Source of the DNA: Deltaproteobacteria bacterium
Lineage (GTDB): Bacteria; Desulfobacterota; Dissulfuribacteria; Dissulfuribacterales; QOAL01
DNA length: 64,000 nt
Direction of reading: 5' to 3'
Assembly: GCA_026986785.1 (NCBI GenBank)
Contig: JALSNW010000031.1
Span: forward strand, 24,223-88,222
Position 1 is the stretch's first letter; each line of letters starts with the position of its first letter. A program made the translations under genes and the position numbers. The notes under the pieces are model-generated. The model worked only from the letters and a program-made list of their open reading frames with translations. It did not search any database and was not told the DNA's origin. Below, in pieces: positions 1 to 64,000 of the stretch.

Positions 1-266
1 AACGCCCCAGCCAGGAAGCCAACACCAATGACCGAGCCGGAACTGAATAGTACGCCACCAGGTTTATGGCTGAAGATGCCTATTCCATATAGGATCCATT
101 CTCCCCAATTCCTCACAGCACCAACAGCACCCCAAGGCCTCCACCATGCCATGATCAAGATACTAAGCAATGCAACTATTATACCTGATACAGTTGCATT
201 CCACTCGGTCTGGCATAGGATCTTGAAGAAATTTTTGATCTTTTCGTTCATTATGCTCTCGCTCAT
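1..266 (-). CDS. YeeE/YedE-family sulfur-compound (thiosulfate) transporter, N-terminal part; runs off the window
   Basis: Not in the ORF track. Manual translation of the minus strand from ATG 266 (GGAGG RBS about 9 nt upstream) gives MSESIMNEKIKNFFKILCQTEWNATVSGIIVALLSILIMAWWRPWGAVGAVRNWGEWILYGIG...VIGVGFLAGA. The hydrophobic helix followed by RPWG is typical of YeeE/YedE. Confidence 0.7.
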   Translation of the reverse strand, partial: MSESIMNEKIKNFFKILCQTEWNATVSGIIVALLSILIMAWWRPWGAVGAVRNWGEWILYGIGIFSHKPGGVLFSSGSVIGVGFLAGA

Positions 267-496
267 AAGGTGGTTCCTCCCCTCATGTCCGGTTACGGCT
301 TGAATGATCGGACTGCATAACCTAAGGATTGTTCATTGCATGAAGCAGATGATAAAGTTATTACTAATATGCAAATTGATTCGTGTGTACCAAAATTCAC
401 GCACTGTGTCAAGGTTTAGTTGAACGGCTATTCATTATTAATCCAGGCTGTTTATCGGCGTTGGCCTGGTACTCGGTAGGAAGGAGATATCCAGAA

Positions 497-3145
497 GTGA
501 TTATAAAAATCTTTTTTTTTAGTATCTTACTATTTTGTATTCCAATGATTTCTAAGTTTGGTTTCGCCCAAACTCAACCCCAAGGCCTGGTAAAAAAAAT
601 TTTTCCAAATGGACTTACTGCTGTTATCAAGGAGAGCCCTAGGGCCCCGGTTGTGGCAGTGCAGGTCTGGGTCAAGGCAGGCAGCGCTTATGAGAAGGAT
701 TCCCAGGCTGGCATAACGCATCTCATCGAACACATGATCTTCAAAGGGACCGAAAAGAGAAGGGCAGGGGAGCTTGCAAGGATAATAGAGTCCCTTGGGG
801 GCACCATAAATGCCTATACCTCTTATGATTACACTGTATATCACTGTGTCGTGCCCAGCACTTATCTCGCTACAGCGCTCGATGTCCTGGATGATGCGGT
901 TTTTCATTCCATCTTCGATCAGGGGGAGCTGGAAAGGGAAAAGAAGGTTGTCCTGGAAGAGATGCGCATGAGAGAGGACAGGCCCAAGGTGATGCTATAT
1001 GAAGATCTGATGAAGACCTCTTATTCCTCATATCCATATAGACGTCCCATCATCGGCTACGAGAACACGGTGATGTCTTTGACAAGGGAAGACATCCTCT
1101 CCTATATGGCAGAAAGATACAGGCCTTGCAATATTGCTGTGATAGTTGTTGGAGATGTTGATCCAGATAAGGCCGAGGACTTGATCGGTCAGTATTTTGG
1201 TAGGGAAAAACGTTCTTCCTGTACCCCTTTGGTCTTTCCTCAAGAGCCGAGACAGACCGAACCGCGATATAGTGTCAGGCCAATGGATTGCCAAGAGGGC
1301 TATCTTGCCATCTCTTTTTCTGGTTTACCATCCTTCAAGGATAGTGATGTGCCAGCCCTGGATCTGTTGTCTGCCTACCTGTCAGATGGAGAAAGTTCTT
1401 TGCTCGTGTCCATCTTGAAGAATAGGCTCCAGATAGTCCATTCAATCCATGCCTCGGCATTCACGCCGGAAGGTCCAGGGCTTTTTGAGATCACGGCAAA
1501 TATTGACCCAGACAAGACGAGACACGTGCTTGTTCAGACCCTGTCGGAACTGTTCAGGCTCAAGGAGACCGAGATCTCGCCAAAGGAGTTGAAAAGGGCG
1601 AAGACCCAGGTGTTGACCGATTTTCTATTCAGCCAGGAGACCATGGAAGGGGAGGCAAGAAAACTCGGTGTATTTCAAACCCTCGCAGGAGATGCCGCCA
1701 AGGAAAGAGATTATCTTGAAAAGATCAAACAGGTGACAGCATCCGATATAAAGGAGATCTGTCGGAAATATTTTGACCCCAATGCCGTAAATGTTGTCAT
1801 GGTAAGGCCTGAAAATGCCAGGATAGCCTTGGACCGGGCATTTGTTGCTGGTGCAATACAACAGGCATTGAGCGATGTCCATGGCCAGACAAACGGTGTG
1901 GCGACTGGTTCAGCCGCCAAGATAAAACGTTTTAGTCTTGCCAGCGGCGTCACGATCCTTGCCATGGAATCCCATGATCTTCCCACAGTAGCCGTCAAGG
2001 TGGTGTTCCCTGGTGGGCTGAGATACGAGACACCTGAGAACAATGGGATATTCAACCTCCTGGCAAAGGCCTGGAACAAGGGTACAACCCTACATAGCGC
2101 AGACGCCATCGCAGAGATCACCGATGGCATGGGGGCCACGATTTCAGGTTTTTCAGGTCAGAACTCCTTTGGGATCCAGGGGAGATTTACCAGCGAGACC
2201 TTTAGAAAAGGCCTGGGCCTGTTGGTGGAGATCCTCCTATCCCCCACTTTCCCTCAAAAAGAGGTGGAAAAGCTAAAGCCCTTGATACTGGCCCAGATCA
2301 GGCAGCAGGACGATTATCTCCCTGGTGTGGCCGTTCGGGAATTCAGAAAGCTGCTCTTTTCTCCCCATCCTTATGGAATGAATATATTGGGCAGGCCAGA
2401 GACGGTGATCAAGCTGGATTCCGAGGACCTGAAGCAGATTTACAGGTCTTATGTAGTGCCGGATCGGGCAATCATCTCGGTGGTTGGCGACATTGATGCG
2501 GAAAATCTTAGACAGGAACTCGATATCTTGTTGAGATCCTGGCAGAATGAATCAAGCCTCTTTCTGCCCACGCCCCCAGATCCAGAGCCACTTTCATCTC
2601 CAAGGATTGTGTCCATCCATAGGGAGAGGCAACAGGAGCACATAGTTCTTGGATTTATGGGCCCGGGCCTTACGAGTCAGGACCGTTTCCCACTCGAGGT
2701 CTTGAATGCCATCCTTTCTGGCCAGGGTGGTAGGTTGTTTACGGATCTACGGGATCAGAAGGGCCTGGCCTATTCTGTGACCTCTTTCACTGGTTTCGGG
2801 ATCGATTATGGATCCATTGCCTGTTATATAGCATGTGAGCCCCAAAAGAAGAACGATGCAGAGAAGGGATTGTGGAGTGAGATCTATAGGGCCCAAAAGG
2901 AGGCCCCTCTTGCCGGGGAAATAGATAGGGCCAAGAACTGGCTGATAGGACGCTATCAGATCTCCCTACAGACCCCTGGTGCAAAGGCCATGGACATGGC
3001 ACTCAACGAACTCTATGGCCTGGGGTATGATTTCTCCGATAGATATCCAGAAAAGATCAGAAAGGTTACTGCCAGACAGGTACAGGAAATGGCAAAGAAG
3101 TATTTCAGCTCCCAGGCATATGTGTTAGTTACAGTGGGTCCTTAG
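497..3145 (+). CDS. M16 family zinc protease (pitrilysin/insulinase-like), probably exported
   Basis: Inverted zinc motif HLIEH, NAYTS motif and a two-half M16 architecture. GTG 497 follows an AAGGAG RBS and gives a signal-peptide-like N-terminus (ORF track start 383). Confidence 0.9.
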   Translation: MIIKIFFFSILLFCIPMISKFGFAQTQPQGLVKKIFPNGLTAVIKESPRAPVVAVQVWVKAGSAYEKDSQAGITHLIEHMIFKGTEKRRAGELARIIESLGGTINAYTSYDYTVYHCVVPSTYLATALDVLDDAVFHSIFDQGELEREKKVVLEEMRMREDRPKVMLYEDLMKTSYSSYPYRRPIIGYENTVMSLTREDILSYMAERYRPCNIAVIVVGDVDPDKAEDLIGQYFGREKRSSCTPLVFPQEPRQTEPRYSVRPMDCQEGYLAISFSGLPSFKDSDVPALDLLSAYLSDGESSLLVSILKNRLQIVHSIHASAFTPEGPGLFEITANIDPDKTRHVLVQTLSELFRLKETEISPKELKRAKTQVLTDFLFSQETMEGEARKLGVFQTLAGDAAKERDYLEKIKQVTASDIKEICRKYFDPNAVNVVMVRPENARIALDRAFVAGAIQQALSDVHGQTNGVATGSAAKIKRFSLASGVTILAMESHDLPTVAVKVVFPGGLRYETPENNGIFNLLAKAWNKGTTLHSADAIAEITDGMGATISGFSGQNSFGIQGRFTSETFRKGLGLLVEILLSPTFPQKEVEKLKPLILAQIRQQDDYLPGVAVREFRKLLFSPHPYGMNILGRPETVIKLDSEDLKQIYRSYVVPDRAIISVVGDIDAENLRQELDILLRSWQNESSLFLPTPPDPEPLSSPRIVSIHRERQQEHIVLGFMGPGLTSQDRFPLEVLNAILSGQGGRLFTDLRDQKGLAYSVTSFTGFGIDYGSIACYIACEPQKKNDAEKGLWSEIYRAQKEAPLAGEIDRAKNWLIGRYQISLQTPGAKAMDMALNELYGLGYDFSDRYPEKIRKVTARQVQEMAKKYFSSQAYVLVTVGP

Positions 3146-4000
3146 ATGATCAAGAGAATATGCCTCGTTGTCAAACATAGAGATCAGAGGCCAGCGGTAG
3201 CGGCCCGCAAGATTGAAGAGCACCTCAGGGCAAGAGGTGTAGAAGTCCATCCTGGACCAGTGGAGGAAAGGGATGAGGCCATAGTAGTCATCGGTGGGGA
3301 TGGTACGCTTCTGCATGTGGCAGGGCAGGCATTTGTTGCCGAAATCCCTGTGCTCGGCATCAATGCCGGCGGTTTGGGTTTCTTGACAGAGGTGCATCTC
3401 GATGAAATGTTGGAGGCCTTGGATGCCCTTGTGGAAGGCACTTTCACCCTGGACAGGCGTATGGTTCTGGGTGTGAAGGTCAGGGGTGTCTCCTCTCAGG
3501 TTAAAAGAGAATATCTTGCATTGAACGAGGCTGTGATTACTAAAGGCGCCCTCTCCAAGATCATCCAGATAAACTCCTGGGTAAATGATACCTTTCTTAC
3601 CGTTTATAGAGGAGACGGACTGATAATCTCCACTGCTACTGGTTCTACTGGTTACAATCTTTCCGCTGGTGGGCCGATCATGTACCCAAGTCTCGAGGCC
3701 ATAGTGTTGACCCCTATCTGCCCTTTTGCCCTGAGCTCCAGGCCCTTGATACTGCCAGGCAATTCTCTCATACGGATTCAGGTCGAGGACACAGCGGAAG
3801 AGGTGTGTCTGGATGTGGATGGTCAGTCTGGGCTTCGGTTGGAACGGGGGGATGTTATTGAAATACAGAGGATGCCAGGATATCTAAAACTTATCAAATC
3901 TCCCCACAGGGACTATTTTACTATCCTCAGGGAAAAATTGGGCTGGACAAGGGGGATGAGCTATCCAGATCAAGCGAAGTCCCTCTCTAAGGGCCCCTGA
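3146..4000 (+). CDS. nadK: NAD(+) kinase
   Basis: GGDGT, GLGFL, NE, GDGLIIST and GSTGYNLSAGGP motifs. Confidence 0.95.
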   Translation: MIKRICLVVKHRDQRPAVAARKIEEHLRARGVEVHPGPVEERDEAIVVIGGDGTLLHVAGQAFVAEIPVLGINAGGLGFLTEVHLDEMLEALDALVEGTFTLDRRMVLGVKVRGVSSQVKREYLALNEAVITKGALSKIIQINSWVNDTFLTVYRGDGLIISTATGSTGYNLSAGGPIMYPSLEAIVLTPICPFALSSRPLILPGNSLIRIQVEDTAEEVCLDVDGQSGLRLERGDVIEIQRMPGYLKLIKSPHRDYFTILREKLGWTRGMSYPDQAKSLSKGP

Positions 4001-4020
4001 CTCACCTGGAGCCAGGGGCT
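3992..4020. terminator. Hairpin between convergent genes
   Basis: GCCCCTG...CAGGGGC inverted repeat at the nadK stop. There is no clear U-tract. Confidence 0.35.
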
Positions 4021-4036
4021 CGGTGGTGCGATTTTA

Positions 4037-4369
4037 TCAGGCCTCGCCTTCTTCCTTCTTTATCTTGGCCATGAGACGTTCCTTTTCCCGTTCCATGGCC
4101 TCTTTTCCTGCCTCCAATGCCGTTTCCAGCACGGTCTTCTTGGTTTCGACTACCTCCTTGCTTTTCTCCAGGAGTTCAACAGCCTTTTCTTTGACTTCAT
4201 CGGCTACCTTGAGGGCCTCGTCTCTGGCAGCAGAGGCCTGATCCTTTATGAGTTCTCTTGCCTCAGGGCCGGATTTTGGCGTGACAAGCAGTGCCAGACC
4301 CGCTCCGACTGCGCCACCCAGCAAAAATGCCAGTGCTACGCTTCCAGCAGAGTAACGACCATCATTCAT
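4037..4369 (-). CDS. YtxH domain-containing protein
   Basis: FLLGGAVGAGLALLVTPKSG signature plus a coiled-coil tail. An AGGAGG RBS precedes ATG 4369. Confidence 0.85.
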   Translation of the reverse strand: MNDGRYSAGSVALAFLLGGAVGAGLALLVTPKSGPEARELIKDQASAARDEALKVADEVKEKAVELLEKSKEVVETKKTVLETALEAGKEAMEREKERLMAKIKKEEGEA

Positions 4370-5000
4370 TTGAGTCACCTCCTTTGGTATGGGTGTCCTT
4401 GGTGTTTATGTTTTGGGTGAGATATTCCAATGACCTGCGAGCCCCGACTGCCATACTGGCAAGTTGAATCGCAAGTCCAGTAAGCCCGCCTCTTACTATG
4501 CCTGTGGCCATTTTTACAGTTTGGCCAGCCTCGTTGACTGCCTCGAACAGGTTGTCTGTTGCCCTTATCTTGTCCTGGATATCCTCGGTGATCTCTTTTG
4601 CCCCTGTTACGAGCTCCTTTGTCTCCACGAGGATTGGAGGCACTTCATTTTCAAGCCTTTTCTCCAAGACCTTTTCGAGCTCTTGATAGGATGTTGCAGT
4701 TTGGGATATCACATCCATGAGTCTGGAGGCATCCATCTGGAGATTTTCCACATGGGAACTCGTATCCAAGATGGTCTCCCTTACACTTTCTTCAAGCTCC
4801 CTAATACCTTGTACAGCAGGCCTGATCTCTTTCAGCAGTCTGTTTATGGAGTCAACGCTGGAATTTAATCTATTCAATGTGCGGAGTATCCCCCTTACGA
4901 GTAAAGCAAAGAGAGACAAAAAAATCCCCAGTGCCAATGCGATCAACATGAAGTAAAGCTGATCTGTCGTCATATTGTTTAACAGATTTTGTAGGGGCAC
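4362..5000 (-). CDS. DUF948/YoxC-like membrane-anchored coiled-coil protein
   Basis: N-terminal TM helix and long heptad region. It overlaps ytxH, which is a common gene pair. Confidence 0.65.
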   Translation of the reverse strand: MPLQNLLNNMTTDQLYFMLIALALGIFLSLFALLVRGILRTLNRLNSSVDSINRLLKEIRPAVQGIRELEESVRETILDTSSHVENLQMDASRLMDVISQTATSYQELEKVLEKRLENEVPPILVETKELVTGAKEITEDIQDKIRATDNLFEAVNEAGQTVKMATGIVRGGLTGLAIQLASMAVGARRSLEYLTQNINTKDTHTKGGDSNE

Positions 5001-5405
5001 GATCTCCTCCGCTTCTTGTTTCTAAATTGATATCTGTTTATACCAGACAATAAGCAGGCGGTCTCTGATTTTCAACTTAATTGGCCCTTTTACGAATCAG
5101 GAAAGATATCCAGCCATACAATGAGACATGAACCGATTGGATGGGCATTTTAGTAGCTGCCATCATCAAAAAATGTGAAACTGCTGATTTTTTTATTTCT
5201 GTTAGATTTTTTACCATGATTATTATGTCGTTTTTGACAAATAGAAATTGAAAATAGCAACAGGTTATATTATTAATGATTTTTATCACTATCATTCATT
5301 TTGTTTCATGCTTATTTGTTTTTTTAAGAGATCTCCGGAACGGTCCTCAAGAGGCATCGAACATCAATGTGCAACTGAAGAGTTTTCTAAAAGGGGGGAA
5401 AGAAA

Positions 5406-5894
5406 ATGAAAAATTTAGTGGTTTATTCTTCCAAAACCGGTAACACAAAGAAACTGGCCGAGGCCATCTATGAACACATTCCTGAAGAAAAAGAGATAAA
5501 ACCTGTCTCCGAAGCCCCTGATCCCGAAGGATATACCTTTATTGCTGCAGGCTTCAGGATTGAAAATGGGGAACCTGACAAGGAAATACAGGAATACCTG
5601 AAGAAGATATTGGAAGATTGTCAGGTGTTTTTGTTTGCAACCCATGCATCGGAAAGGGGATCTGAAGTCGTAAAAAATGCAATGAAAACAGCGAGAGAGC
5701 TTGTCAAAAGGGCCAGGGTTGTAGGAGAATTCGATTGCCTGGGAGAGGTCCCAGAGGATAAACTTCAAGAGGCCAGAGGGCAATCTCCACTGCCCGAGTG
5801 GGTCAAGGATGCAGAAAAGGCAAAAGGTCATCCCAATGAAGAGGATATAAGGGAGTTGTTGAAGCTTTTGGATAGCCTGGATCTGCCTTGGTAG
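5406..5894 (+). CDS. Flavodoxin family protein
   Basis: VVYSSKTGNTKKLA FMN-phosphate loop and C-terminal GHP. Confidence 0.85.
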   Translation: MKNLVVYSSKTGNTKKLAEAIYEHIPEEKEIKPVSEAPDPEGYTFIAAGFRIENGEPDKEIQEYLKKILEDCQVFLFATHASERGSEVVKNAMKTARELVKRARVVGEFDCLGEVPEDKLQEARGQSPLPEWVKDAEKAKGHPNEEDIRELLKLLDSLDLPW

Positions 5895-5921
5895 TAGGCG
5901 TCGTTGATTCTTTCGCAGTGG

Positions 5922-5953
5922 GGCCTTCTCCATTAGAGATATAGGAGAGGGCC
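5922..5953 (+). terminator. Putative terminator hairpin
   Basis: GGCCTTCTCC...GGAGAGGGCC just downstream of the flavodoxin stop. Confidence 0.4.
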
Positions 5954-5959
5954 GTTCAT

Positions 5960-6195
5960 CCCAGATTACGTACTTCCCGTGCCTGAAAAACAAAACAATT
6001 CCTTTGAACCCAGATTATGCACTCCAAATGCCTGAGTAAAGATTTTTTACAAAAAATCAGGTAGTTATCTACATTTTTTCCAGATAGATACGTTCACCCA
6101 AAAGCGAGAGAACCTATCCGTGACAAGTCCCCTGGTGATTGACACCATGAGGGGCTGACAATCGTGCCGAATCCACCTTGTTGTCGGACAGTAGG
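5960..6195 (+). repeat. Dispersed MITE-like element (two terminal units at 5960 and 6009, plus body)
   Basis: CCCAGATTACGTACTTCCCGTGCCTGA (5960) and CCCAGATTATGCACTCCAAATGCCTGA (6009). Body segments CCCAAAAGCGA..TCCGTGACAAGTCCCC and GTGCCGAATCCACCTTGTTGTCGGACAG align with the 29.8, 32.3 and 52.45 kb copies. Confidence 0.75.
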
Positions 6196-6391
6196 GAAAA
6201 GGCCAGTTATATCGCTATCCAAATAGTTCTTATTGCAACTAATAAATACGAAAATGTTGCTATATGTATTGTTTGCCTGTGCCTCTATAATCAACATCAT
6301 ACCCAAGAAATGTCTTGTATAGTCTAAGTGATCCCATAGCAAAGTGAAAAATATATCAAAATAAAAATAACAATAACATGGTTAAGTATTC

Positions 6392-6419
6392 TTGAGCGAA
6401 TTGAAAAAAAGTGTATAGT
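6392..6419 (+). promoter_or_regulatory. Putative sigma70 promoter for cmk
   Basis: TTGAGC-N16-TATAGT with a TG extension. Confidence 0.35.
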
Positions 6420-6525
6420 TTGGTCGCATTGTATTTGTTTGATGTGTCCTTTTTCACTTATTCTCTCTAAAAAAGGGGCTTAATGGGGTTCGTATCGATT
6501 GTGATGAAAAAGGTGGGGAATAGCT

Positions 6526-7182
6526 GTGATTATCACTATTGACGGGCCGGCAGGTGCAGGTAAGAGCTCGGTGAGTAAGGAGTTGGCCAGGAGGTTGGCT
6601 CTGACATATTTGGACAGTGGTGCCATGTATCGCGCCCTGGCACTTTATATGTTGGAAAAAGGTGTCGATATAGACGATGAGGCAGCAGTGACGGAACACC
6701 TGGACCATGTGAAGATAGGCTTTAAAAATGGCTCTATCTATCTTGGTTCCAGGGACGTTTCAGATCTCATACGCACGCCTGAGATAGATGTGGCATCTTC
6801 AGCCGTCTCCAGGATCCCTGCTGTTAGAAAGTATCTTACCCAGCTCCAGAAAGAGATCGGGAGAAAGGGCAATATTGTGGCAGAGGGAAGAGATATGGGT
6901 ACCGTTGTCTTTCCCGAGGCGGATTTTAAGTTTTTTTTGACTGCCTCACCAGAGGAAAGGGCCAAAAGGAGAATGGCCCAGTTGGAGAGCAGGAAGAAAA
7001 ATATAGTAAAGCATGAAATTATATTGCAGCAAATTAAAAAACGTGATAAAGCTGATACCAATAGGGCTATTGCGCCCTTAAGGCCGGCCAATGATGCTAT
7101 TGTTATAGATTCCACAAATCTATCCTTTCAAGAAGTGGTAGAGAAGATCATTGATATAATACATGAAGGGAAAAAGAGGTAA
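6526..7182 (+). CDS. cmk: Cytidylate kinase
   Basis: IDGPAGAGKS P-loop, DSGAMYR and EGRDMGTVVFP motifs. Confidence 0.97.
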   Translation: MIITIDGPAGAGKSSVSKELARRLALTYLDSGAMYRALALYMLEKGVDIDDEAAVTEHLDHVKIGFKNGSIYLGSRDVSDLIRTPEIDVASSAVSRIPAVRKYLTQLQKEIGRKGNIVAEGRDMGTVVFPEADFKFFLTASPEERAKRRMAQLESRKKNIVKHEIILQQIKKRDKADTNRAIAPLRPANDAIVIDSTNLSFQEVVEKIIDIIHEGKKR

Positions 7183-7186
7183 AAAA

Positions 7187-7666
7187 GTGACGAAGATGAA
7201 ACCCAGTAAAGAAGAATTCACCTTTAGTGTGGACAACTGCCTTGGTTTTATTGCAAATAGGTTGGTTAAGTCCTTTCTAAAGGTATTAGATCACAAATTG
7301 ACGGATTTCAACCTGACAGGGGCCCAGTTCTGTGTCCTGACAAAATTGTTCGAAGAAGAAGGGCTCACCCAGACGCAGCTTGCCCAGAGACTATATATCG
7401 AGAGCCCCACCCTGGTCAGGACCTTGGACAGGTTGGAAGAGGCAAATCTGATAGAAAGACGCAGGGTTCCTGAAGATCGTCGAGCCTTCCATATCTTTCT
7501 GACGGATAAGGGTCGGTCCTTGGAAGATCTTCTCATGGAGAAAGGTCGGGAAGTCCATGAGATCGCTGTACAGGGTATGACCAAGGATGACGTTCAACAA
7601 CTGAAAGACATGTTGTTTCTCTTGTGGCATAACTTGGAAGAAGGGGCAGAGGAGTTGGCCAAATAA
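7187..7666 (+). CDS. MarR family transcriptional regulator
   Basis: LTQTQLA...LVRTLDRLE...DRR winged-helix pattern. Confidence 0.92.
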   Translation: MTKMKPSKEEFTFSVDNCLGFIANRLVKSFLKVLDHKLTDFNLTGAQFCVLTKLFEEEGLTQTQLAQRLYIESPTLVRTLDRLEEANLIERRRVPEDRRAFHIFLTDKGRSLEDLLMEKGREVHEIAVQGMTKDDVQQLKDMLFLLWHNLEEGAEELAK

Positions 7667-7672
7667 TTCAGA

Positions 7673-8065
7673 GTGAAGCTATCGAAAGCAAATACCATTT
7701 GTCCCTTCCTGATCCTGTGTTTTTTATTGCCGGCCCTTCAAGCCTGCTCTCAAAAAGCAGTGATAGTCACGGCAGATCCAGATATAATAAAAGGATGCGA
7801 TGGCTCTTTTGCCCTATTGGGCAGTCAGAGCAACTCGGCCAGAGGTCTTCTTTTGAGACTCTGCACCCGGGATCTTTCTGGTATCCTGGAGATGTCAGGG
7901 TTGGATCCAGGGGAAAAGGGGGAAATCCAAAGACTTCTCTGTACTTCTTCTGGTAGTCCAGAAAAATTTAAAAAATTTTTTTCACAACTCACCCCAAGGC
8001 AAAGATCGGCCCTGACAAGGGCATTCGAGTTCTTTGGTTATGAGATAAACGGGTACGGATGTTGA
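7673..8065 (+). CDS. Hypothetical Cys-containing lipoprotein
   Basis: Signal peptide with an LQAC lipobox-like motif, 6 nt after marR. Confidence 0.55.
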   Translation: MKLSKANTICPFLILCFLLPALQACSQKAVIVTADPDIIKGCDGSFALLGSQSNSARGLLLRLCTRDLSGILEMSGLDPGEKGEIQRLLCTSSGSPEKFKKFFSQLTPRQRSALTRAFEFFGYEINGYGC

Positions 8066-8169
8066 TGGTTGAGCCTCGTTTTGTCGATGAACCTCTTGAG
8101 GCCCTCGTGCCGAATGTGGAGCTGAATCAGGTTGCAGCTGGTCCAAGGGAAGCTATGCAATCCAGATGA

Positions 8170-10320
8170 TCATTGTTTCCAGGTTGGAAACAGTTTGTTT
8201 ATTACATTCAATATGTTTTGCAAGCGAAAGGGCTTGGAAATAACTTCATCTATACACTTGCCTGAAAGGTCCTTGCCTTCATAACCTGCCCCCCATCCAG
8301 TCATGAGGACTACAGGTATGTCCTGGTTTTTCTCCTTTACGGCCTTGGCTATTTCCCATCCGCTTATTCCAGGCATGCCGAGATCTGTTAATACGAGATC
8401 GAAATCTTCATCTTTTATGATATCCAATGCCTGTTCCGAAACACTGCATGCTATGACTTCATGGCCTACTTCCTTTAACATGAGCTTGATGAGATCAACG
8501 ATCTGTGGTTCGTCATCGATTACCAGGATCTTTAGGTTCCGGGTCCCTGAAATCTCTGGCCCTTCTTCTTGTTCCAATGTCTCCTCCTCGACTTGGGATT
8601 GACAGGGAAGAATTATGCTGAACGTGGTGCCAAGGCCTTTTTCAGATTCTACCTCTATTTTCCCTCCAGCATTTGTAACTAGACCATAGACAATACTGAG
8701 GCCAAGTCCAGAGCTGCCCACATCCTTGGTGGTGAAGTATGGGTCGAAGATATGTTTCTTCGTGTCAGGATCCATGCCAGTGCCAGTGTCAGAGACATCG
8801 ATTACGGCCTTGGAATCCATCAGATAGGTTTTGATTTTGATCTTACCGCCTTTGGGCATCGCATCAACGGCATTGAGGATGAGGTTGGTAAGGATCTCCC
8901 TCAATTCATAGCCGGGCATGTCTATGATCAAGGAGGAATCGAGTTCCGTTTCTATCTCTACGAGGCATCCCTTTTTCTGGCAGCTATCCTTCCACATGGG
9001 TTTTGTAAGCTCGACTGCCTCCATCACTATGTCGGCGATACAGGTTGTCTGTTTGGTATCGGTCTTGGGGGAAGAGGTTTGGCGCACGAAACCCTGTAAT
9101 CGTTTTATTGTCTTCGCCCCATCCTGTACACATAGTTCTATGTTTTTGAGGCGTTTGGCATAGGGGGTATTGTCAAGCTCCAGTTGTAATAGCTCGACAT
9201 TGCCGAGTATGGCCATTAGCAGGTTGTTGAAATCGTGGGCAATGCCTGCAGCCATGGAACCAAGTGCCCTGAGTTTTTCTTCCCTGATCTTTCGTTCAGA
9301 GTCTTCATGCTGGTCCGAGATGTCATGGATGACGATTATACCACCTTGCTTTTGGTCATTTTTATCTATTATAGGATGGAAAAATATATCTGCCAGAAAA
9401 GTGGTGCCATCCTGTCTCAGAAGCCTTACACCGTGGAGTTTGGCAAGGTGTTTCGTCTTTATTGCCTTTGAAATGGAAAGAAAGGCAGTGGTATCGAAAA
9501 AGAACCTGCCCAGGCCTTCCTTGATGATATCTTCTTCATTACACTTGAGGAGCTTTTTGAAACCACGGTTTATCTTTCTTATTTCGCCTGATGCATCTGT
9601 CAGGCAGATTCCCTGGGGAGCACTATCTATTGCAGCCTCGAGGTATTCTATGTTTTGGCCCTTTTCCCCTTCCTGTTGTGTCAGTGCCCTGGTATTTGCC
9701 TCAACGATATTTTGTATGTGGTAATGGCTGTTGTTCAGGAGTTCGTGATATTCTTTTTCTTGGATGATATGTCCCATCACCTGGGTAATGATGATGAGAT
9801 TTCTTTTCAGGTGGTTGGAAAAGGGGCGTTTTTTTGTGGAACTCAGATTGAGAACGCCCTTTGAGGAGATGGGCAGGCAGGCCATGGAGGCGGGGATGAA
9901 TTTGGCGTTTTCCACCTCTGGAATCTTGTCTTTGGCACTATCTTCAATGAACAGGGGCTGTTGTGAATCAAAGACAGCCCAGGCTATGCTTTCCCCCCTT
10001 TTGAAATAGAGGTCCTTGTTGTACTCAATCTTTTTCTTGGTCTCCATCAGGACCTGGCTGAGCCCTTTTGCTGCCACCAATCTGAGGACTTCTCTCTGGG
10101 GGTCATAGAGTAGCAGGGAGATGTTTTCGAAGGGGGTCTCTTCGGCCAGAATATCAACGATGATGCTACAAAGATCCTCGCTGGAGTGGGCACTTGGACT
10201 GAGTTCTATCAGTCGAAGTACGATACCGAGGGCCTCCATGTGCCTCATGCGATCCTTTTCGAGCTCTAAGACGGTTTTTTTTATCCTGGCCAGATCCATA
10301 TGTCCTGATTCGAGATTCAT
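8170..10320 (-). CDS. Cytoplasmic hybrid sensor histidine kinase (GAF-PAS-HisKA-HATPase-REC)
   Basis: AHDFNN H-box, NAVDAM N-box, DTGTGM, FTTK and GLGL motifs, and a C-terminal receiver (DDE, TDLGMP, KPF). Confidence 0.93.
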   Translation of the reverse strand: MNLESGHMDLARIKKTVLELEKDRMRHMEALGIVLRLIELSPSAHSSEDLCSIIVDILAEETPFENISLLLYDPQREVLRLVAAKGLSQVLMETKKKIEYNKDLYFKRGESIAWAVFDSQQPLFIEDSAKDKIPEVENAKFIPASMACLPISSKGVLNLSSTKKRPFSNHLKRNLIIITQVMGHIIQEKEYHELLNNSHYHIQNIVEANTRALTQQEGEKGQNIEYLEAAIDSAPQGICLTDASGEIRKINRGFKKLLKCNEEDIIKEGLGRFFFDTTAFLSISKAIKTKHLAKLHGVRLLRQDGTTFLADIFFHPIIDKNDQKQGGIIVIHDISDQHEDSERKIREEKLRALGSMAAGIAHDFNNLLMAILGNVELLQLELDNTPYAKRLKNIELCVQDGAKTIKRLQGFVRQTSSPKTDTKQTTCIADIVMEAVELTKPMWKDSCQKKGCLVEIETELDSSLIIDMPGYELREILTNLILNAVDAMPKGGKIKIKTYLMDSKAVIDVSDTGTGMDPDTKKHIFDPYFTTKDVGSSGLGLSIVYGLVTNAGGKIEVESEKGLGTTFSIILPCQSQVEEETLEQEEGPEISGTRNLKILVIDDEPQIVDLIKLMLKEVGHEVIACSVSEQALDIIKDEDFDLVLTDLGMPGISGWEIAKAVKEKNQDIPVVLMTGWGAGYEGKDLSGKCIDEVISKPFRLQNILNVINKLFPTWKQ

Positions 10321-10341
10321 GCCTACTTAGAAGCCATTTTC

Positions 10342-11229
10342 TTACTGCGTTCCAACGAGCACAGAGGCTATCTGGCATACCTCTTCCTTCAATTCCTCTG
10401 CCTTTTCCGTGAGGATATCCAATCTGTCAAAGTCTATACCTGCCAGTGCCATGACCCGTGGATTTGGAAGGTCTACCTTCGCCCCCCTCTTTTCAGTTTC
10501 CTCCAATGTCCTGGCAATGAATGCGCCAATCTGCACGAGTGCACACTCCCGTGCGTACCTTGTCGATGAAAATGGTTCGTGATGGTACTTGAGAGCTGCC
10601 TTCAATTTTTCCGAAAAGCCCCACTTTATGGCGAGCCAGCCCCCTATCTCTGTGTGAGATAGGCCATAGGCTTCCTCAGCCTTACTAATGGGCATATCTT
10701 TTTTCCTGCTTAAAAGGGCGATGCTATTGAATCTGTCAGGCATGGTGGCAGCAGTAGCCAAGCGCCCGAGATCATGGAGAAGGCCCATGAGATAGATATC
10801 TTCGTCCTGGATCCATTCGTGGTCCTTTGCCAGTTCCTTGCAGCAAAAAGAGGTCAGGAGGTTGTGGGTCCAAAACGTATAGAACGAAAACCCCTTTGGC
10901 AGGAGTTTTGGCTTGAATTGGTTTACCAGGCATATGGCCAGGCAAAGGTTTCTCACTTCCTTAATGCCAATGACCATTACGGCACGCTCCAGGTCCACTA
11001 TAGACCTCCTGAAACCATAATAGGCGCTATTTGCTATCTTCAGAAGCTGGGATGTGAGGGCGGCATCCGATTTGATGGTGGCACTGATGTCGGTAAAGGT
11101 AGTGTTTTTGTCTGTGACCGATGCCAGGAGCCTGGCCACGATAGGACTTGGAGCAGGCAGATATTCCAACTCCGCTATCTTGCCTTGTGCCTCTTCTACG
11201 ATTACGGTATTTTCCATAGTTTTTACCAT
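10342..11229 (-). CDS. HDOD domain protein
   Basis: LLKIANSAYYG, GLLHDLGR, H-x-EIG-x-LA-x-W and YHHEP motifs. Confidence 0.92.
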   Translation of the reverse strand: MVKTMENTVIVEEAQGKIAELEYLPAPSPIVARLLASVTDKNTTFTDISATIKSDAALTSQLLKIANSAYYGFRRSIVDLERAVMVIGIKEVRNLCLAICLVNQFKPKLLPKGFSFYTFWTHNLLTSFCCKELAKDHEWIQDEDIYLMGLLHDLGRLATAATMPDRFNSIALLSRKKDMPISKAEEAYGLSHTEIGGWLAIKWGFSEKLKAALKYHHEPFSSTRYARECALVQIGAFIARTLEETEKRGAKVDLPNPRVMALAGIDFDRLDILTEKAEELKEEVCQIASVLVGTQ

Positions 11230-11251
11230 TTGGGTCTCATCTCTTGTATCT

Positions 11252-11280
11252 ATATCGGCGGATAAAAGAGAAGGTCTTTA
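11252..11280 (-). promoter_or_regulatory. Putative sigma28 (FliA) promoter for the HDOD-kinase pair
   Basis: Minus strand TAAA-N17-GCCGATAT, 22 nt upstream of the ATG. The spacing is slightly long. Confidence 0.5.
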
Positions 11281-11307
11281 ATTATTTTTCAAAAAGTTGG
11301 AGAAGGA

Positions 11308-13056
11308 TCAGTTGTCCTGTTGAATAGCCTGATTGGAGACAAGGACCAGGGGCCTCAATAAAGGTGAATCTTGCCTGTACACAAAGGGAAAGCTTATTCC
11401 TTTTTTGGGGAGCCTTGTGAAATCCTTTTCCCTGAGGATCAAAAAGAGTCTTTCCCCTGCCTCTGTCTTTTCCAAAAATTCAGCCAGATGGAGCCTTGGG
11501 ATCCTTCTGTGGAGGTAAAAGGTGCATTCCTCATCCCAAAAGCCCAGATAGAATAGGGGATTGGAATCAACTATCTTGGCTACGTTGTGGCAAAAAGGTC
11601 TGGCATCTTTGTGCTTGTAGAGCGCTGGGATGAGGACAAGGCTTGATAGGAGAAAGACACAGCACATGTGCAAGGCGTAGGGGAGGACGATGTTTTCCAC
11701 CTCATGGCCATCATTACCCTTCATGTAGAAAAATAGACCTGAGAACCCTATAATCAAAAGGGCCAGAAAGGCTGGCAGGTACTTGGGTAGGCTATATAAG
11801 AAGAACAACATGCTATTGGACACGGGTATATCCTTCAAGAAGGTATTCCATGTCGTAGGCGCCAAGAAGACAACCACCGAGGCAGAAAGCGAAAGGCAAA
11901 GCCCTGTAAGAATCAGGATCGTAAACGTGAGGAGTATGATGAGTTTTAGAGGCTTTAACCTGTCGCGGCTGTCCAGAAAGTATCTAACTGTGAGATATGA
12001 GGCGACAGGATAGACGGGAAGGATATAATCACTTCTTTTCGATAAGGCCATGGAGAAAAAGAGAAAAACAAAAAGAAGATAGATAAATGACAGTCTCGAT
12101 AACTCGTCCTTGTTCTTCCAATCTTTTATTATTTCATAGGTCCAAAATGGGGCAGCAATGCTCCAGGGGAAAAATCCTGTCAGAAAATAGATCGGGTACG
12201 AATATATCGGAGAGTGGTTGAATTCCTTGAAGGTCCCGCCAGGGATGAGGTTGGTGAAGCGTGACAGGTTTTCTTCAAGGATAAATCTGTGGAAAAACCT
12301 GAAATCCGTCTCTATGCTTGCAGTCACGAACCAAGGTATGGTCATGAGAAGAAAGAGGAGCATACCTTTTCCCAAAAAGATATGTCTGATTAGCCTCCAC
12401 CTCTTTTCAATGGCCAGGTAAAGAAATACCGGTATGAAGACAATGATTGCCCCTACCGGCCCCTTTAGCATCACTGCCACCCCTGCTGAGATGAAAAATG
12501 CCCAAGGGATCTTTTGGGGATTCTCGGTCCTTTCGCCTTGGCTGTCCATGATGGCCTTGTATGCTGCCCACAGGCCAAAGAAAGAGGCAGCGGTGAAGCT
12601 CATGTCTATCCTGGCCATTTGAGACATCCAGAATACCTTTATGCCAGAGATGAAAATAAAACCACTCAGGGCAGCAGCCATCCAATACTCTCCATGATAG
12701 GGGAGTCTAAAGAACAGATAGATGATGAGGCAGGCGGAGATCAGGGAGGGCAACCTTGCTGCAAGCTCCCAGTTAGGACATACCCGCGAGATGAGCGCAA
12801 TGGTCCAGTAGAAAAGGGGAGGCTTGTCCAGGTCTTCCTGGCCATTTAGGTGGTTGATGAGTATGGATGCCCCCTCGATGAATTCTCTTGCTATTTCGGC
12901 AGACTCTGCCTCGAGGGTCTCTGTGAGTCCCCTGGTGGATGCGAGATAGAGGCTTGCTGAAAATATCAGGAGGATGGAACACAATAGGGCAAAGACATGG
13001 GGTCTTGATAACCCAAGGGGGAGTATTTGGGGGTTGTCGAACATCTTGTGATACAA
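11308..13056 (-). CDS. ArnT/PMT-family (GT-C) glycosyltransferase
   Basis: DKPPLFYW, ARLPS, ARIDM, KGPVG, PWF and KRSDYILP motifs with many TM helices. Confidence 0.88.
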   Translation of the reverse strand: MYHKMFDNPQILPLGLSRPHVFALLCSILLIFSASLYLASTRGLTETLEAESAEIAREFIEGASILINHLNGQEDLDKPPLFYWTIALISRVCPNWELAARLPSLISACLIIYLFFRLPYHGEYWMAAALSGFIFISGIKVFWMSQMARIDMSFTAASFFGLWAAYKAIMDSQGERTENPQKIPWAFFISAGVAVMLKGPVGAIIVFIPVFLYLAIEKRWRLIRHIFLGKGMLLFLLMTIPWFVTASIETDFRFFHRFILEENLSRFTNLIPGGTFKEFNHSPIYSYPIYFLTGFFPWSIAAPFWTYEIIKDWKNKDELSRLSFIYLLFVFLFFSMALSKRSDYILPVYPVASYLTVRYFLDSRDRLKPLKLIILLTFTILILTGLCLSLSASVVVFLAPTTWNTFLKDIPVSNSMLFFLYSLPKYLPAFLALLIIGFSGLFFYMKGNDGHEVENIVLPYALHMCCVFLLSSLVLIPALYKHKDARPFCHNVAKIVDSNPLFYLGFWDEECTFYLHRRIPRLHLAEFLEKTEAGERLFLILREKDFTRLPKKGISFPFVYRQDSPLLRPLVLVSNQAIQQDN

Positions 13057-13061
13057 AGTTC

Positions 13062-14264
13062 TCAGCCCTCTTCGAATAGGTGAAGGATTGCCTTGGGTTC
13101 AAATTCCAAGGCCTGCATGGCAGGATATAATCCAGATACTATGCCAATCAACATGGAAAGTAGTATGGAGACAAAGGCCGTTTTCCAGGGGAGGAAAAAT
13201 GGCCACCTTGCCAAGAACTGTACTGTAAGGGCCAATAAGACAGAGATAACGATTCCTGCTCCAGAGCCCACTATGCTCAGTATCATGGATTCAGTCAAAA
13301 ACTGGAGGAAGATGTCTTTCTTCCTGGCCCCTGTCACCCTTTTTATGGCTATTTCCAGTATCCTTTCATAGATGGACAGGGCCATTATGGCAAGTATGCC
13401 CAGTGTGCCAACACTGAATGCTATGGATGCCACCACTCGGCTGAGAACTGAAAAGAGGTGGAGTGTCTTTGAGGTGGTACTTTGAAGTTCCTGGTAAGTG
13501 CTTACAGTAAAGTCTTTCTTTCCATGCCTCTTCAGTAGTAGTTTTTGGATATCGCCCATGGTTTTTTGCAAGACTCCTCGGTCCCTGGCAACTATTACCG
13601 CACCATCCAGGTAATCTACATTTTCCAAGACCTTCATGTGGGTAGTAAGGGGGACAAGGATTACTTCATCAAAGTCTTCGTTGCTAAAACTGCCCCTTTT
13701 TGCCATCACCCCAGCTACTCGAAAGGGCATGCCAGAAAGATAGATTGTTTGCCCCACTGGATTGCCCCTGAAAAATTCATCGGCAACCTTGGCACCTATC
13801 AGTGCGATCTTTGAAAAGGTTTCCAGATCTCTTTGGAAAATGGTGCGTCCAGAGCTCAAACTATAGTCAAGAATGGTACTGTAGTCTGGTTCTACTCCTT
13901 TGACCACGAGGGTTGAAGAATTTATGACCGTCTGCACTGGAACACCTTTCTGTTTGAAGGCGCTGACATCTTTCACCAATAAGATCTTTCTGATGGCCTC
14001 TATGTCAGATGGCTTGAGGGTCGTATATTTTGACAGGCGAATTCTCCTATGTCCTATAGACCTTATCTCGCCTGGTAGGAGCATGATGAGGCTGCCCCCC
14101 ATCCTACCAAGCTCGGATTCTATCTTCCGACTCATTGCACCACTGATGCTGTCCATGAGGACGAGGGAGAGGACACCAATGGCTATGCCAAGCATGGCGA
14201 TCAGTATCCTTTTCTTCTCATGGCGAAAATAGGCCAGGAGTTCGTTGAGTACAAGGGCTCTCAT
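13062..14264 (-). CDS. MacB/FtsX-type ABC permease
   Basis: N-terminal TM, periplasmic domain, ERILEIAIKRVTGA...QFLTE and GLYPA. Confidence 0.9.
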   Translation of the reverse strand: MRALVLNELLAYFRHEKKRILIAMLGIAIGVLSLVLMDSISGAMSRKIESELGRMGGSLIMLLPGEIRSIGHRRIRLSKYTTLKPSDIEAIRKILLVKDVSAFKQKGVPVQTVINSSTLVVKGVEPDYSTILDYSLSSGRTIFQRDLETFSKIALIGAKVADEFFRGNPVGQTIYLSGMPFRVAGVMAKRGSFSNEDFDEVILVPLTTHMKVLENVDYLDGAVIVARDRGVLQKTMGDIQKLLLKRHGKKDFTVSTYQELQSTTSKTLHLFSVLSRVVASIAFSVGTLGILAIMALSIYERILEIAIKRVTGARKKDIFLQFLTESMILSIVGSGAGIVISVLLALTVQFLARWPFFLPWKTAFVSILLSMLIGIVSGLYPAMQALEFEPKAILHLFEEG

Positions 14265-14282
14265 CTCTTTTTGCCTCTCTTA

Positions 14283-14335
14283 TGTTGAAGACATGGGCCG
14301 GGATATGAACCAACGTTTGAAGTGCATGATCCGGG
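14283..14335 (-). repeat. Terminal unit(s) of the MITE-like family inside the exporter operon
   Basis: Minus strand reads CCCGGATCATGCACTTCAAACG directly after the upstream permease TAA. A second degenerate unit follows. Confidence 0.65.
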
Positions 14336-14336
14336 A

Positions 14337-15548
14337 TTATAGCCTGGATTTCAAGGCGTGAACCATGTTCAGATATGCTGCTGATCTTGCAGGCATCCAT
14401 ACGGAGATGAGCCCTGTTGCCGAGGAGAAACATATAGCAAGGAAGAGGGATTTCATTGGAAACACCGTGGGTATCTTGAGAAGAGGGGTGATCCACCAGA
14501 TAGCGAGAAAGCCAAGCAGGCTGCCCAGGACAGCACCCATTAGAGAGATGGTCAAGGCCTCTGCCATGAACTGGACTATTATGGCATCTCTTGTGGCACC
14601 AAGGGCCCTTCTGATCCCTATTTCCCAGGCCCTGACCCTGACATTTATGGCAAATATATTCGACATGACAAAACCACTTATAAACAGGGCTATAAGACTT
14701 GCAAGGCCCAGATACAGGGAAAGGGTCATATTGAAGATATTGAGAAACTTGCGCACTGTCTCAGGGGTTACTATCACATAGTCGTCCTTTTTGTGCCTTA
14801 GTGACAAGACCTCTTTGACCTGGGAAACTACATAGTCGTAATCCATGTCTTTTGCCAGCTTGAGTTTTATTGCAAATAGCCTTTTATATTCTGGTTCAAT
14901 AAATTTTCTATAGGTATTTATGGGGATGATGAGTCTATCGTCCAGACTCTTGCCACTTGGCAATTTGCCCTTGGGGGCAAAGACCCCGATTATCCTGAAA
15001 CTCGTCTTGGATATCTTTATGGTTTTGCCAACCGGGTCTGTATCTCCAAAGAAGAACCTGGACAGTTCAGTACCGATGATACATATCTTGGGAAACGATG
15101 AATATTCATCCAACCTGAAAAAGCGGCCTGTCTTGAGCCTGTAGTCGAAAACATTTAGAAAGTCCTTCATTGCAGAGACAGTGTATGCATTTCTTGCTTC
15201 TGCGCCCACAGAGATCCTTTTTTGTTTCAACATCAAGAAGGCGGCAGATCTGATCCCGTAGACCTGTTTCAGGGCCCTGAAGTCTTGGACATTCAGGCGG
15301 TAGGTCAGCCTCCTTACACTATTTTTATCCCCGAAGCCCGAGCGTACGAAGATGCTATTTGGTCCAAGGAGCTGGATTATGTTCTGGGCATTTTGATTGC
15401 TGCCCTCAATGGCAGCCACTATGAAGACCAGGGATGCAATGCCAAGGCTTATGCCGCTCAATGCAAAGAGGGTCCGGGCAAGGTTCTGCCTGAGGACCTT
15501 GAAGACCGTCAGGATGAAGAGATCCTTAGTGAGAAGTGATGCATCCAT
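14337..15548 (-). CDS. MacB/FtsX-type ABC permease
   Basis: RAWEIGIRRALGA...QFMAE and PARSAA. Confidence 0.9.
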   Translation of the reverse strand: MDASLLTKDLFILTVFKVLRQNLARTLFALSGISLGIASLVFIVAAIEGSNQNAQNIIQLLGPNSIFVRSGFGDKNSVRRLTYRLNVQDFRALKQVYGIRSAAFLMLKQKRISVGAEARNAYTVSAMKDFLNVFDYRLKTGRFFRLDEYSSFPKICIIGTELSRFFFGDTDPVGKTIKISKTSFRIIGVFAPKGKLPSGKSLDDRLIIPINTYRKFIEPEYKRLFAIKLKLAKDMDYDYVVSQVKEVLSLRHKKDDYVIVTPETVRKFLNIFNMTLSLYLGLASLIALFISGFVMSNIFAINVRVRAWEIGIRRALGATRDAIIVQFMAEALTISLMGAVLGSLLGFLAIWWITPLLKIPTVFPMKSLFLAICFSSATGLISVWMPARSAAYLNMVHALKSRL

Positions 15549-16194
15549 CCTTCAGGTATATGATCCTTCTTGCATATCTGGCCGTCTCTGGGTCGTGAGT
15601 AACAAGGATAATGGTTTTCCCCCTGCTGTTGAGCCTCGAAAGTATCTCCATGACCTGTCTCGAGCTTTTGGAATCCAATTGGCCTGTGGGTTCATCTGCC
15701 AGCACCACCTCAGGGGCATTTATAAGGCTCCTGACTATGGCTACCCTCTGTTTCTGGCCTCCAGAAAGTTCAGATGGCAGAAATCTTACTCGCTCTTCCA
15801 TGCCCACCTCCCTTAGGAGAGACAGGGCGCGTTTATTGAAATCCATAGCCTTTGAACTATAGAGACTTGGGACCAGGACGTTCTCCAGGACATTCAGATA
15901 TGGGATTAGGTAAAAGGACTGGAAAATAAAACCAAGACTCTCGTTTCTGATCTGTGAAAGGGAATCGTCGTCGAGCAAGGCAACGTCTCTGCCCTTGAAG
16001 AAATAGTTGCCCGAGGTAGGGCTGTCGAGGCAGCCTATTATATACATAAGGGTGGATTTCCCGCTTCCACTCGCCCCCATTATGGCCACAAAGTCGCCTT
16101 CTTCGATATCAAGGGTTATGTCCTTGAGGACCTGGACTTCCAGTTCACCCTGACGAAATATACGATTGATACCTCTGAGTTGTATCAGTGCCAA
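15526..16194 (-). CDS. ABC transporter ATP-binding protein (MacB/LolD type)
   Basis: GASGSGKS, LSGGQKQR, LADEPTG and VTHD. Confidence 0.95.
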   Translation of the reverse strand: MALIQLRGINRIFRQGELEVQVLKDITLDIEEGDFVAIMGASGSGKSTLMYIIGCLDSPTSGNYFFKGRDVALLDDDSLSQIRNESLGFIFQSFYLIPYLNVLENVLVPSLYSSKAMDFNKRALSLLREVGMEERVRFLPSELSGGQKQRVAIVRSLINAPEVVLADEPTGQLDSKSSRQVMEILSRLNSRGKTIILVTHDPETARYARRIIYLKDGCITSH

Positions 16195-16197
16195 GTT

Positions 16198-17451
16198 CTA
16201 CTCTTGATATAAGATTTCCTGGCCTTCTTTTATGCCAGCCTTTATCTCTGTGAATTTGCTATCGCTCGCTCCTATCTCGACAGGAACGGTCTTCTTCTTG
16301 CCGTTTATCCTGGCTATGACCACGTAGTGTCCATCCTTGAATCTTACAGCACTGTTGGGTACCATTAGTACGTCCTTTCTCGTCTTTGTGAAGATCTCGT
16401 TGTGGGTTGTCATCTGGATCCTGAGTCTTGGCTCGTTGTCGAACTCTGTAACCACAGCAATGTAGTAAACCACATTGTTTTGTAGGATTGGAGCTGGGTA
16501 AATCTGGGTTATTGTCCCCGAGTATTGATGCCTGACATAGGTATCTACCTTGAATCTGACTTTTTGTCCCACCCTAACCTTGCCAATCTCGGTTTCGTCT
16601 ATGTATATGCGGTTTTCGATCTTGGTGTCATCGAGGATCTTCACAAATTGTGGGGCGTTCAGGCCAGCCACCACGGTTTCGCCTTCTTGGGTGGACACAT
16701 ATGATATCACACCGGAAAAAGGGGCCCTCAAGGTGGAGTATGAGAACCTTATCCTTGCCCGTTCCAGGTTGGCCTGGGCGATAGCCAGGGCCTGGGGATA
16801 TTCATCCTTTAGTTTTTTCAATTCATAGGTAGCCTTTTCCACTGCAAGCTCTGAGGCCCTCAGACTGTCTTTGGCCTTTTGGAAGTTGGCCTTGCTCCTG
16901 GCATAGGCAGCCTCGGCCTTCCTGAGGGCCTTTTCAGAAGTGGAATGGGTAGATCGTGAAAAAAGTGCCTTTTGGCTATTCAGGTCCCATTTTGCAAATG
17001 AGAGCTCCTGCCTTGTTGCTTCGAGTTCTCTTTCAGCATTGATCTTTAGTGCCTTTTGTCTTTCCAGTTCCTTTTCCTGTTTCTTTATGGCATTGTCATA
17101 GGTGGCCTCTACCTTTTGCAGCTCTGCCTTGGCCTTCTCCACATCTACCTGAAGTTCCCTGTTGTCTATGACAGCAATGAGATCCCCTTTCTTGACCCTG
17201 TCACCTATCTTGATGGGTTCTTTGACAACCATACCGGTAACCCGGGCCCCAAGGCTTATTTCTGCGCCTGTACATGGTTTTATTTCCCCAGTGGCCTCGA
17301 TGGATTCGTGGATCGTCCCCTTTTTTACCACAAAGATCTCAAAGGGGCCATTTCGTGCCTTCTGTCTTTCCCTCTGCATGAAAACACCTGATATTATGGC
17401 TGCAATGCCTATGAGCACCACTGCAATAATGACATATCTTTTCTTTTTCAT
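16198..17451 (-). CDS. Periplasmic adaptor / membrane fusion protein (MacA-like)
   Basis: N-terminal anchor, lipoyl halves (GDRVKKGD; APFSG) and a long alpha-hairpin. Confidence 0.92.
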   Translation of the reverse strand: MKKKRYVIIAVVLIGIAAIISGVFMQRERQKARNGPFEIFVVKKGTIHESIEATGEIKPCTGAEISLGARVTGMVVKEPIKIGDRVKKGDLIAVIDNRELQVDVEKAKAELQKVEATYDNAIKKQEKELERQKALKINAERELEATRQELSFAKWDLNSQKALFSRSTHSTSEKALRKAEAAYARSKANFQKAKDSLRASELAVEKATYELKKLKDEYPQALAIAQANLERARIRFSYSTLRAPFSGVISYVSTQEGETVVAGLNAPQFVKILDDTKIENRIYIDETEIGKVRVGQKVRFKVDTYVRHQYSGTITQIYPAPILQNNVVYYIAVVTEFDNEPRLRIQMTTHNEIFTKTRKDVLMVPNSAVRFKDGHYVVIARINGKKKTVPVEIGASDSKFTEIKAGIKEGQEILYQE

Positions 17452-18872
17452 CTTTTATAGCCTTGAGTCGCATCGATGGCGGAAGGGAAGATGCCTGTCC
17501 TGGGTAAATGGCCTGCCAATGCCCTATAAAGCGCTATCCTGTATTCGATAAGCCTGAGTTTTTCATCTATCATCTTTATCTCCAATGAGTCCTTGTTGAG
17601 TTCTGTGGCCAGGAACCGAAGAAATTCCACTGTCCCAGCCTCATATTGGTTCTTGACCTGCTCAAGGGAGCTTTTGGAGAGTTGGAGGCGTTGTTCCATG
17701 TTTTTTAAAAGCCGTCTCTGTTGGGCCTCTTTGGCCAAGGCATCTTCGACCTCCCTGAGGGCGTTGAGAACCACACTGCCATAGTGGAAAAGGGCCTGCC
17801 TGGCAGCTGCCTCCCTCTTTTCTACCTCTGCCTCGAGGGATCCACCCCTGAAAACAGGGGTCAACAGGTTGGCAGCGATGGTTGCTATCCAGTTTTCGAA
17901 AAGGTCGTTCACCCTGGAGGCATCTGTCTCGGCTGATGCTGTCAGAGAAAGCCTTGGATATTGTTCTGCCACGGCCTGGGCCAGTCTGGCATTTGCTGCC
18001 CTGAGTCTCAGAAAGGCGCTTCGGCAGTCCGGACGTCTATTGATGAGTTTTATGGGCAAGCCTGTATCTGGCAAGGGGGGGATGGGTGGTAGCCTTTTTT
18101 TGATATCCACCTTGAGATCTTGAGGTGGTATGCCAAGAAGGACGGCAAGCTGATTCCTCAGTACCCTCATATCCATATTTTTTTTGATCCATTGGGCCCT
18201 TGTTGACTCCAAGGCCTGTTTTTGTTGAAGGGTATCCAGGATATCGGTCTGGCCAAACTCATACATGGAGGAGATTATGTCAAGGGACGTCTGATTGTCT
18301 TTTATCTGTCTGGCTATGATATCAAGCTGTTGGCCTATTGCCTGGATCTGAAAATAGGTCAGGCCGACCTCTGACGAAATGGTGATACGGGCTGTGTCGA
18401 GATCTGCCTCGGTAGCTGCCAGATCCAACATCGCTGCCTCTTTTCGTTTCCTGATCCTCCCCCACAGGTCAACCTCATAACTTGCCATGGCCTCGAGGGA
18501 AAGGGTGTCCTGGTTGAAGTATTTCGATTGGTCTCTGCCTGTGTTGTGGGATGCACCTCCGCTGATATCGAGCCAGGGATAGAGCTCTGCCCCAGCCTGT
18601 TTTGCCACTGCCCTGGCCTCAAGGGTCCGTTCCCAAACGGATTTCAGGTCCATATTGTCTCGCAAGGCCCTTTTAATCAACTGATTGAGCTCCTTATCGT
18701 TGAAGGAGTGCCACCAAAGCACGGGGTTAGGCTGTTTACCAGCTATGGAGAAGTTTTCCGGTAGGTCTACAGGTGCTCTTTCTGGTGCAGGGTGGAATCC
18801 GACACAGGCAGAAAGCATGGTCAATGCAAAAATAAGGGGCAGTTGGTATCTTGCAGGCCTGTATAGTTTCAT
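17448..18872 (-). CDS. Outer membrane efflux lipoprotein (NodT/OprM/TolC family)
   Basis: LSAC lipobox, WW..F.D..L..LI, YEVDLWG and RRPD motifs. The start is uncertain (18872 or 18926). Confidence 0.92.
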   Translation of the reverse strand: MKLYRPARYQLPLIFALTMLSACVGFHPAPERAPVDLPENFSIAGKQPNPVLWWHSFNDKELNQLIKRALRDNMDLKSVWERTLEARAVAKQAGAELYPWLDISGGASHNTGRDQSKYFNQDTLSLEAMASYEVDLWGRIRKRKEAAMLDLAATEADLDTARITISSEVGLTYFQIQAIGQQLDIIARQIKDNQTSLDIISSMYEFGQTDILDTLQQKQALESTRAQWIKKNMDMRVLRNQLAVLLGIPPQDLKVDIKKRLPPIPPLPDTGLPIKLINRRPDCRSAFLRLRAANARLAQAVAEQYPRLSLTASAETDASRVNDLFENWIATIAANLLTPVFRGGSLEAEVEKREAAARQALFHYGSVVLNALREVEDALAKEAQQRRLLKNMEQRLQLSKSSLEQVKNQYEAGTVEFLRFLATELNKDSLEIKMIDEKLRLIEYRIALYRALAGHLPRTGIFPSAIDATQGYKR

Positions 18873-18952
18873 GATCTGATATTTTGGTCTCTTTGTCTTT
18901 TCAGGCAAGTAGGATTTTTGTACCATACCTTTTCATGCTGGTGGATGAAACC

Positions 18953-19450
18953 ATGAACCAAGGATATAGCTCCAATTCTGAATCGACCTTGGAAAAACGC
19001 CTCAATTTTTCCTTTGTAATAGAAAAAAAGTTGGCAGGCCTGGCACATCCTCGCCTTGTTCAGCCGGATTATCTGTGGGTGGACTTTTTATTCAAGAAAG
19101 GTGTCCGCCTACTTATAAATCTTACAGAATATGATTATAATCTCTCAGTCGGTTCGGAGATAGGTATATATCATTATCCTGTAGTAGATTTTGGTGTGAT
19201 GTCATTGGACCAGATGGATTCCATTTGGGATCGCTACAAGGCCCTTGGCAGACATGAAGCCATGGCTGTCCACTGTTTGGCCGGAAGGGGGCGCACCGGT
19301 ACAGTGCTGGCGTGTATAGTCGCCAGGGAATTTGACATGAAGCCCTTGGATGCCGTCTTCTTCATACGAAATCTCAGGCCAGGGAGCATAGAAACTGGGC
19401 AACAGGAGGAGTTCATAGAAGAATGGGTGTTTGCGCGCAGTTCTCCATGA
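18953..19450 (+). CDS. Dual-specificity / protein-tyrosine phosphatase family protein
   Basis: HCLAGRGRT (CX5R) and RPGSIET..Q motifs. Confidence 0.88.
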   Translation: MNQGYSSNSESTLEKRLNFSFVIEKKLAGLAHPRLVQPDYLWVDFLFKKGVRLLINLTEYDYNLSVGSEIGIYHYPVVDFGVMSLDQMDSIWDRYKALGRHEAMAVHCLAGRGRTGTVLACIVAREFDMKPLDAVFFIRNLRPGSIETGQQEEFIEEWVFARSSP

Positions 19451-19480
19451 GAAATTCTTTCTTGTCAGATCCCGTATTGT

Positions 19481-19507
19481 GTGTTACTTTTTTTGAAAAA
19501 GTAACAA
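19481..19507 (+). promoter_or_regulatory. NikR operator (deltaproteobacterial type)
   Basis: GTGTTAC-N13-GTAACAA palindrome 13 nt upstream of nikM. Confidence 0.8.
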
Positions 19508-19520
19508 AGAGGCCTTTATC

Positions 19521-20213
19521 ATGCACATACCAGATGGCTATTTGAGTCCCCAAACCTGCGTAATCATGTACACAGCCTGCATCCCATTCTGGGTTATGTC
19601 TGGCAGACGGCTGAGAAGGAAACTGAACAGCAGGCTGGTGCCGCTATTGAGCATATTTTCTGCCTTTTCTTTTGTGGTCATGATGTTCAATATCCCTGTC
19701 CCAGGTGGTACTACGACTCATGCCATAGGTTCTGTACTCATGGCTATCTTGTTGGGGCCTTGGGCTGCTGTTACTGGGATCTCTGTAGCCCTTTTGATAC
19801 AGGCCCTTTTTTTTGGAGATGGGGGCATCCTGAGTTTTGGCGCAAATGCCTTCAATATGGCAGTTGTGATGCCTTTTGCAGGTTATTATGTCTATCGGTT
19901 CCTGAATCTCACACGTCCAAAGACACCTGTGAGACAGGCCCTCAACGCTGCTGTTGCTGGTTACGTGGGGATCAATGCCGCAGCATTTGTGACTGCCATA
20001 GAGCTTGGGGTTCAACCCCTGTTTTTCAAGGCGCTTGACGGCACACCCCTATACTGCCCTTATGGCCTCGCCCAGACGATTCCGGCAATGCTATTTGCTC
20101 ATCTGACGGTAGGAGGTATTGCCGAGGCAGTTGTAACCGGTGGGGTATTGCTTTTTCTCAGGAGATCTATGCCTGAGATAATCGTGGATCTCAAGATAGA
20201 GGCTGTGGCATGA
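19521..20213 (+). CDS. nikM: ECF-type Ni/Co transporter substrate component (NikM/CbiM)
   Basis: MHIPDGYL N-terminus and GDGG motif. The upstream NikR box favours nickel. Confidence 0.88.
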   Translation: MHIPDGYLSPQTCVIMYTACIPFWVMSGRRLRRKLNSRLVPLLSIFSAFSFVVMMFNIPVPGGTTTHAIGSVLMAILLGPWAAVTGISVALLIQALFFGDGGILSFGANAFNMAVVMPFAGYYVYRFLNLTRPKTPVRQALNAAVAGYVGINAAAFVTAIELGVQPLFFKALDGTPLYCPYGLAQTIPAMLFAHLTVGGIAEAVVTGGVLLFLRRSMPEIIVDLKIEAVA

Positions 20214-20521
20214 AGAAGATCAAAGGACTGTGGATCTGGGTATTTTTCATTTGTCTCGCCACCCCTGCAGGGCTCATGGCTGGTGGAGATGCCTGGGGTG
20301 AGTGGGGCAGGGATTTCTTCCAAAAGGTACTGGGATTCGTGCCAGAGGGGATAGCGAAGTATTCCGGGGCCTGGCATGCCCCTTTCAGGGATTACAATAT
20401 TCCAGGTTTTGGAGAGGTTACGGGCTATATCCTTTCTGCCATAGCTGGCATAGGTCTGATAATGGGTGCGGTATGGCTCTTGGCAAGGGGTCTTTCAGGG
20501 AAAAACGGGCCACAGGATTGA
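20210..20521 (+). CDS. NikN-like (PDGLE-domain) component
   Basis: AWGEWG...APF.DY motif with two TM helices. Confidence 0.8.
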   Translation: MKKIKGLWIWVFFICLATPAGLMAGGDAWGEWGRDFFQKVLGFVPEGIAKYSGAWHAPFRDYNIPGFGEVTGYILSAIAGIGLIMGAVWLLARGLSGKNGPQD

Positions 20522-20597
20522 GACAGAAACCACACTTGCCCGTGATAGAGCCCCTGAACCGTTTTCTGCGAAACCGGATGGGATAGGACAAGGGGCC

Positions 20598-21464
20598 ATG
20601 GCTATGGATTTTGTTGGAAAAACCCTTCTCGATACCACCAGGGCCATAGAGCAATCGGTATTCCAGCTGGATCTTTCCTCGGAAGACGGCTTCCTACAAG
20701 GCCTTGATCCAAGGGCAAAAGTAATTTGCTTCCTGTTGTTACTTTTGCTTACTGCGTTTTCCAAGGGCCTTTGGATGATGTTTTCGACCTATTTACTCAC
20801 TGTAGCCCTGGCCATGGCCTCCCGGATACCACTTGGTTTTTTCATAAAGAGGGTCTGGCTTTTCATACCGCTTTTTACTGGACTCATCGCCCTGCCAGCC
20901 CTTTTCAATATCGTTACCCCAGGAGACAGTATTTGGACCCTGGTGGTCTTCAACAGTCCGATCTCCTTTGGGCCGTTTGAGTTTCCTGCATACTTAGCCA
21001 TTACACAGCAGGGCCTCACTACTGCAGCCATGTTGATTCTAAGGGTAGCTGTATCTGTTTCCCTCGCCATACTTTTGGTGCTGACCACCAGGTGGATGGA
21101 CCTGTTACGTGCATTGTCCATACTCAAGGTTCCACAGGTAGTGATCCTCGTGACAGCCATGACCTATCGTTATATTCATCTCTTCTTGAGGAATCTCGAA
21201 AACATGCTTCTGGCAAGAAAGAGCCGTCAATTCGCCCCTTCTGCAATGAAGGACCAACATGGCTGGATCTCCTCCCGATTGGGGGCCCTGGTGGCCAAAT
21301 CCTATCACCTTAGCACAGAGGTGCATCTGGCCATGGTGTCAAGGGGTTGGTCTGGCACTCCAAAAGGCCTGGAACAATTTCATTTCAAGGCGAAGGATGC
21401 AGTTTCGGTGGCTGTAGCCTTCATCCTTTTCAGCTCAGAGATTTTGTTTGATAAAATCTACTGA
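20598..21464 (+). CDS. nikQ: ECF transporter T component (NikQ/CbiQ)
   Basis: LDPRAK, YRYI, ARKSR and AMVSRG. Confidence 0.88.
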   Translation: MAMDFVGKTLLDTTRAIEQSVFQLDLSSEDGFLQGLDPRAKVICFLLLLLLTAFSKGLWMMFSTYLLTVALAMASRIPLGFFIKRVWLFIPLFTGLIALPALFNIVTPGDSIWTLVVFNSPISFGPFEFPAYLAITQQGLTTAAMLILRVAVSVSLAILLVLTTRWMDLLRALSILKVPQVVILVTAMTYRYIHLFLRNLENMLLARKSRQFAPSAMKDQHGWISSRLGALVAKSYHLSTEVHLAMVSRGWSGTPKGLEQFHFKAKDAVSVAVAFILFSSEILFDKIY

Positions 21465-21484
21465 GTTTCCTACATTGTCCTGTA

Positions 21485-22321
21485 ATGTCCTTGTCTGAAA
21501 GTGCAATAATGGATGTCCAGATCCCGGTTTTTGAATTTGAGAAGCTCTCCTTTGCCTATCCAGGGCAAGAGAGCGAGCCAGCACTTGTCGGCCTTGATCT
21601 TGAGGTTGGCAGGGGGCAGTGCGTATGCATATTGGGGGCAAATGGCTCTGGAAAATCCACTCTACTAAAACTTCTCGATGGGCTGTATCTGCCTTCGTCT
21701 GGGACCTTCAAGGCATTTGGTCAGGAGATCACCGCACGACTCATGGAAGATAAGCAGTTCAACTCGCATTTCAGGAAGAGGGTGGGGTTTGTGTTTCAAG
21801 ATCCAGACGTGCAACTCTTTCTGCCTACTGTAAGGGATGAGATAGCCTTTGCCCCATTGCAGGCAGGTTTTTTGGACAAAGATGTAATAGAGATGGTTGA
21901 GAGTACGGCCTCTGATCTGGGCCTTGAAAGGCTATTGGACAGGCCGCCTTACCGTCTGAGCACGGGTGAGAAAAAGAAGGTGGCCATAGCATCTGTGGTT
22001 ACCCTGGATCCCGAGGTCTGGCTCATGGACGAGCCCACGGCCAGTCTTGATCCTCAGACCCAGAGTTGGATCATAGATTTTATCATAGGCCTGAAGGAAA
22101 AGGGACGCACCTTGGTAATTGCAACACATGATCTGGAAATCCCTTATGTTGCTGCTGATCTTTGTTATGTCATTGGCCAGGATCATAGGCTTCTGGCCTC
22201 TGGAAGCGCCAGACAAGTCCTTGAAGACCAAGGCCTTCTTTTAGAGGCCAATCTTATTCACAAACACCGCCATCTCCACAATGGTCTCATCCATAGCCAC
22301 CGTCATGACCACTGGCGTTAA
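21485..22321 (+). CDS. nikO: ECF transporter ATPase (NikO/CbiO) with His-rich tail
   Basis: GANGSGKS, FQDPD, LSTGEKK and DEPT motifs, with an HKHRHLH...HSHRHDH tail. Confidence 0.9.
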   Translation: MSLSESAIMDVQIPVFEFEKLSFAYPGQESEPALVGLDLEVGRGQCVCILGANGSGKSTLLKLLDGLYLPSSGTFKAFGQEITARLMEDKQFNSHFRKRVGFVFQDPDVQLFLPTVRDEIAFAPLQAGFLDKDVIEMVESTASDLGLERLLDRPPYRLSTGEKKKVAIASVVTLDPEVWLMDEPTASLDPQTQSWIIDFIIGLKEKGRTLVIATHDLEIPYVAADLCYVIGQDHRLLASGSARQVLEDQGLLLEANLIHKHRHLHNGLIHSHRHDHWR

Positions 22322-22835
22322 AGGGCAAATTGAGGCTATATCCCAGTCCGAAGCCAAGAAGCTTGCGATCCCAGATTCATCTGTCGTCACTATCCACAGG
22401 ATAACATGCCCAGATGTAGAACTCCTTGCCGAGCTTGCCAAATTCCAGGAAAGGATCTTCTCTGGACACAGGCACAATAGGCTGGCCGAGCTTCTCGAAG
22501 CGGTGTCCCTTCAGGATTCTCAAGTAGTCTATCTGGCTCGTCGACATGGGCAGATATGTGGCTTCGTCTTCTTGAAGCGCAGGTCCAGGAAGGGCGAGTG
22601 GGTGGTACGCGGCATTGGTGTGGACAGGAGCTACAGGCGCAGAGGGGTCGGCAGCGCCCTTCTTACAAGGGCAATAGCAATGGTAAAAAGAATCAAAGGA
22701 GATGGCTTGGTGTCTTATGTAGACGTGAACAATAGGGCATCGTTGAGGCTTCACGAAAGGATGGGTTTTGCCTTTCGGCAAGACCCGACTCTTCCTGCTC
22801 CCAGGCTGCGCTTCAGAATGGTTTTCTCACAATAA
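22281..22835 (+). CDS. GNAT family N-acetyltransferase
   Basis: V..SYRRRGVGSALL acetyl-CoA motif and N.ASLRLHERMGF. The start is uncertain. Confidence 0.8.
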   Translation: MVSSIATVMTTGVKGQIEAISQSEAKKLAIPDSSVVTIHRITCPDVELLAELAKFQERIFSGHRHNRLAELLEAVSLQDSQVVYLARRHGQICGFVFLKRRSRKGEWVVRGIGVDRSYRRRGVGSALLTRAIAMVKRIKGDGLVSYVDVNNRASLRLHERMGFAFRQDPTLPAPRLRFRMVFSQ

Positions 22836-22855
22836 TCCAGGCAATGTTTGCCCTT

Positions 22856-23012
22856 TCAGCGGGTTGATTTGTAGATTGAGCTATCTATGGCATTTGTAAG
22901 ACACCAATAATCATAGGCACCATTGCTTTTTGGTGCAAATTCATAGATGGTATCTCCAGTGTTAGGCGCTTCTGCCAGGCGTACGTTTTGTCGTATAAGG
23001 GATATATAGGAT
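22856..23012 (-). pseudogene. ParA/Soj C-terminal remnant
   Basis: IRQNVRLAEAPNTGDTIYEFAPKSNGAYDY matches the ParA C-terminus, but there is no Walker A region upstream. Confidence 0.7.
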
Positions 23013-23030
23013 TTAGATGAAAATACAATG

Positions 23031-23057
23031 CAGGCCTTTGAAGTACATAATCTCGGA
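23031..23057 (-). repeat. Terminal unit of the MITE-like family
   Basis: Minus strand CCGAGATTATGTACTTCAAAGGCCTG. Confidence 0.7.
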
Positions 23058-23341
23058 TAATGATTATCAAAGATAGTATGGTAAAAGGATATTCTGACAA
23101 GCAACATGTAACCAAGGTTACATTGCCATAAGGCAACCATTCCATGATCCGTACTCTTTTTATAATGGCCATATATAAAATGGCATTAAATGTTTTTGCA
23201 GCCAGATGAAATAGTAAGATTATATATCTATTTTTCAATTCTAAATTAATTAGAACATTATTTCATATAAATCTTGGCAAAAGTTTCTCATTTTAATCTA
23301 ATTTGTATCTTTAAGATTCGATCTCTTTAGCCTTTTTAGGC

Positions 23342-23372
23342 ACTTGACTATCAAGTCTTATCAAACTATAAT
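23342..23372 (+). promoter_or_regulatory. Sigma70 promoter with an overlapping palindromic operator
   Basis: TTGACT-N17-TATAAT. The palindrome ACTTGA-cta-TCAAGT covers the -35. Confidence 0.65.
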
Positions 23373-23531
23373 TAAACTTCAAATTTTTGTTAGTCTCATT
23401 CACCATGCTTTCCATGCTTTCTGCCTATAGATCTACTTCATATATATTATCTCTTCCCTATATTTAATCAAAAGCCCCCTTTGTGACGATTGAGATCTTA
23501 CGGAGTCTTGTTTTGACAAAAAGTTACCAAT

Positions 23532-26500
23532 ATGAAGGACGATAATTATATACCTGGACAAATAAAAGATCATTTTGGCCCACCCTTTGAGAGAAACCTC
23601 ATTATCACCCTGGCCATTGTCTGGTTTCTTCTGATCGCAGGCTCTTTTCTATGGCACATTAGGGATATCAAGAGGGATATTCAAAAACTGGCCGAGAGAG
23701 AGGCCATATCCAGGGTTAATAAAGATACATGTTATCGTTATTGGATTGCCCAGATGGGAGGGGTGTATGTGAAGGCCTCCGAGGCCCCACCTGATAGATT
23801 TCTCATTGCCAGAAAAGATGCAGAGCTCCTCACCACGTCCGGTGAGCGTCTTGTGCTCATAGATCCTGCATACATGACCAAAATGGCCTTTGAATTGAAC
23901 AAGGAGCTTTATGGCATAATGGGCCATATAAGCAGCCTGAGTCCCGAAAAGCCCGACTACAGGCCTGATTCATGGGAAAGGGCCGCCTTAGAGGGGTTTG
24001 AGAGGGGGCAGATGCAAAAGGTCTCTATGGTCACCATTGATGGGGAAAAATATATCAGGGCCATGAAGGCCTTGGTAATAGGCCCTACGTGTATGAAGTG
24101 CCATGAATCGCAAGGTTACCAGGTCGGGGATATAAAAGGAGGGATAAGCATCAGCCTGCCTTTTGCAAGCTATGAGTCGATCATAGAGCAACAGGTTAAG
24201 ACCTTTTCGTTTATTCATGGCCTGATCCTGATTCTTGGTCTATTGACCCTGTTTGTTGGTGCAGACATATCGAGACGCAATAAGGCAAAATGGCTCAAGG
24301 ATATCAAGAAGAGACACATCCTCATGGAGGCCCTGCCTGATCTTGTCTGTTTCAAAGACGAGGATGGCAGGTGGCTTGCTGCCAATAGGTCCATGCTCAA
24401 GCTCTTCGGACTGGAGGGGGTGGATTTCATAAAGAAGAAAGGGGCAGACTTGGCCAAATACGCACCGTTTTTCAGACAGGTGTTCCACAATTGTAATGAG
24501 ACCGACCAGATGGCTTGGCAGAGCGGAAAGGCTATTCGACAGGAGGTGACCATTCCTTTATCCAATGGACAAAGTAGGACCTTCGATATGATAAAGATGC
24601 CGGTATTTGACAAAGATGGGGAAAGGGAAGGATTGGTCGTAGTGGGAAGAGATATCACTGAAGAAAAGAAGAATCAGGAGGCCATTGAGAGGATCTCCAA
24701 GTTGAAAGATCTGGTTCTTGATCTGGCCACCGGGTTTATAAACATCCCTGAAGACAGCCTTGATGAGCATATCAATGGGACCCTTGGTATGGCAGGTTCT
24801 TTTCTGTCCATGGACAGGGCCTATCTTTTTGAATATGACCACGAGGCTCGGGTGATGAGTAACACGCACGAGTGGTGCGCCAAGGGTATAGGTCCGCATA
24901 TCAATGACCTTCAAAATATATCAATGGACGACTATCCGGACTGGATGGATACACATATGAGGGGCGAGGTCATACAGATTCCATCGGTTGATGACCTTCC
25001 AGATGGTAGGCTGAGGAAGGCATTGAAGATGCAGTCCATTAAATCGTTGATAACAGTGCCCCTGATGTATGAAGGGGTGTGTCTCGGGTTTGTAGGTTTT
25101 GATTCGGTCCGTTCCAAAACCACCTGGAGTGACGATCATGTATCCCTAATAAGGATGATATCCGAGATATATGCCAATGTATTGAAGAGGAAGGAGATGC
25201 TCAGGCTTCTCCAGGCCAGTGAAAAGAGATACAGGGACTTGGTGGAAGGTCTCCCTGTAGGCCTATATCAGAGGACCCCTGGGCCCAATGGCAAATTTAT
25301 AATGGCCAATCAAGCCCTTGCCAAGATGCTCGATTATGAAAAAAGTGAGGAACTCGTAGGTCAAGACGTGGCAAGATTCTGTTTTAATCTTCAGAATCAA
25401 CGTTGTTGTGAAAGGGAACTCAAGGAGAGTGGAGTGGTAAGGGATAGACAGGTGCAGCTCATGAGGCGAAATGGAGAGATTTTCTGGGCATCTATCTCGG
25501 CAAGGGCAATACTCGATAAACAGGGTAAAATCGTAAGTGTTGAAGGATCTGTGTTGGATATAACCGACAGAAAGAAAGGGGAGGAAGAAAAGCAGAGGCT
25601 ACAGGCACAACTTCAGCAGGCGCAAAGGATAGAGTCCATAGGGCGGTTGGCAGGTGGGATTGCCCACGATTTCAACAACATCCTCGTGCCCATATTGGGT
25701 TACAGTGAGCTACTTTTTAATATTACAGCCCCGGATGACAAGATCAGGGATTACATAGAACCGATAATTGAGGCTGGGGAAAGGGCCAGAGACATAGTAC
25801 GTCAGTTGCTCGCCTTTAGTAGGAAGCAGGTGATAGAAAAGAATCCCATAGATCTGAATGATGAAATAATAGGGTTTGAAAAGTTTCTGAGGCGCACCCT
25901 TCGGGAAGACATAGAGATCGTGTTGGAGTTGGAACCCGACATCCCTGTCATAGAGGCAGACAGTAGTCAGATAGACCAAGTGATACTCAATCTCGCAGTG
26001 AATGCTCAGGATGCCATGCCAAATGGCGGTAGGATCACTATCAAGACCGCCCTGCTGGAATTGGATGACAAGTTTCAGGCCGGGATGGAACCAATAGTAC
26101 CTGGTAGTTATGTCATGATGAGCCTTAGTGACAATGGTGAGGGCATGGATGAGCAGATCCTCAAGCAGATCTTTGAGCCTTTTTTCACCACCAAGTCCAA
26201 GGACAAAGGGACGGGTCTTGGGTTGGCCACGGTTTATGGTATAGTAAGGCAACATGGAGGACATATACGGGTATCCAGTGAAGTAGGCCTTGGTACAACC
26301 TTTGATGTATATCTTCCTGTGAGTGAGAGAAGATACTTTTCAGGCCCAGTAGTTGAGCAGTCTACTGACATCCCTGGGGGAGATGAGACTATTCTATTGA
26401 TAGAAGATGACGAAAAGGTGAGAGATTTTGTCTTCCGCATGCTCAAACAAAGTGGCTACAATGTGATACAGGCCTCTACTCCAGGAGAGGCCCTTGAAAA

Positions 26501-26738
26501 ATACAAAAATAGTTCACTTCGTATCGATCTACTCCTGACAGATGTGATAATGCCTGAGATGAACGGTAAAGAGCTCTACAGGCGCCTCAAAGAATATCTT
26601 CCTGACCTTGAAGTCCTTTACATGTCTGGCTATGCACCAGATGTGATCTCTCTTACAATGGACAGGAATTTTATATCCAAGCCATTTTCTATAAGGCAGT
26701 TGGCCAAAGCTGTAAGGAGGGTCTTGGACAACCATTAG
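23532..26738 (+). CDS. Membrane hybrid histidine kinase with periplasmic heme-c (DUF3365-like) sensor, PAS-GAF-PAS, HisKA-HATPase and REC
   Basis: Two TM helices flank CMKCH. It also has AHDFNN, NAQDAM, FTTK, GTGLGL and receiver TDVIMP. Confidence 0.92.
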
Positions 26739-26756
26739 TAAGATAGGGCTTTTCAG

Positions 26757-26795
26757 CCCAGATTATGTACTTCAACTGCCAGACGATTCCGCACC
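26757..26795 (+). repeat. Terminal unit of the MITE-like family
   Basis: CCCAGATTATGTACTTCAACTGCCAGACGATTCCGCAC, 18 nt after the kinase stop. Confidence 0.75.
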
Positions 26796-26862
26796 AGAAC
26801 GGATAGCTCAGACATATATGAGTCTTGACTCCGGGTTGAAGGTCAAAATATCTTTCTCAGTC

Positions 26863-26891
26863 TTGACACCCTACAGGGCCGTTCTTAGCTT
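26863..26891 (+). promoter_or_regulatory. Putative sigma70 promoter of clpB
   Basis: TTGACA-N17-TAGCTT. Confidence 0.5.
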
Positions 26892-27075
26892 CCATAAAGA
26901 AAATCAGCACGTTAACCATATCCACTGGAAAGAGATTTTTTTGTTTTCGTAACAGCCTGAATATACGTCTGATTGGGCAGAATGATTTACTGTGCCAATG
27001 TGTTCAGGCAGAGGCAGATCATGTCTTTCCCCAGTGTAGTTATATGGCAAAAAAGATGAAGAGAGGAGAAATCCC

Positions 27076-29661
27076 ATGCAATACGACAAATTTACCATGA
27101 AATCTCAGGAGGCCCTACAGGAGGCCCAAAGACTGGCCCAGAGCCAGAATCATCAACAGATAGAGGTGGAACACCTTCTGAAGGTCCTTCTTGCCCAGGA
27201 AGACGGTATAGTGCCAGCCGTCTTGAAAAAAATGGGGGTTCCAGTAAAGGCCATCGAAGCCGAGATGGAAGAGGCCCTCAAAGGCCTGCCTCAGGTGACT
27301 GGTGCAGGTGGACAGATCTATCTGTCTCCCAGTCTCAATGAGGTCCTCCAAAGGGCCTTTACAGTGGCATCTGACATGAAAGACGAGTACGTGAGCCAAG
27401 AACATCTGGTCCTGGCCATGATAGAGACAGGCGGTTCAAAGGCTGCCCAGTCTCTTGCTGCCCACGGTGTTACAAAGGATGCCTTCCTGAAGGCCCTCGT
27501 GACTATCAGGGGGACTGAACGTATTACAGACCAAAACCCTGAGGAAAAATATCAGGCCCTTGAAAAATATGCTCGGGATCTTACTGACTTGGCACGCTCT
27601 GGAAAGCTGGACCCCGTGATCGGAAGGGATGAAGAGATCAGGCGTGTAATGCAGGTCCTTTCCCGACGCACCAAGAACAACCCGGTCCTTATCGGCGAAC
27701 CTGGCGTTGGAAAGACTGCCATAGTGGAGGGCCTTGCCCAGAGGATAGTGGCAGGCGACGTCCCTGAGACCCTCAAGAACAGACGTATAGCAGCCCTCGA
27801 CATGGGTGCCTTGATAGCAGGTGCCAAGTACAGAGGTGAGTTCGAGGAAAGACTCAAGGCGGTCTTGAAAGAGGTTGCAGAAAAGCAGGGCGAGGTCATC
27901 CTCTTTATAGATGAGATCCATACCCTGGTAGGGGCAGGGGCTAGTGAGGGGGCTATGGATGCCTCCAACATGCTGAAACCTGCCCTGGCAAGAGGGGAGC
28001 TCCACTGTATAGGGGCTACCACCATCGATGAGTACAGGAAATATATAGAAAAGGATGCAGCCCTGGAGAGACGTTTTCAACCAGTACTCGTGGAAGAGCC
28101 ATCTGTTGAGGATACCATAGCAATTCTCAGGGGCCTCAAGGAAAAATATGAAGTCCATCATGGCGTGAGGATCAAGGATTCTGCCCTTGTAGCTGCTGCC
28201 ACGCTATCCCATCGCTATATCACGGATCGCTTCTTACCTGACAAGGCCATTGATCTCATAGACGAAGCTGCGGCAAAACTCAGGATAGAGATCGATTCCC
28301 TCCCCACTGAGATCGATGAGATAGAACGAAAGATCATGCAGCTCGAGATAGAAAGAGAGGCCTTGAAGAAGGAAAGCGATCCTGCATCCCAGGAGAGGCT
28401 TTCCAAGATAGAGGAGGAGCTTGCAAATCTGCGCGAGGAAAGTGATGCCCTCAAGGCCCGCTGGAAAGAGGAAAAGGGCATGATACAGCGCATCAGGGAT
28501 ATAAAAGAGCAAATAGATAAGCTCAAGGTAGAGGCAGAGCAGAAACAACGCCTGGGAGATCTGAACAAGGTTGCCGAGATCCTCTACGGCGAGATTCCTA
28601 AGCTGGAAAAGGAGCTCGAGGAAGAACAGAAGAGACTGGATGAATTCCAGAAAAACGGCAAGAGTATGTTAAAAGAAGAGGTAGACGCAGAGGACATTGC
28701 GGCAATCATCTCCAAGTGGACGGGAATCCCTGTGAGCAAGCTCATGCAGGGGGAAAAGGAAAAGCTCATTCACTTGGAAGAAGAGCTCGGCAAGCGCGTG
28801 ATTGGTCAGGAAAACGCTATCATCGCCGTGTCCAATGCCGTTCGAAGGGCGAGGGCAGGGCTACAGGCACCAAATAGACCAATCGGCTCTTTCATCTTTC
28901 TCGGACCGACTGGTGTTGGAAAGACCGAGCTTGCCAAGGCCTTGGCAGAATTTCTCTTCGATACAGAACAGGCCATGATCCGCATAGACATGAGCGAGTT
29001 CATGGAGAAACATGCAGTAGCAAGGCTCATCGGGGCACCTCCAGGATATGTGGGCTATGAGGAAGGTGGCTACCTCACTGAGGCAGTGAGGAGAAAGCCC
29101 TATTCCGTGGTCCTCTTCGACGAGATAGAAAAGGCCCATCCAGACGTATTCAATATCTTGCTCCAGATCCTGGATGATGGTCGCTTGACGGATGGAAAGG
29201 GAAGGACGGTAGATTTCAGGAATACCATCATCATCATGACGTCAAACGTGGGCAGTTCCCTCATACAGGAAGCCACAGATCAGGAAGAGATGGAGCGCAG
29301 GGTGATGGATAGCCTTAGGGCAAGCTTCAAACCCGAGTTCCTCAACAGGGTTGATGATATTATCATATTCCACTCCCTGGCCAAGGAACAGCTTACCAAG
29401 ATAGTGGACATCCAGATTGGCTATCTGGCCCAGAGGCTAAAGGAAAACCACTTCGAGCTCGAGGTAACCCAAAAGGCCAAAGAATGGCTGGCCGATGTGG
29501 GATATGATCCAAATTATGGGGCAAGGCCGCTCAAAAGGGCAATACAGCGCTATGTGGAAGACCCGCTTGCGCTCCAGATACTTGAAGGTGTCTTCAAAGA
29601 GGGAGACAAGATAATAGTCGATCTCGATGAAAACAATCATATAGTCTTCCACAAGGGTTGA
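27076..29661 (+). CDS. clpB: ATP-dependent chaperone ClpB
   Basis: Two AAA modules (GEPGVGKT; GPTGVGKT), a long coiled-coil M domain, and GAPPGYVG. Confidence 0.98.
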
Positions 29662-29686
29662 TCCCTTTTCTTTCCTCCGCTCTGAC

Positions 29687-29727
29687 CAAGGCAGGTTGTA
29701 GACGCCTACAACCTGCCTTGTTTTTTT
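29687..29727 (+). terminator. Rho-independent terminator of clpB
   Basis: Perfect 15-bp stem CAAGGCAGGTTGTAG-acgc-CTACAACCTGCCTTG followed by T7. Confidence 0.92.
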
Positions 29728-29729
29728 AT

Positions 29730-29935
29730 CCCGGATCATGTTTTTCGAATCCTGGAGAAAATAATTTTTTTGAATGATTGCATGATTGGCATGTATCTGA
29801 TCCCATTGTGTCTGGACCCAAAAGTGAAGGTCCAAATCCGTGATAAATCCCCAGGCACTTGAGTTAAAAGGGGTTTACAACCTTACCGAATCTGTTTTGT
29901 TGTGGGGCAGTTGAAGCTTCAGACCTTGCCTGGGT
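29730..29935 (+). repeat. Degenerate full-length MITE-like element
   Basis: The first ~80 nt align with 52342-52420 (TTTGAATGATTG.ATG...ATCTGATC.CATT). The middle aligns with 6095-6190, and the copy ends in ...CCTGGG. Confidence 0.7.
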
Positions 29936-30064
29936 AAGTGCTATATTTGATCTCTTCCGTTATAGTACAATCCATGATAGCCTCATTCAGATTGTATCAA
30001 ATCACTTTGCTCTGTGGTCAGAAGAACAACGAAACGTAGGCTTGCCGTATGGACAAAGATGCAT

Positions 30065-31069
30065 ATGATAAGAAACCAAATGATAAAAAGGATCCCCCTT
30101 GATCGTATCATGGCCCAGGGCTCCAGATATGCACTATCCAGAAGGTTTGAGCCTTTTGTAGAGCAGGTCTCAAGCGGTCTTGCCTTGAACCTGGATCAAG
30201 CGGGCTTGCTAATGCCGGTCTTGGCAAAGCTTCCACCAAACAACAGCCAACACCTACATTTGATCGATGGCTTCAAACGGTACCAATGGGCCTGTCGAAA
30301 AGGACTTTCAGGCATAGATGTCAAGATCCTGGCCCAGGACTTTCCTGATCTCAAGATAGCTACCTATCTTGCCCATGAGCATGCAGGAATAATTTCTTCT
30401 ACCATTGCCGCAAAGGCGTTGTTTATCACCTTCTGCTCTGGCCTTGGCCTGGAGAACGAGGACTTGATCGAGATCATCCTTCCTGCCATAGGGCTTCCTG
30501 CTCAAAGATCACTCCTTGACAAATATCGACGTATTGGGGCACTTCCACAAGAAGTGCTCTCGTTTTGCCACGAAAAATCCCTGTCGTTCAAAAGATGTCT
30601 AAACCTGACGTATCATGATCGTAAGCTCCTGGCTTGGCTCATGGGGTACAGGAATGCTCTGCATCTTACAGCTACCATCTTTCAGGAGCTCCTCGATGCC
30701 TTCGATGAGATCATGAGGAGGAAAGAAATGTCATTTCACGATCTGAAAGACACGCAGGACATCTCAAAGATATTGAAAGATGAAGCCCTCTCAGCCAGTG
30801 AAAAAACCGCTCGCCTTCGTGGCATGCTTAGGCTTTTGAGGCAACCGACCCTGACAGCAATAAATGCAGATCTCGATAAATGGAGGTGCCAAGTGGAAGG
30901 AGGTAACCAGGTCCTATCTATTGGTTGGGACAGGAGCTTGGAGTATGAGCATGTGGAGATACGGGCCAGGATCACCGATATGGCACAACTCGAGGCAGTC
31001 ATGGAGCATCTCCAGAGCGATAGAAGTCTGAGCGCTATTAACAAGATGTTGGAGAGGTTGAAGGCATAG
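30065..31069 (+). CDS. ParB/Srx N-terminal-domain protein (not canonical ParB)
   Basis: IPLDRI...GLLMPV...LIDGFKR pattern of the ParB/sulfiredoxin fold, with a helical C-terminus. The start is uncertain (30014, 30065 or 30080). Confidence 0.7.
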   Translation: MIRNQMIKRIPLDRIMAQGSRYALSRRFEPFVEQVSSGLALNLDQAGLLMPVLAKLPPNNSQHLHLIDGFKRYQWACRKGLSGIDVKILAQDFPDLKIATYLAHEHAGIISSTIAAKALFITFCSGLGLENEDLIEIILPAIGLPAQRSLLDKYRRIGALPQEVLSFCHEKSLSFKRCLNLTYHDRKLLAWLMGYRNALHLTATIFQELLDAFDEIMRRKEMSFHDLKDTQDISKILKDEALSASEKTARLRGMLRLLRQPTLTAINADLDKWRCQVEGGNQVLSIGWDRSLEYEHVEIRARITDMAQLEAVMEHLQSDRSLSAINKMLERLKA

Positions 31070-32263
31070 ATGTCCAATGTCACCTCCATCCAGAAAACCT
31101 CCTCCATGCGCCTGACAGGCATAAGCATAGAGCCTGATCTGGGCCATGAGATCGGAATAGAGCTCCCTTTGACTGGTACAGTGGCCATAGAAAAGGCAAG
31201 CTTTCCCAAGATCAAGGACTATCGTGCAGGTAAGAGACATTTACATCTCGATATCAAACGTGGAAACCTGTTTCACCTCTGTGCCTCACTGGATCCTCGT
31301 TATATTTGCTGTAGCACCCATGTGGTCGCCCATGTCAGTAACTGCCCATTTGAATGCACTTACTGTTTCCTGCAAAACTATCTCACCGATGCCACATTGA
31401 CCCTTGTGGCCGATACGGATGCCATTCTCAAAGAGGTACGCCAGATGATCCGGCAACAGCCCTGGCGTACTTTCAGGGTGGGCACCTGGGAGTTGGGTGA
31501 CAGTCTGGGCAATGAATTCATTTGCATGAGCGCAAAAAGACTTGTGGAAGGCTTCTCAGCCCTGGGCAATGCAGTGCTGAAGCTTCGTACAAAGGGGGCC
31601 CTTGTCGAGCCCCTTCTCCATGCCGATCACAAGGGGAGAACTGTCATATCATGGACTGTAAATCCACCTCAGGTGGTTGCCATGGAGGAGATAGGCACAG
31701 CCAGTATTGAAAAACGGATAACGGCCATGGCCAAGGCAGCGGATGCAGGTTATATGATAGGTCTCCATTTTGATCCCATGCTGCTTTTTGATGGTTGGAA
31801 GAATGCCTACAAGGATCTTGTCCAGGAGATCTTTTCTCGTATCAGAACATCACAGGTCTGTTGGATCTCCCTGGGATCACTGCGGTTTAATCCAGAGATG
31901 AAAAAAAAGATCGAATTGAATTATCCCCGCTCCAGGATTACTGCCCAAGAAATGGTGTTGGGAGATGACAATAAATTTCGCTATGTAAGACATGTGCGTG
32001 TCGGGATGTATCGCCACTTACTAAGGTGCCTCAAAGACGTAGGTGCGGATAGGTGTCTCATCTATCTTTGTATGGAGCGAATAAATGTATGGCGTTCCCT
32101 GTTCAAAAGGCCTCCCGAGACCATAGGAGAACTCGATTTCATGTTTGCAAGGAGCCTGAGCGAACGATTCCCCAGCCTTGGCCTGCCAGAACCTGAGCTG
32201 GATCTCTACCTAAAGGCGGCAGACAGTATCTATAAACCCGGATTATGCACTTCAAGGGCCTAA
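31070..32263 (+). CDS. Spore photoproduct lyase-like radical SAM protein
   Basis: NCPFECTYCFLQ (CxxxCxxC), ELGDSL, LRTK, HFDP, ISLGSLRF and KFRY motifs of the SPL-like family. Confidence 0.85.
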   Translation: MSNVTSIQKTSSMRLTGISIEPDLGHEIGIELPLTGTVAIEKASFPKIKDYRAGKRHLHLDIKRGNLFHLCASLDPRYICCSTHVVAHVSNCPFECTYCFLQNYLTDATLTLVADTDAILKEVRQMIRQQPWRTFRVGTWELGDSLGNEFICMSAKRLVEGFSALGNAVLKLRTKGALVEPLLHADHKGRTVISWTVNPPQVVAMEEIGTASIEKRITAMAKAADAGYMIGLHFDPMLLFDGWKNAYKDLVQEIFSRIRTSQVCWISLGSLRFNPEMKKKIELNYPRSRITAQEMVLGDDNKFRYVRHVRVGMYRHLLRCLKDVGADRCLIYLCMERINVWRSLFKRPPETIGELDFMFARSLSERFPSLGLPEPELDLYLKAADSIYKPGLCTSRA

Positions 32264-32401
32264 AAAACATCTTTTTGTATTACAGCAATGGCTCACAAGT
32301 GTGCCAAATCCACTTTGTTGTCGGACAGTTGAAGTACCAAAATATATATCCATGTCCTCTGTCTCACATCTTTGGCAAACTTGTTAGCTGTATAATTCGG
32401 G
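32237..32401 (+). repeat. MITE-like element with both inverted ends, overlapping the 3' end of the SPL-like gene
   Basis: Left end CCCGGATTATGCACTTCAA and right end GTATAATTCGGG. Positions 32290-32401 align closely with 52447-52559. Confidence 0.8.
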
Positions 32402-32444
32402 ATAAAACAAGAGCCACGGATATACACATGTCTCATAAGCAGTA

Positions 32445-33413
32445 ATGGCCCCGAGAATGCCCAAGCAGAGCCAGGAACCTTTAAAACAGCAGCCAGGAAT
32501 ACCCCTTCCTATTGATCCAGAAGGTGTGTTGTTCCCTAATCTCTGGATTGGTACTTGGAGTATGGGGGGGGAAGGTTTTGGCCCTCATGATTTGGGACTC
32601 TCTTTAAGGACCTTGGAGACGGCCTATGAACAAGGGGTCAGGCACTTTGATACTGCTGGCTTCTATGCCCAAGGTCGTTCTGAAGTACTCCTGGCAAAGG
32701 CTTTCGGCAGAGTGCGTCCCAAGGTTTTCATCTCCACGAAGGGGGGGCTTGAAAGGGTGGGGCGCAAGGTCTGGCATGATGCCAGGCCTGAGGCCTTGAG
32801 ACAGGCCCTCTTTCAAAGCCTCGATCGTCTCAAAACAGACTACGTCGATCTTTTTCAGCTACATTGGCCCGATCCAGAGACCCCCCTTGATGAATCCATC
32901 TCGGCCCTCAAGGCCTTGAAGCAGGAAGGACTCATCCGCTATTGGGGGGTTGGAAATCTTTCTGCCCACGAGGTGTTGGGATATATAGGGCCAGGTGAGA
33001 TGGCCCCTCATCAGGTCCATTTCAACCCAATTTACAGGTCTTCGTTCCAGGTCTTACAGGCAGGCAGGAGGGATTTCAGGTGCCTCAATTGTATAGTATC
33101 TCCCCTTGAGCAAGGTCTTCTTGCCTCTGGCATCTATCTGAGCAAAGAACTTGGGAAAAAAGACATAAGGCGGAGAAATCCCTGTTTCCATGACAAGGGA
33201 ATAAGAAAATGGCTTGAGGGGCTGTTTCACAGATGTAGCCTGAGGGGACTCAGCCCGGTAACTGTGGTCTTGTCGTGGATCTTGAGTCATAAAGAGGTGG
33301 ACGTAGTTATCCCTGGCCCAAGGAAGCCGGATCAGTTGGATGAGATCACGAGTTGTTTTGGCAGGTCCTATGACTCTGTCGAGCTGTCAGACCTATTTCA
33401 TGACAATGGATGA
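32445..33413 (+). CDS. Aldo/keto reductase
   Basis: GTW, FDTAGFY, STK, DYVDLFQLHWP and IPG motifs. The catalytic D/Y/K/H tetrad is present. Confidence 0.92.
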   Translation: MAPRMPKQSQEPLKQQPGIPLPIDPEGVLFPNLWIGTWSMGGEGFGPHDLGLSLRTLETAYEQGVRHFDTAGFYAQGRSEVLLAKAFGRVRPKVFISTKGGLERVGRKVWHDARPEALRQALFQSLDRLKTDYVDLFQLHWPDPETPLDESISALKALKQEGLIRYWGVGNLSAHEVLGYIGPGEMAPHQVHFNPIYRSSFQVLQAGRRDFRCLNCIVSPLEQGLLASGIYLSKELGKKDIRRRNPCFHDKGIRKWLEGLFHRCSLRGLSPVTVVLSWILSHKEVDVVIPGPRKPDQLDEITSCFGRSYDSVELSDLFHDNG

Positions 33414-33467
33414 ACTGGGTTTTTCAAAAAAACAGTCCTGTTGTAGTGTGGGGGAAAGGATAAATTT

Positions 33468-35165
33468 ATGGAAGAAGCATCCATAAGGACCAGGAGTCTG
33501 ATACTTGTATCTCCTCCCTTCATGAGGCCATTGTCTCCCCCTTTGGGGCCAGCATCCCTAAAGGCCTTTTTACACCAGGAGTTACCCATGGCAGAGGTGA
33601 AATGCATAGATCTAAATCTGGAGTATTTTTATTTGGCTCTTCAGTGGTTGGAAAGTGGTATGATAAAATTGCGCCTTTATGACTGGGATGACAAAAAGAC
33701 CGCCATAATGGTGAAAAAGGCCTTTGAATTCCTCCGCACTACTGCTCCAAGGCCTGAAAACATAGATGGATACCACAGGCAGGCCACGGTCTTTCTCAGT
33801 TTTGAGAATATCTTCAATGCATTTATATCAGAGATGGCCATTCGTTTTATCGTTGGTGCCCCAGTGCCAGCCAGTATATCTTCCTTTCTCCACAGGCTTT
33901 GTTCGACTGTCTTGGAGTCTGCTGCAGATGTGGTAGGCATCTCTGTCATGTTCGATATACAGATGCCCTTGGCCCTCCTCATGGCAAAAAAGGTAAAGGA
34001 TTCCACTGGTGCCTGGGTGATTCTCGGTGGGGCGAAATTTGGTGTTGAGCCAAGCTACCACAGGCTCTTAAGCGAGCCGGTGACCAAGAAGGTGCGGGGC
34101 ATAGAGTATAGATGCCAGCCTGCTGATTTCATAGATGGCATCATCTCGGGAGAGGGCGAGGTGGCCATCTTGCATATCTTGAGGTCCAAGAATCGATTCC
34201 AGATGGAACAGGCCCCAAATCTCAGCTTCAACAACGGCGAGCGAATAGTTCACAACAAACCTGCTGTGATAGACGACCTGGACAGGCTGCCATGTCCAGA
34301 TTTTTCCGATTTCAGTCTACAAAGATATCTTTGTCCAGAAGAGATCTTACCCCTGCTCACTGCTCGGGGTTGCCCTTGGGGAAGATGTGCATTTTGTACG
34401 CATCATCGTTCATACAAGAGGTACAGACAGCGCTCCATCCCCAATGTTGTAAGGGATTTCAAGTACCTAAGGGAGCGCTATGGTGTAAGGATATTTAATA
34501 TCTATGACGAGATGATCCCGCCGGGACGGTTCAGGGCACTTGCGAAGGAATTGATAAAAGGGGATCTTGATATCTGTTATTCGGCCTATGGAAAGCCAGT
34601 CAGGGGCTTCACCGACTCGACCTTGGGGCTTATTCGTAAATCTGGCTGTGGGTTGATTCTTTGGGGTCTGGAATCTGCCAGTCAGTCCGTTCTGGATCTC
34701 ATGAACAAGGGTACGAAGATATCCGAGGTGGAAAGGGTATTGAAGAGTTCGGCAAAACAGGGCATAAAAAATCTCGTTTTCGTCATGTTTGGTTTCCCAG
34801 GCGAGAGTGAAGCAGAATTCATGGAGACCATAAATTTCTTGGAAAAGAATAGGCCTGCCATCCATGCACTGTCAAAGGGGCTTTTTAGGCTCACCGAAGG
34901 CTGTCGTGTCCATAATGATCCAGAGGCGTTTGGGATCACAGATATAGAGGAATTAAAGGTCCAGCCCTTCAAGGCCAAGCATTTGATCTTCAATACATCT
35001 ACCCCCTTGGACCCTGCCAAGGCAGAAGGGCTTTTCAGGGCCAATCTCAGACGGATCGAGGCTATTGGCATTACATCGCGCTTTGGCACATATCGAGAGC
35101 ACCTTTTGATTTACGCCTGCCAAGAGGATAGATCCTCGTCCTTTGAGATAAAGGGACATGGATGA
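33468..35165 (+). CDS. Cobalamin-binding-domain radical SAM protein
   Basis: N-terminal PPLG..L, VGIS...ILGG and GEGE (B12-binding-like domain), followed by RGCPWGRCAFC and GLESAS..VL..MNKG. Confidence 0.88.
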   Translation: MEEASIRTRSLILVSPPFMRPLSPPLGPASLKAFLHQELPMAEVKCIDLNLEYFYLALQWLESGMIKLRLYDWDDKKTAIMVKKAFEFLRTTAPRPENIDGYHRQATVFLSFENIFNAFISEMAIRFIVGAPVPASISSFLHRLCSTVLESAADVVGISVMFDIQMPLALLMAKKVKDSTGAWVILGGAKFGVEPSYHRLLSEPVTKKVRGIEYRCQPADFIDGIISGEGEVAILHILRSKNRFQMEQAPNLSFNNGERIVHNKPAVIDDLDRLPCPDFSDFSLQRYLCPEEILPLLTARGCPWGRCAFCTHHRSYKRYRQRSIPNVVRDFKYLRERYGVRIFNIYDEMIPPGRFRALAKELIKGDLDICYSAYGKPVRGFTDSTLGLIRKSGCGLILWGLESASQSVLDLMNKGTKISEVERVLKSSAKQGIKNLVFVMFGFPGESEAEFMETINFLEKNRPAIHALSKGLFRLTEGCRVHNDPEAFGITDIEELKVQPFKAKHLIFNTSTPLDPAKAEGLFRANLRRIEAIGITSRFGTYREHLLIYACQEDRSSSFEIKGHG

Positions 35166-35464
35166 ACCGGAAAAATAGGGGAACCTTTTGGGAGGGCTTT
35201 TATTTAGTGAGAGGAGAAGAATTTAAGCCAAGGTTCCCCCTGAGTTCCAATATGTATGTGCCTCAACATGAAATTTATACATCTTTTTTGATTATTCAAG
35301 GGCGAATCCCCCAGGTCGTCGGATTATTGTCCTAAATATTGAACCCTACTGGGGCTGTTACAAGGATCTCCCCTGCCTTTAGTATAGGACAGGGGAGCCT
35401 GGAACAAAAGGGGGAATCCTTTGGGCTGATTCGGTACAATTCAGGCATGGGGACTGATTTGGCA

Positions 35465-37057
35465 TTAGAGTCTGAAACCTGTTATCTCATCTTTTAGGTC
35501 CTTGGCAAGCTTTTTCAATTGTACTGCAGAGTGTTCTACCCTTTCGGCACTCTCTGCTGTCTTGTTGCCAGCCTCTACCAGGTTGTTACTCATCTCTTTC
35601 AACTCTCCCACTTCGCGGCTTGTATCCTGGAGACTGCTGCTGATCTCAGAGGTTGTGGCTGTTTGTTCCTCCACTGCTGCAGCCACGCTGTCTGAAAAAT
35701 CTGCCACCTTCTGGATGGTCTCAACGATCTTTTCCACCGCGTCGTTTGCCTCGTCTGCACCGTTTTGGATGTTTCGAACGATCTCATCTATCTCATTTAC
35801 AGAGTCAGAGGTCTGCTTGGCCAGTTCCTTTACCTCGTTTGCAACTACTGCAAAGCCCTTGCCTGCCTCGCCTGCCCTTGCCGCCTCTATTGTGGCATTC
35901 AAGGCGAGCAGATTGGTCTGCTCTGCAATCGAGCCTATGAGGTTGCTTACATCCCCGATCTTCGAAGAGGCATCAAGCAGGCGCTTTAGCACCAGGCTGG
36001 CCCTCTGTGCCTCATTACTGGCCTCTTGGGCAGAATACTTGGTATCGTTGGTGTGCTGGCTTATCTCGCCCACGGCGCCACTTAGCTCTTCCATGGCAGA
36101 GGCCACGTTTTCCACGTTTACCGATACATCCTTGGTATAGTCGTTCATGGTCCTGGCATGGGTATCCGTCTGGGAGGCGGCAGAAGCGAGTTCTTCAGAC
36201 TGGATGGTGAGCCTTTCGGATTCCTTGGCCAGGCCATGGCCTGCCTCCTGTATGCCAGAGATAAGCTTTCTAAGGGAGGTGACCATTATCTTCACTGCGC
36301 CATAGATCCCTTTGCCCCCCTCATGTCCCTTTAGTTTTATTGAGAAGTCACCTTCTGAAATTTTTTTCGCAATATCAGCTAAATATGTAGGCTCTGCACC
36401 AAGTGAATCCATGAGGCCCTTGGTGATGACAAGGGTCACTGCGATACCGATCAAGATACCGGCAAGCAGCATGCCCATGAGAAAGATCCTGGCCTGTTTT
36501 TCTGCATTGGCCATCTCCACAGTACTTTTGCCAATCTCTTTCTGTATGCTCTGGATCACTCTGTTTATGAGCCCTCTGTTTTTGTCTCCAATGGCGTCGA
36601 GCTCGTCATCTATTTTGGCAAAGAAGGATCCATCATCCCGTCTTTCCTTGACTGCTGGTATTAATTGTTTCTCTATCAGGGAAAGGGCGGCTTGGAGGTT
36701 GGAAAGGACCTGGTCCAGGCTGCGCTTTTCAAAGGCCGTCTCTCCTATGGTCAATATCTCCTGCCTATTGGCTGATATCCATGATTTTATTTCCTGGTCC
36801 TTTTTTTCATATTCAGGCAAGATATCAGGGTTATCCTTGTCAATGATGATATCCATCCCGTTGAGGGTGATCATGGCGCTGTAATAGTCCAGGTTTTTTA
36901 TGTCAAGCATCTGTTTGTATCGTTTCTGTACTTCGTCGTCACCATTTTTCAGGAGGTTCACCTGGTAAATGGCTATGAGTGAGGCAATGAGGAAGGTAGC
37001 AATGAGCATTCCAAAGCCCAGGGCGATCTTTGTACGAATAGATAGATTTTTAACCAT
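35465..37057 (-). CDS. Methyl-accepting chemotaxis protein
   Basis: Two TM helices, a HAMP-like region, and [30 protein letters not shown]. Confidence 0.96.
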
Positions 37058-37113
37058 CAGTTTTCTTCTCCAGTATCTTTTTGGGTAGAGGAGGTCTTTC
37101 ATCCTCAGTAAGG

Positions 37114-37141
37114 GTATCGGTTTTTGTTGGAAGAAACATGA
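37114..37141 (-). promoter_or_regulatory. Possible sigma28 promoter of the MCP gene
   Basis: Minus strand TCAT-N16-ACCGATAC, a degenerate match. Confidence 0.3.
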
Positions 37142-37208
37142 GGGTAGATGGCCCTTGTGCAAACGGTGGCTTTGGGCCTTTTGTCTTGTGATGAAAATTC
37201 GAGCCTGT

Positions 37209-38018
37209 CTAAGGCCTTTTCAGGATAGCTGGGATCTCATCTCGGGACAGATCAGGCCTTATTCCAAACCTGGTAAGGACAAAGTCATATCTTACCGGGT
37301 CGCAGGGCGTTAGCCTCCTAAAGGCCCTTGTGATCTCGATAGCAGTTTTTAGATTGGCCTGCTTCCTGTCGGTGAGGCCAAGATTTAGTGCAATGTGGTG
37401 CATATGGGTGTCAAGGGGGATGACAAGATCCGATGGGGAGAGGACATGCCAGCCCCCAGGGTCTACTTGGTCTTTGCGCACCATCCAGCGTAGATATAAG
37501 AACAGCCTCTTACACGCGCTTTTCTTACCAGGATCAGGAAGGAGATAGGATTTTTCCATGTTTGAAAGGGCCAACAACTCGTCTACTGCTGTCTTTAGCT
37601 TCTTGACAGTAGAGTCAGGGCCTGAATGCCCATGGTCGCTTAGGCAGAGCAGTGGCTCAAGGCCTCCGTGGCGTTCAATGGCCCTCTTTATACCAATCAT
37701 GAAACTGGCCATTTCTTCGCCCTTGATAAACCTGTAGTTGAAACCCTTGAAGGCCCTCCTCAGTTCCTGTACCGAGGAATATATGAGGAAGCCTCTGGGG
37801 CTCCTGCCTGTTATCTCGAGGCATTCGTCTATACTCTTGAGTATTTGCCAGACCCTTCCATATGCCAAAGAGGCGGCTATTAGGCCCACGATCTCCCGTT
37901 CTTCGGGATCGGGGAAGCGAAAGAGAAATTCCAGGGGGTCAGGGTGTATGAATTCCGGTTTGTTGTATCGTTCGTAAAGTGCCTCGAGTCCTTCCAGGAG
38001 GCTACCTACCTCATGCAT
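37209..38018 (-). CDS. TIGR02757/DUF2400 family protein (HhH-GPD-related)
   Basis: [33 protein letters not shown] and DPVRYDF. Confidence 0.88.
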
Positions 38019-38046
38019 GACGCAGGTGTTGGCCGCGGTAATAGGC

Positions 38047-38298
38047 TCATGCCTTGCCACAGCAGGAGCCAGGGCCTGCACATCCAGGGGCCTGGCCTGG
38101 CCGGGAACCACAGCAAGCAGTATCTGAGGGGCCAGGCATGGCCTTGGGGGTCTGACCAGTCAGACTCGAGGTTGCAGACATGAGTTTTGTCAAGTTACTG
38201 CTCCCACAGTGGGGGCAGTTGAGTTCAGAGTTTGTTGAAAATATCAGCATTTCACTGATTTGACCACAATCTTCGCACCTGTATTCATAGATGGGCAT
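38047..38298 (-). CDS. FmdB-family zinc-ribbon protein
   Basis: MPIYEYRCEDCG...CPHCGS with a Cys-rich tail. Confidence 0.9.
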   Translation of the reverse strand: MPIYEYRCEDCGQISEMLIFSTNSELNCPHCGSSNLTKLMSATSSLTGQTPKAMPGPSDTACCGSRPGQAPGCAGPGSCCGKA

Positions 38299-38397
38299 AT
38301 GCTGTTTCACCTTTCTGTCGAGATTTTTTGATGGAAAGATATGCGTCTACGCCCTGCCATCAAAGAGTATAATCGCAGGGCGTAATGCCATGCCAGC

Positions 38398-38775
38398 TCA
38401 GTGGGCGCAGTGATGGTGTCCCTCGTGGCCGTGTTCGTGGCCGGAACATGTCGGGCCAGAGGCTCCCTTTAGGTTTCCGGCCAGGAACTCTTCTACGATC
38501 CTGGAAGGATCACCAGCAGGTACCCCTGCAATCACCTCTATCCCAGCCTGGTTCAGCAGCTCCACAGCCCTTGCGCCAATGCCTCCGCAAAGGACATGGG
38601 TCACCTGCTGTCCCTTGAGCCAGGCAGGCAGGGAACCGGGTTCATGGGGAGGCGGGCTATCCAATCTGCTTCCAAGGATCTTGCCATCTTGTACATCCAC
38701 CAAGCCGAACTGGGGTGCATGTCCAAAATGGCTACAGAGCATTCCATTTTCTATTGGAAGGGCAATTCTCATCAT
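38398..38775 (-). CDS. NifB/NifX-family (MTH1175-like) protein with His-rich tail
   Basis: HFGHAP.F, GGIG.RA and C-terminal CSGHEHGHEGHHHCAH. Confidence 0.88.
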   Translation of the reverse strand: MMRIALPIENGMLCSHFGHAPQFGLVDVQDGKILGSRLDSPPPHEPGSLPAWLKGQQVTHVLCGGIGARAVELLNQAGIEVIAGVPAGDPSRIVEEFLAGNLKGASGPTCSGHEHGHEGHHHCAH

Positions 38776-38792
38776 TTTTCTTCGGCCTCCTT

Positions 38793-39662
38793 TTATTCTT
38801 TCTCTTTTTCTTTCTTTTGAAGGGCAAGGGTCTGGGTGACGTTGATGACATTCTGGACTACCTTTTCGAATGCCTCGGCCGTATGGCTGTTTGGGTACAT
38901 GGCCATGATGGGTTTCCCAGCATCACCAGTGGTTACTATCCTTGGATCCACTGGTATCTTGCCCAGAAAGGGGATACCGGTTTCCTCTGACAGCTTTTCT
39001 CCTCCACCCCTTTTGAAGACATCTATGGCCTTGCCACAGTGTGGGCATATCATGCCGCTCATGTTTTCGACTATCCCAATGATTGGCATGCCTACATGTT
39101 TACAGAAATTGATGGATTTTTTCACATCCAACAAGGCCACTTCTTGAGGGGTTGTGACAACGACCGCATAGGCATCTGGTATGATCTGGGCTACTGTCAT
39201 CTGTTCATCACCTGTGCCTGGGGGGGCATCGATCACCAGGTAATCAAGCTTTCCCCATTCTATGTCATAGATGAACTGCCTTATGGCAGACATCTTCATC
39301 GGGCCTCGCCACATGACAGCTGAGTCCTTGTCGGGCAGCAAGGGTTCTACGGACATAAATTTCAGGTTTGGCGAATAATATACAGGGCCAACTGTCCCGT
39401 CCGGCCTTTTCTGGAGTTCACCTCCTTCCAGGCCAAGCATCTTTGGCACGTTCGGGCCATGAAGGTCAACATCGAGAAGGCCCACATAGAAATTTTGTAG
39501 GGACAGGCCTATGGCCAGGTTTATGGAAACCGTGCTCTTGCCAACCCCACCCTTCCCACTCATGACCATTATCTTGTGCTCAATCTGGGACAGTTTGTCC
39601 TTAATCTTTTTGTCCTGCTCATCAAGTACTGGATTTGACGGCTTTTTTGCCTCTTTTGTCAC
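38793..39662 (-). CDS. Mrp/NBP35 (ApbC) Fe-S carrier ATPase
   Basis: SGKGGVGKST, WRGPM, DAPPGTGD, TTPQ, ENMS and CPHC. The GTG start follows AGGAGG. Confidence 0.92.
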   Translation of the reverse strand: MTKEAKKPSNPVLDEQDKKIKDKLSQIEHKIMVMSGKGGVGKSTVSINLAIGLSLQNFYVGLLDVDLHGPNVPKMLGLEGGELQKRPDGTVGPVYYSPNLKFMSVEPLLPDKDSAVMWRGPMKMSAIRQFIYDIEWGKLDYLVIDAPPGTGDEQMTVAQIIPDAYAVVVTTPQEVALLDVKKSINFCKHVGMPIIGIVENMSGMICPHCGKAIDVFKRGGGEKLSEETGIPFLGKIPVDPRIVTTGDAGKPIMAMYPNSHTAEAFEKVVQNVINVTQTLALQKKEKEKE

Positions 39663-40546
39663 TTTTGTTCCTCCTGAGTCAACATTTTTGAAACTGCGCT
39701 CCAGATATTTGCTATACTTTTTGATGCGTTGCAATCTTTATATTTGACAACAGGTTGTCCTTGGACCAGGCTTTCCACGACCGTCTTGTCGAAAGGTACC
39801 TTGCCGACCACAGGAACAGACTGGCCTTTGCAGAATTGCTCGATCCTGACGGCCATCTCTTCGTTGAGTTCCCACTTGTTTATGCATACGCACGCCTCCA
39901 CCTTGAAATGACGGGCAAGACCGAGTACACGTTCCAGGTCGTGAAGTCCAGACTGTGTTGGCTCTGTTATAACGAGAATCAGATTGGCACCGGATACAGA
40001 GGCAATGACAGGACAGCCTATGCCTGGTGGGCCATCTACGAGCATGATATCTATGGCCATTTCCTCTGCCAGCTCGCGGGCCTTTTGTTTTACCAATGAA
40101 ACCAGCTTGCCAGAGTTCTCTTCTCCTGGTTTGAGTTCGGCATGGACCATGGGGCCATAGTCGGTTTCAGAGAAATACCAAAAACCACAGTGATTGGGAT
40201 GGAGTACGATGGCATCGTCCGGGCAGAAGTGGGCGCAGACAGCACATCCTTCACATGCAAGGGGGTCTACAAGGGCAATCTCGTCCTCTGTCATGGAAAT
40301 GGCCTCGAAATGACAGATTGTGGAACATGTGCCGCACCCAGTGCAGGCTTCTGGATTGACTTTGGCAGTCACTCCAGAGATAAAATCGTGCCTTTCCTGG
40401 ACCTCAGGGGAAAGCAACAGGTGAAGATCACTTGCATCCACGTCACAGTCCACCAACATGGCATTCTTACACAATACGGCGAATGAGCCGGTTATGCTGG
40501 TCTTGCCTGTTCCACCCTTGCCACTTAAGACCAGGAGTTCCTTCAC
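39659..40546 (-). CDS. MinD-like P-loop ATPase with inserted 2x[4Fe-4S] ferredoxin domain
   Basis: SGKGGTGKT, DCDVD, CTGCGTC...CEGCAVC...CP, DGPPGIGCP and TEPT. Confidence 0.92.
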   Translation of the reverse strand: MKELLVLSGKGGTGKTSITGSFAVLCKNAMLVDCDVDASDLHLLLSPEVQERHDFISGVTAKVNPEACTGCGTCSTICHFEAISMTEDEIALVDPLACEGCAVCAHFCPDDAIVLHPNHCGFWYFSETDYGPMVHAELKPGEENSGKLVSLVKQKARELAEEMAIDIMLVDGPPGIGCPVIASVSGANLILVITEPTQSGLHDLERVLGLARHFKVEACVCINKWELNEEMAVRIEQFCKGQSVPVVGKVPFDKTVVESLVQGQPVVKYKDCNASKSIANIWSAVSKMLTQEEQK

Positions 40547-41370
40547 TTTTCAAGCTCCTTAAGTAGATCTGCAAACTGTTTCTTCAATCCATCCACTGCT
40601 TCGACTATTGGGATGCCACGTGAGTAGGCGCTGGCCAGATCTTTGTCAAATTCTATCTCCATGTGGAGAGGAATATCGTTTTCTTCACACCATTTATTGA
40701 CCTTGCTGAAGCCGATCCCTGCCTTGTTCAAGATGACGCCAAACGGCAGTTTCAACTCCTTCATCACAGCCGCTGCCAATTTCAGGTCATGAAGTCCAAA
40801 AGGGGTAGGTTCAGTAACAAGTAGCACGTAATCCGCATCCCTGACGGTGTTTATGACTGGACAGGAGGTGCCTGGTGGGGCGTCATATATGACAATTTCC
40901 CTTTCTTCTGCCTTTTTTTTGACTACCTTGATGAGGGGAGAGGCCATTGCCTCTCCAACCCTCAGGGCTGCCTGAAATACCTTTATGTGTCCAGATGTGC
41001 CCCATTCGACCTTGCCGATCTGTCTCTTGCCTTGCTTCAATGCCTTCTGGTCACAGACGAGAAAACAGCCTCCACAAGAGTGGCACATGTCGGGGAAGGC
41101 CATAATGGTGTGGCCAAAGACTGTTATGGCATTGAACTGGCAAAGATCTCTACATTTGGCACAGTAGTTACACCTGTCTTCGATAACCTCTGGGACCGTC
41201 AGGTAGAATTCTTCGGAGCCGGAAATATCGGGTTTCAAAAATATGTGTGCGTTCGGCTCTTCGACATCACAGTCCACGAACGTGACAGGTTTGTTGGACG
41301 CGAGGGCAAGACTTACCGAGATGGTGGTCTTGCCTGTTCCGCCTTTTCCACTGGCTACAGCAATCTTCAT
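40543..41370 (-). CDS. MinD-like P-loop ATPase with inserted 2x[4Fe-4S] ferredoxin domain (paralog)
   Basis: ASGKGGTGKT, DCDVEEPN, CNYCAKC...CHSCGGC, DAPPGTSCP and TEPTPFG. Confidence 0.92.
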   Translation of the reverse strand: MKIAVASGKGGTGKTTISVSLALASNKPVTFVDCDVEEPNAHIFLKPDISGSEEFYLTVPEVIEDRCNYCAKCRDLCQFNAITVFGHTIMAFPDMCHSCGGCFLVCDQKALKQGKRQIGKVEWGTSGHIKVFQAALRVGEAMASPLIKVVKKKAEEREIVIYDAPPGTSCPVINTVRDADYVLLVTEPTPFGLHDLKLAAAVMKELKLPFGVILNKAGIGFSKVNKWCEENDIPLHMEIEFDKDLASAYSRGIPIVEAVDGLKKQFADLLKELEK

Positions 41371-41438
41371 ATCCTTTTCTCTGTTTGCTTTAGATGGTCC
41401 AGCTTCATCCCGGGCCATTAATGGTGCTTGTCATGCTT

Positions 41439-41924
41439 TCAAGCCTTGCAGCCACAGCCACCTCTGCCTTGGCCCTTTCCTCCCATGCCTCGACCACTGC
41501 CACCACCACAGCCGCCCTGTCCTCTGCCACCACCTGCGCCACTGCCTTGGAACATCTGTTGTCCGCTATGGGCATATCCATTGGGGCCAGAGGCTGACTG
41601 AAGCCTGCCTGAAAGAAAGGCATCGAGGGCATTTTCTACAGTGCCGTCTGCCCCTGAGACAACTTCCACTCCACCTGCCTGCAATACGGCAAAGGCCTTT
41701 GGGCCAACCCGGCCCGTGAGAACCACCTGGGCCCCGGAACCCGCCACCATTGTGGCTGCATTTATCCCTGCTCCATGGGCTGCGTCCTGAGCGGTCCTGT
41801 TATCTATGACATTGGCAATCTGTCTCGTGTCCGAGTCGATAATCACGAAATAGCTGGCCCTGCCAAATCTTGGGTCAATAGGTGAATTCAGGTTTGTTCC
41901 ACTGGAACTGACTGCAATCTTCAT
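41439..41924 (-). CDS. NifB/NifX-family protein (Orange-protein-like) with Gly-rich tail
   Basis: MKIAVSS...DPRFGRA.YF...GAGI...G.VGPKA with a GGGRGQGG...GCGC tail. Confidence 0.9.
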   Translation of the reverse strand: MKIAVSSSGTNLNSPIDPRFGRASYFVIIDSDTRQIANVIDNRTAQDAAHGAGINAATMVAGSGAQVVLTGRVGPKAFAVLQAGGVEVVSGADGTVENALDAFLSGRLQSASGPNGYAHSGQQMFQGSGAGGGRGQGGCGGGSGRGMGGKGQGRGGCGCKA

Positions 41925-42070
41925 CTTTTTCTCCTGCAATCTGATTTCTTTAGTGCAGCATCTTTCATCGGGCTGCACCCCGGGCCGTGATTCTATTTAG
42001 GTCCAGGAAGTAAAAAAGATAACCCTTGAAGGAAGAAAGGGTCTATTTGCCCTTCCCATGTTTCGGAAAC

Positions 42071-42099
42071 AAGTTATGTAGCCGAGGGGTGGATGTCAA
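42071..42099 (-). promoter_or_regulatory. Putative sigma70 promoter for the NifX/ATPase/Mrp operon
   Basis: Minus strand TTGACA-N17-TAACTT. Confidence 0.5.
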
Positions 42100-42208
42100 T
42101 ATTTTTTTTGAGCACACGATTAAAATTTTTCTCTGCCCATTCATTTTTTCCCCATATTGTGCTACAAGAAGACATAGTAGGGCAAAATCCAATCAGGAGG
42201 TTCTGAAA

Positions 42209-43909
42209 ATGGGTAAGAAGATTCTGGTAATCGGCGGAGTGGCTTGTGGGCCAAAGGCTGCCTGTCGAGTCAAGAGGCTTGATCCATCAGTTGAGGTTAC
42301 GATAGTAGAAAAGGGTGAAGAGATCTCTTATGGGGCATGCGGCCTGCCTTTCTATTTGGAGGGTCAGGTGGAGGATCTCACCGAGCTTACTACCACACCG
42401 GTAGGCGTTCCGAGAGATGTGAATTTTTTCAAGGCGGTAAAGGGAGTGGATGTAAGGCTGAATACAGAGGCAATAGCAATAGACAGAAAAAGCAAGAAGG
42501 TCAGGGTGAAAAACGTCAAAGATGGTACCCAGGAGGAGTTGGCGTACGATCAGCTCGTCATAGCCACAGGTAGCAGCCCGGTCAAACCCCCTATCCCAGG
42601 GATAGACTTGGAGGGGATCCATTGTCTCAAGACCATGGAGGATGGGGCAAGGTTGAAACAGGCCATGGAAAGCGCACCTGGGAAAAACGCCGTGATAATA
42701 GGTGCGGGTCTTATCGGCATGGAATGTCTCGAGCCCCTTTTGAAAGCTGGATTCACATGTCATGTAGTTGAAAAACTGCCATTCGTCCTTCCTGCCCTCC
42801 TCGATGAAGAAATGGCTGTACCACTGATGAAACATATAACCTCCAAGGGAGTGATCCTTCATTGCGGAGATGGTGTTGAAAGTTTTAAAGACGACGGCAA
42901 GGGCAGGGTGTCAAAGGTGATAACCGAACAGACGGAGATAGACGCAGATCTCGTGCTCCTTGCCATAGGATTCAGGCCCAATACCCAGTTGGCCCAAGAT
43001 GCTGGTCTGGAGGTAGGGCGAATGGGTATAGTAACCGATGCCCACATGAGGACCTCTGATCCAGATATTTACGCAGGCGGTGATTGTGTAGCCTCTTTCA
43101 ATATAGTTTCTGGCAGCTACATGTACGCCCCTATGGGTTCAACTGCAAACAAACATGGCCGGGTAATAGGTAATAATCTTGCTGGTTGGGAGAGTACGTT
43201 CCCTGGTGTGTGTGGAACGGGTGTCTGTAGCATCCTGGGCTTTAATGTGGCTCGTACAGGGCTTACGGAGCGTGATGCCAAGGCTCAGGGTCTGGAGACT
43301 GTAATAAGCCTTTGTCCTGCCCCTGACAAGCCCCATTACATGAAGGGCAGCAAGCTAATCCACATGAAAATGGTGGCCGAGGGATATACCGGAAGGCTGT
43401 TGGGGGTACAGATATTAGGGCCTGGTGAGGTGTTGAGCAGGATCGACACTGCTGCTGCAATCCTGAAGGCCAGAGGTAGTGTGGATGATATATTCGAGAC
43501 CGATATGGCCTATGCACCCCCATTTTCACCTGCCATAGACAACCTGATCGTTGCTGCAAATGTGATCCAAAATAAGATGGACGGGATTATAAATAGCTAT
43601 AGTCCCAAAGAGGTTAAGGAAAAATTAGACAAGGGAGAAGATTTCGTAATCCTTGATGTAAGGACCCCCAAGGAATTGGAACAGATGAAACTCCCCTATG
43701 AAAATGTGGTACACATACCCCTGGGTATGATCAGGAAAAAGGCACAGGATCTACCAAAAGACAAGGAAATAGTATGTATGTGCAAGATATCCCTGAGGGG
43801 CTACGAGGCTGCAAGGATGCTGGAAGGCGCCGGATTCGACCCAGAAAAGATCAGGATACTCGATGGGGGAATCGTGGCATGGCCTTATGAAAAAATAGTC
43901 AATATGTGA
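42209..43909 (+). CDS. CoA-disulfide/persulfide reductase with C-terminal rhodanese domain (CoADR-RHD/Npsr-like)
   Basis: GGVACG, SYGACGLP (redox Cys), GAGLIG, YAGGD and YAPPFS, then rhodanese LDVR...CKISLRG...GGIVAW. AGGAGG RBS. Confidence 0.9.
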   Translation: MGKKILVIGGVACGPKAACRVKRLDPSVEVTIVEKGEEISYGACGLPFYLEGQVEDLTELTTTPVGVPRDVNFFKAVKGVDVRLNTEAIAIDRKSKKVRVKNVKDGTQEELAYDQLVIATGSSPVKPPIPGIDLEGIHCLKTMEDGARLKQAMESAPGKNAVIIGAGLIGMECLEPLLKAGFTCHVVEKLPFVLPALLDEEMAVPLMKHITSKGVILHCGDGVESFKDDGKGRVSKVITEQTEIDADLVLLAIGFRPNTQLAQDAGLEVGRMGIVTDAHMRTSDPDIYAGGDCVASFNIVSGSYMYAPMGSTANKHGRVIGNNLAGWESTFPGVCGTGVCSILGFNVARTGLTERDAKAQGLETVISLCPAPDKPHYMKGSKLIHMKMVAEGYTGRLLGVQILGPGEVLSRIDTAAAILKARGSVDDIFETDMAYAPPFSPAIDNLIVAANVIQNKMDGIINSYSPKEVKEKLDKGEDFVILDVRTPKELEQMKLPYENVVHIPLGMIRKKAQDLPKDKEIVCMCKISLRGYEAARMLEGAGFDPEKIRILDGGIVAWPYEKIVNM

Positions 43910-43920
43910 AATCTTTTCTC

Positions 43921-43973
43921 CCCTGGATTACGCATTTGATTAGGACAAGGGATCACGAGTGCACAATCTGGGT
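43921..43973. repeat. Minimal inverted pair of MITE terminal units
   Basis: CCTGGATTACGCA...GAGTGCACAATCTGGG. Confidence 0.6.
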
Positions 43974-44012
43974 AAGGCCCCTGTTTCTGGTAAGGAATCA
44001 GGGGCCTTTTTT
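43974..44012 (+). terminator. Rho-independent terminator, possibly bidirectional
   Basis: AAGGCCCCTG...CAGGGGCCTTTTTT. Confidence 0.8.
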
Positions 44013-44031
44013 GGTTCTTACCATACCGCTG

Positions 44032-45243
44032 TTATTTGCCAACTACACTTGCCATCTTGAATATTGGTAGATACATGGCGATTATGATGGAGCCAATGGT
44101 CCCCCCCAGGAATACGATCATAAAGGGTTCTATCATACTGGTCAGCCCATCCACGGCCGTATCGACTTCTTGGTCGTAGAAATCGGCGATCTTGTTGAGC
44201 ATTGCATCGAGGGCACCTGTAGTTTCTCCTACGGATATCATCTGTACGACCATGCTCGGAAAGACACCGCTTTCCATGAGCGGTTGGGCAATGGAGCGGC
44301 CTTCGCTGATACTTGCCTTCACTGCCCGGATGGCGTTTTCCACCACCTTGTTGCCTGCAGTACCTGCAGCCACGTTCAATGCCTCGATAATGGGCACACC
44401 ACTGTTGATCAAAGTTCCAAGGGTGCGGGTGAACTTGGCCACAGCAACCTTCTTGATGAGTGGGCCAAAAACCGGGGCACGAAGTACAGCCCTGTCAACG
44501 ATCAGTTTACCCTTGGGGGTGCTGTAAAATTTTTTGAAGGCAATTACCAAAATTGCCGCTCCTCCCAAGATTGCCAATATATAGGATTTGATAAAATTAC
44601 TTATATTGATGACAATCTGCGTGGGTGCTGGAAGGGCTGCTCCAAATTCAGAAAACATCTTTGCAAAAACGGGTATGACAAATATGAGTATTATCCCGAG
44701 CACTACGCCAGATATGGCCAGGACGATTGCAGGATAGGTCATGGCGCTCTTGACCTTGGCCTTTAGTGCCTGGGCCTTTTCCATGTAATCCGAAAGCCTC
44801 CGGAGGACTTCATCCAAGATACCGCCTATTTCTCCTGCTGCCACCATGTTTCTATACAGCCTGTCAAAGTGTTTTGGATATTTTTTCAGGGCGTCGGCAA
44901 AAGTAGAGCCACTTTCCACCTCGTTTTTTATATCGAGCAGCATCTTCTTGAATGTAGGATTCTCTTGCTGGTTCCCCAATATGTCGAGCCCTTGCACCAA
45001 GGGCAGGCCAGCATCGATCATGGTGCTGAGCTGTCTGGTAAAGATGACAATATCCTTTGTCTTTACCTTGGGTTGCAGGAAGCTGACATTGGCCAATAGA
45101 TCTTTGGGTTTGGGTTTGAGTTTGGTGAGACGGATCTTTTTCCTGGAAAGTAGTAGGCGTGCCGTGCGCTCATCCTGTGCCTCTATCTCACCTTTTGCAT
45201 GTTTCCCAGATGCGTCCGTACCTACCCAGACATAAACAGGCAT
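44032..45243 (-). CDS. pilC: Type IV pilus inner-membrane platform protein (T2SS F family)
   Basis: FTRQLSTMIDAGLP, AGE.GG.L, AMTYP, GE.TG.LD and IEP...MYLPIF. Confidence 0.95.
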   Translation of the reverse strand: MPVYVWVGTDASGKHAKGEIEAQDERTARLLLSRKKIRLTKLKPKPKDLLANVSFLQPKVKTKDIVIFTRQLSTMIDAGLPLVQGLDILGNQQENPTFKKMLLDIKNEVESGSTFADALKKYPKHFDRLYRNMVAAGEIGGILDEVLRRLSDYMEKAQALKAKVKSAMTYPAIVLAISGVVLGIILIFVIPVFAKMFSEFGAALPAPTQIVINISNFIKSYILAILGGAAILVIAFKKFYSTPKGKLIVDRAVLRAPVFGPLIKKVAVAKFTRTLGTLINSGVPIIEALNVAAGTAGNKVVENAIRAVKASISEGRSIAQPLMESGVFPSMVVQMISVGETTGALDAMLNKIADFYDQEVDTAVDGLTSMIEPFMIVFLGGTIGSIIIAMYLPIFKMASVVGK

Positions 45244-45525
45244 TTTCTTTAACTCCTTGTTCTGTCCTTTAAATAATTTTAAAAACGTACAATAAAAAAA
45301 TTTCTGCCATGTAGCCGTTGGCCAAGCAGAAGAGTTTAGGCCACCCCTATCTTAGAGCAAGCCTTTGTTGTTCGTTCCTCATGGATATGCTTCGCACCTT
45401 CACCATCCCATTCCTGGTACACATAGAAAAGTCTTGTCTCCAGCCTATTGCTGAAGAACAGCAGCAAAAAATACACCAGCGCTCTTTTTGTTTATCGGAA
45501 ACAGGTGGAAGATCCTGAAGCTTCT

Positions 45526-45825
45526 TCAGAATTTCAGTCTTGAAGACACTGTCTCTATCTCCAGGTCTTCGACCAGGAATGTCTTTTGTCTGGAGGTGGC
45601 CCCACTTTTCAGAACCAGATCCGATCTTGGGACCTTCAATGCCCTTGCCAACAGTTTCTGACATGCTTTGTTGGCCTTGTTGTCAACTGGTGGGGCCTGT
45701 ACGAGTACCTTTAGCCTTTCTCCGTAGGTACCTGATATACGCTCCTTGGATGCCCTTGGTTGGACATGAACCCTGATAAGGGTACCTTGCCTGGCTTTTT
45801 GGAGGAAAGGAGGGGGTGTTTTCAT
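45526..45825 (-). CDS. DUF167/YggU family protein
   Basis: V.VQPRAS...APPVDNKAN...SGATSR.K. Confidence 0.9.
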   Translation of the reverse strand: MKTPPPFLQKARQGTLIRVHVQPRASKERISGTYGERLKVLVQAPPVDNKANKACQKLLARALKVPRSDLVLKSGATSRQKTFLVEDLEIETVSSRLKF

Positions 45826-45833
45826 GCAGATGT

Positions 45834-46658
45834 TCAATCCGGGGTCTTTCTACAGTGCTTCAACAGAGAGGGGCCGAGCTTCTGTACCTCTTTGAACATC
45901 TTGATGAAGCCAGCCCTGTCCCCCTCTTTGATAATGGTCCTTAGTTGCCTGCTATACTTCCCAAATGTGTCCAAGGCGGTATTCGTATAGGGATTTCCAA
46001 GCTGAATGGTGGCGTATAATTCTGGGTCTTGGAGGCACAGACGTGCCACAATGTTTAGCTGTCTTTCAAAACTGGGGGTTGCAAGTTCGAGGATGTGTTT
46101 GAAGTCTATGCCGTCTTCTTCAAGGGATTTGCCCAGACATAGTATGATAAAATGATTCAATGCCTGTACCCATGCCATGGTGCGGTCGTGCTCCTGGGGG
46201 GTGAAGATAGCAGTTAATGCCCCTGTGGAATCGAGAAATGCCTTCCACCAATAGAACCACTTTGTACCCCGAGCTGGGCAAAGGGCTACCCTTTTGCCAA
46301 TGATATCGCTTTCACCAGGACCAAAGAGGGGGTGTGTTCCGCAGACCTGGCATTTGCTGTATCTTAGCATTGTTTCCACCTGGCGTTCTTTCAAGGAGCA
46401 CATGTCCGTCAGGAAGTTTTCTTCTGGGATCATTGGGGCGACTTCCCGTACCACGCTGTCAAAACAGTCCATGGGGACGGCAAGTATGACCATCTGGCAC
46501 TTTTCGGCCAGGTCCCTTGAGGTGAGCTCAGTATCCAGGTCGGAGATGAGTACCTTGAAGCCCGTATCTTGAAAGAATCTTTCGAACCATCGGCCCATCC
46601 TGCCCCTACCACCAATTATGCCAATTCTCGGTCTAAATGAGGCGTCCATTCTGTTCAT
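45834..46658 (-). CDS. tyrA: Prephenate dehydrogenase
   Basis: GIIGGRGRMG, D..S.K, HPLFGP and EHD..MA..Q.L.H. Confidence 0.88.
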   Translation of the reverse strand: MNRMDASFRPRIGIIGGRGRMGRWFERFFQDTGFKVLISDLDTELTSRDLAEKCQMVILAVPMDCFDSVVREVAPMIPEENFLTDMCSLKERQVETMLRYSKCQVCGTHPLFGPGESDIIGKRVALCPARGTKWFYWWKAFLDSTGALTAIFTPQEHDRTMAWVQALNHFIILCLGKSLEEDGIDFKHILELATPSFERQLNIVARLCLQDPELYATIQLGNPYTNTALDTFGKYSRQLRTIIKEGDRAGFIKMFKEVQKLGPSLLKHCRKTPD

Positions 46659-47739
46659 CTTTTATGAGGTTACAGTTGTCAGTAATCTCAAGGCTGAATC
46701 TCCTGAGTAGATGATCTGCCAGCACAAGCTGCATCATGGCCTTGATCACAGGAACTATCCTGGGGATGGCAGATACGTCATGCCTTCCTTTTACCGAGAG
46801 TTTCACCGGTTTGCCAGTTATGTCAATGGTGTCTTGTTCAATGCCAATGGAAGGGATGGGTTTTATTGCCGCCCTGGCTATTATTTCATCTCCATTGGAG
46901 ATGCCAGCCAGTATGCCCCCTGCGTTGTTACTCAAAAAACCCTTTGGAGAAATGGGGTCATTGTTTTCAGAGCCAGTCATGTCTGCGGCCTTGAAACCAG
47001 AGCCTATCTCCACTCCTTTGACAGCCCCAACGGACATGAGGGCTTTGGCAATCTCTCCGTCCAATTTGTCAAATACCGGGTCTCCAAGTCCAGCAGGAAC
47101 ACCTGTGGCAACGACCTCTACAATGCCGCCAAGGGAGTCTCCCGCCTTTTTGGCAGCAAGGACCTGTTCCTCCATGAGCTTTGCCGCATCCATGTCTGGA
47201 CAGAAGAGGCGGTTGTCTTCTATGACCTCCAGGTTCTTCGTCTCCACGTATACACGGCCAAGGCCTGCCGTATAGGCATATATCTCGATACCTGCAAGGT
47301 CCAATACCAATTGGGCAACAGCACCGGCTGCAACCCTGGCTACGGTTTCTCTGCCCGAGGACCTGCCGCCCCCTCGATAGTCCCTAATACCAAAGCGTTT
47401 CAGGTAGGTGTAGTCACCATGGCCAGGTCGAAAAAGGTCCTTGAGATGGTCATAAGACCTGCTTTTGGCATCCTGATTTCTGATCATGAGGCTTATGGGT
47501 GTGCCAGTAGTCATACCTTGAAATACGCCAGAGAGTATCTCCACCCTGTCTGGCTCTTTTCTCGTAGTTTCAGCAGCCCCCCCCTTTCCGGGTCGTCTCT
47601 TGTCCAATGCAGCCTGGATGTGTGCCTCTGTCAGAGGTAGGCGGGCAGGGCAGCCGTCAATCACTGCCCCAAGGGCAGGGCCGTGGGACTCCCCCCAAGT
47701 AGTAACCCTGAAGGCTTGACCAAAGCTGTTACCTGGCAT
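46633..47739 (-). CDS. aroC: Chorismate synthase
   Basis: GESHG, RPGHGD, RGGGRSSGRET and GRHD. Confidence 0.98.
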   Translation of the reverse strand: MPGNSFGQAFRVTTWGESHGPALGAVIDGCPARLPLTEAHIQAALDKRRPGKGGAAETTRKEPDRVEILSGVFQGMTTGTPISLMIRNQDAKSRSYDHLKDLFRPGHGDYTYLKRFGIRDYRGGGRSSGRETVARVAAGAVAQLVLDLAGIEIYAYTAGLGRVYVETKNLEVIEDNRLFCPDMDAAKLMEEQVLAAKKAGDSLGGIVEVVATGVPAGLGDPVFDKLDGEIAKALMSVGAVKGVEIGSGFKAADMTGSENNDPISPKGFLSNNAGGILAGISNGDEIIARAAIKPIPSIGIEQDTIDITGKPVKLSVKGRHDVSAIPRIVPVIKAMMQLVLADHLLRRFSLEITDNCNLIKDEQNGRLI

Positions 47740-48268
47740 ATTTTATCGCCTCGCTGATTTCCAGGGCCAGTTGAAAAGGCCCTTTTTCAAAGGTGTCTAT
47801 CTCGAAATGGGAAAATTTTTTGTAGAGAGGTTCCCTCTCTTTCAATACCTTGGAGATTTCCTCCTCTATATTATCACCAGAAAGGGATGGTCTCCTGGTG
47901 GCACTTCTGCTGTCGGATGCAATCCTTTTTTTCATTATTTCCAGGGGGGCAGTGAGCCATATCACTATAGAGGTCTTTGCCACCTGTTCCATGAGATCAG
48001 GATGAAGCACAATACCTCCCCCACATGCTACCACACTTTTTTTCGGGTTGCCGAGTACATCCTCCAGGGCCTGACGTTCCATCTTTCTGAACTCTGCCCA
48101 GCCATGTCTTTCCACTATCTGAGAAATGGTGGCGCCTGCTGAGGCCTCGATCTGGTCGTCGAGATCGATGAAGGCACACCCGAGCCTCCTTGCAAGCTCT
48201 CTACCCACTGAGCTTTTCCCTGTGGCTCTGTAACCTATGAGAAATATCTTGCCTCGCTTTTTGGTCAT
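47729..48268 (-). CDS. aroK: Shikimate kinase
   Basis: GYRATGKS, DLD, FR..E, GGG and R.PLY. Its ATG overlaps the aroA stop (ATGA). Confidence 0.93.
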   Translation of the reverse strand: MTKKRGKIFLIGYRATGKSSVGRELARRLGCAFIDLDDQIEASAGATISQIVERHGWAEFRKMERQALEDVLGNPKKSVVACGGGIVLHPDLMEQVAKTSIVIWLTAPLEIMKKRIASDSRSATRRPSLSGDNIEEEISKVLKEREPLYKKFSHFEIDTFEKGPFQLALEISEAIKYAR

Positions 48269-49530
48269 CTGCTTTTGTCCTGTTTCAGTGCCTTTTGAAG
48301 TCTTTCCCACCGCTGCCAGAAATCTGGGAAAGATTTTGTCACAACCGACTTGTCGTCAAAATTCAGTCCATCCATCCTAAGGCCTGCTACTGCAAATGAC
48401 ATGGCTATCCTATGATCGTCATATGTATTGATGACAATTGGTTTCAGGGGCTGATTGGGCCCTTTGACAACGAGACCGTCTTCAAGTTCTCTGGCCTGAA
48501 CGCCGATCCTGTTCAGCTCTGTGACAACAGCCTTTATCCTGTCGGTCTCCTTGACCCTGAGGTGGGCCACATTTGTAATCTTTGTCTCACCCTCTGCAAA
48601 GGCTGCGACTACTGCCAGCGTTGGTACTATATCAGGCCATTTGCCCATGTCTATATCCAAGGCCTTCAGACGCCCTCCCTCTGGCCCTTGCACCAAGGTG
48701 CCATTGTCTCCCCTTTCCACTGAGCAACCCATCTTGGCCAGTATATCTGCAAAATATGCATCTCCCTGTATTGGGTTTGGAGGCAGATTTTTTATCCTTA
48801 CAGCCTTGCCGGTCACGGCTGCTGCTGCCAAAAAATAAGAGGCACTCGACGCATCTGCCTCGATCTCGAAGTGACGGCCTATGTAGGAAACATTGGGTAC
48901 GGTGAAAGAGTTGCTGGATTCATCGACCCTTACTCCAAAGGCCTCCATCACCTTTATGGTGATATCGACATACGGCCTCGAGACCAATGGTCCATCGAGG
49001 AAAATAGATACTGGCCCAGATGCATAAGGTGCTGTAAGCAGCAGTGAGGAGAGAAATTGACTGCTGATCGAGGCCGACAGGTGTACCGGCCCTCCCCGCA
49101 GTCCACTCGATGTTATCCTCACAGGGGGACAGCCAGTCTCTTGGATACTGAAGGCCGTTACCCCGAGTTCTACCAGGGCATTCAGCAGGGGGGCAGCGGG
49201 CCTTTCTTCCATGCGCTTGCTTCCAGTGAGGATGGTCGTGCCGTTTGCAAGTGCTGCCATCGATATGAGGAATCTTATCCCTGTGCCATTGTTCCCCATA
49301 TAGATTTCATCCACTGGTGGTCTGAGCTTGCCCTCGGTGCCCTGGATTGTCCAGGTCTGCGTCGAGTCGAGAATCTCCACTCCAAATTGTCTCAATCCAT
49401 TCCTGAGAAGCTTTGTGTCATCGCTGTCGAGGGCGGATGAAAGGGTGGATTCCCCCTTGGCGAGGGCAGCGATGACAAGGGCCCTCTGGGTTATGCTCTT
49501 GGAACCTGGGACTGTGATTTCTACTGTCAT
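48265..49530 (-). CDS. aroA: 3-phosphoshikimate 1-carboxyvinyltransferase
   Basis: PGSKS, SSQFLS, DASSA, RVKETDR, DHRIAM and KSFP. Confidence 0.97.
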   Translation of the reverse strand: MTVEITVPGSKSITQRALVIAALAKGESTLSSALDSDDTKLLRNGLRQFGVEILDSTQTWTIQGTEGKLRPPVDEIYMGNNGTGIRFLISMAALANGTTILTGSKRMEERPAAPLLNALVELGVTAFSIQETGCPPVRITSSGLRGGPVHLSASISSQFLSSLLLTAPYASGPVSIFLDGPLVSRPYVDITIKVMEAFGVRVDESSNSFTVPNVSYIGRHFEIEADASSASYFLAAAAVTGKAVRIKNLPPNPIQGDAYFADILAKMGCSVERGDNGTLVQGPEGGRLKALDIDMGKWPDIVPTLAVVAAFAEGETKITNVAHLRVKETDRIKAVVTELNRIGVQARELEDGLVVKGPNQPLKPIVINTYDDHRIAMSFAVAGLRMDGLNFDDKSVVTKSFPDFWQRWERLQKALKQDKSR

Positions 49531-50360
49531 GCTCTCTGTTTCCTGTCTGCCTGTGGGCTGGAAAGGGCCTGTCTCATCACGTCCAAGGGAGCAGTATGGC
49601 CAGTCCAGAACTCAAACTGGGCTGCTGCCTGGTAAAGGAGCATCTCGATTCCTGGAATCGTAGTACATCCTTTCGACCTTGCCTCTTGGAGAAGCCTTGT
49701 CCCGCCTTTGCCATATACTATGTCCATGACAACCGAGAATTTCCCAAGCATACTGGCAGGTACAGGGCAGATGCCAGCCAATGGCCCCATGCCCACAGAA
49801 GTAGTGTTGATAAGTATCTCTCCCTCTATTTCAGATACATTGTCCAACCCGGAAAAGGCACATGAGAACTCTTCGGCAAGGCTTCTTGCCTTTTCCTCTG
49901 TCCTATTTGCTATATGAACCTTGGCCCCTTCTTTGACAAGTCCATATACCACTGCCCTGGCAGAACCACCTGCCCCGAGTACCACAACAAGGCGGTCTTT
50001 GATGGCAGTGACTGCCCTTAGGGCCTTCAATGCACCGATCCAGTCTGTATTGATACCTTTTAGATGGCCTTCGAGGTTTTTGATCGTGTTTACCGCCCCT
50101 ATTCTTTTTGCTGTGTCGTCTGTCTCATCGAGAAACTCCATTACAGTCTCCTTGTGGGGGACGGTTACAGAAAGCCCTTTGATGTTCAGGGTCCGCACTG
50201 CATCCATGGCGCGCCTGGGAGAATCGGTTTCAAAGGCGAGATAGACAGCGTTTATCCCTTCATGTTCAAATGCAGCATTGTGCATGGCAGGGCTCAGACT
50301 ATGTCTGACAGGCCTTCCTATTATACCGTATAGACTTGTGTAGGCATCAATGCCCAGCAC
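49527..50360 (-). CDS. aroE: Shikimate dehydrogenase
   Basis: HSLSP.MHN, VTVPHK, GAVNT, NTD, GAGGSA and NTTSVG. Confidence 0.96.
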   Translation of the reverse strand: MLGIDAYTSLYGIIGRPVRHSLSPAMHNAAFEHEGINAVYLAFETDSPRRAMDAVRTLNIKGLSVTVPHKETVMEFLDETDDTAKRIGAVNTIKNLEGHLKGINTDWIGALKALRAVTAIKDRLVVVLGAGGSARAVVYGLVKEGAKVHIANRTEEKARSLAEEFSCAFSGLDNVSEIEGEILINTTSVGMGPLAGICPVPASMLGKFSVVMDIVYGKGGTRLLQEARSKGCTTIPGIEMLLYQAAAQFEFWTGHTAPLDVMRQALSSPQADRKQRA

Positions 50361-50365
50361 TGCCT

Positions 50366-52306
50366 TTATCCTTCCTTTCCTGCAATCTTGGCCTTCACCC
50401 AATTCAAGAGGCTACCTGCTGCCAGAATGAATCTATCACGTTGAGATAGGTCGAGCCTGGCCTGGAAGGTGGCCCCTGAAGAGCTTTTTATAGTTACGGT
50501 GTCTGAACCAGACAACAGGGCCCTTCTTATGCCCGGTATAACCAATTCATCGTCTTGAGAGATGAAGTCATAGTCGTCGGCATTTTCAAAGGTCATTGGC
50601 AATATACCAAAATTTATGAGATTCGCCTTGTGGATACGGGCAAAGCTCTTTACCAGCTTGGCCTTCACCCCAAGGTATCTCGGGGCAAGGGCAGCATGTT
50701 CCCGTGAAGAGCCTTGGCCATAGTTTTCTCCGCCTACGATGATCACAGAACCAAGCTTTTTGGCACGTTCAGGGAAATCCGGGTCTATGGCCGAAAAGAC
50801 ATATTGGCTGATGGCAGGCACATTGCTTCTCAGTGGCAATATCTTGCTTCCAGCAGGCATGATATGATCTGTGGTGATATTGTCGTCCACCTTTAATCCC
50901 ACTGTCAGATCCAGATCATCTGGTAGTGGTTCGAATTCGGGCAGGGGTTTGATATTGGGCCCCCTTATTATCTCAATGGAAGAGGGGTCGTCCGGGGGGG
51001 CGATGATTCCATTGTCATTGACAATATATTTTTCAGGCAGGGTGATTTTAGGGGCTTCACCGAGATCTCTCGGGTCTGTAATGACCCCAGTAATGGCAGA
51101 TGCAACTGCGGTCTCTGGGCTGCATAGGTAGACCTGGTCGTTTTTGGTCCCACTCCTGCCAGGGAAGTTCCTTGTAAATGTCCTCAGTGAGATAGTGTCA
51201 GTTGCAGGTGCCTGGCCCATGCCAATGCACCCGAGACACCCGCACTGGTGTATCCTGGCCCCTGCATGGATGAGGTTTTTGAGTGCACCATCTATGTCTG
51301 CGTTTTCAAGTACTTGTCTGCTACCCGGGTTGATTTCGAAGCTCACATTGGTGTTTATTTTCCTATTTTCGAGCACCTTGGCAGCCATTACAATATCCCT
51401 GTAGGAGGAATTGGCACAGGAGCCGATGATCACCTGGGCCACAGGCCGTCCCTGGACCTCTTTGACCTTTACCACATTGTCTGGAGACGATGGACATGCA
51501 GTCATTGGTTCAATGGCTGACAGGTCTATCTCGATCACCTGGGCGAAGGCTGCATCTTCATCAGCATGAATGGGTTGCCATAGCTCAGCCCTTTCTTGGC
51601 CTTGGAGAAATTTCCTTGTCACTTCATCTGAAGGGAATACTGTTGCCGTGGCCCCAAGTTCTGTGCCCAGGTTGGCGATTGCGCCCCTGTCGGTCACAGA
51701 AAGGGTCTCCACCCCAGGGCCGAAATATTCCATTACCTTGCCTACTCCTCCTTTGACAGAAAGTCTTCTCAGGAGTTCAAGTATTACATCCTTGGCCGAT
51801 ATCCATGGTTGGAGTTGGCCTGTGAGTCTTATACCTACCACCTCGGGCATATTGAGATGAAATGGCTCTCCAGCCATGGCCATGGCAACATCCAGGCCTC
51901 CAGCACCCATTGCCAACATACCACAGCCTCCAGCCGTTGGGGTGTGACTGTCAGAGCCAAGAAGTGTCTTGCCAGGTGCTGCAAAACGCTCCAGGTGTAC
52001 CTGATGGCATATGCCATTTCCAGGCCTGGAAAAAAAGATACCGTATTTTGCAGCAATAGACTGTAGAAACCTGTGATCATCCGCATTTCTAAAATCGGAT
52101 TGCAGTAGGTTGTGATCTACGTAGCTTACAGAAAGTTCTGTCTTAACCCTGTCTATCCCAATGGCCTCGAATTCAAGATAGGCCATGGTGCCTGTGGCGT
52201 CTTGGGTGAGGGTTTGGTCGATCCTGAGGGCAATGGGAAGCCCTGTGGTCATCTCTCCTTCAACGAGGTGAGAGGAGATTATCTTCTCGGTAACATTGAG
52301 TCCCAT
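50366..52306 (-). CDS. acn: Aconitate hydratase (short, ~645 aa type)
   Basis: QDATG, DHN, GICHQ, DSHT, GSCAN, CLGCIG, RNF, TTDHI and GSSREHA. Confidence 0.93.
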   Translation of the reverse strand: MGLNVTEKIISSHLVEGEMTTGLPIALRIDQTLTQDATGTMAYLEFEAIGIDRVKTELSVSYVDHNLLQSDFRNADDHRFLQSIAAKYGIFFSRPGNGICHQVHLERFAAPGKTLLGSDSHTPTAGGCGMLAMGAGGLDVAMAMAGEPFHLNMPEVVGIRLTGQLQPWISAKDVILELLRRLSVKGGVGKVMEYFGPGVETLSVTDRGAIANLGTELGATATVFPSDEVTRKFLQGQERAELWQPIHADEDAAFAQVIEIDLSAIEPMTACPSSPDNVVKVKEVQGRPVAQVIIGSCANSSYRDIVMAAKVLENRKINTNVSFEINPGSRQVLENADIDGALKNLIHAGARIHQCGCLGCIGMGQAPATDTISLRTFTRNFPGRSGTKNDQVYLCSPETAVASAITGVITDPRDLGEAPKITLPEKYIVNDNGIIAPPDDPSSIEIIRGPNIKPLPEFEPLPDDLDLTVGLKVDDNITTDHIMPAGSKILPLRSNVPAISQYVFSAIDPDFPERAKKLGSVIIVGGENYGQGSSREHAALAPRYLGVKAKLVKSFARIHKANLINFGILPMTFENADDYDFISQDDELVIPGIRRALLSGSDTVTIKSSSGATFQARLDLSQRDRFILAAGSLLNWVKAKIAGKEG

Positions 52307-52341
52307 AGGTCAAAATTTCTCCTTAGGAGGTCTTTCTTTAT

Positions 52342-52559
52342 CCCAGATTGTGTACTCTAAACGCCTGGGAGTAATCTCTTTGAATGATTGTATGGTCAGT
52401 ATACATCTGATCTCATTAGTATTTCAGGCAGTTGAAGCCACAAGGGACTCACAAGCGTGCCGAATCTGCTTTGTTGTCGGGTAGTTTAAGTACCAAAATA
52501 CGTCTGCATGTCATCTTCCTCGCATCTTCGGCACGCTTGTGAGCTGTGCATAATCCAGA
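52342..52559 (+). repeat. Full-length MITE-like element (218 bp) with both inverted ends
   Basis: Left end CCCAGATTGTGTACTC and right end GTGCATAATCCAGA. The body aligns with the 29.7 and 32.3 kb copies. Confidence 0.8.
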
Positions 52560-52790
52560 TTTATTGATATCTAAAAAAACAGCGTGGATACTACTACAGT
52601 TGGCCGCAGTTTTCCAGGGTGCCGGGTCACAATATTGAACCAGTTGTCGAGGAACGAACAATAATATATCTTCATGTCAAAATGGAACGGGACGACCTTG
52701 TTTCCATTAAGGAACATTCGGATTGGGTAAGGATTCGCTACCAGGCCATGGCCTGTAATCTTCATGAACAGCCTGATGCGACCCAGAATG

Positions 52791-54005
52791 TCAACTCTGT
52801 TCTCGTAATCTTACAGATCTGTGAAGCAATATGAGAAGCCTTGCCCGATTTTTTAGTCTTCCTGCCAGAAGCCCTGCCTCATTCCCACTGCCACAGTAAA
52901 GATCCAGCCTGAAAGGACCTTTTATGGCGCTTCCTTTGTCATGGTGAAAGACAAGGAGGGGGCCTTGGGCCTTCCTGAACCACTTGGGTCCTTTTTTGAT
53001 GTCAGGCCACTTCATGACGAGAAGAGCCGGCATGGCCGGAGGAAAGACAGTATCGTCCAAGGCAACCGAGGTCCCTGGTACCAGTACCTTGCCATAGCAC
53101 CCTATGGGGCCTTTTTCTTCCCACTGAAAAAATATGTAGCGTGGATTTTCATAGACAAGTTCCCCGAACTGTTTTTTATGGGTCTGTGCCCACTGTCTTA
53201 TGGAGGGCCAATCGAGTTGGCCTGGTTGCAGGATGCCCTTTTTGATTAATATCTTGCCAATGCTCTTGTACTCCAGACCATTGCTGGCAGCATAGTGTAT
53301 GAAGCGGGTAGGGCCTTTATCCAAGTCTATGATAGCAGAGCCCTGGATCTGGAGTTCCAGCAGGTCTACAGGAGAGGAAAGCCAACACAGTGCCAACCCC
53401 TTGGGGAAGGGGTGTTTTTCTTCTATATCCTTTCTGGAATAATAGGGTACGAGCTGGCGCCCCACCACCCTGCCCCAGATGGTCTTGGCAGGGAGGGCGG
53501 GATCAAAACGGGTAAGATGCACCTTTATCAAGTCTGGCGGCCAGCCGTAAACAGGATAGGCAAATTGTCCTGTTTCATTGGTCGATGCCTTTAGTCTTGG
53601 CTGAAAATACCCTGTAACGAGCATGGACCCCGTATCCCCGCTGTTGTCCTGGATCTCATAGGGGATAAATTCATCCCTTAGGCTCTGGAGGAGCCCTTCT
53701 TGGCTGGAGCTGTCGGCAAACAGGTCCTGGAGCCTTTTCAGGCTTGCAAGAAGGGCCTTTCTGGAGACATATGCATCGGCGAGCTGGAAGGTGTCTTGTT
53801 CCCCCTTGCCGTCAAGTATCTGGATACTCTTGAATATGCCAGACAAGACCAATGCCCTGTCCTGGTGTATCTGTCCAATCGTAACCTCGTCCCAGGAAAG
53901 TCTTTTAAGCCTTGGCCCCTTGTTGGCCTTTTGGGATAAAAAAAATAAAAGGCCTATGCCAACGAGCCCTAAGAATATGAAAAGAGGGGCAATAATGCTC
54001 TTCAA
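52791..54005 (-). CDS. mltA: Membrane-bound lytic murein transglycosylase A family
   Basis: VTGYFQP, QIQGS, YAASNG..Y.SIG, NPRYIFF and D.GSAIKG..R.D. Confidence 0.88.
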   Translation of the reverse strand: MKSIIAPLFIFLGLVGIGLLFFLSQKANKGPRLKRLSWDEVTIGQIHQDRALVLSGIFKSIQILDGKGEQDTFQLADAYVSRKALLASLKRLQDLFADSSSQEGLLQSLRDEFIPYEIQDNSGDTGSMLVTGYFQPRLKASTNETGQFAYPVYGWPPDLIKVHLTRFDPALPAKTIWGRVVGRQLVPYYSRKDIEEKHPFPKGLALCWLSSPVDLLELQIQGSAIIDLDKGPTRFIHYAASNGLEYKSIGKILIKKGILQPGQLDWPSIRQWAQTHKKQFGELVYENPRYIFFQWEEKGPIGCYGKVLVPGTSVALDDTVFPPAMPALLVMKWPDIKKGPKWFRKAQGPLLVFHHDKGSAIKGPFRLDLYCGSGNEAGLLAGRLKNRARLLILLHRSVRLREQS

Positions 54006-54027
54006 GTCTTGTTCAGTGGCCAGGGTA

Positions 54028-54966
54028 TCACAGACCAGTGGCCGCTACTTGTTTCTTCACTGCTTCTACCGAGAGGGCAATGGCCTTTTTCTCATCGTCT
54101 GTGAGGGGAAATTCCAGGACCTTTTCCACACCTCTTCGCCCGAGTATTACTGGCACACCGAGGAAGACCCCACTTATGCCAAATTCGCCTTCGAGGTATG
54201 CTGCACATGGAAGGATCCTTTTTTGATCCTCCAGGATGGATTGGGCCATCTCCATGGCTGCAAGGCCTGGGGTTGAAAATGCGCTTCCAGTCTTCAGGTA
54301 TTTTACTATCTCTCCCCCGCCTTGTTGCGTGCGTTTTACAATTCGGTGGATCTCTTCCTTGGAAAGAAGATCTTCTATTGGTACACCTGCCACGCTTGCA
54401 AGCCTGGTCAGGGGCAGCATATTATCCCCATGTATGCCCATTACAAGGGCTGTGACGTCTTTTGGGGCAACTCCTATGGCCTGGGCGAGAAAGGTGCGGT
54501 ATCTGGCAGAATCGAGGACGCCAGCCATGCCTACGACTCTGTTCTTGGGGAATCCTGATACCTTGAAGACCGTATATACCATGGCATCGATGGGGTTTGT
54601 TACAACTACGATCACAGCCTGTGGGCTGTTGCGGCATATATTTTCAGTAACGTCCTTTATTATTTCCACGTTTTTTGCCAGGAGATCATCCCTACTCATG
54701 CCTGGTTTCCGGGCCAATCCAGCTGTTATGATCACGACGTCCGAGTCCTTGGTGTCGGAATAGTCGTTGGTGCCAGTGATCTTCCCGGTAAAACCGCAAA
54801 GGGGCGCAGCCTGAGAAAGATCCAGGGCCTTCCCCTGGGGTACTCCTTCTATCACGTCGACAAGTACTATCTCATCGGCAGCATTTCTGCTCACTGCCCA
54901 CTGTGCAGCCGCGGTACCAACTGCACCAGCACCTACTATCGATAATTTTTTCTTGGATATCGCCAT
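54028..54966 (-). CDS. mdh: Malate dehydrogenase (LDH-like)
   Basis: GAGAVG, RKPGMSRDDL, NPID, LDSAR and HGD. Confidence 0.95.
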   Translation of the reverse strand: MAISKKKLSIVGAGAVGTAAAQWAVSRNAADEIVLVDVIEGVPQGKALDLSQAAPLCGFTGKITGTNDYSDTKDSDVVIITAGLARKPGMSRDDLLAKNVEIIKDVTENICRNSPQAVIVVVTNPIDAMVYTVFKVSGFPKNRVVGMAGVLDSARYRTFLAQAIGVAPKDVTALVMGIHGDNMLPLTRLASVAGVPIEDLLSKEEIHRIVKRTQQGGGEIVKYLKTGSAFSTPGLAAMEMAQSILEDQKRILPCAAYLEGEFGISGVFLGVPVILGRRGVEKVLEFPLTDDEKKAIALSVEAVKKQVAATGL

Positions 54967-55823
54967 TGATTGACAGCTCCTTTTCCTTGGTTCTGATGTG
55001 AATGTTCGTAAAGATATCTCTGGTAATATCTCATTGCCTCAGGGATGAGGGCCTTTAACCGTTCAAGCCGGGCCTTGTCCGAGGGATGGGTACTCAGGAA
55101 TTCAGGGGGCCTGGGTCTGCCCTTTGCTGCCGTCATCATCCTTTTCCAGAAATCCAGGGCAGCCCTTGGATCATAACCGGCCATAGCCATGAAAATAAGC
55201 CCCAGGTGATCTGCTTCATACTCCTGGGTCCTGCTATAGGGCAAGAGAAAACCCACGTTTGCCCCAAGGCCATAGAGCTCGAAAAGCAACCTCCTTGTTG
55301 CAGGATTGTAGGAGCCTGTAAATGCAGAAAGGGCCTCTCCTCCCATCTGCAGCAACAGTTGCTGGCTCAGTCGTTCGGCCCCGTGGTTTGCCACCGCATG
55401 GGCTATCTCGTGGCCGAGAACCACTGCAAGGCCTGTATCATTCTTGGCAATAGGAAGCAGACCTGAATATACCACTACCTTACCTCCTGGCATACACCAG
55501 GCATTGATCTGTTTGTCACAAATGAGATTGAATTCCCAGTGGTAGCCCCTGAGACGTGATGCCTGCCCCGTCTCATACATGAACCGTTCCACTGCAGCCC
55601 TTATCCTATTGCCAACACGTCGTACCATATTCACCTGGTCAGGGTTGGTGCACAACCTGTGTTTTTTCAAGAATTGTCTGTATTCTTGGGCGCTCATGGC
55701 CAACAGTTGGCTTTCTGGGACAAGTGTGAGCTGTTTCCTGCCTGTAACAGGTACAGTGGCACAGGAGGAGAGCATTAGGGCTATGAGGATGAGGGGAATC
55801 AAAAACTCCAAGAAGATACGCAC
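54936..55823 (-). CDS. M48 family metallopeptidase lipoprotein
   Basis: LSSC lipobox, TGR.QL, NAWCMPGG, HEIAH, YSR.QE.EAD and FLSTHP. Confidence 0.92.
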   Translation of the reverse strand: MRIFLEFLIPLILIALMLSSCATVPVTGRKQLTLVPESQLLAMSAQEYRQFLKKHRLCTNPDQVNMVRRVGNRIRAAVERFMYETGQASRLRGYHWEFNLICDKQINAWCMPGGKVVVYSGLLPIAKNDTGLAVVLGHEIAHAVANHGAERLSQQLLLQMGGEALSAFTGSYNPATRRLLFELYGLGANVGFLLPYSRTQEYEADHLGLIFMAMAGYDPRAALDFWKRMMTAAKGRPRPPEFLSTHPSDKARLERLKALIPEAMRYYQRYLYEHSHQNQGKGAVNQWRYPRKNYR

Positions 55824-55968
55824 GTGCTTGTCTTGCAAGTGGTGGCCAGGGTTTTTTGAAACTACTTGTGTCCTCATGTCGTTTTTTGTTGTAAGTTTTT
55901 TATCTGTTTCAAAGGATTGTTATGGATTGAAAGCAAATTAACCCATATTTTTCGGGATTTGAAGGAGT

Positions 55969-57108
55969 TTGGATAAAGAAGTGTCCTTTTTACCAAGCGA
56001 CAGAGGGGTTGTTAAGATAGACCTTTCATCCATATCCAATAATTTTTCAAGGCTTTATGGGCTCATGAGGCCGGGTAACGGCAGGCTTATGCCTGTAATA
56101 AAGTCGGATGCCTACGGCCACGGGATAAAGTGGGTTGCCCATGAGCTAAAGGACAAGCCCGTTTGGGGTTTTGGCATATATGAATGTTCAGAGGCCAGGT
56201 TGCTCAGGGATAGTGGTATAGAAAATCCACTGTTTCTACTTTCAGGTCTCCTGCAAGACCAGCCAGAGACTGTACTCGAACTCGGTCTTACGGTAGGTGT
56301 GGTAAAGACAGGAGAGCTTTTTTCTCTCGATCAAGTTGGCAGGGCCAACGGGAAGAAGATCCCTGTGCATCTCAAGGTGGATACGGGCATGGGCCGTTTT
56401 GGCCTTGATCCTGGAGAGGTCATCGAGATCTCAAGAAAACGGAAAAGGTGGCCCAATCTCTATTTTGAAGGCCTCTATACCCATTTGTCAGCTGCAGATA
56501 CACCCGAAGATCCATATAATAAGAGGCAGATCGAGATATTTGTCCATGTCCTTGGTGCGGTCAGGGGCTCTGGTTGGCACCCAGAGTTCATCCACATGGC
56601 CAACTCTTCGGCCATCATGTTTTTGCCAGAGGCGAGATTCAATCTGGCACGTCCTGGAATTGCCCTTTATGGCGCCATTTGTCCAGAGAAGGGAGGCTCA
56701 TTGGAGCTTCGACCTGCCATGGGTTTTTTCAGTAAACTGATCCAGATAAGGAGATTCCAGGTGGGGGCAAGCCTTAGTTATGGCCACCATTTCACCTGTG
56801 ACAAGGACAGTGTTATAGGCCTTGTGCCAGTTGGATATGACAATGGTTATCCCAGGGTGCTTTCCAACAAGGCATCAGTCCTCATTGGTGGCAAGAGATA
56901 TCCAGTGGTAGGGAATATATGTATGAAGGCCTTCTTGGTGGATCTGACTGGCGGGCAGGATCTTTACGAGGGACAGGAGGTCATACTGCTCGGCAGCAGC
57001 GGGCAGGATGAGATCCATATATGTGAGCTTGCCCAAAAGGCTGGTACCATCAGTTATGAACTACTGTGTCTCCTTGGCAAGTTGAATAAGAGGGTTATAT
57101 TGAGATAG
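55969..57108 (+). CDS. alr: Alanine racemase
   Basis: IKSDAYGHG (PLP Lys), HLKVDTGMGR, RPGIALYG, SYG and GYDNG. Confidence 0.9.
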   Translation: MDKEVSFLPSDRGVVKIDLSSISNNFSRLYGLMRPGNGRLMPVIKSDAYGHGIKWVAHELKDKPVWGFGIYECSEARLLRDSGIENPLFLLSGLLQDQPETVLELGLTVGVVKTGELFSLDQVGRANGKKIPVHLKVDTGMGRFGLDPGEVIEISRKRKRWPNLYFEGLYTHLSAADTPEDPYNKRQIEIFVHVLGAVRGSGWHPEFIHMANSSAIMFLPEARFNLARPGIALYGAICPEKGGSLELRPAMGFFSKLIQIRRFQVGASLSYGHHFTCDKDSVIGLVPVGYDNGYPRVLSNKASVLIGGKRYPVVGNICMKAFLVDLTGGQDLYEGQEVILLGSSGQDEIHICELAQKAGTISYELLCLLGKLNKRVILR

Positions 57109-57172
57109 GGCATCATGATTTTGGCCGGATTTATTATCCAGAGGCATCATTACAGAGGAATAACATAGAGAC

Positions 57173-57610
57173 ATGTTTGGAATAGGACTTCCTGAACTCA
57201 TAGTTATCTTGGCCCTGGCCCTTATCGTGCTGGGGCCTGAAAAATTGCCTCAGGTGGCGAGACAGGCTGCAAGGTTCATAAACGAGCTTAAAAAGGCCTC
57301 GGATGAATTCAAAAAAGAGCTTGAGCTTGACAAGTTGGACGACATCCGAAGGCCTATCAAGCTGGACAAGGTCCTTGGAGAAGATCTGTCAGAGCTGGTG
57401 AAGAAAAAAAATCTTATAGAGCCGGACTTTCTAAGGGGTAGCAGTGATGGCACAGGCCCTGGAGGCCTGGGGCCTGAATGGAAAGAGGCAAAAGGGCGAG
57501 ACAGACAGGCCAGCTCCCACGTTGAGCAACGAAGCGAATCTCCAGATGTGGAGGAACAGTCTGGAGAAAAATCGGCTGAAGGGCCAGATCCCTATAATGC
57601 AGGAAGATAG
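57173..57610 (+). CDS. tatB: Twin-arginine translocase subunit TatB (TatA/B family)
   Basis: MFGIGLPEL...GPEKLP with a long charged tail. Confidence 0.85.
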   Translation: MFGIGLPELIVILALALIVLGPEKLPQVARQAARFINELKKASDEFKKELELDKLDDIRRPIKLDKVLGEDLSELVKKKNLIEPDFLRGSSDGTGPGGLGPEWKEAKGRDRQASSHVEQRSESPDVEEQSGEKSAEGPDPYNAGR

Positions 57611-58298
57611 ATATACACTCAAAGGGCATCTTGAAGAGCTAAGGAAAAGGCTCATAAACTGCGGTATCTTTTTTGTCATTGCCTTTGGTGTCTGTTATGC
57701 CCTGTCTGGTCCAATGGTTTCCTTTCTGTTTTATCCTGTGAAACAGGCTCTGCCCAAGGGGAGCACCATGGTGTTCACCGCCTTGCTGGAGGGCTTCATG
57801 GCCTATTTGAAGGTGGCTTTTTGGGCAGCTGTCGTGCTTACAGCCCCTGTGATAATCTATCAGGCATGGAAATTTTTGCTCCCTGCCCTCTACGAAAACG
57901 AAAAGAAGGTGCTTAAAAGGGTTATCTGCTGGGGCGGGGCCCTATTCCTTGCTGGAGGTGTATTTGGCTACTGGGTCATTATCCCCCTTATCCTTTCTCT
58001 CTCTCTGGGATATGCCAGCGATAGCCTTCAGGCCCTTCCAAGGTTACAAAATTATCTCGTATTCACATTAAAGAGTATATTCGTTTTCGGCATGATCTTT
58101 GAGGTGCCATTTGTGATGGCCGGGATCTCCAGGGCAGGGCTCATACCCCGGGATTATTTCAAAAAACACAGGAAGATCGCCTACATAGCGCTGTTCATAT
58201 TTTCCGCCGTTTTGGTGCCAACAGACCTATTCTCCCAGATACTGCTCTTCTTCCCTATGCTGATGGTATACGAGGCTGGAGTCTTGTTTTCCCGGTAG
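57597..58298 (+). CDS. tatC: Twin-arginine translocase subunit TatC
   Basis: HLEELRKRL, YQ.W.F..PALY..E and FEVP. Confidence 0.93.
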   Translation: MQEDRYTLKGHLEELRKRLINCGIFFVIAFGVCYALSGPMVSFLFYPVKQALPKGSTMVFTALLEGFMAYLKVAFWAAVVLTAPVIIYQAWKFLLPALYENEKKVLKRVICWGGALFLAGGVFGYWVIIPLILSLSLGYASDSLQALPRLQNYLVFTLKSIFVFGMIFEVPFVMAGISRAGLIPRDYFKKHRKIAYIALFIFSAVLVPTDLFSQILLFFPMLMVYEAGVLFSR

Positions 58299-58446
58299 AC
58301 GGGTAGGAAGCCAGTAATAGATAGCGTCATTTTTCACGCATTGTCCGTCAATAATCCTGCTCTTTTAAAAGACTTGTTGGCTAAGTTATTTCCCAAATAT
58401 ACCAAAGGGGAAAGAGATCGTTGTATTATTGCGAGAAGTATAATTA

Positions 58447-58462
58447 CGGTACAAAAAATGCA
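58447..58462 (+). promoter_or_regulatory. Putative sigma54 (-24/-12) promoter of the PEP-CTERM gene
   Basis: cGGTAC-aaaaa-aTGCA has GG-N10-GC spacing. Sigma54 control is typical for PEP-CTERM genes. Confidence 0.55.
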
Positions 58463-58527
58463 TGACATATTATAAGGAAGAGGTGCCCTAGAAGGTGCCT
58501 GAATAGGAGCCGAGACGAGGAGGGGGT

Positions 58528-59157
58528 ATGAATAGATCTATCCTGATCTTGACGCTGGCTGTGTTTTTTCCATCTTGGGCACAGGTCGGTTTTGCAGACA
58601 CGATCCACCTTTATGAAAATTTTTTTGGCACTGGCCATGACGACGACTTCTTGTCTTTGCTTGAAGGACAGCAGGTGGTCCTCCATTTCGATCTGAATGA
58701 TACCAATGATCCTGTCCTCCATCCGTTTCCAACTACTGATGAATACGGTTACGATCCAGCTACCATGAGGATGACTGGCGGGGTCCTGGAGTTCACCTTT
58801 TTCGATGATGACGGGGATTCTGATACAGTAGAGATATCGGCAGGATATTATGATGGGGACAGGCTCATAAAGAGGAAGATCTATAACCTGGGCGGGCCCT
58901 GGTTCCCTGAAAAATATGTGACACTCCAGGTAGACTTAGAGGACGAGGGCCTGCTCGATTATTTGCAAGACGGCCTGTTCGATACCATAGTGCTTGCCCC
59001 TGCAGTCTGCTGTCGGACAAATGACATAAGGCTTGAAGCTGCTGGTCTGAGTGTAGATGCAACGCCGGTTCCCATACCTGAGGCCTCGATGCTCCTCTTT
59101 ATCGGCTTGGTTGCACTTGCCACATGGAGGGGTTGTCTCCACAGAGATGAAGCTTAA
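58528..59157 (+). CDS. PEP-CTERM/VPLPA-CTERM sorting-domain surface protein
   Basis: Signal peptide, acidic body, and C-terminal VPIPEASMLLFIGLVALATWR. Confidence 0.8.
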   Translation: MNRSILILTLAVFFPSWAQVGFADTIHLYENFFGTGHDDDFLSLLEGQQVVLHFDLNDTNDPVLHPFPTTDEYGYDPATMRMTGGVLEFTFFDDDGDSDTVEISAGYYDGDRLIKRKIYNLGGPWFPEKYVTLQVDLEDEGLLDYLQDGLFDTIVLAPAVCCRTNDIRLEAAGLSVDATPVPIPEASMLLFIGLVALATWRGCLHRDEA

Positions 59158-59220
59158 GATATCTCTCCTGCCGAAGATGCAATGCATCAAGGGGCCAGGC
59201 TCCTTTTGGGCATCCCGCCC

Positions 59221-59240
59221 CCTGAAGTATATAACGTGGG
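59221..59240 (-). repeat. Degenerate MITE terminal unit abutting the oxidoreductase stop codon
   Basis: Minus strand TAA|CCCACGTTATATACTTCAGG. Confidence 0.45.
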
Positions 59241-60614
59241 TTAAGGCCTGCCTTCCATGAAATTCATGATGGATTCGGCTGCTATTCTGCCATGATATGC
59301 AGCCTTGGCCACTGTTTGTGGGCCCAAGACATCGTCTCCTCCTGCAAAAATCCAGGGAATGGATGTCTGGAGCGTTTCAGGATCCACCTCAAAGGTACCC
59401 CAGGGGGTTGTCTTGATCTCCATGCCCTTTACAGCAGTTGGATCGACATTCTGGCTTATGGCCGCAATGATGGTATCTGCCTCCATGGTGAAGTTTGATC
59501 CCTCTATTGGCACGGGCCTACGCCTCCCGGACTCATCGGGTTCGCCCAGCTTCATCCTTATACATTCTATGCGTTCAAGTTTGCCATCTCGTCCGTGTAT
59601 GGCAACAGGTGCGGCGAGAAACTCCATCTTTACGCCTTCTTCTTCCATGTGGTGGATTTCAGCTTGGGAAGCTGGCATTTCCTGTTTCGTGCGCCTGTAT
59701 AGTATCAATACATCTTCTGAACCCATACGAAGTGTGGTGCGTGCAACGTCAATGGCTACGTTACCACCACCGACTATTACTACTCGTCTGCCCAGGTCTA
59801 TCTTTTCACCAAGATTTACATCTCTCAGATAATCCACCCCATGCATGACACCCTTTAGGTCCTCACCAGGAATGCCCAGTTTTCTGCTCTTGTGGGCACC
59901 AATGCCAATGAAGATCGCATCGTAGCCTTGTTTCATGAGGTCTTCTATCGTCTTGTCCCGTCCTATTGTCACATTGCTGTATATGTCTACTCCGCAGCTT
60001 TTGAGCGCATCGAATTCGGCCTTTATTATGGAGCGGGGTAGCCGGAATGGGGGGATACCTACTGTTAGCATGCCGCCAAGGACAGGGAGAGAATCGAATA
60101 TGGTACATTTTACCCCTTTGTGGGCAAGGTTGTAGGCCACGGTCATCCCTGCTGGACCTGAGCCAATGATCGCCACCTTCTTGCCAGTAGGCAAGGCACA
60201 GGGCTCCATGAGGTTTTTGTCATGTTCCACCATCCAGTCGACAATGAAACGCTCCAGCATTCCAATGGCAACAGCCTCTCCCTTCTTGGCCCTGATACAA
60301 TGACCTTCGCATTGGAATTCATGGGGACAGACCCTGGAACATATGGCAGGCATGGAGCTCGTCTTTCTTATGGTCCAGTATGCGTCTTCTATCTCACCTT
60401 CTCGTAAGAGTCTTATAAACGCTGGGATGTCATTGTGCAAAGGACAGCCTTTGCGACACCCGGGTTTCTTGCACTGTAGACACCTTTCTGCCTCCATCTT
60501 GGCTGTTTCATGGTCATAACCTGCAACAATCTCATCGAAATTATGGATTCGTACTTCTGGGGGTAGCTCTTTTGGCTTGTGGCGCGGTATTGCCATTCGT
60601 TCCTTTGGTTTCAC
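59241..60614 (-). CDS. GltD/SudA/NfnB-family FAD- and Fe-S-dependent NADPH oxidoreductase
   Basis: EAERCLQC...C..GCP, CSRVCP...CEGHC, GSGPAG, GGGNVAID, YRR and FAGGD. Confidence 0.9.
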   Translation of the reverse strand: MKPKERMAIPRHKPKELPPEVRIHNFDEIVAGYDHETAKMEAERCLQCKKPGCRKGCPLHNDIPAFIRLLREGEIEDAYWTIRKTSSMPAICSRVCPHEFQCEGHCIRAKKGEAVAIGMLERFIVDWMVEHDKNLMEPCALPTGKKVAIIGSGPAGMTVAYNLAHKGVKCTIFDSLPVLGGMLTVGIPPFRLPRSIIKAEFDALKSCGVDIYSNVTIGRDKTIEDLMKQGYDAIFIGIGAHKSRKLGIPGEDLKGVMHGVDYLRDVNLGEKIDLGRRVVIVGGGNVAIDVARTTLRMGSEDVLILYRRTKQEMPASQAEIHHMEEEGVKMEFLAAPVAIHGRDGKLERIECIRMKLGEPDESGRRRPVPIEGSNFTMEADTIIAAISQNVDPTAVKGMEIKTTPWGTFEVDPETLQTSIPWIFAGGDDVLGPQTVAKAAYHGRIAAESIMNFMEGRP

Positions 60615-60697
60615 TTGATTCTCCTTGACAAGGTTATTGGCTAATGTCTATATGCTTTCATAAATCAATGTGTGTATGAGGGTGTTTTCAAGAGAAA

Positions 60698-60886
60698 ATG
60701 GAATATTATTGCGAAAAAGATAATCGCCAGGCAGACATAAGTAAAGGGTGCAGGCACCCCAATGATTTTTGCCAGCACAGGCAGGCGTGTCTGATTTATT
60801 TTCTTGAACAAGAAGAAAAGAGAAATAGCAAGATAAGGACAGAAAAAGGCGTGGAAACCGATGAAAGAAGGGGAAACGATGGTTAA
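60698..60886 (+). CDS. Small four-cysteine hypothetical protein
   Basis: MEYYC...GC.HP..FC..R..CLIYF pattern. It overlaps the next gene's start region. Confidence 0.6.
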   Translation: MEYYCEKDNRQADISKGCRHPNDFCQHRQACLIYFLEQEEKRNSKIRTEKGVETDERRGNDG

Positions 60887-61721
60887 TGAGTGTGAGATAA
60901 CCATACTATGTGAAAATAGTGTGGCCGGGCCTTTTGGCTTACTTGGTGAACATGGCTGGGCTGTCTTTGTTGAGACAGACGGCCTCAGGCTGCTTTTTGA
61001 TACTGGACAGGGTCAAGGCATAATCAACAACAGCCTCATATTGGGCGTGGATCTTGGCCAGATAGATGCGATAGTCCTCAGCCACGGCCATTACGACCAT
61101 ACAAGTGGGCTGCCTCAGGTCCTACAGATCAGGGGTGAAGTACCGGTTTTTGCCCATCCTGATATCTTCCTGGACAGGTATTGGTCAAGGGGTGAGGTCA
61201 GTAGGCATATAGGCATTCGTTTCAACAGGGCATATCTGGAGTCCCTTGGCTGTCGTTTCCAGTTCACCCCTGGTTTCACACAGATTTTTCCAGGGATCTA
61301 CGTTACTGGCGAGGTCCCCAGGGTGACGGATTTCGAACCACCTGATCCAAACATGAAAATTCCTGCCGGCACCGGGGCACATATGGCCCAAGATCCCCTC
61401 AGGGACGATCTTTCCATGGTTATAGATACACCATCTGGTCTTGTAGTGATCCTCGGATGTGCCCATGCTGGAATAGTGAATATCCTAAAGTGGTGTGCCC
61501 AGAACCTGCCAGGTAGGCCTTTTCATACTGTAATAGGTGGCACGCATCTTGGGTTCGCAGAGAAGGAACAGTTTGACAAGACCCTCGATGCCTTGGAAGA
61601 TTTTGATATCAAGCGCTTGGGGGCATCTCATTGCACCGGGCTGAAAAATGCATCGAGGCTCTACTGTGCCCTGGGCGAGAAATTTTTTCATGCCTCAGTA
61701 GGGGTTTACATAACAGTTTAG
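60879..61721 (+). CDS. MBL-fold metallo-hydrolase (COG1237-like)
   Basis: EHG, LFDTG, SHGHYDH, GCAHAG, GGTH and HCTG. Confidence 0.9.
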   Translation: MVNECEITILCENSVAGPFGLLGEHGWAVFVETDGLRLLFDTGQGQGIINNSLILGVDLGQIDAIVLSHGHYDHTSGLPQVLQIRGEVPVFAHPDIFLDRYWSRGEVSRHIGIRFNRAYLESLGCRFQFTPGFTQIFPGIYVTGEVPRVTDFEPPDPNMKIPAGTGAHMAQDPLRDDLSMVIDTPSGLVVILGCAHAGIVNILKWCAQNLPGRPFHTVIGGTHLGFAEKEQFDKTLDALEDFDIKRLGASHCTGLKNASRLYCALGEKFFHASVGVYITV

Positions 61722-61745
61722 GCGGAGCAAGGGGGCGTTGAGTAT

Positions 61746-63941
61746 CTATTTGAGCCCTCCTGTCCCCCAGCCACCTATACCAAGAAGTTCTACATTTACA
61801 AGGAACGAGGTGTCGTCAGAATCTGTCTTGATCTTTCCCTCCACTGCCCAGCAACTTGATTGATACCGGAGGGCATAACGGGATTCAATCTGGCGGTTAT
61901 CCTTGAAGTTCTGTTTGATATGAAACCTGAATGACCAAGCCCGGGTCAGGACAGCCCTCAGGTCACAGTTGAGTTCATTGATGTCTGTCACCTTGTGGTA
62001 TCTATAGTCGAGATCAAGGGTGCTTCCCAGATAGCCCGTGTAGTGCCAGCGTACATTGTGTGTCCTGAATCCATCACCATAAAAATTGTAGGTTGTATCA
62101 TATCGCATATAGAAATTTCCCACAGGCCTTATCTCCAGCTCTCCATAGAGATCCGATAGATGCCTATCAGGCATGTCGTGGATGATGTTAAGGGTCGGGA
62201 CCTCCTTGAAGTTATAGTCTTGCTGGAGCTTTAGACGCAACAGATCCGAATATGAGAAATGTCCACCCCCGAGCTCTCCCTTGTTGCTCAAGAAGGTTAG
62301 GAGAGAAAACCTGAGTCTATTGATCTTGTCATAGTGATCCTGTCGGTCTATCTGTGGAATATCGTCGTCCTTCTTGTGGGGGGTATAGAGATACTGGAGC
62401 CTTGGGGTTATACTGTGGCGCCATAGTGAGTGGCCAGATATCTGGTAATTTCTACTAAATGTCTTGCTGAGGTCTGCTTGTAACTGGTACCGGAACTTAC
62501 TTGCAGTATCCTTGGGTCTGTCTCCTGTGGTTTCTTCGCCATATGCCACGTAGATGGTATCTTCCAGATTGCCTGTGAGGACCAGGTCTCCCCAGCCAAA
62601 TAGGTTGGCAGGCAGGCTGAGCCCTGGTGACATCTTTATCCTGTGTTCCTTTGTTCCCTGTTCTCTCCAATAGTCGGTATAATCGAAATCCATCTGATAA
62701 TATACTGGGGTGTGTAATAGTCTGGTCTTGAACGTATGGAGAAAGACACTTGGAAGGGTTTGGACAGTGTAGGCTCTTTCTCCAAAATAGTGATTGTCAT
62801 TATACCTGCCGTGTAGGGCGAGAAAGCTATCCTCAGTTTCCCTGGTTATCTGGGCAGTGGAGGGGCGAATTTCATCTGCATCGTCTGCCAGGGAGCGATG
62901 GAAATATTTCTTGAATGTCTCATTACTGGCATCGAAACCCATGAGGCCATTGTCGAATTCCTGGAGATAGTCCATATCGCTCATGAGATCCACGTCTAAC
63001 TTGGCCATGAAATCGAAGGGGAGCTGCTGGTTCATTTTGCCCCTTATCCACCATCTGAAATCATTACCCCTCGTCTGTCCATCCCCGTTGAAATCAGAGT
63101 CGTCTTTCTTGTCGTTGAGGAAGTTGTAGCGGACCACGGCCTTGTCCATGGGAGAAAAGACATGCCTGTATTCTATACCCTCCATCCATCCCCGGCTAAA
63201 CATGGGATGTTGATAAAAGGTCAGATCCATGCTGTCGTTCAGGGTTAGAAAGAAGGGTATGTCAATGCCCACCCCGTTCCTTTTAGAAGAGGTGTATTCT
63301 GGTATGAGAAAGCCAGTCTTTCTATATCGATTTATTGGTACATACAGCCAGGGTGTGAAAAATACCGGTATATCCCGGATCTCAAAGAAGCTGTTTGTGG
63401 CCTTGGCCTCTCCGTTTACTGTGAGAGAGAGGTCCTTGCACTTGAACTTCCAGGCCTGTTTGGGTAGTGGGCATGTGCTGATGGTGGCATCGATGGCGTG
63501 GTATTGTTCCGGCCCTACCTTTTCAAGGCGTTTGGCCATGAGGTGGATATTGTTCCTTCGAAGATACAGGAAGGCACTTTCCATCTTGCCGGTGGATGTC
63601 TTGAGATCTATCTCTCCTCTGGAGCCCTTTAGTACATCCTGGTCCATGTGTATCACCACATGCCCCCATGCCTCTATCTTTTCTCCGGTCTTGTCGTATA
63701 GGACCTTGTCGGCATATACCTTGAGCTTGTCCTTTATGATCTGGACACGGCCTTGGGCAATAAAGACCTTGGACTGATGGAAAAAGATGATCCTGTCTGC
63801 CTTGATGTCCCAGGGTTGTTTGGCTGTTTTGGTGGCCAGGCATGGCAATGCATCGAAAAAGAGGTAGGAGATGAAAATGGATACGAGAATGAAGTACAGT
63901 AGGGCTGGGATGTGGAAAGACCTGTTCGGGTACATTGTCAC
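61746..63941 (-). CDS. lptD: LPS-assembly protein LptD
   Basis: OstA-like N-domain (ADRI...A.G.V), STC...W, R.TGFL.P and a beta-barrel C-terminus with Y.S.CW. Confidence 0.88.
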   Translation of the reverse strand: MTMYPNRSFHIPALLYFILVSIFISYLFFDALPCLATKTAKQPWDIKADRIIFFHQSKVFIAQGRVQIIKDKLKVYADKVLYDKTGEKIEAWGHVVIHMDQDVLKGSRGEIDLKTSTGKMESAFLYLRRNNIHLMAKRLEKVGPEQYHAIDATISTCPLPKQAWKFKCKDLSLTVNGEAKATNSFFEIRDIPVFFTPWLYVPINRYRKTGFLIPEYTSSKRNGVGIDIPFFLTLNDSMDLTFYQHPMFSRGWMEGIEYRHVFSPMDKAVVRYNFLNDKKDDSDFNGDGQTRGNDFRWWIRGKMNQQLPFDFMAKLDVDLMSDMDYLQEFDNGLMGFDASNETFKKYFHRSLADDADEIRPSTAQITRETEDSFLALHGRYNDNHYFGERAYTVQTLPSVFLHTFKTRLLHTPVYYQMDFDYTDYWREQGTKEHRIKMSPGLSLPANLFGWGDLVLTGNLEDTIYVAYGEETTGDRPKDTASKFRYQLQADLSKTFSRNYQISGHSLWRHSITPRLQYLYTPHKKDDDIPQIDRQDHYDKINRLRFSLLTFLSNKGELGGGHFSYSDLLRLKLQQDYNFKEVPTLNIIHDMPDRHLSDLYGELEIRPVGNFYMRYDTTYNFYGDGFRTHNVRWHYTGYLGSTLDLDYRYHKVTDINELNCDLRAVLTRAWSFRFHIKQNFKDNRQIESRYALRYQSSCWAVEGKIKTDSDDTSFLVNVELLGIGGWGTGGLK

Positions 63942-64000
63942 ACTACGGACGAGGGCATGAATATCTTGTTGTAGAGATTTTGGGCATAGCGGTCTGTCAT

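What the first reader, a model, noticed from the sequence alone, without database searches (positions are those of the whole stretch)
30065..32263. ParB/Srx-fold protein coupled to a spore-photoproduct-lyase-like radical SAM enzyme: candidate undescribed DNA-repair or modification module
Seen: the two genes abut (TAG-ATG, no gap). The first has a ParB/Srx N-domain in which the canonical GxRR arginine patch reads DGFKR, no obvious ParB HTH, and no parA partner. The second has SPL-family motifs. Known: true SPL repairs a thymine dimer formed in spores, and ParB/Srx domains bind CTP or ATP and act as DNA sliding clamps or kinases. Inference: the host is probably a non-sporulating anaerobe, so the substrate is likely not spore photoproduct. 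The ParB-like protein could be an NTP-dependent loader or scanner, or could supply a phosphorylated substrate to the radical SAM enzyme. This is my best candidate for a novel system in the window.
Basis: partly seen in the sequence, partly recalled or inferred. Interest (0 to 1): 0.8.

Follow-up and report, generated by a model that had tools for sequence, protein, structure and literature searches.

The report
ParB-like adaptor with SPL-like enzyme
A divergent ParB-type protein and a relative of the spore DNA-repair enzyme SPL form a dedicated, probably physically bound pair that travels with a particular sugar transferase in many non-sporulating bacteria, and what the pair acts on is still unknown.

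Summary
Two genes abut (TAG then ATG). The first is a ParB-family protein by family profile and by fold, though not by Pfam on its own sequence. The second is a full-length structural relative of spore photoproduct lyase (SPL). The pair is conserved: 68 of 80 related loci have the partner directly upstream. In 201 genomes of the phylum, enzyme and partner co-occur in 112, occur alone in 3 each, and are missing together in 83. A specific GT2 glycosyltransferase shows nearly the same profile (106 with the enzyme, 4 alone). A complex model passes (ipSAE 0.76, best control 0.00). It docks the partner's family-specific C-terminal domain on the enzyme's beta-hairpin region.

It is not an SP lyase. 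Cys140 is Glu, Tyr98 is Phe, the SP base-binding residues are lost, and the genome has no SASP. ParB's CTPase boxes are degenerate, so an NTP-driven clamp is unlikely.

The window's variant adds an MTA/SAH-nucleosidase-like domain fused to the GT2 (encoded on another contig here) and an aldo-keto reductase.

My best reading (about 0.4) is an adaptor-bound radical SAM enzyme in a glycosylating nucleic-acid modification pathway. I found no description in the papers searched.

The parts
29687..29720 (+). Terminator-like hairpin after clpB. It marks the upstream boundary of the unit.
   Evidence: 15-pair stem, 8 GC pairs, T-rich tail. clpB is ORF 27076..29661.
30065..31069 (+). ParB-like adaptor gene (334 aa from ATG 30065). 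Alternative starts are ATG 30059 and GTG 30014.
   Evidence: Family profile against ParB/Spo0J/Noc chains at E 1e-17. 74 of 95 members hit Pfam ParB_N. AF2 pLDDT 95.8. Foldseek best matches are ParB, KorB and Noc. The near-identical database protein P0001 is 336 aa, which fits the start at 30059.
30065..30649 (+). ParB N-domain plus HTH-like middle domain (residues 1-195). It contains the degenerate Box II DGFKR at residues 68-72.
   Evidence: alignments (profile 3-207 against Spo0J 4-197). G69 invariant, R72 at least 90% conserved, and no conservation at the Box I and Box III columns.
30650..31066 (+). Family-specific C-terminal domain (residues 196-334) with conserved P261, W288, D289, L292 and E293. 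It is the predicted docking surface for the radical SAM enzyme.
   Evidence: conservation. (interface residues 214-221, 259-266, 291-295, 333-334). (this domain found in 115 of 201 genomes). (partners of 168-175 aa that consist of this domain only).
31070..32263 (+). SPL-like radical SAM enzyme gene (397 aa).
   Evidence: PF20903 107.5 bits; TIGR04070 116.7 bits against cut-off 400. (AF2 pLDDT 84.9). (Foldseek to G. thermodenitrificans SPL: E about 1e-17 to 2e-18, TM 0.63-0.74, about 350 columns; the next-best fold, PFL-AE, is at 3.5e-4).
31343..31366 (+). Radical SAM cluster motif C92-x3-C96-x2-C99 within NCPFECTYCF. F100 stands where SPL has Tyr98.
   Evidence: invariant columns. (alignment to SPL chains). 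(4k9r is titled the Y98F mutant).
31940..32005 (+). Beta-hairpin region (residues 291-312; invariant T291, E294, G298, D300, K302, R304, Y305, R310). It is the predicted contact with the ParB-like C-domain. Its topological place matches SPL's DNA-flipping hairpin.
   Evidence: strands 295-297 and 303-305 between helices 275-284 and 307-323... PMC3467042 passages on the hairpin between beta5 and alpha6. Residue-by-residue equivalence to SPL Arg304/Tyr305 was not shown.
32445..33413 (+). Aldo-keto reductase, an accessory gene of this variant of the system.
   Evidence: PF00248, E 3.6e-51. A homolog lies downstream of the enzyme in 33 of 80 loci across several phyla. In the phylum survey only the own genome has a strong ortholog (7.6e-134; the other 7 matches are 3e-68 or weaker).

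Best explanation
The two genes encode an obligate adaptor-enzyme complex that belongs to a larger conserved pathway.

Proposed mechanism:
- The ParB-like protein docks through its family-specific C-terminal domain onto the beta-hairpin and C-terminal region of the SPL-like radical SAM enzyme (predicted).
- Its N-terminal ParB-plus-HTH module is a degenerate, probably non-hydrolysing ParB. It brings the enzyme to a phosphate-bearing polymer, most likely DNA (inferred).
- The enzyme cleaves SAM and abstracts a hydrogen atom from a substrate that is not spore photoproduct. My best guess is a pyrimidine base, since SPL chemistry runs through the thymine C5-methyl/C6 radical (inferred).
- The obligately co-occurring GT2 glycosyltransferase then adds a sugar to the product (inferred from co-occurrence only).
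- SPL's Cys140-Tyr98 relay for regenerating SAM is missing, so SAM is probably consumed stoichiometrically (inferred).
- In the window's variant, an MTA/SAH-nucleosidase-like domain fused to the GT2, plus an aldo-keto reductase, would dispose of 5'-deoxyadenosine or process an adenosylated intermediate (inferred).

Shown here: homologies and folds, gene linkage, genome-wide co-occurrence, loss of SP-specific residues, and a complex model that passes its controls.
Not shown: the substrate, DNA binding, any chemistry, and the GT2's role.
For: 1. Linkage. A partner homolog lies directly upstream on the same strand in 68 of 80 loci retrieved with the enzyme profile. In 43 of those 68 the distance from the partner's stop to the enzyme's first possible start codon is -60 to +5 nt.
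2. Co-occurrence in 201 genomes of the phylum. The enzyme is in 115, the partner C-domain in 115, both in 112, either alone in 3 each, neither in 83. Two of the three 'enzyme only' genomes do have an adjacent partner when scored with the full-length HMM. Co-occurrence holds where the genes are unlinked, for example G030, G069, G112, G126 and G176.
3. GT2. A strong GT2 ortholog is in 110 genomes: 106 with the enzyme and 4 without. It lies directly upstream of the partner in 42 of 80 loci spanning at least six phyla.
4. Complex model. ipSAE was 0.76, 0.75 and 0.77, with best control 0.00. The mark was reached by 58 of 80 solved complexes and 2 of 110 mismatched pairs. The runs share at least 98% of contacts and partner pLDDT is at least 84. 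I used my own alignments, so those counts hold only roughly. The interface uses the most conserved residues of both proteins.
5. Reduced partners. In one family of genomes the partner is only the C-domain (open frames of 175-184 aa; called ORFs of 168 and 175 aa in L094 and L095). This fits that domain being the enzyme-binding part.
6. Homology. For both proteins the nearest characterised relatives act on DNA. SAM-binding residues of SPL are kept (K174 to K175, D143 to D144, S195 to T196, R273 to R272).
7. Precedent. Phage thymine dioxygenases need a cognate ParB-like activator and sit with glycosyltransferases (PMC13229309, passages read).
8. Nucleosidase-like domain. The profile matches solved MTA/SAH nucleosidases at E 3e-12 to 1e-9, and VDME and ITD line up with VEME and ISD.
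9. Rearrangement. In the own genome the GT2 fusion sits on contig C41 between the same neighbours (MarC-like, DUF-type membrane protein) that flank the whole operon in relatives. The ParB-enzyme-AKR block therefore moved as a unit.
Against: - No DNA binding, substrate or product was tested, and none can be with these tools.
- The GT2 resembles polysaccharide and teichuronic-type transferases (TuaG 4e-32, chondroitin synthase 3e-34). It gives no direct sign of acting on nucleic acid.
- ParB Box I, Box III and the catalytic Glu are not conserved. In five genomes of one family the whole ParB-plus-HTH module is missing, so DNA targeting by it cannot be essential everywhere.
- Seven of 80 loci with at least 4.9 kb of upstream sequence have the enzyme without an adjacent partner. 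I did not check whether those genomes encode the partner elsewhere.
- SPL's base-binding Arg193 and Glu268 are not kept (Ser194; a two-residue deletion), so a pyrimidine substrate is a guess.
- Family charge is unremarkable: median pI 7.8 for the enzyme and 6.7 for the partner.
- No close member lies on the phage or plasmid records searched, unlike most known DNA-hypermodification systems.
- The predicted docking site covers the hairpin that in SPL is proposed to enter DNA. The partner might therefore replace DNA contact rather than assist it.
- Kin are not independent, so the co-occurrence table overstates statistical weight.
Confidence: 0.4

Rival explanations
1. Nucleotide-sugar or small-molecule tailoring pathway with no DNA involved. 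The ParB/Srx-like module keeps a base-and-phosphate pocket and presents a (cytidine) nucleotide-linked substrate to the radical SAM enzyme. The aldo-keto reductase reduces the resulting keto or aldehyde intermediate, and the GT2 transfers or decorates the product. A sub-variant is radical adenosylation followed by adenine removal and reduction, as in the MqnE/MqnB and HpnH/HpnG logic (recalled, not from a call).
For: - The enzyme set GT2, MTA/SAH-nucleosidase-like domain, aldo-keto reductase and radical SAM is typical of metabolite or glycan pathways.
- The equivalents of M. xanthus ParB S68, G73 (cytosine binding) and R95 (phosphate) are the conserved residues of the N-domain, while the hydrolysis residues are lost (roles from PMC13229309).
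- Distribution is chromosomal and consistent within taxonomic families, with no close member on the phage or plasmid records searched.
- The GT2's nearest named families make polysaccharides.
- ParB/Srx-fold small-molecule kinases (SerK, SbnI) appear among the weaker matches.
Against: - The partner's best matches by far are DNA-binding ParB/Noc/Spo0J, including the HTH region (1e-17), against SbnI at 3e-5 and SerK at 0.02.
- The enzyme's only characterised close relative acts on DNA, and the whole SPL architecture including the hairpin is kept.
- The nucleosidase domain and the reductase are absent from most carriers in the phylum, so they are not core chemistry.
- In the window protein itself the S68-equivalent is Asn42.
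Confidence: 0.28
2. Direct-reversal DNA repair of a lesion other than spore photoproduct (for example another methylene-bridged or saturated pyrimidine adduct formed without UV). The ParB-like protein acts as the damage-search or loading factor.
For: - SPL-like fold over about 350 columns.
- SAM-binding residues are kept, as is the phosphate-binding Arg273 equivalent.
- An invariant Cys71 stands at the position of SPL Ser76. That is where clostridial SPLs carry their H-donor cysteine, and where the S76C change sits in the C140A/S76C double mutant that was solved.
- SprT-like and PIN-PhoH genes lie nearby in Nitrospirota loci.
Against: - A repair enzyme has no obvious need for an obligately co-occurring glycosyltransferase (106 of 115 carriers).
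- Tyr98 is Phe or Ile and Cys140 is Glu throughout.
- The neighbourhoods examined hold no SOS or other repair genes beyond a lineage-specific synteny.
- Many carriers come from dark, anoxic habitats by their record titles.
Confidence: 0.15
3. A genuine spore photoproduct lyase (SplB orthologue) that happens to sit beside an unrelated ParB-like regulator.
For: The Pfam SPL match is above cut-off. The public sources name several relatives 'spore photoproduct lyase'.
Against: - TIGR04070 scores 116.7 bits against a cut-off of 400.
- Cys140 is Glu, Tyr98 is Phe, Arg193 is Ser, and Glu268 is deleted.
- The own genome (99.2% complete) has no SASP and no Spo0A above cut-off.
- The partner co-occurs genome-wide and is predicted to bind the enzyme.
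Confidence: 0.03
4. The ParB-like protein is only a transcriptional regulator of the operon (as DndB or KorB are), or is itself the protein substrate of the radical SAM enzyme.
For: HTH-like domain. ParB-family repressors exist: KorB is among the fold matches, and DndB is described as a repressor in bioRxiv 10.1101/2025.10.10.680097 (passage seen). Predicted direct contact is also what an enzyme-substrate pair would show.
Against: - Co-occurrence persists when the genes are unlinked, so one operator cannot cover both.
- Partners that consist of the C-domain only lack the HTH.
- The predicted interface does not include the enzyme's cluster loop (92-99) or the GTWELGDS strand. It uses conserved surface residues typical of a stable complex.
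Confidence: 0.07

Closest known systems
Spore photoproduct lyase SplB (G. thermodenitrificans structures 4FHC-4FHG, 4K9R, 4RH0; TIGR04070; Pfam PF20903)
   Same: - Same overall fold across about 350 aligned columns (TM 0.63-0.74).
- CX3CX2C cluster motif.
- Kept SAM-binding residues: K174, D143, S195 (as Thr) and R273 equivalents.
- A beta-hairpin at the same place in the topology.
- A Cys at the position used as H-donor by clostridial SPLs (S76 equivalent is C71).
   Different: - 21-23% identity, far below the equivalog cut-off.
- Cys140 is an invariant Glu and Tyr98 is Phe.
- The SP base-binding residues Arg193 and Glu268 are lost.
- Three further invariant cysteines (C80, C81, C334) are absent from the SPL sequence in the aligned part.
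- It has an obligate ParB-like partner and a co-occurring GT2.
- The hosts do not sporulate.
Chromosomal ParB/Spo0J/Noc CTPase clamps (6SDK, 1VZ0, 7BNK, 7NFU, 6T1F)
   Same: N-terminal ParB/Srx domain plus HTH-like domain, at profile E 1e-17 to 2e-13 and Foldseek probability 1.00. The equivalents of MxParB S68, G73 and R95 are conserved.
   Different: - Box II reads DGFxR, and Box I and Box III are not conserved.
- There is no adjacent parA. The genome has its own canonical parAB elsewhere.
- ParB's C-terminal dimerisation domain is replaced by a family-specific domain that is predicted to bind the radical SAM enzyme.
ParB-dependent phage thymine dioxygenases (5mYOX/ParB pairs; PNAS 2026, PMC13229309, abstract and passages read)
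   Same: A ParB-like protein encoded beside a nucleobase-directed enzyme and needed as its cognate activator. Glycosyltransferases occur in the wider family's neighbourhoods. NTP-site mutations did not abolish the ParB's function there, which parallels the degenerate NTP site here.
   Different: - The enzyme there is an Fe(II)/2-oxoglutarate dioxygenase, not a radical SAM enzyme.
- Those systems are phage-borne, while this one is chromosomal with no close member in the phage records searched.
- Those ParBs keep the dimerisation domain and lack the DNA-binding domain. This one is the reverse.
Radical-SAM-plus-nucleosidase pathways (MqnE/MqnB of futalosine menaquinone synthesis; HpnH/HpnG/HpnI of hopanoid side chains) - recalled from memory, not from a call
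   Same: The gene set combines a radical SAM enzyme, a PNP_UDP/MTAN-type nucleosidase, a GT2 and a candidate sugar-aldehyde reductase.
   Different: The radical SAM enzyme here belongs to the SPL clade, not the MqnE or HpnH families. The nucleosidase domain and reductase are missing from most carriers. Those pathways have no ParB-like partner.

Membership tests
Spore photoproduct lyase (SplB) | Radical SAM CX3CX2C motif and SPL-type fold | tested here: met
   C92/C96/C99 are invariant. PF20903 scores 107.5 bits against cut-off 27. Foldseek to 4FHC and related entries gives E about 1e-17 to 2e-18 and TM 0.63-0.74.
Spore photoproduct lyase (SplB) | Score above the curated equivalog cut-off (TIGR04070) | tested here: not met
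   116.7 bits against a cut-off of 400. TIGR03886 scores 65.8 against 437.55.
Spore photoproduct lyase (SplB) | H-atom donor cysteine (Cys140 in G. thermodenitrificans, or the clostridial alternative at Ser76) | tested here: inconclusive
   Cys140 aligns to an invariant or near-invariant Glu141. The Ser76 position aligns to invariant Cys71 (roles from PMC3467042). Cys71 could equally be a ligand of a four-Cys metal site together with C80, C81 and C334.
Spore photoproduct lyase (SplB) | [quoted passage not shown] | tested here: not met
   Aligned to invariant Phe100. It is Ile in the more distant family members.
Spore photoproduct lyase (SplB) | SP base-binding residues Arg193, Glu268 and Tyr339 | tested here: not met
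   Arg193 aligns to Ser194. Glu268 falls in a two-residue stretch that the family lacks (roles). Tyr339 could not be aligned.
Spore photoproduct lyase (SplB) | Host makes spores with alpha/beta-type SASP, the condition under which SP forms | tested here: not met
   PF00269 gives 0 matches in the 99.2%-complete genome, while the control rings in B. subtilis. Spo0A matches are all below cut-off.
Spore photoproduct lyase (SplB) | Repairs 5-thyminyl-5,6-dihydrothymine in DNA | not testable with these tools
   Needs anaerobic reconstitution with an SP substrate.
ParB (chromosome-partition CTPase clamp) | ParB/Srx N-terminal domain followed by an HTH DNA-binding domain | tested here: met
   Met at family-profile and fold level only. 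The window protein alone hits no Pfam ParB model. Four of 95 members hit HTH_ParB.
ParB (chromosome-partition CTPase clamp) | CTP-binding and hydrolysis boxes (Box I QxR, Box II GERRxR, Box III ENxxR) | tested here: not met
   Only G69 and R72 of Box II, plus the S68 and G73 equivalents, are conserved. The E93 equivalent is Phe. The Box I and Box III columns are unconserved (residue roles).
ParB (chromosome-partition CTPase clamp) | parA partner in the same operon | tested here: not met
   The upstream gene is clpB. The canonical parA-parB pair is on contig C25. No parS search was done.
ParB (chromosome-partition CTPase clamp) | C-terminal dimerisation domain | tested here: not met
   PDB profile matches stop at about profile position 207. 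Residues 196-334 form a family-specific domain that matched no ParB chain, and the complex model places it on the enzyme.
ParB-activated nucleobase-modifying systems (5mYOX/ParB type) | Cognate ParB-like protein encoded beside, and required by, a DNA base-modifying enzyme | tested here: inconclusive
   Adjacency, co-occurrence and predicted binding are met. Requirement and DNA-base chemistry are untested. The enzyme class differs (radical SAM, not Fe/2OG).
Radical adenosylation pathways (MqnE/MqnB, HpnH/HpnG type) | Radical SAM enzyme with a dedicated PNP_UDP-type nucleosidase that removes adenine from the adduct | tested here: inconclusive
   An MTAN-like domain with the VDME and ITD motifs is fused to the GT2 in this variant. 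Most carriers' GT2 lacks it: matches start near profile position 215. The own genome has three other PNP_UDP genes.

The most novel reading that the evidence does not exclude
An oxygen-independent route to a glycosylated DNA base in bacterial chromosomes, a radical-SAM counterpart of the thymine-hydroxylase-plus-glucosyltransferase logic of base J and of phage thymine hypermodification.

- The ParB-like adaptor would place the SPL-like enzyme on DNA.
- The enzyme would generate the thymine (or other pyrimidine) C5-methyl radical that SPL normally quenches.
- The four extra conserved cysteines (C71, C80, C81, C334) would hold an auxiliary cluster that oxidises the radical so that water or a sugar can add.
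- The co-occurring GT2 would complete a glycosylated base.

Because more than half of the sampled genomes of this phylum carry the genes, this would mean a widespread chromosomal DNA hypermodification that has so far been overlooked.
Probability: 0.15. Interest if true: 0.92.

Novelty: new variant of a known kind. Interest (0 to 1): 0.72.

Why it matters
SPL is so far the only characterised enzyme of its radical SAM clade, and it is known only as a spore-specific DNA repair enzyme. Here a sister family sits in 115 of 201 sampled genomes of one phylum, and in Nitrospirota, Bdellovibrionota, Gammaproteobacteria, Margulisiibacteriota, marine Actinomycetota and others by record title. It is tied to a dedicated ParB-derived adaptor and a dedicated glycosyltransferase.

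If the substrate is DNA, this would be a chromosomal, housekeeping-type base modification made by radical chemistry. It would also be a second, independent case of a ParB fold recruited as activator of a base-modifying enzyme. If the substrate is a nucleotide-sugar, it would show the ParB/CTP-binding fold reused as a substrate carrier.

Either way the system is sharply defined: three genes, a predicted interface and a list of diagnostic residues. It occurs in genomes assembled to a single contig, so cultured carriers probably exist and it is directly testable.

Tried and rejected
1. **Single-sequence domain scans of protein 1.** They gave nothing, and the word-indexed homolog search found only the protein's own cluster. 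The exhaustive HMMER scan was needed (608 relatives at E of at most 0.001).
2. **Fused forms.** A search for proteins of 696-2000 aa found none. This is weak evidence, and a GT2-enzyme fusion of about 650 aa would fall outside that range. An apparent 636-aa ParB-enzyme fusion in L118 is an artefact of a masked stretch read as X. Long 'open frames' in high-GC genomes are overlapping separate genes.
3. **Aligning the enzyme's C-terminal 127 residues to SPL by sequence.** This failed, so I could not show that R304/Y305 here equal SPL's Arg304/Tyr305.
4. **Aldo-keto reductase as a core component.** Rejected: only the own genome has a strong ortholog among the 201 genomes.
5. **Downstream B12-binding radical SAM gene as part of the system.** Rejected: it is shared only with the syntenic close relative L001.
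6. **Mobile-element or defence context.** No close family member was found in the phage or plasmid collections.
7. **Charge and pI as a hint for DNA binding.** Uninformative.
8. **Literature.**
   - 'spore photoproduct lyase' + ParB + 'radical SAM': 0 papers.
   - 'SPL family radical SAM' and similar phrases: 4 papers, none on this pair. PMC3765255 discusses other SplB-like enzymes linked to ImuB-C and DUF4130.
   - The ParB-CTPase-fold survey (bioRxiv 10.1101/2025.10.10.680097) has no occurrence of 'radical', 'photoproduct' or 'lyase' in its main text.
   - Supplements of all papers were closed, so a listing of this family in a supplementary table cannot be excluded.

Full report
**What is in the window**

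Two plus-strand ORFs fill the reported interval. The first has possible starts at 30014 (GTG), 30059 and 30065 (ATG) and ends at 31069. The second runs from 31070 to 32263. The stop TAG (31067-31069) is followed at once by ATG.

Upstream lies clpB (27076-29661), closed by a strong terminator-like hairpin at 29687-29720. Downstream come an aldo-keto reductase (32445-33413) and a B12-binding radical SAM gene (33468-35165).

**The enzyme**

Protein 2 (397 aa) matches Pfam SPL at 107.5 bits (cut-off 27). It reaches only 116.7 bits against the 400-bit cut-off of the SplB equivalog TIGR04070. Its relatives are numerous and well conserved: 631 proteins at E of at most 0.001 in the indexed search, and 45-70% identity to the window protein across 33 relatives from diverse phyla. 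An AF2 model (pLDDT 84.9) has the G. thermodenitrificans SPL structures as its only strong Foldseek matches (E 2e-18 to 7e-17, TM 0.63-0.74, about 350 columns). The next-best fold is PFL-activating enzyme at 3.5e-4.

I compared the HMM alignment to SPL chains with the residue roles given in the structure paper (PMC3467042, passages read).

| SPL residue (role) | Equivalent in the window enzyme |
|---|---|
| Lys174 (SAM binding) | K175, kept |
| Asp143 (SAM binding) | D144, kept |
| Ser195 (SAM binding) | T196, conservative change |
| Arg273 (SAM binding, intra-lesion phosphate) | R272, kept |
| Cys140 (H-atom donor) | Glu141, at least 90% conserved |
| Tyr98 | Phe100, invariant |
| Arg193 (binds SP base) | Ser194 |
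| Glu268 (binds SP base) | lies in a two-residue stretch the family lacks |
| Ser76 (H-donor Cys in clostridial SPLs; S76C is one of the two changes in the 4RH0 double mutant C140A/S76C) | Cys71, invariant |

Three more cysteines are invariant (C80, C81, C334). Together with C71 they could form a second metal site, but I could not check the geometry.

A predicted beta-hairpin (strands 295-297 and 303-305) lies between helices 275-284 and 307-323. That is the topological place of SPL's DNA-flipping hairpin. Sequence alignment of this region to SPL failed.

The genome is 99.2% complete. It has no SASP gene and no Spo0A above cut-off. This is therefore an SPL-like enzyme with a different substrate.

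**The partner**

Protein 1 alone matches no ParB model, and the indexed search found only its own cluster. The exhaustive scan found 608 relatives at E of at most 0.001, almost all about 320 aa long.

- A profile of 95 of them hits solved Spo0J, ParB and Noc chains at E 1e-17 to 2e-13. The alignments run through the HTH region.
- 74 of 95 members hit Pfam ParB_N and 4 hit HTH_ParB.
- The AF2 model is confident (pLDDT 95.8), and its Foldseek matches are ParB, KorB, Noc, then sulfiredoxin and serine kinase.
- DGFKR aligns with GERR, with G69 invariant and R72 at least 90% conserved.

I used the residue roles listed for M. xanthus ParB in PMC13229309. The equivalents of S68, G73 (cytosine contacts) and R95 (phosphate) are conserved in the family. 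The window protein itself has Asn at the S68 position. Q52, R54, E93 (Phe here) and N127 are not conserved. Nucleotide binding is therefore possible, but hydrolysis and clamp cycling are unlikely.

Residues 196-334 form a family-specific domain with conserved P261, W288, D289, L292 and E293. The genome has a canonical parA-parB pair elsewhere, with intact boxes.

**Is the pair conserved?**

*Related loci.* A profile scan of one-genome-per-species contigs gave 265 confirmed relatives of the enzyme, and the best 80 loci were kept.

- In 68 of 80 loci a partner homolog lies directly upstream on the same strand.
- In 43 of those 68, the distance from the partner's stop to the enzyme's first possible start is -60 to +5 nt.
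- Of the 12 loci without a partner, four have fewer than 650 nt of upstream sequence and one has 1.2 kb holding an unrelated ORF.
- The other seven have at least 4.9 kb of upstream sequence and no adjacent partner. I did not search those genomes further.
- Across 63 loci the partner is 28.6% identical to the window's (median) and the enzyme 50.3%. The two identities are correlated (r = 0.86). Relatedness alone would also produce such a correlation.

*Phylum survey.* I searched 201 genomes drawn evenly from the window's phylum.

| Feature | Genomes of 201 |
|---|---|
| Enzyme (E of at most 1e-40) | 115 |
| Partner C-domain (E of at most 1e-4) | 115 |
| Both | 112 |
| Enzyme only | 3 |
| Partner only | 3 |
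| Neither | 83 |

Two of the three 'enzyme only' genomes do have an adjacent partner when scored with the full-length model. The third showed none within 3.5 kb.

I then fetched 20 regions, chosen by me for long contigs and a spread of scores, including one paralog. Eleven had the partner adjacent. For seven of the other nine, the genome-wide search found the partner elsewhere in the genome. Five genomes of one family have a partner in an open frame of only 175-184 aa. In the two I fetched, the called ORFs are 168 and 175 aa and match only the C-terminal part of the family. All six genomes of the window's own order lack all three genes, so this lineage probably acquired the system.

**The wider system**

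Clustering the neighbours in the 80 loci shows two recurrent genes. A protein of about 500 aa lies directly upstream of the partner in 42 loci, and an aldo-keto reductase lies downstream of the enzyme in 33. Both recur across Desulfobacterota, Nitrospirota, Gammaproteobacteria, Bdellovibrionota, Binatota, Margulisiibacteriota, Nitrospinota and marine Actinomycetota (record titles).

The 500-aa protein is a GT2 glycosyltransferase (PF00535, E 1e-32) with an N-terminal PNP_UDP domain.

- Its profile matches solved MTA/SAH nucleosidases at E 3e-12 to 1e-9 over most of that domain.
- VDME and ITD line up with the nucleosidase's VEME and ISD. The catalytic roles of those motifs are recalled, not taken from a call.
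- E20, D157-M158-E159 and D182 are invariant in 23 sequences.

The window lacks this gene, but the own genome has a full-length ortholog on contig C41 (E 7.5e-117). There it lies between a MarC-like gene and a membrane-protein gene. The same two gene families flank the whole operon in relatives such as L004 and L006. So the ParB-enzyme-reductase block has moved away as a unit.

In the phylum survey a strong GT2 ortholog occurs in 110 genomes, 106 of them with the enzyme. I set aside six weaker GT2 matches (best E 8e-46 to 2e-51), all in genomes without the enzyme. Most of these GT2s are about 290 aa and match only profile positions from about 215 onward, so they lack the nucleosidase domain. 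The reductase ortholog is strong only in the own genome.

The core is therefore GT2 + partner + enzyme. The nucleosidase domain and the reductase define the window's variant. The own genome has three other PNP_UDP genes, so the fused domain is an addition, not the cell's only nucleosidase.

**Do the two proteins bind?**

A complex model with both family alignments scored ipSAE 0.76, 0.75 and 0.77, against a best control of 0.00. In the tool's calibration the mark was reached by 58 of 80 solved complexes and 2 of 110 mismatched pairs. The runs share at least 98% of contacts and partner pLDDT is at least 84. My own alignments were used, so those counts hold only roughly. I know of no solved complex of this kind.

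The interface joins enzyme residues 282-312 and 337-343 (the hairpin region with its invariant residues) to partner residues 183, 214-221, 259-266, 291-295 and 333-334. These are the conserved positions of the C-domain. This fits the existence of C-domain-only partners. It supports binding but does not show it.

**Interpretation**

*Shown:*
- An obligate-looking three-gene association.
- A ParB-derived partner whose NTPase boxes are degenerate.
- An SPL-fold enzyme that keeps SAM binding but has lost the SP-specific residues and the Cys140-Tyr98 relay.
- A predicted complex through the partner's C-domain.

*Inferred:*
- The pathway modifies rather than repairs, because a glycosyltransferase co-occurs in 106 of 115 carriers.
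- The substrate bears phosphates and is probably nucleic acid. Both proteins' nearest characterised relatives act on DNA, and the Arg273 equivalent is kept.
- There is a published precedent of a ParB-like activator for phage thymine dioxygenases that sit with glycosyltransferases (PMC13229309).
- SAM is probably consumed. That would explain a dedicated 5'-deoxyadenosine nucleosidase domain and a reductase in one variant.

*Against the DNA reading:*
- The GT2 looks like polysaccharide enzymes.
- The ParB module is dispensable in one family of genomes.
- The docking site covers the hairpin that SPL is thought to push into DNA.
- Nothing close is found on the phage or plasmid records searched.

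A nucleotide-sugar or small-molecule pathway, with the ParB/Srx pocket holding a nucleotide-linked substrate, explains the accessory enzymes equally well. I rate it only a little lower.

**Prior knowledge**

I found no paper describing the pair.
- 0 papers held SPL + ParB + radical SAM.
- 4 papers held phrases such as 'SplB-like', and none concerned this pair.
- The ParB-CTPase-fold survey does not mention radical SAM or lyase in its main text.

Eight earlier AI notes of this scan, from other genomes, describe the same module and reach similar conclusions. They are leads, not independent evidence. One of them says the GT2 in its genome is a recent insertion that close relatives lack. My phylum-wide co-occurrence argues that a GT2 of this family is part of the system in general, without contradicting that particular genome.

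**Verdict**

It is a new variant built from known kinds of parts. Its function is unknown but sharply testable.

Noticed in passing
window 33468-35165 (+): A B12-binding radical SAM protein of 565 aa. Its best NCBIfam match is RiPP-maturation C-methyltransferase TIGR03975, at 142.9 bits against a cut-off of 281.85. It follows the reductase directly. It is shared only with the syntenic close relative L001, so it is not part of the conserved system. No precursor peptide was looked for.
   Followed up: partly
own genome G000:C41:4218-5687 (locus L081 1483-3036): The MTAN-like-GT2 fusion gene of the system lies on a different contig, between a MarC-like gene and a membrane-protein gene. These are the neighbours that flank the complete operon in relatives (L004, L006). 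The ParB-enzyme-reductase block has therefore been transposed to the clpB locus in this lineage and in L001.
   Followed up: partly
L094 6004-6510 (-) and L095 5983-6510 (-); also G039, G077, G111, G144, G175: In one family of genomes the partner is a protein of 168-184 aa (called ORFs of 168 and 175 aa; open frames of 175-184 aa) that corresponds only to the C-terminal domain of the ParB-like protein. The ParB N-domain and HTH are missing, and the gene upstream is a HAD-type phosphatase.
   Followed up: partly
L103, L104 (G045, G083) and G117, G150, G181: A divergent subgroup (enzyme E about 1e-57) has the gene order reversed in L103 and L104 (enzyme first, then partner). These genomes have no strong GT2 ortholog. 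They account for five of the nine 'enzyme and partner without GT2' genomes.
   Followed up: no
L039, L041, L042, L047, L062, L065-L067 and other Nitrospirota loci, downstream of the enzyme: There is a recurrent set on the opposite or same strand: a small Cys-rich zinc-finger-like protein, an SprT-like metalloprotease (PF10263, E 6.5e-8) and a PIN-PhoH ATPase. The SprT-like gene occurs in 17 of 80 loci. This may be lineage synteny or a link to nucleic-acid processing.
   Followed up: no
L106 4647-5837 (+) (G001:C68); second matches in G084, G182, G183: A paralogous, more distant SPL-like radical SAM gene (E 1e-43 to 1e-49 against the family profile). In L106 it sits without a ParB-like partner next to large ATPase-like and putative DNA-binding genes, possibly in a mobile or defence context.
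   Followed up: no
L118 (G070:C64) 2109-4019 (+): An apparent 636-aa ParB-enzyme fusion is produced by an operator-masked stretch that reads as a run of X. It is not evidence for a fusion.
   Followed up: yes
window 23532-26738 (+) and 35465-37162 (-): The unit is flanked at a distance by a large PAS/GAF hybrid histidine kinase and a methyl-accepting chemotaxis protein. Both are also present in the syntenic relative L001. No link to the system was seen.
   Followed up: no
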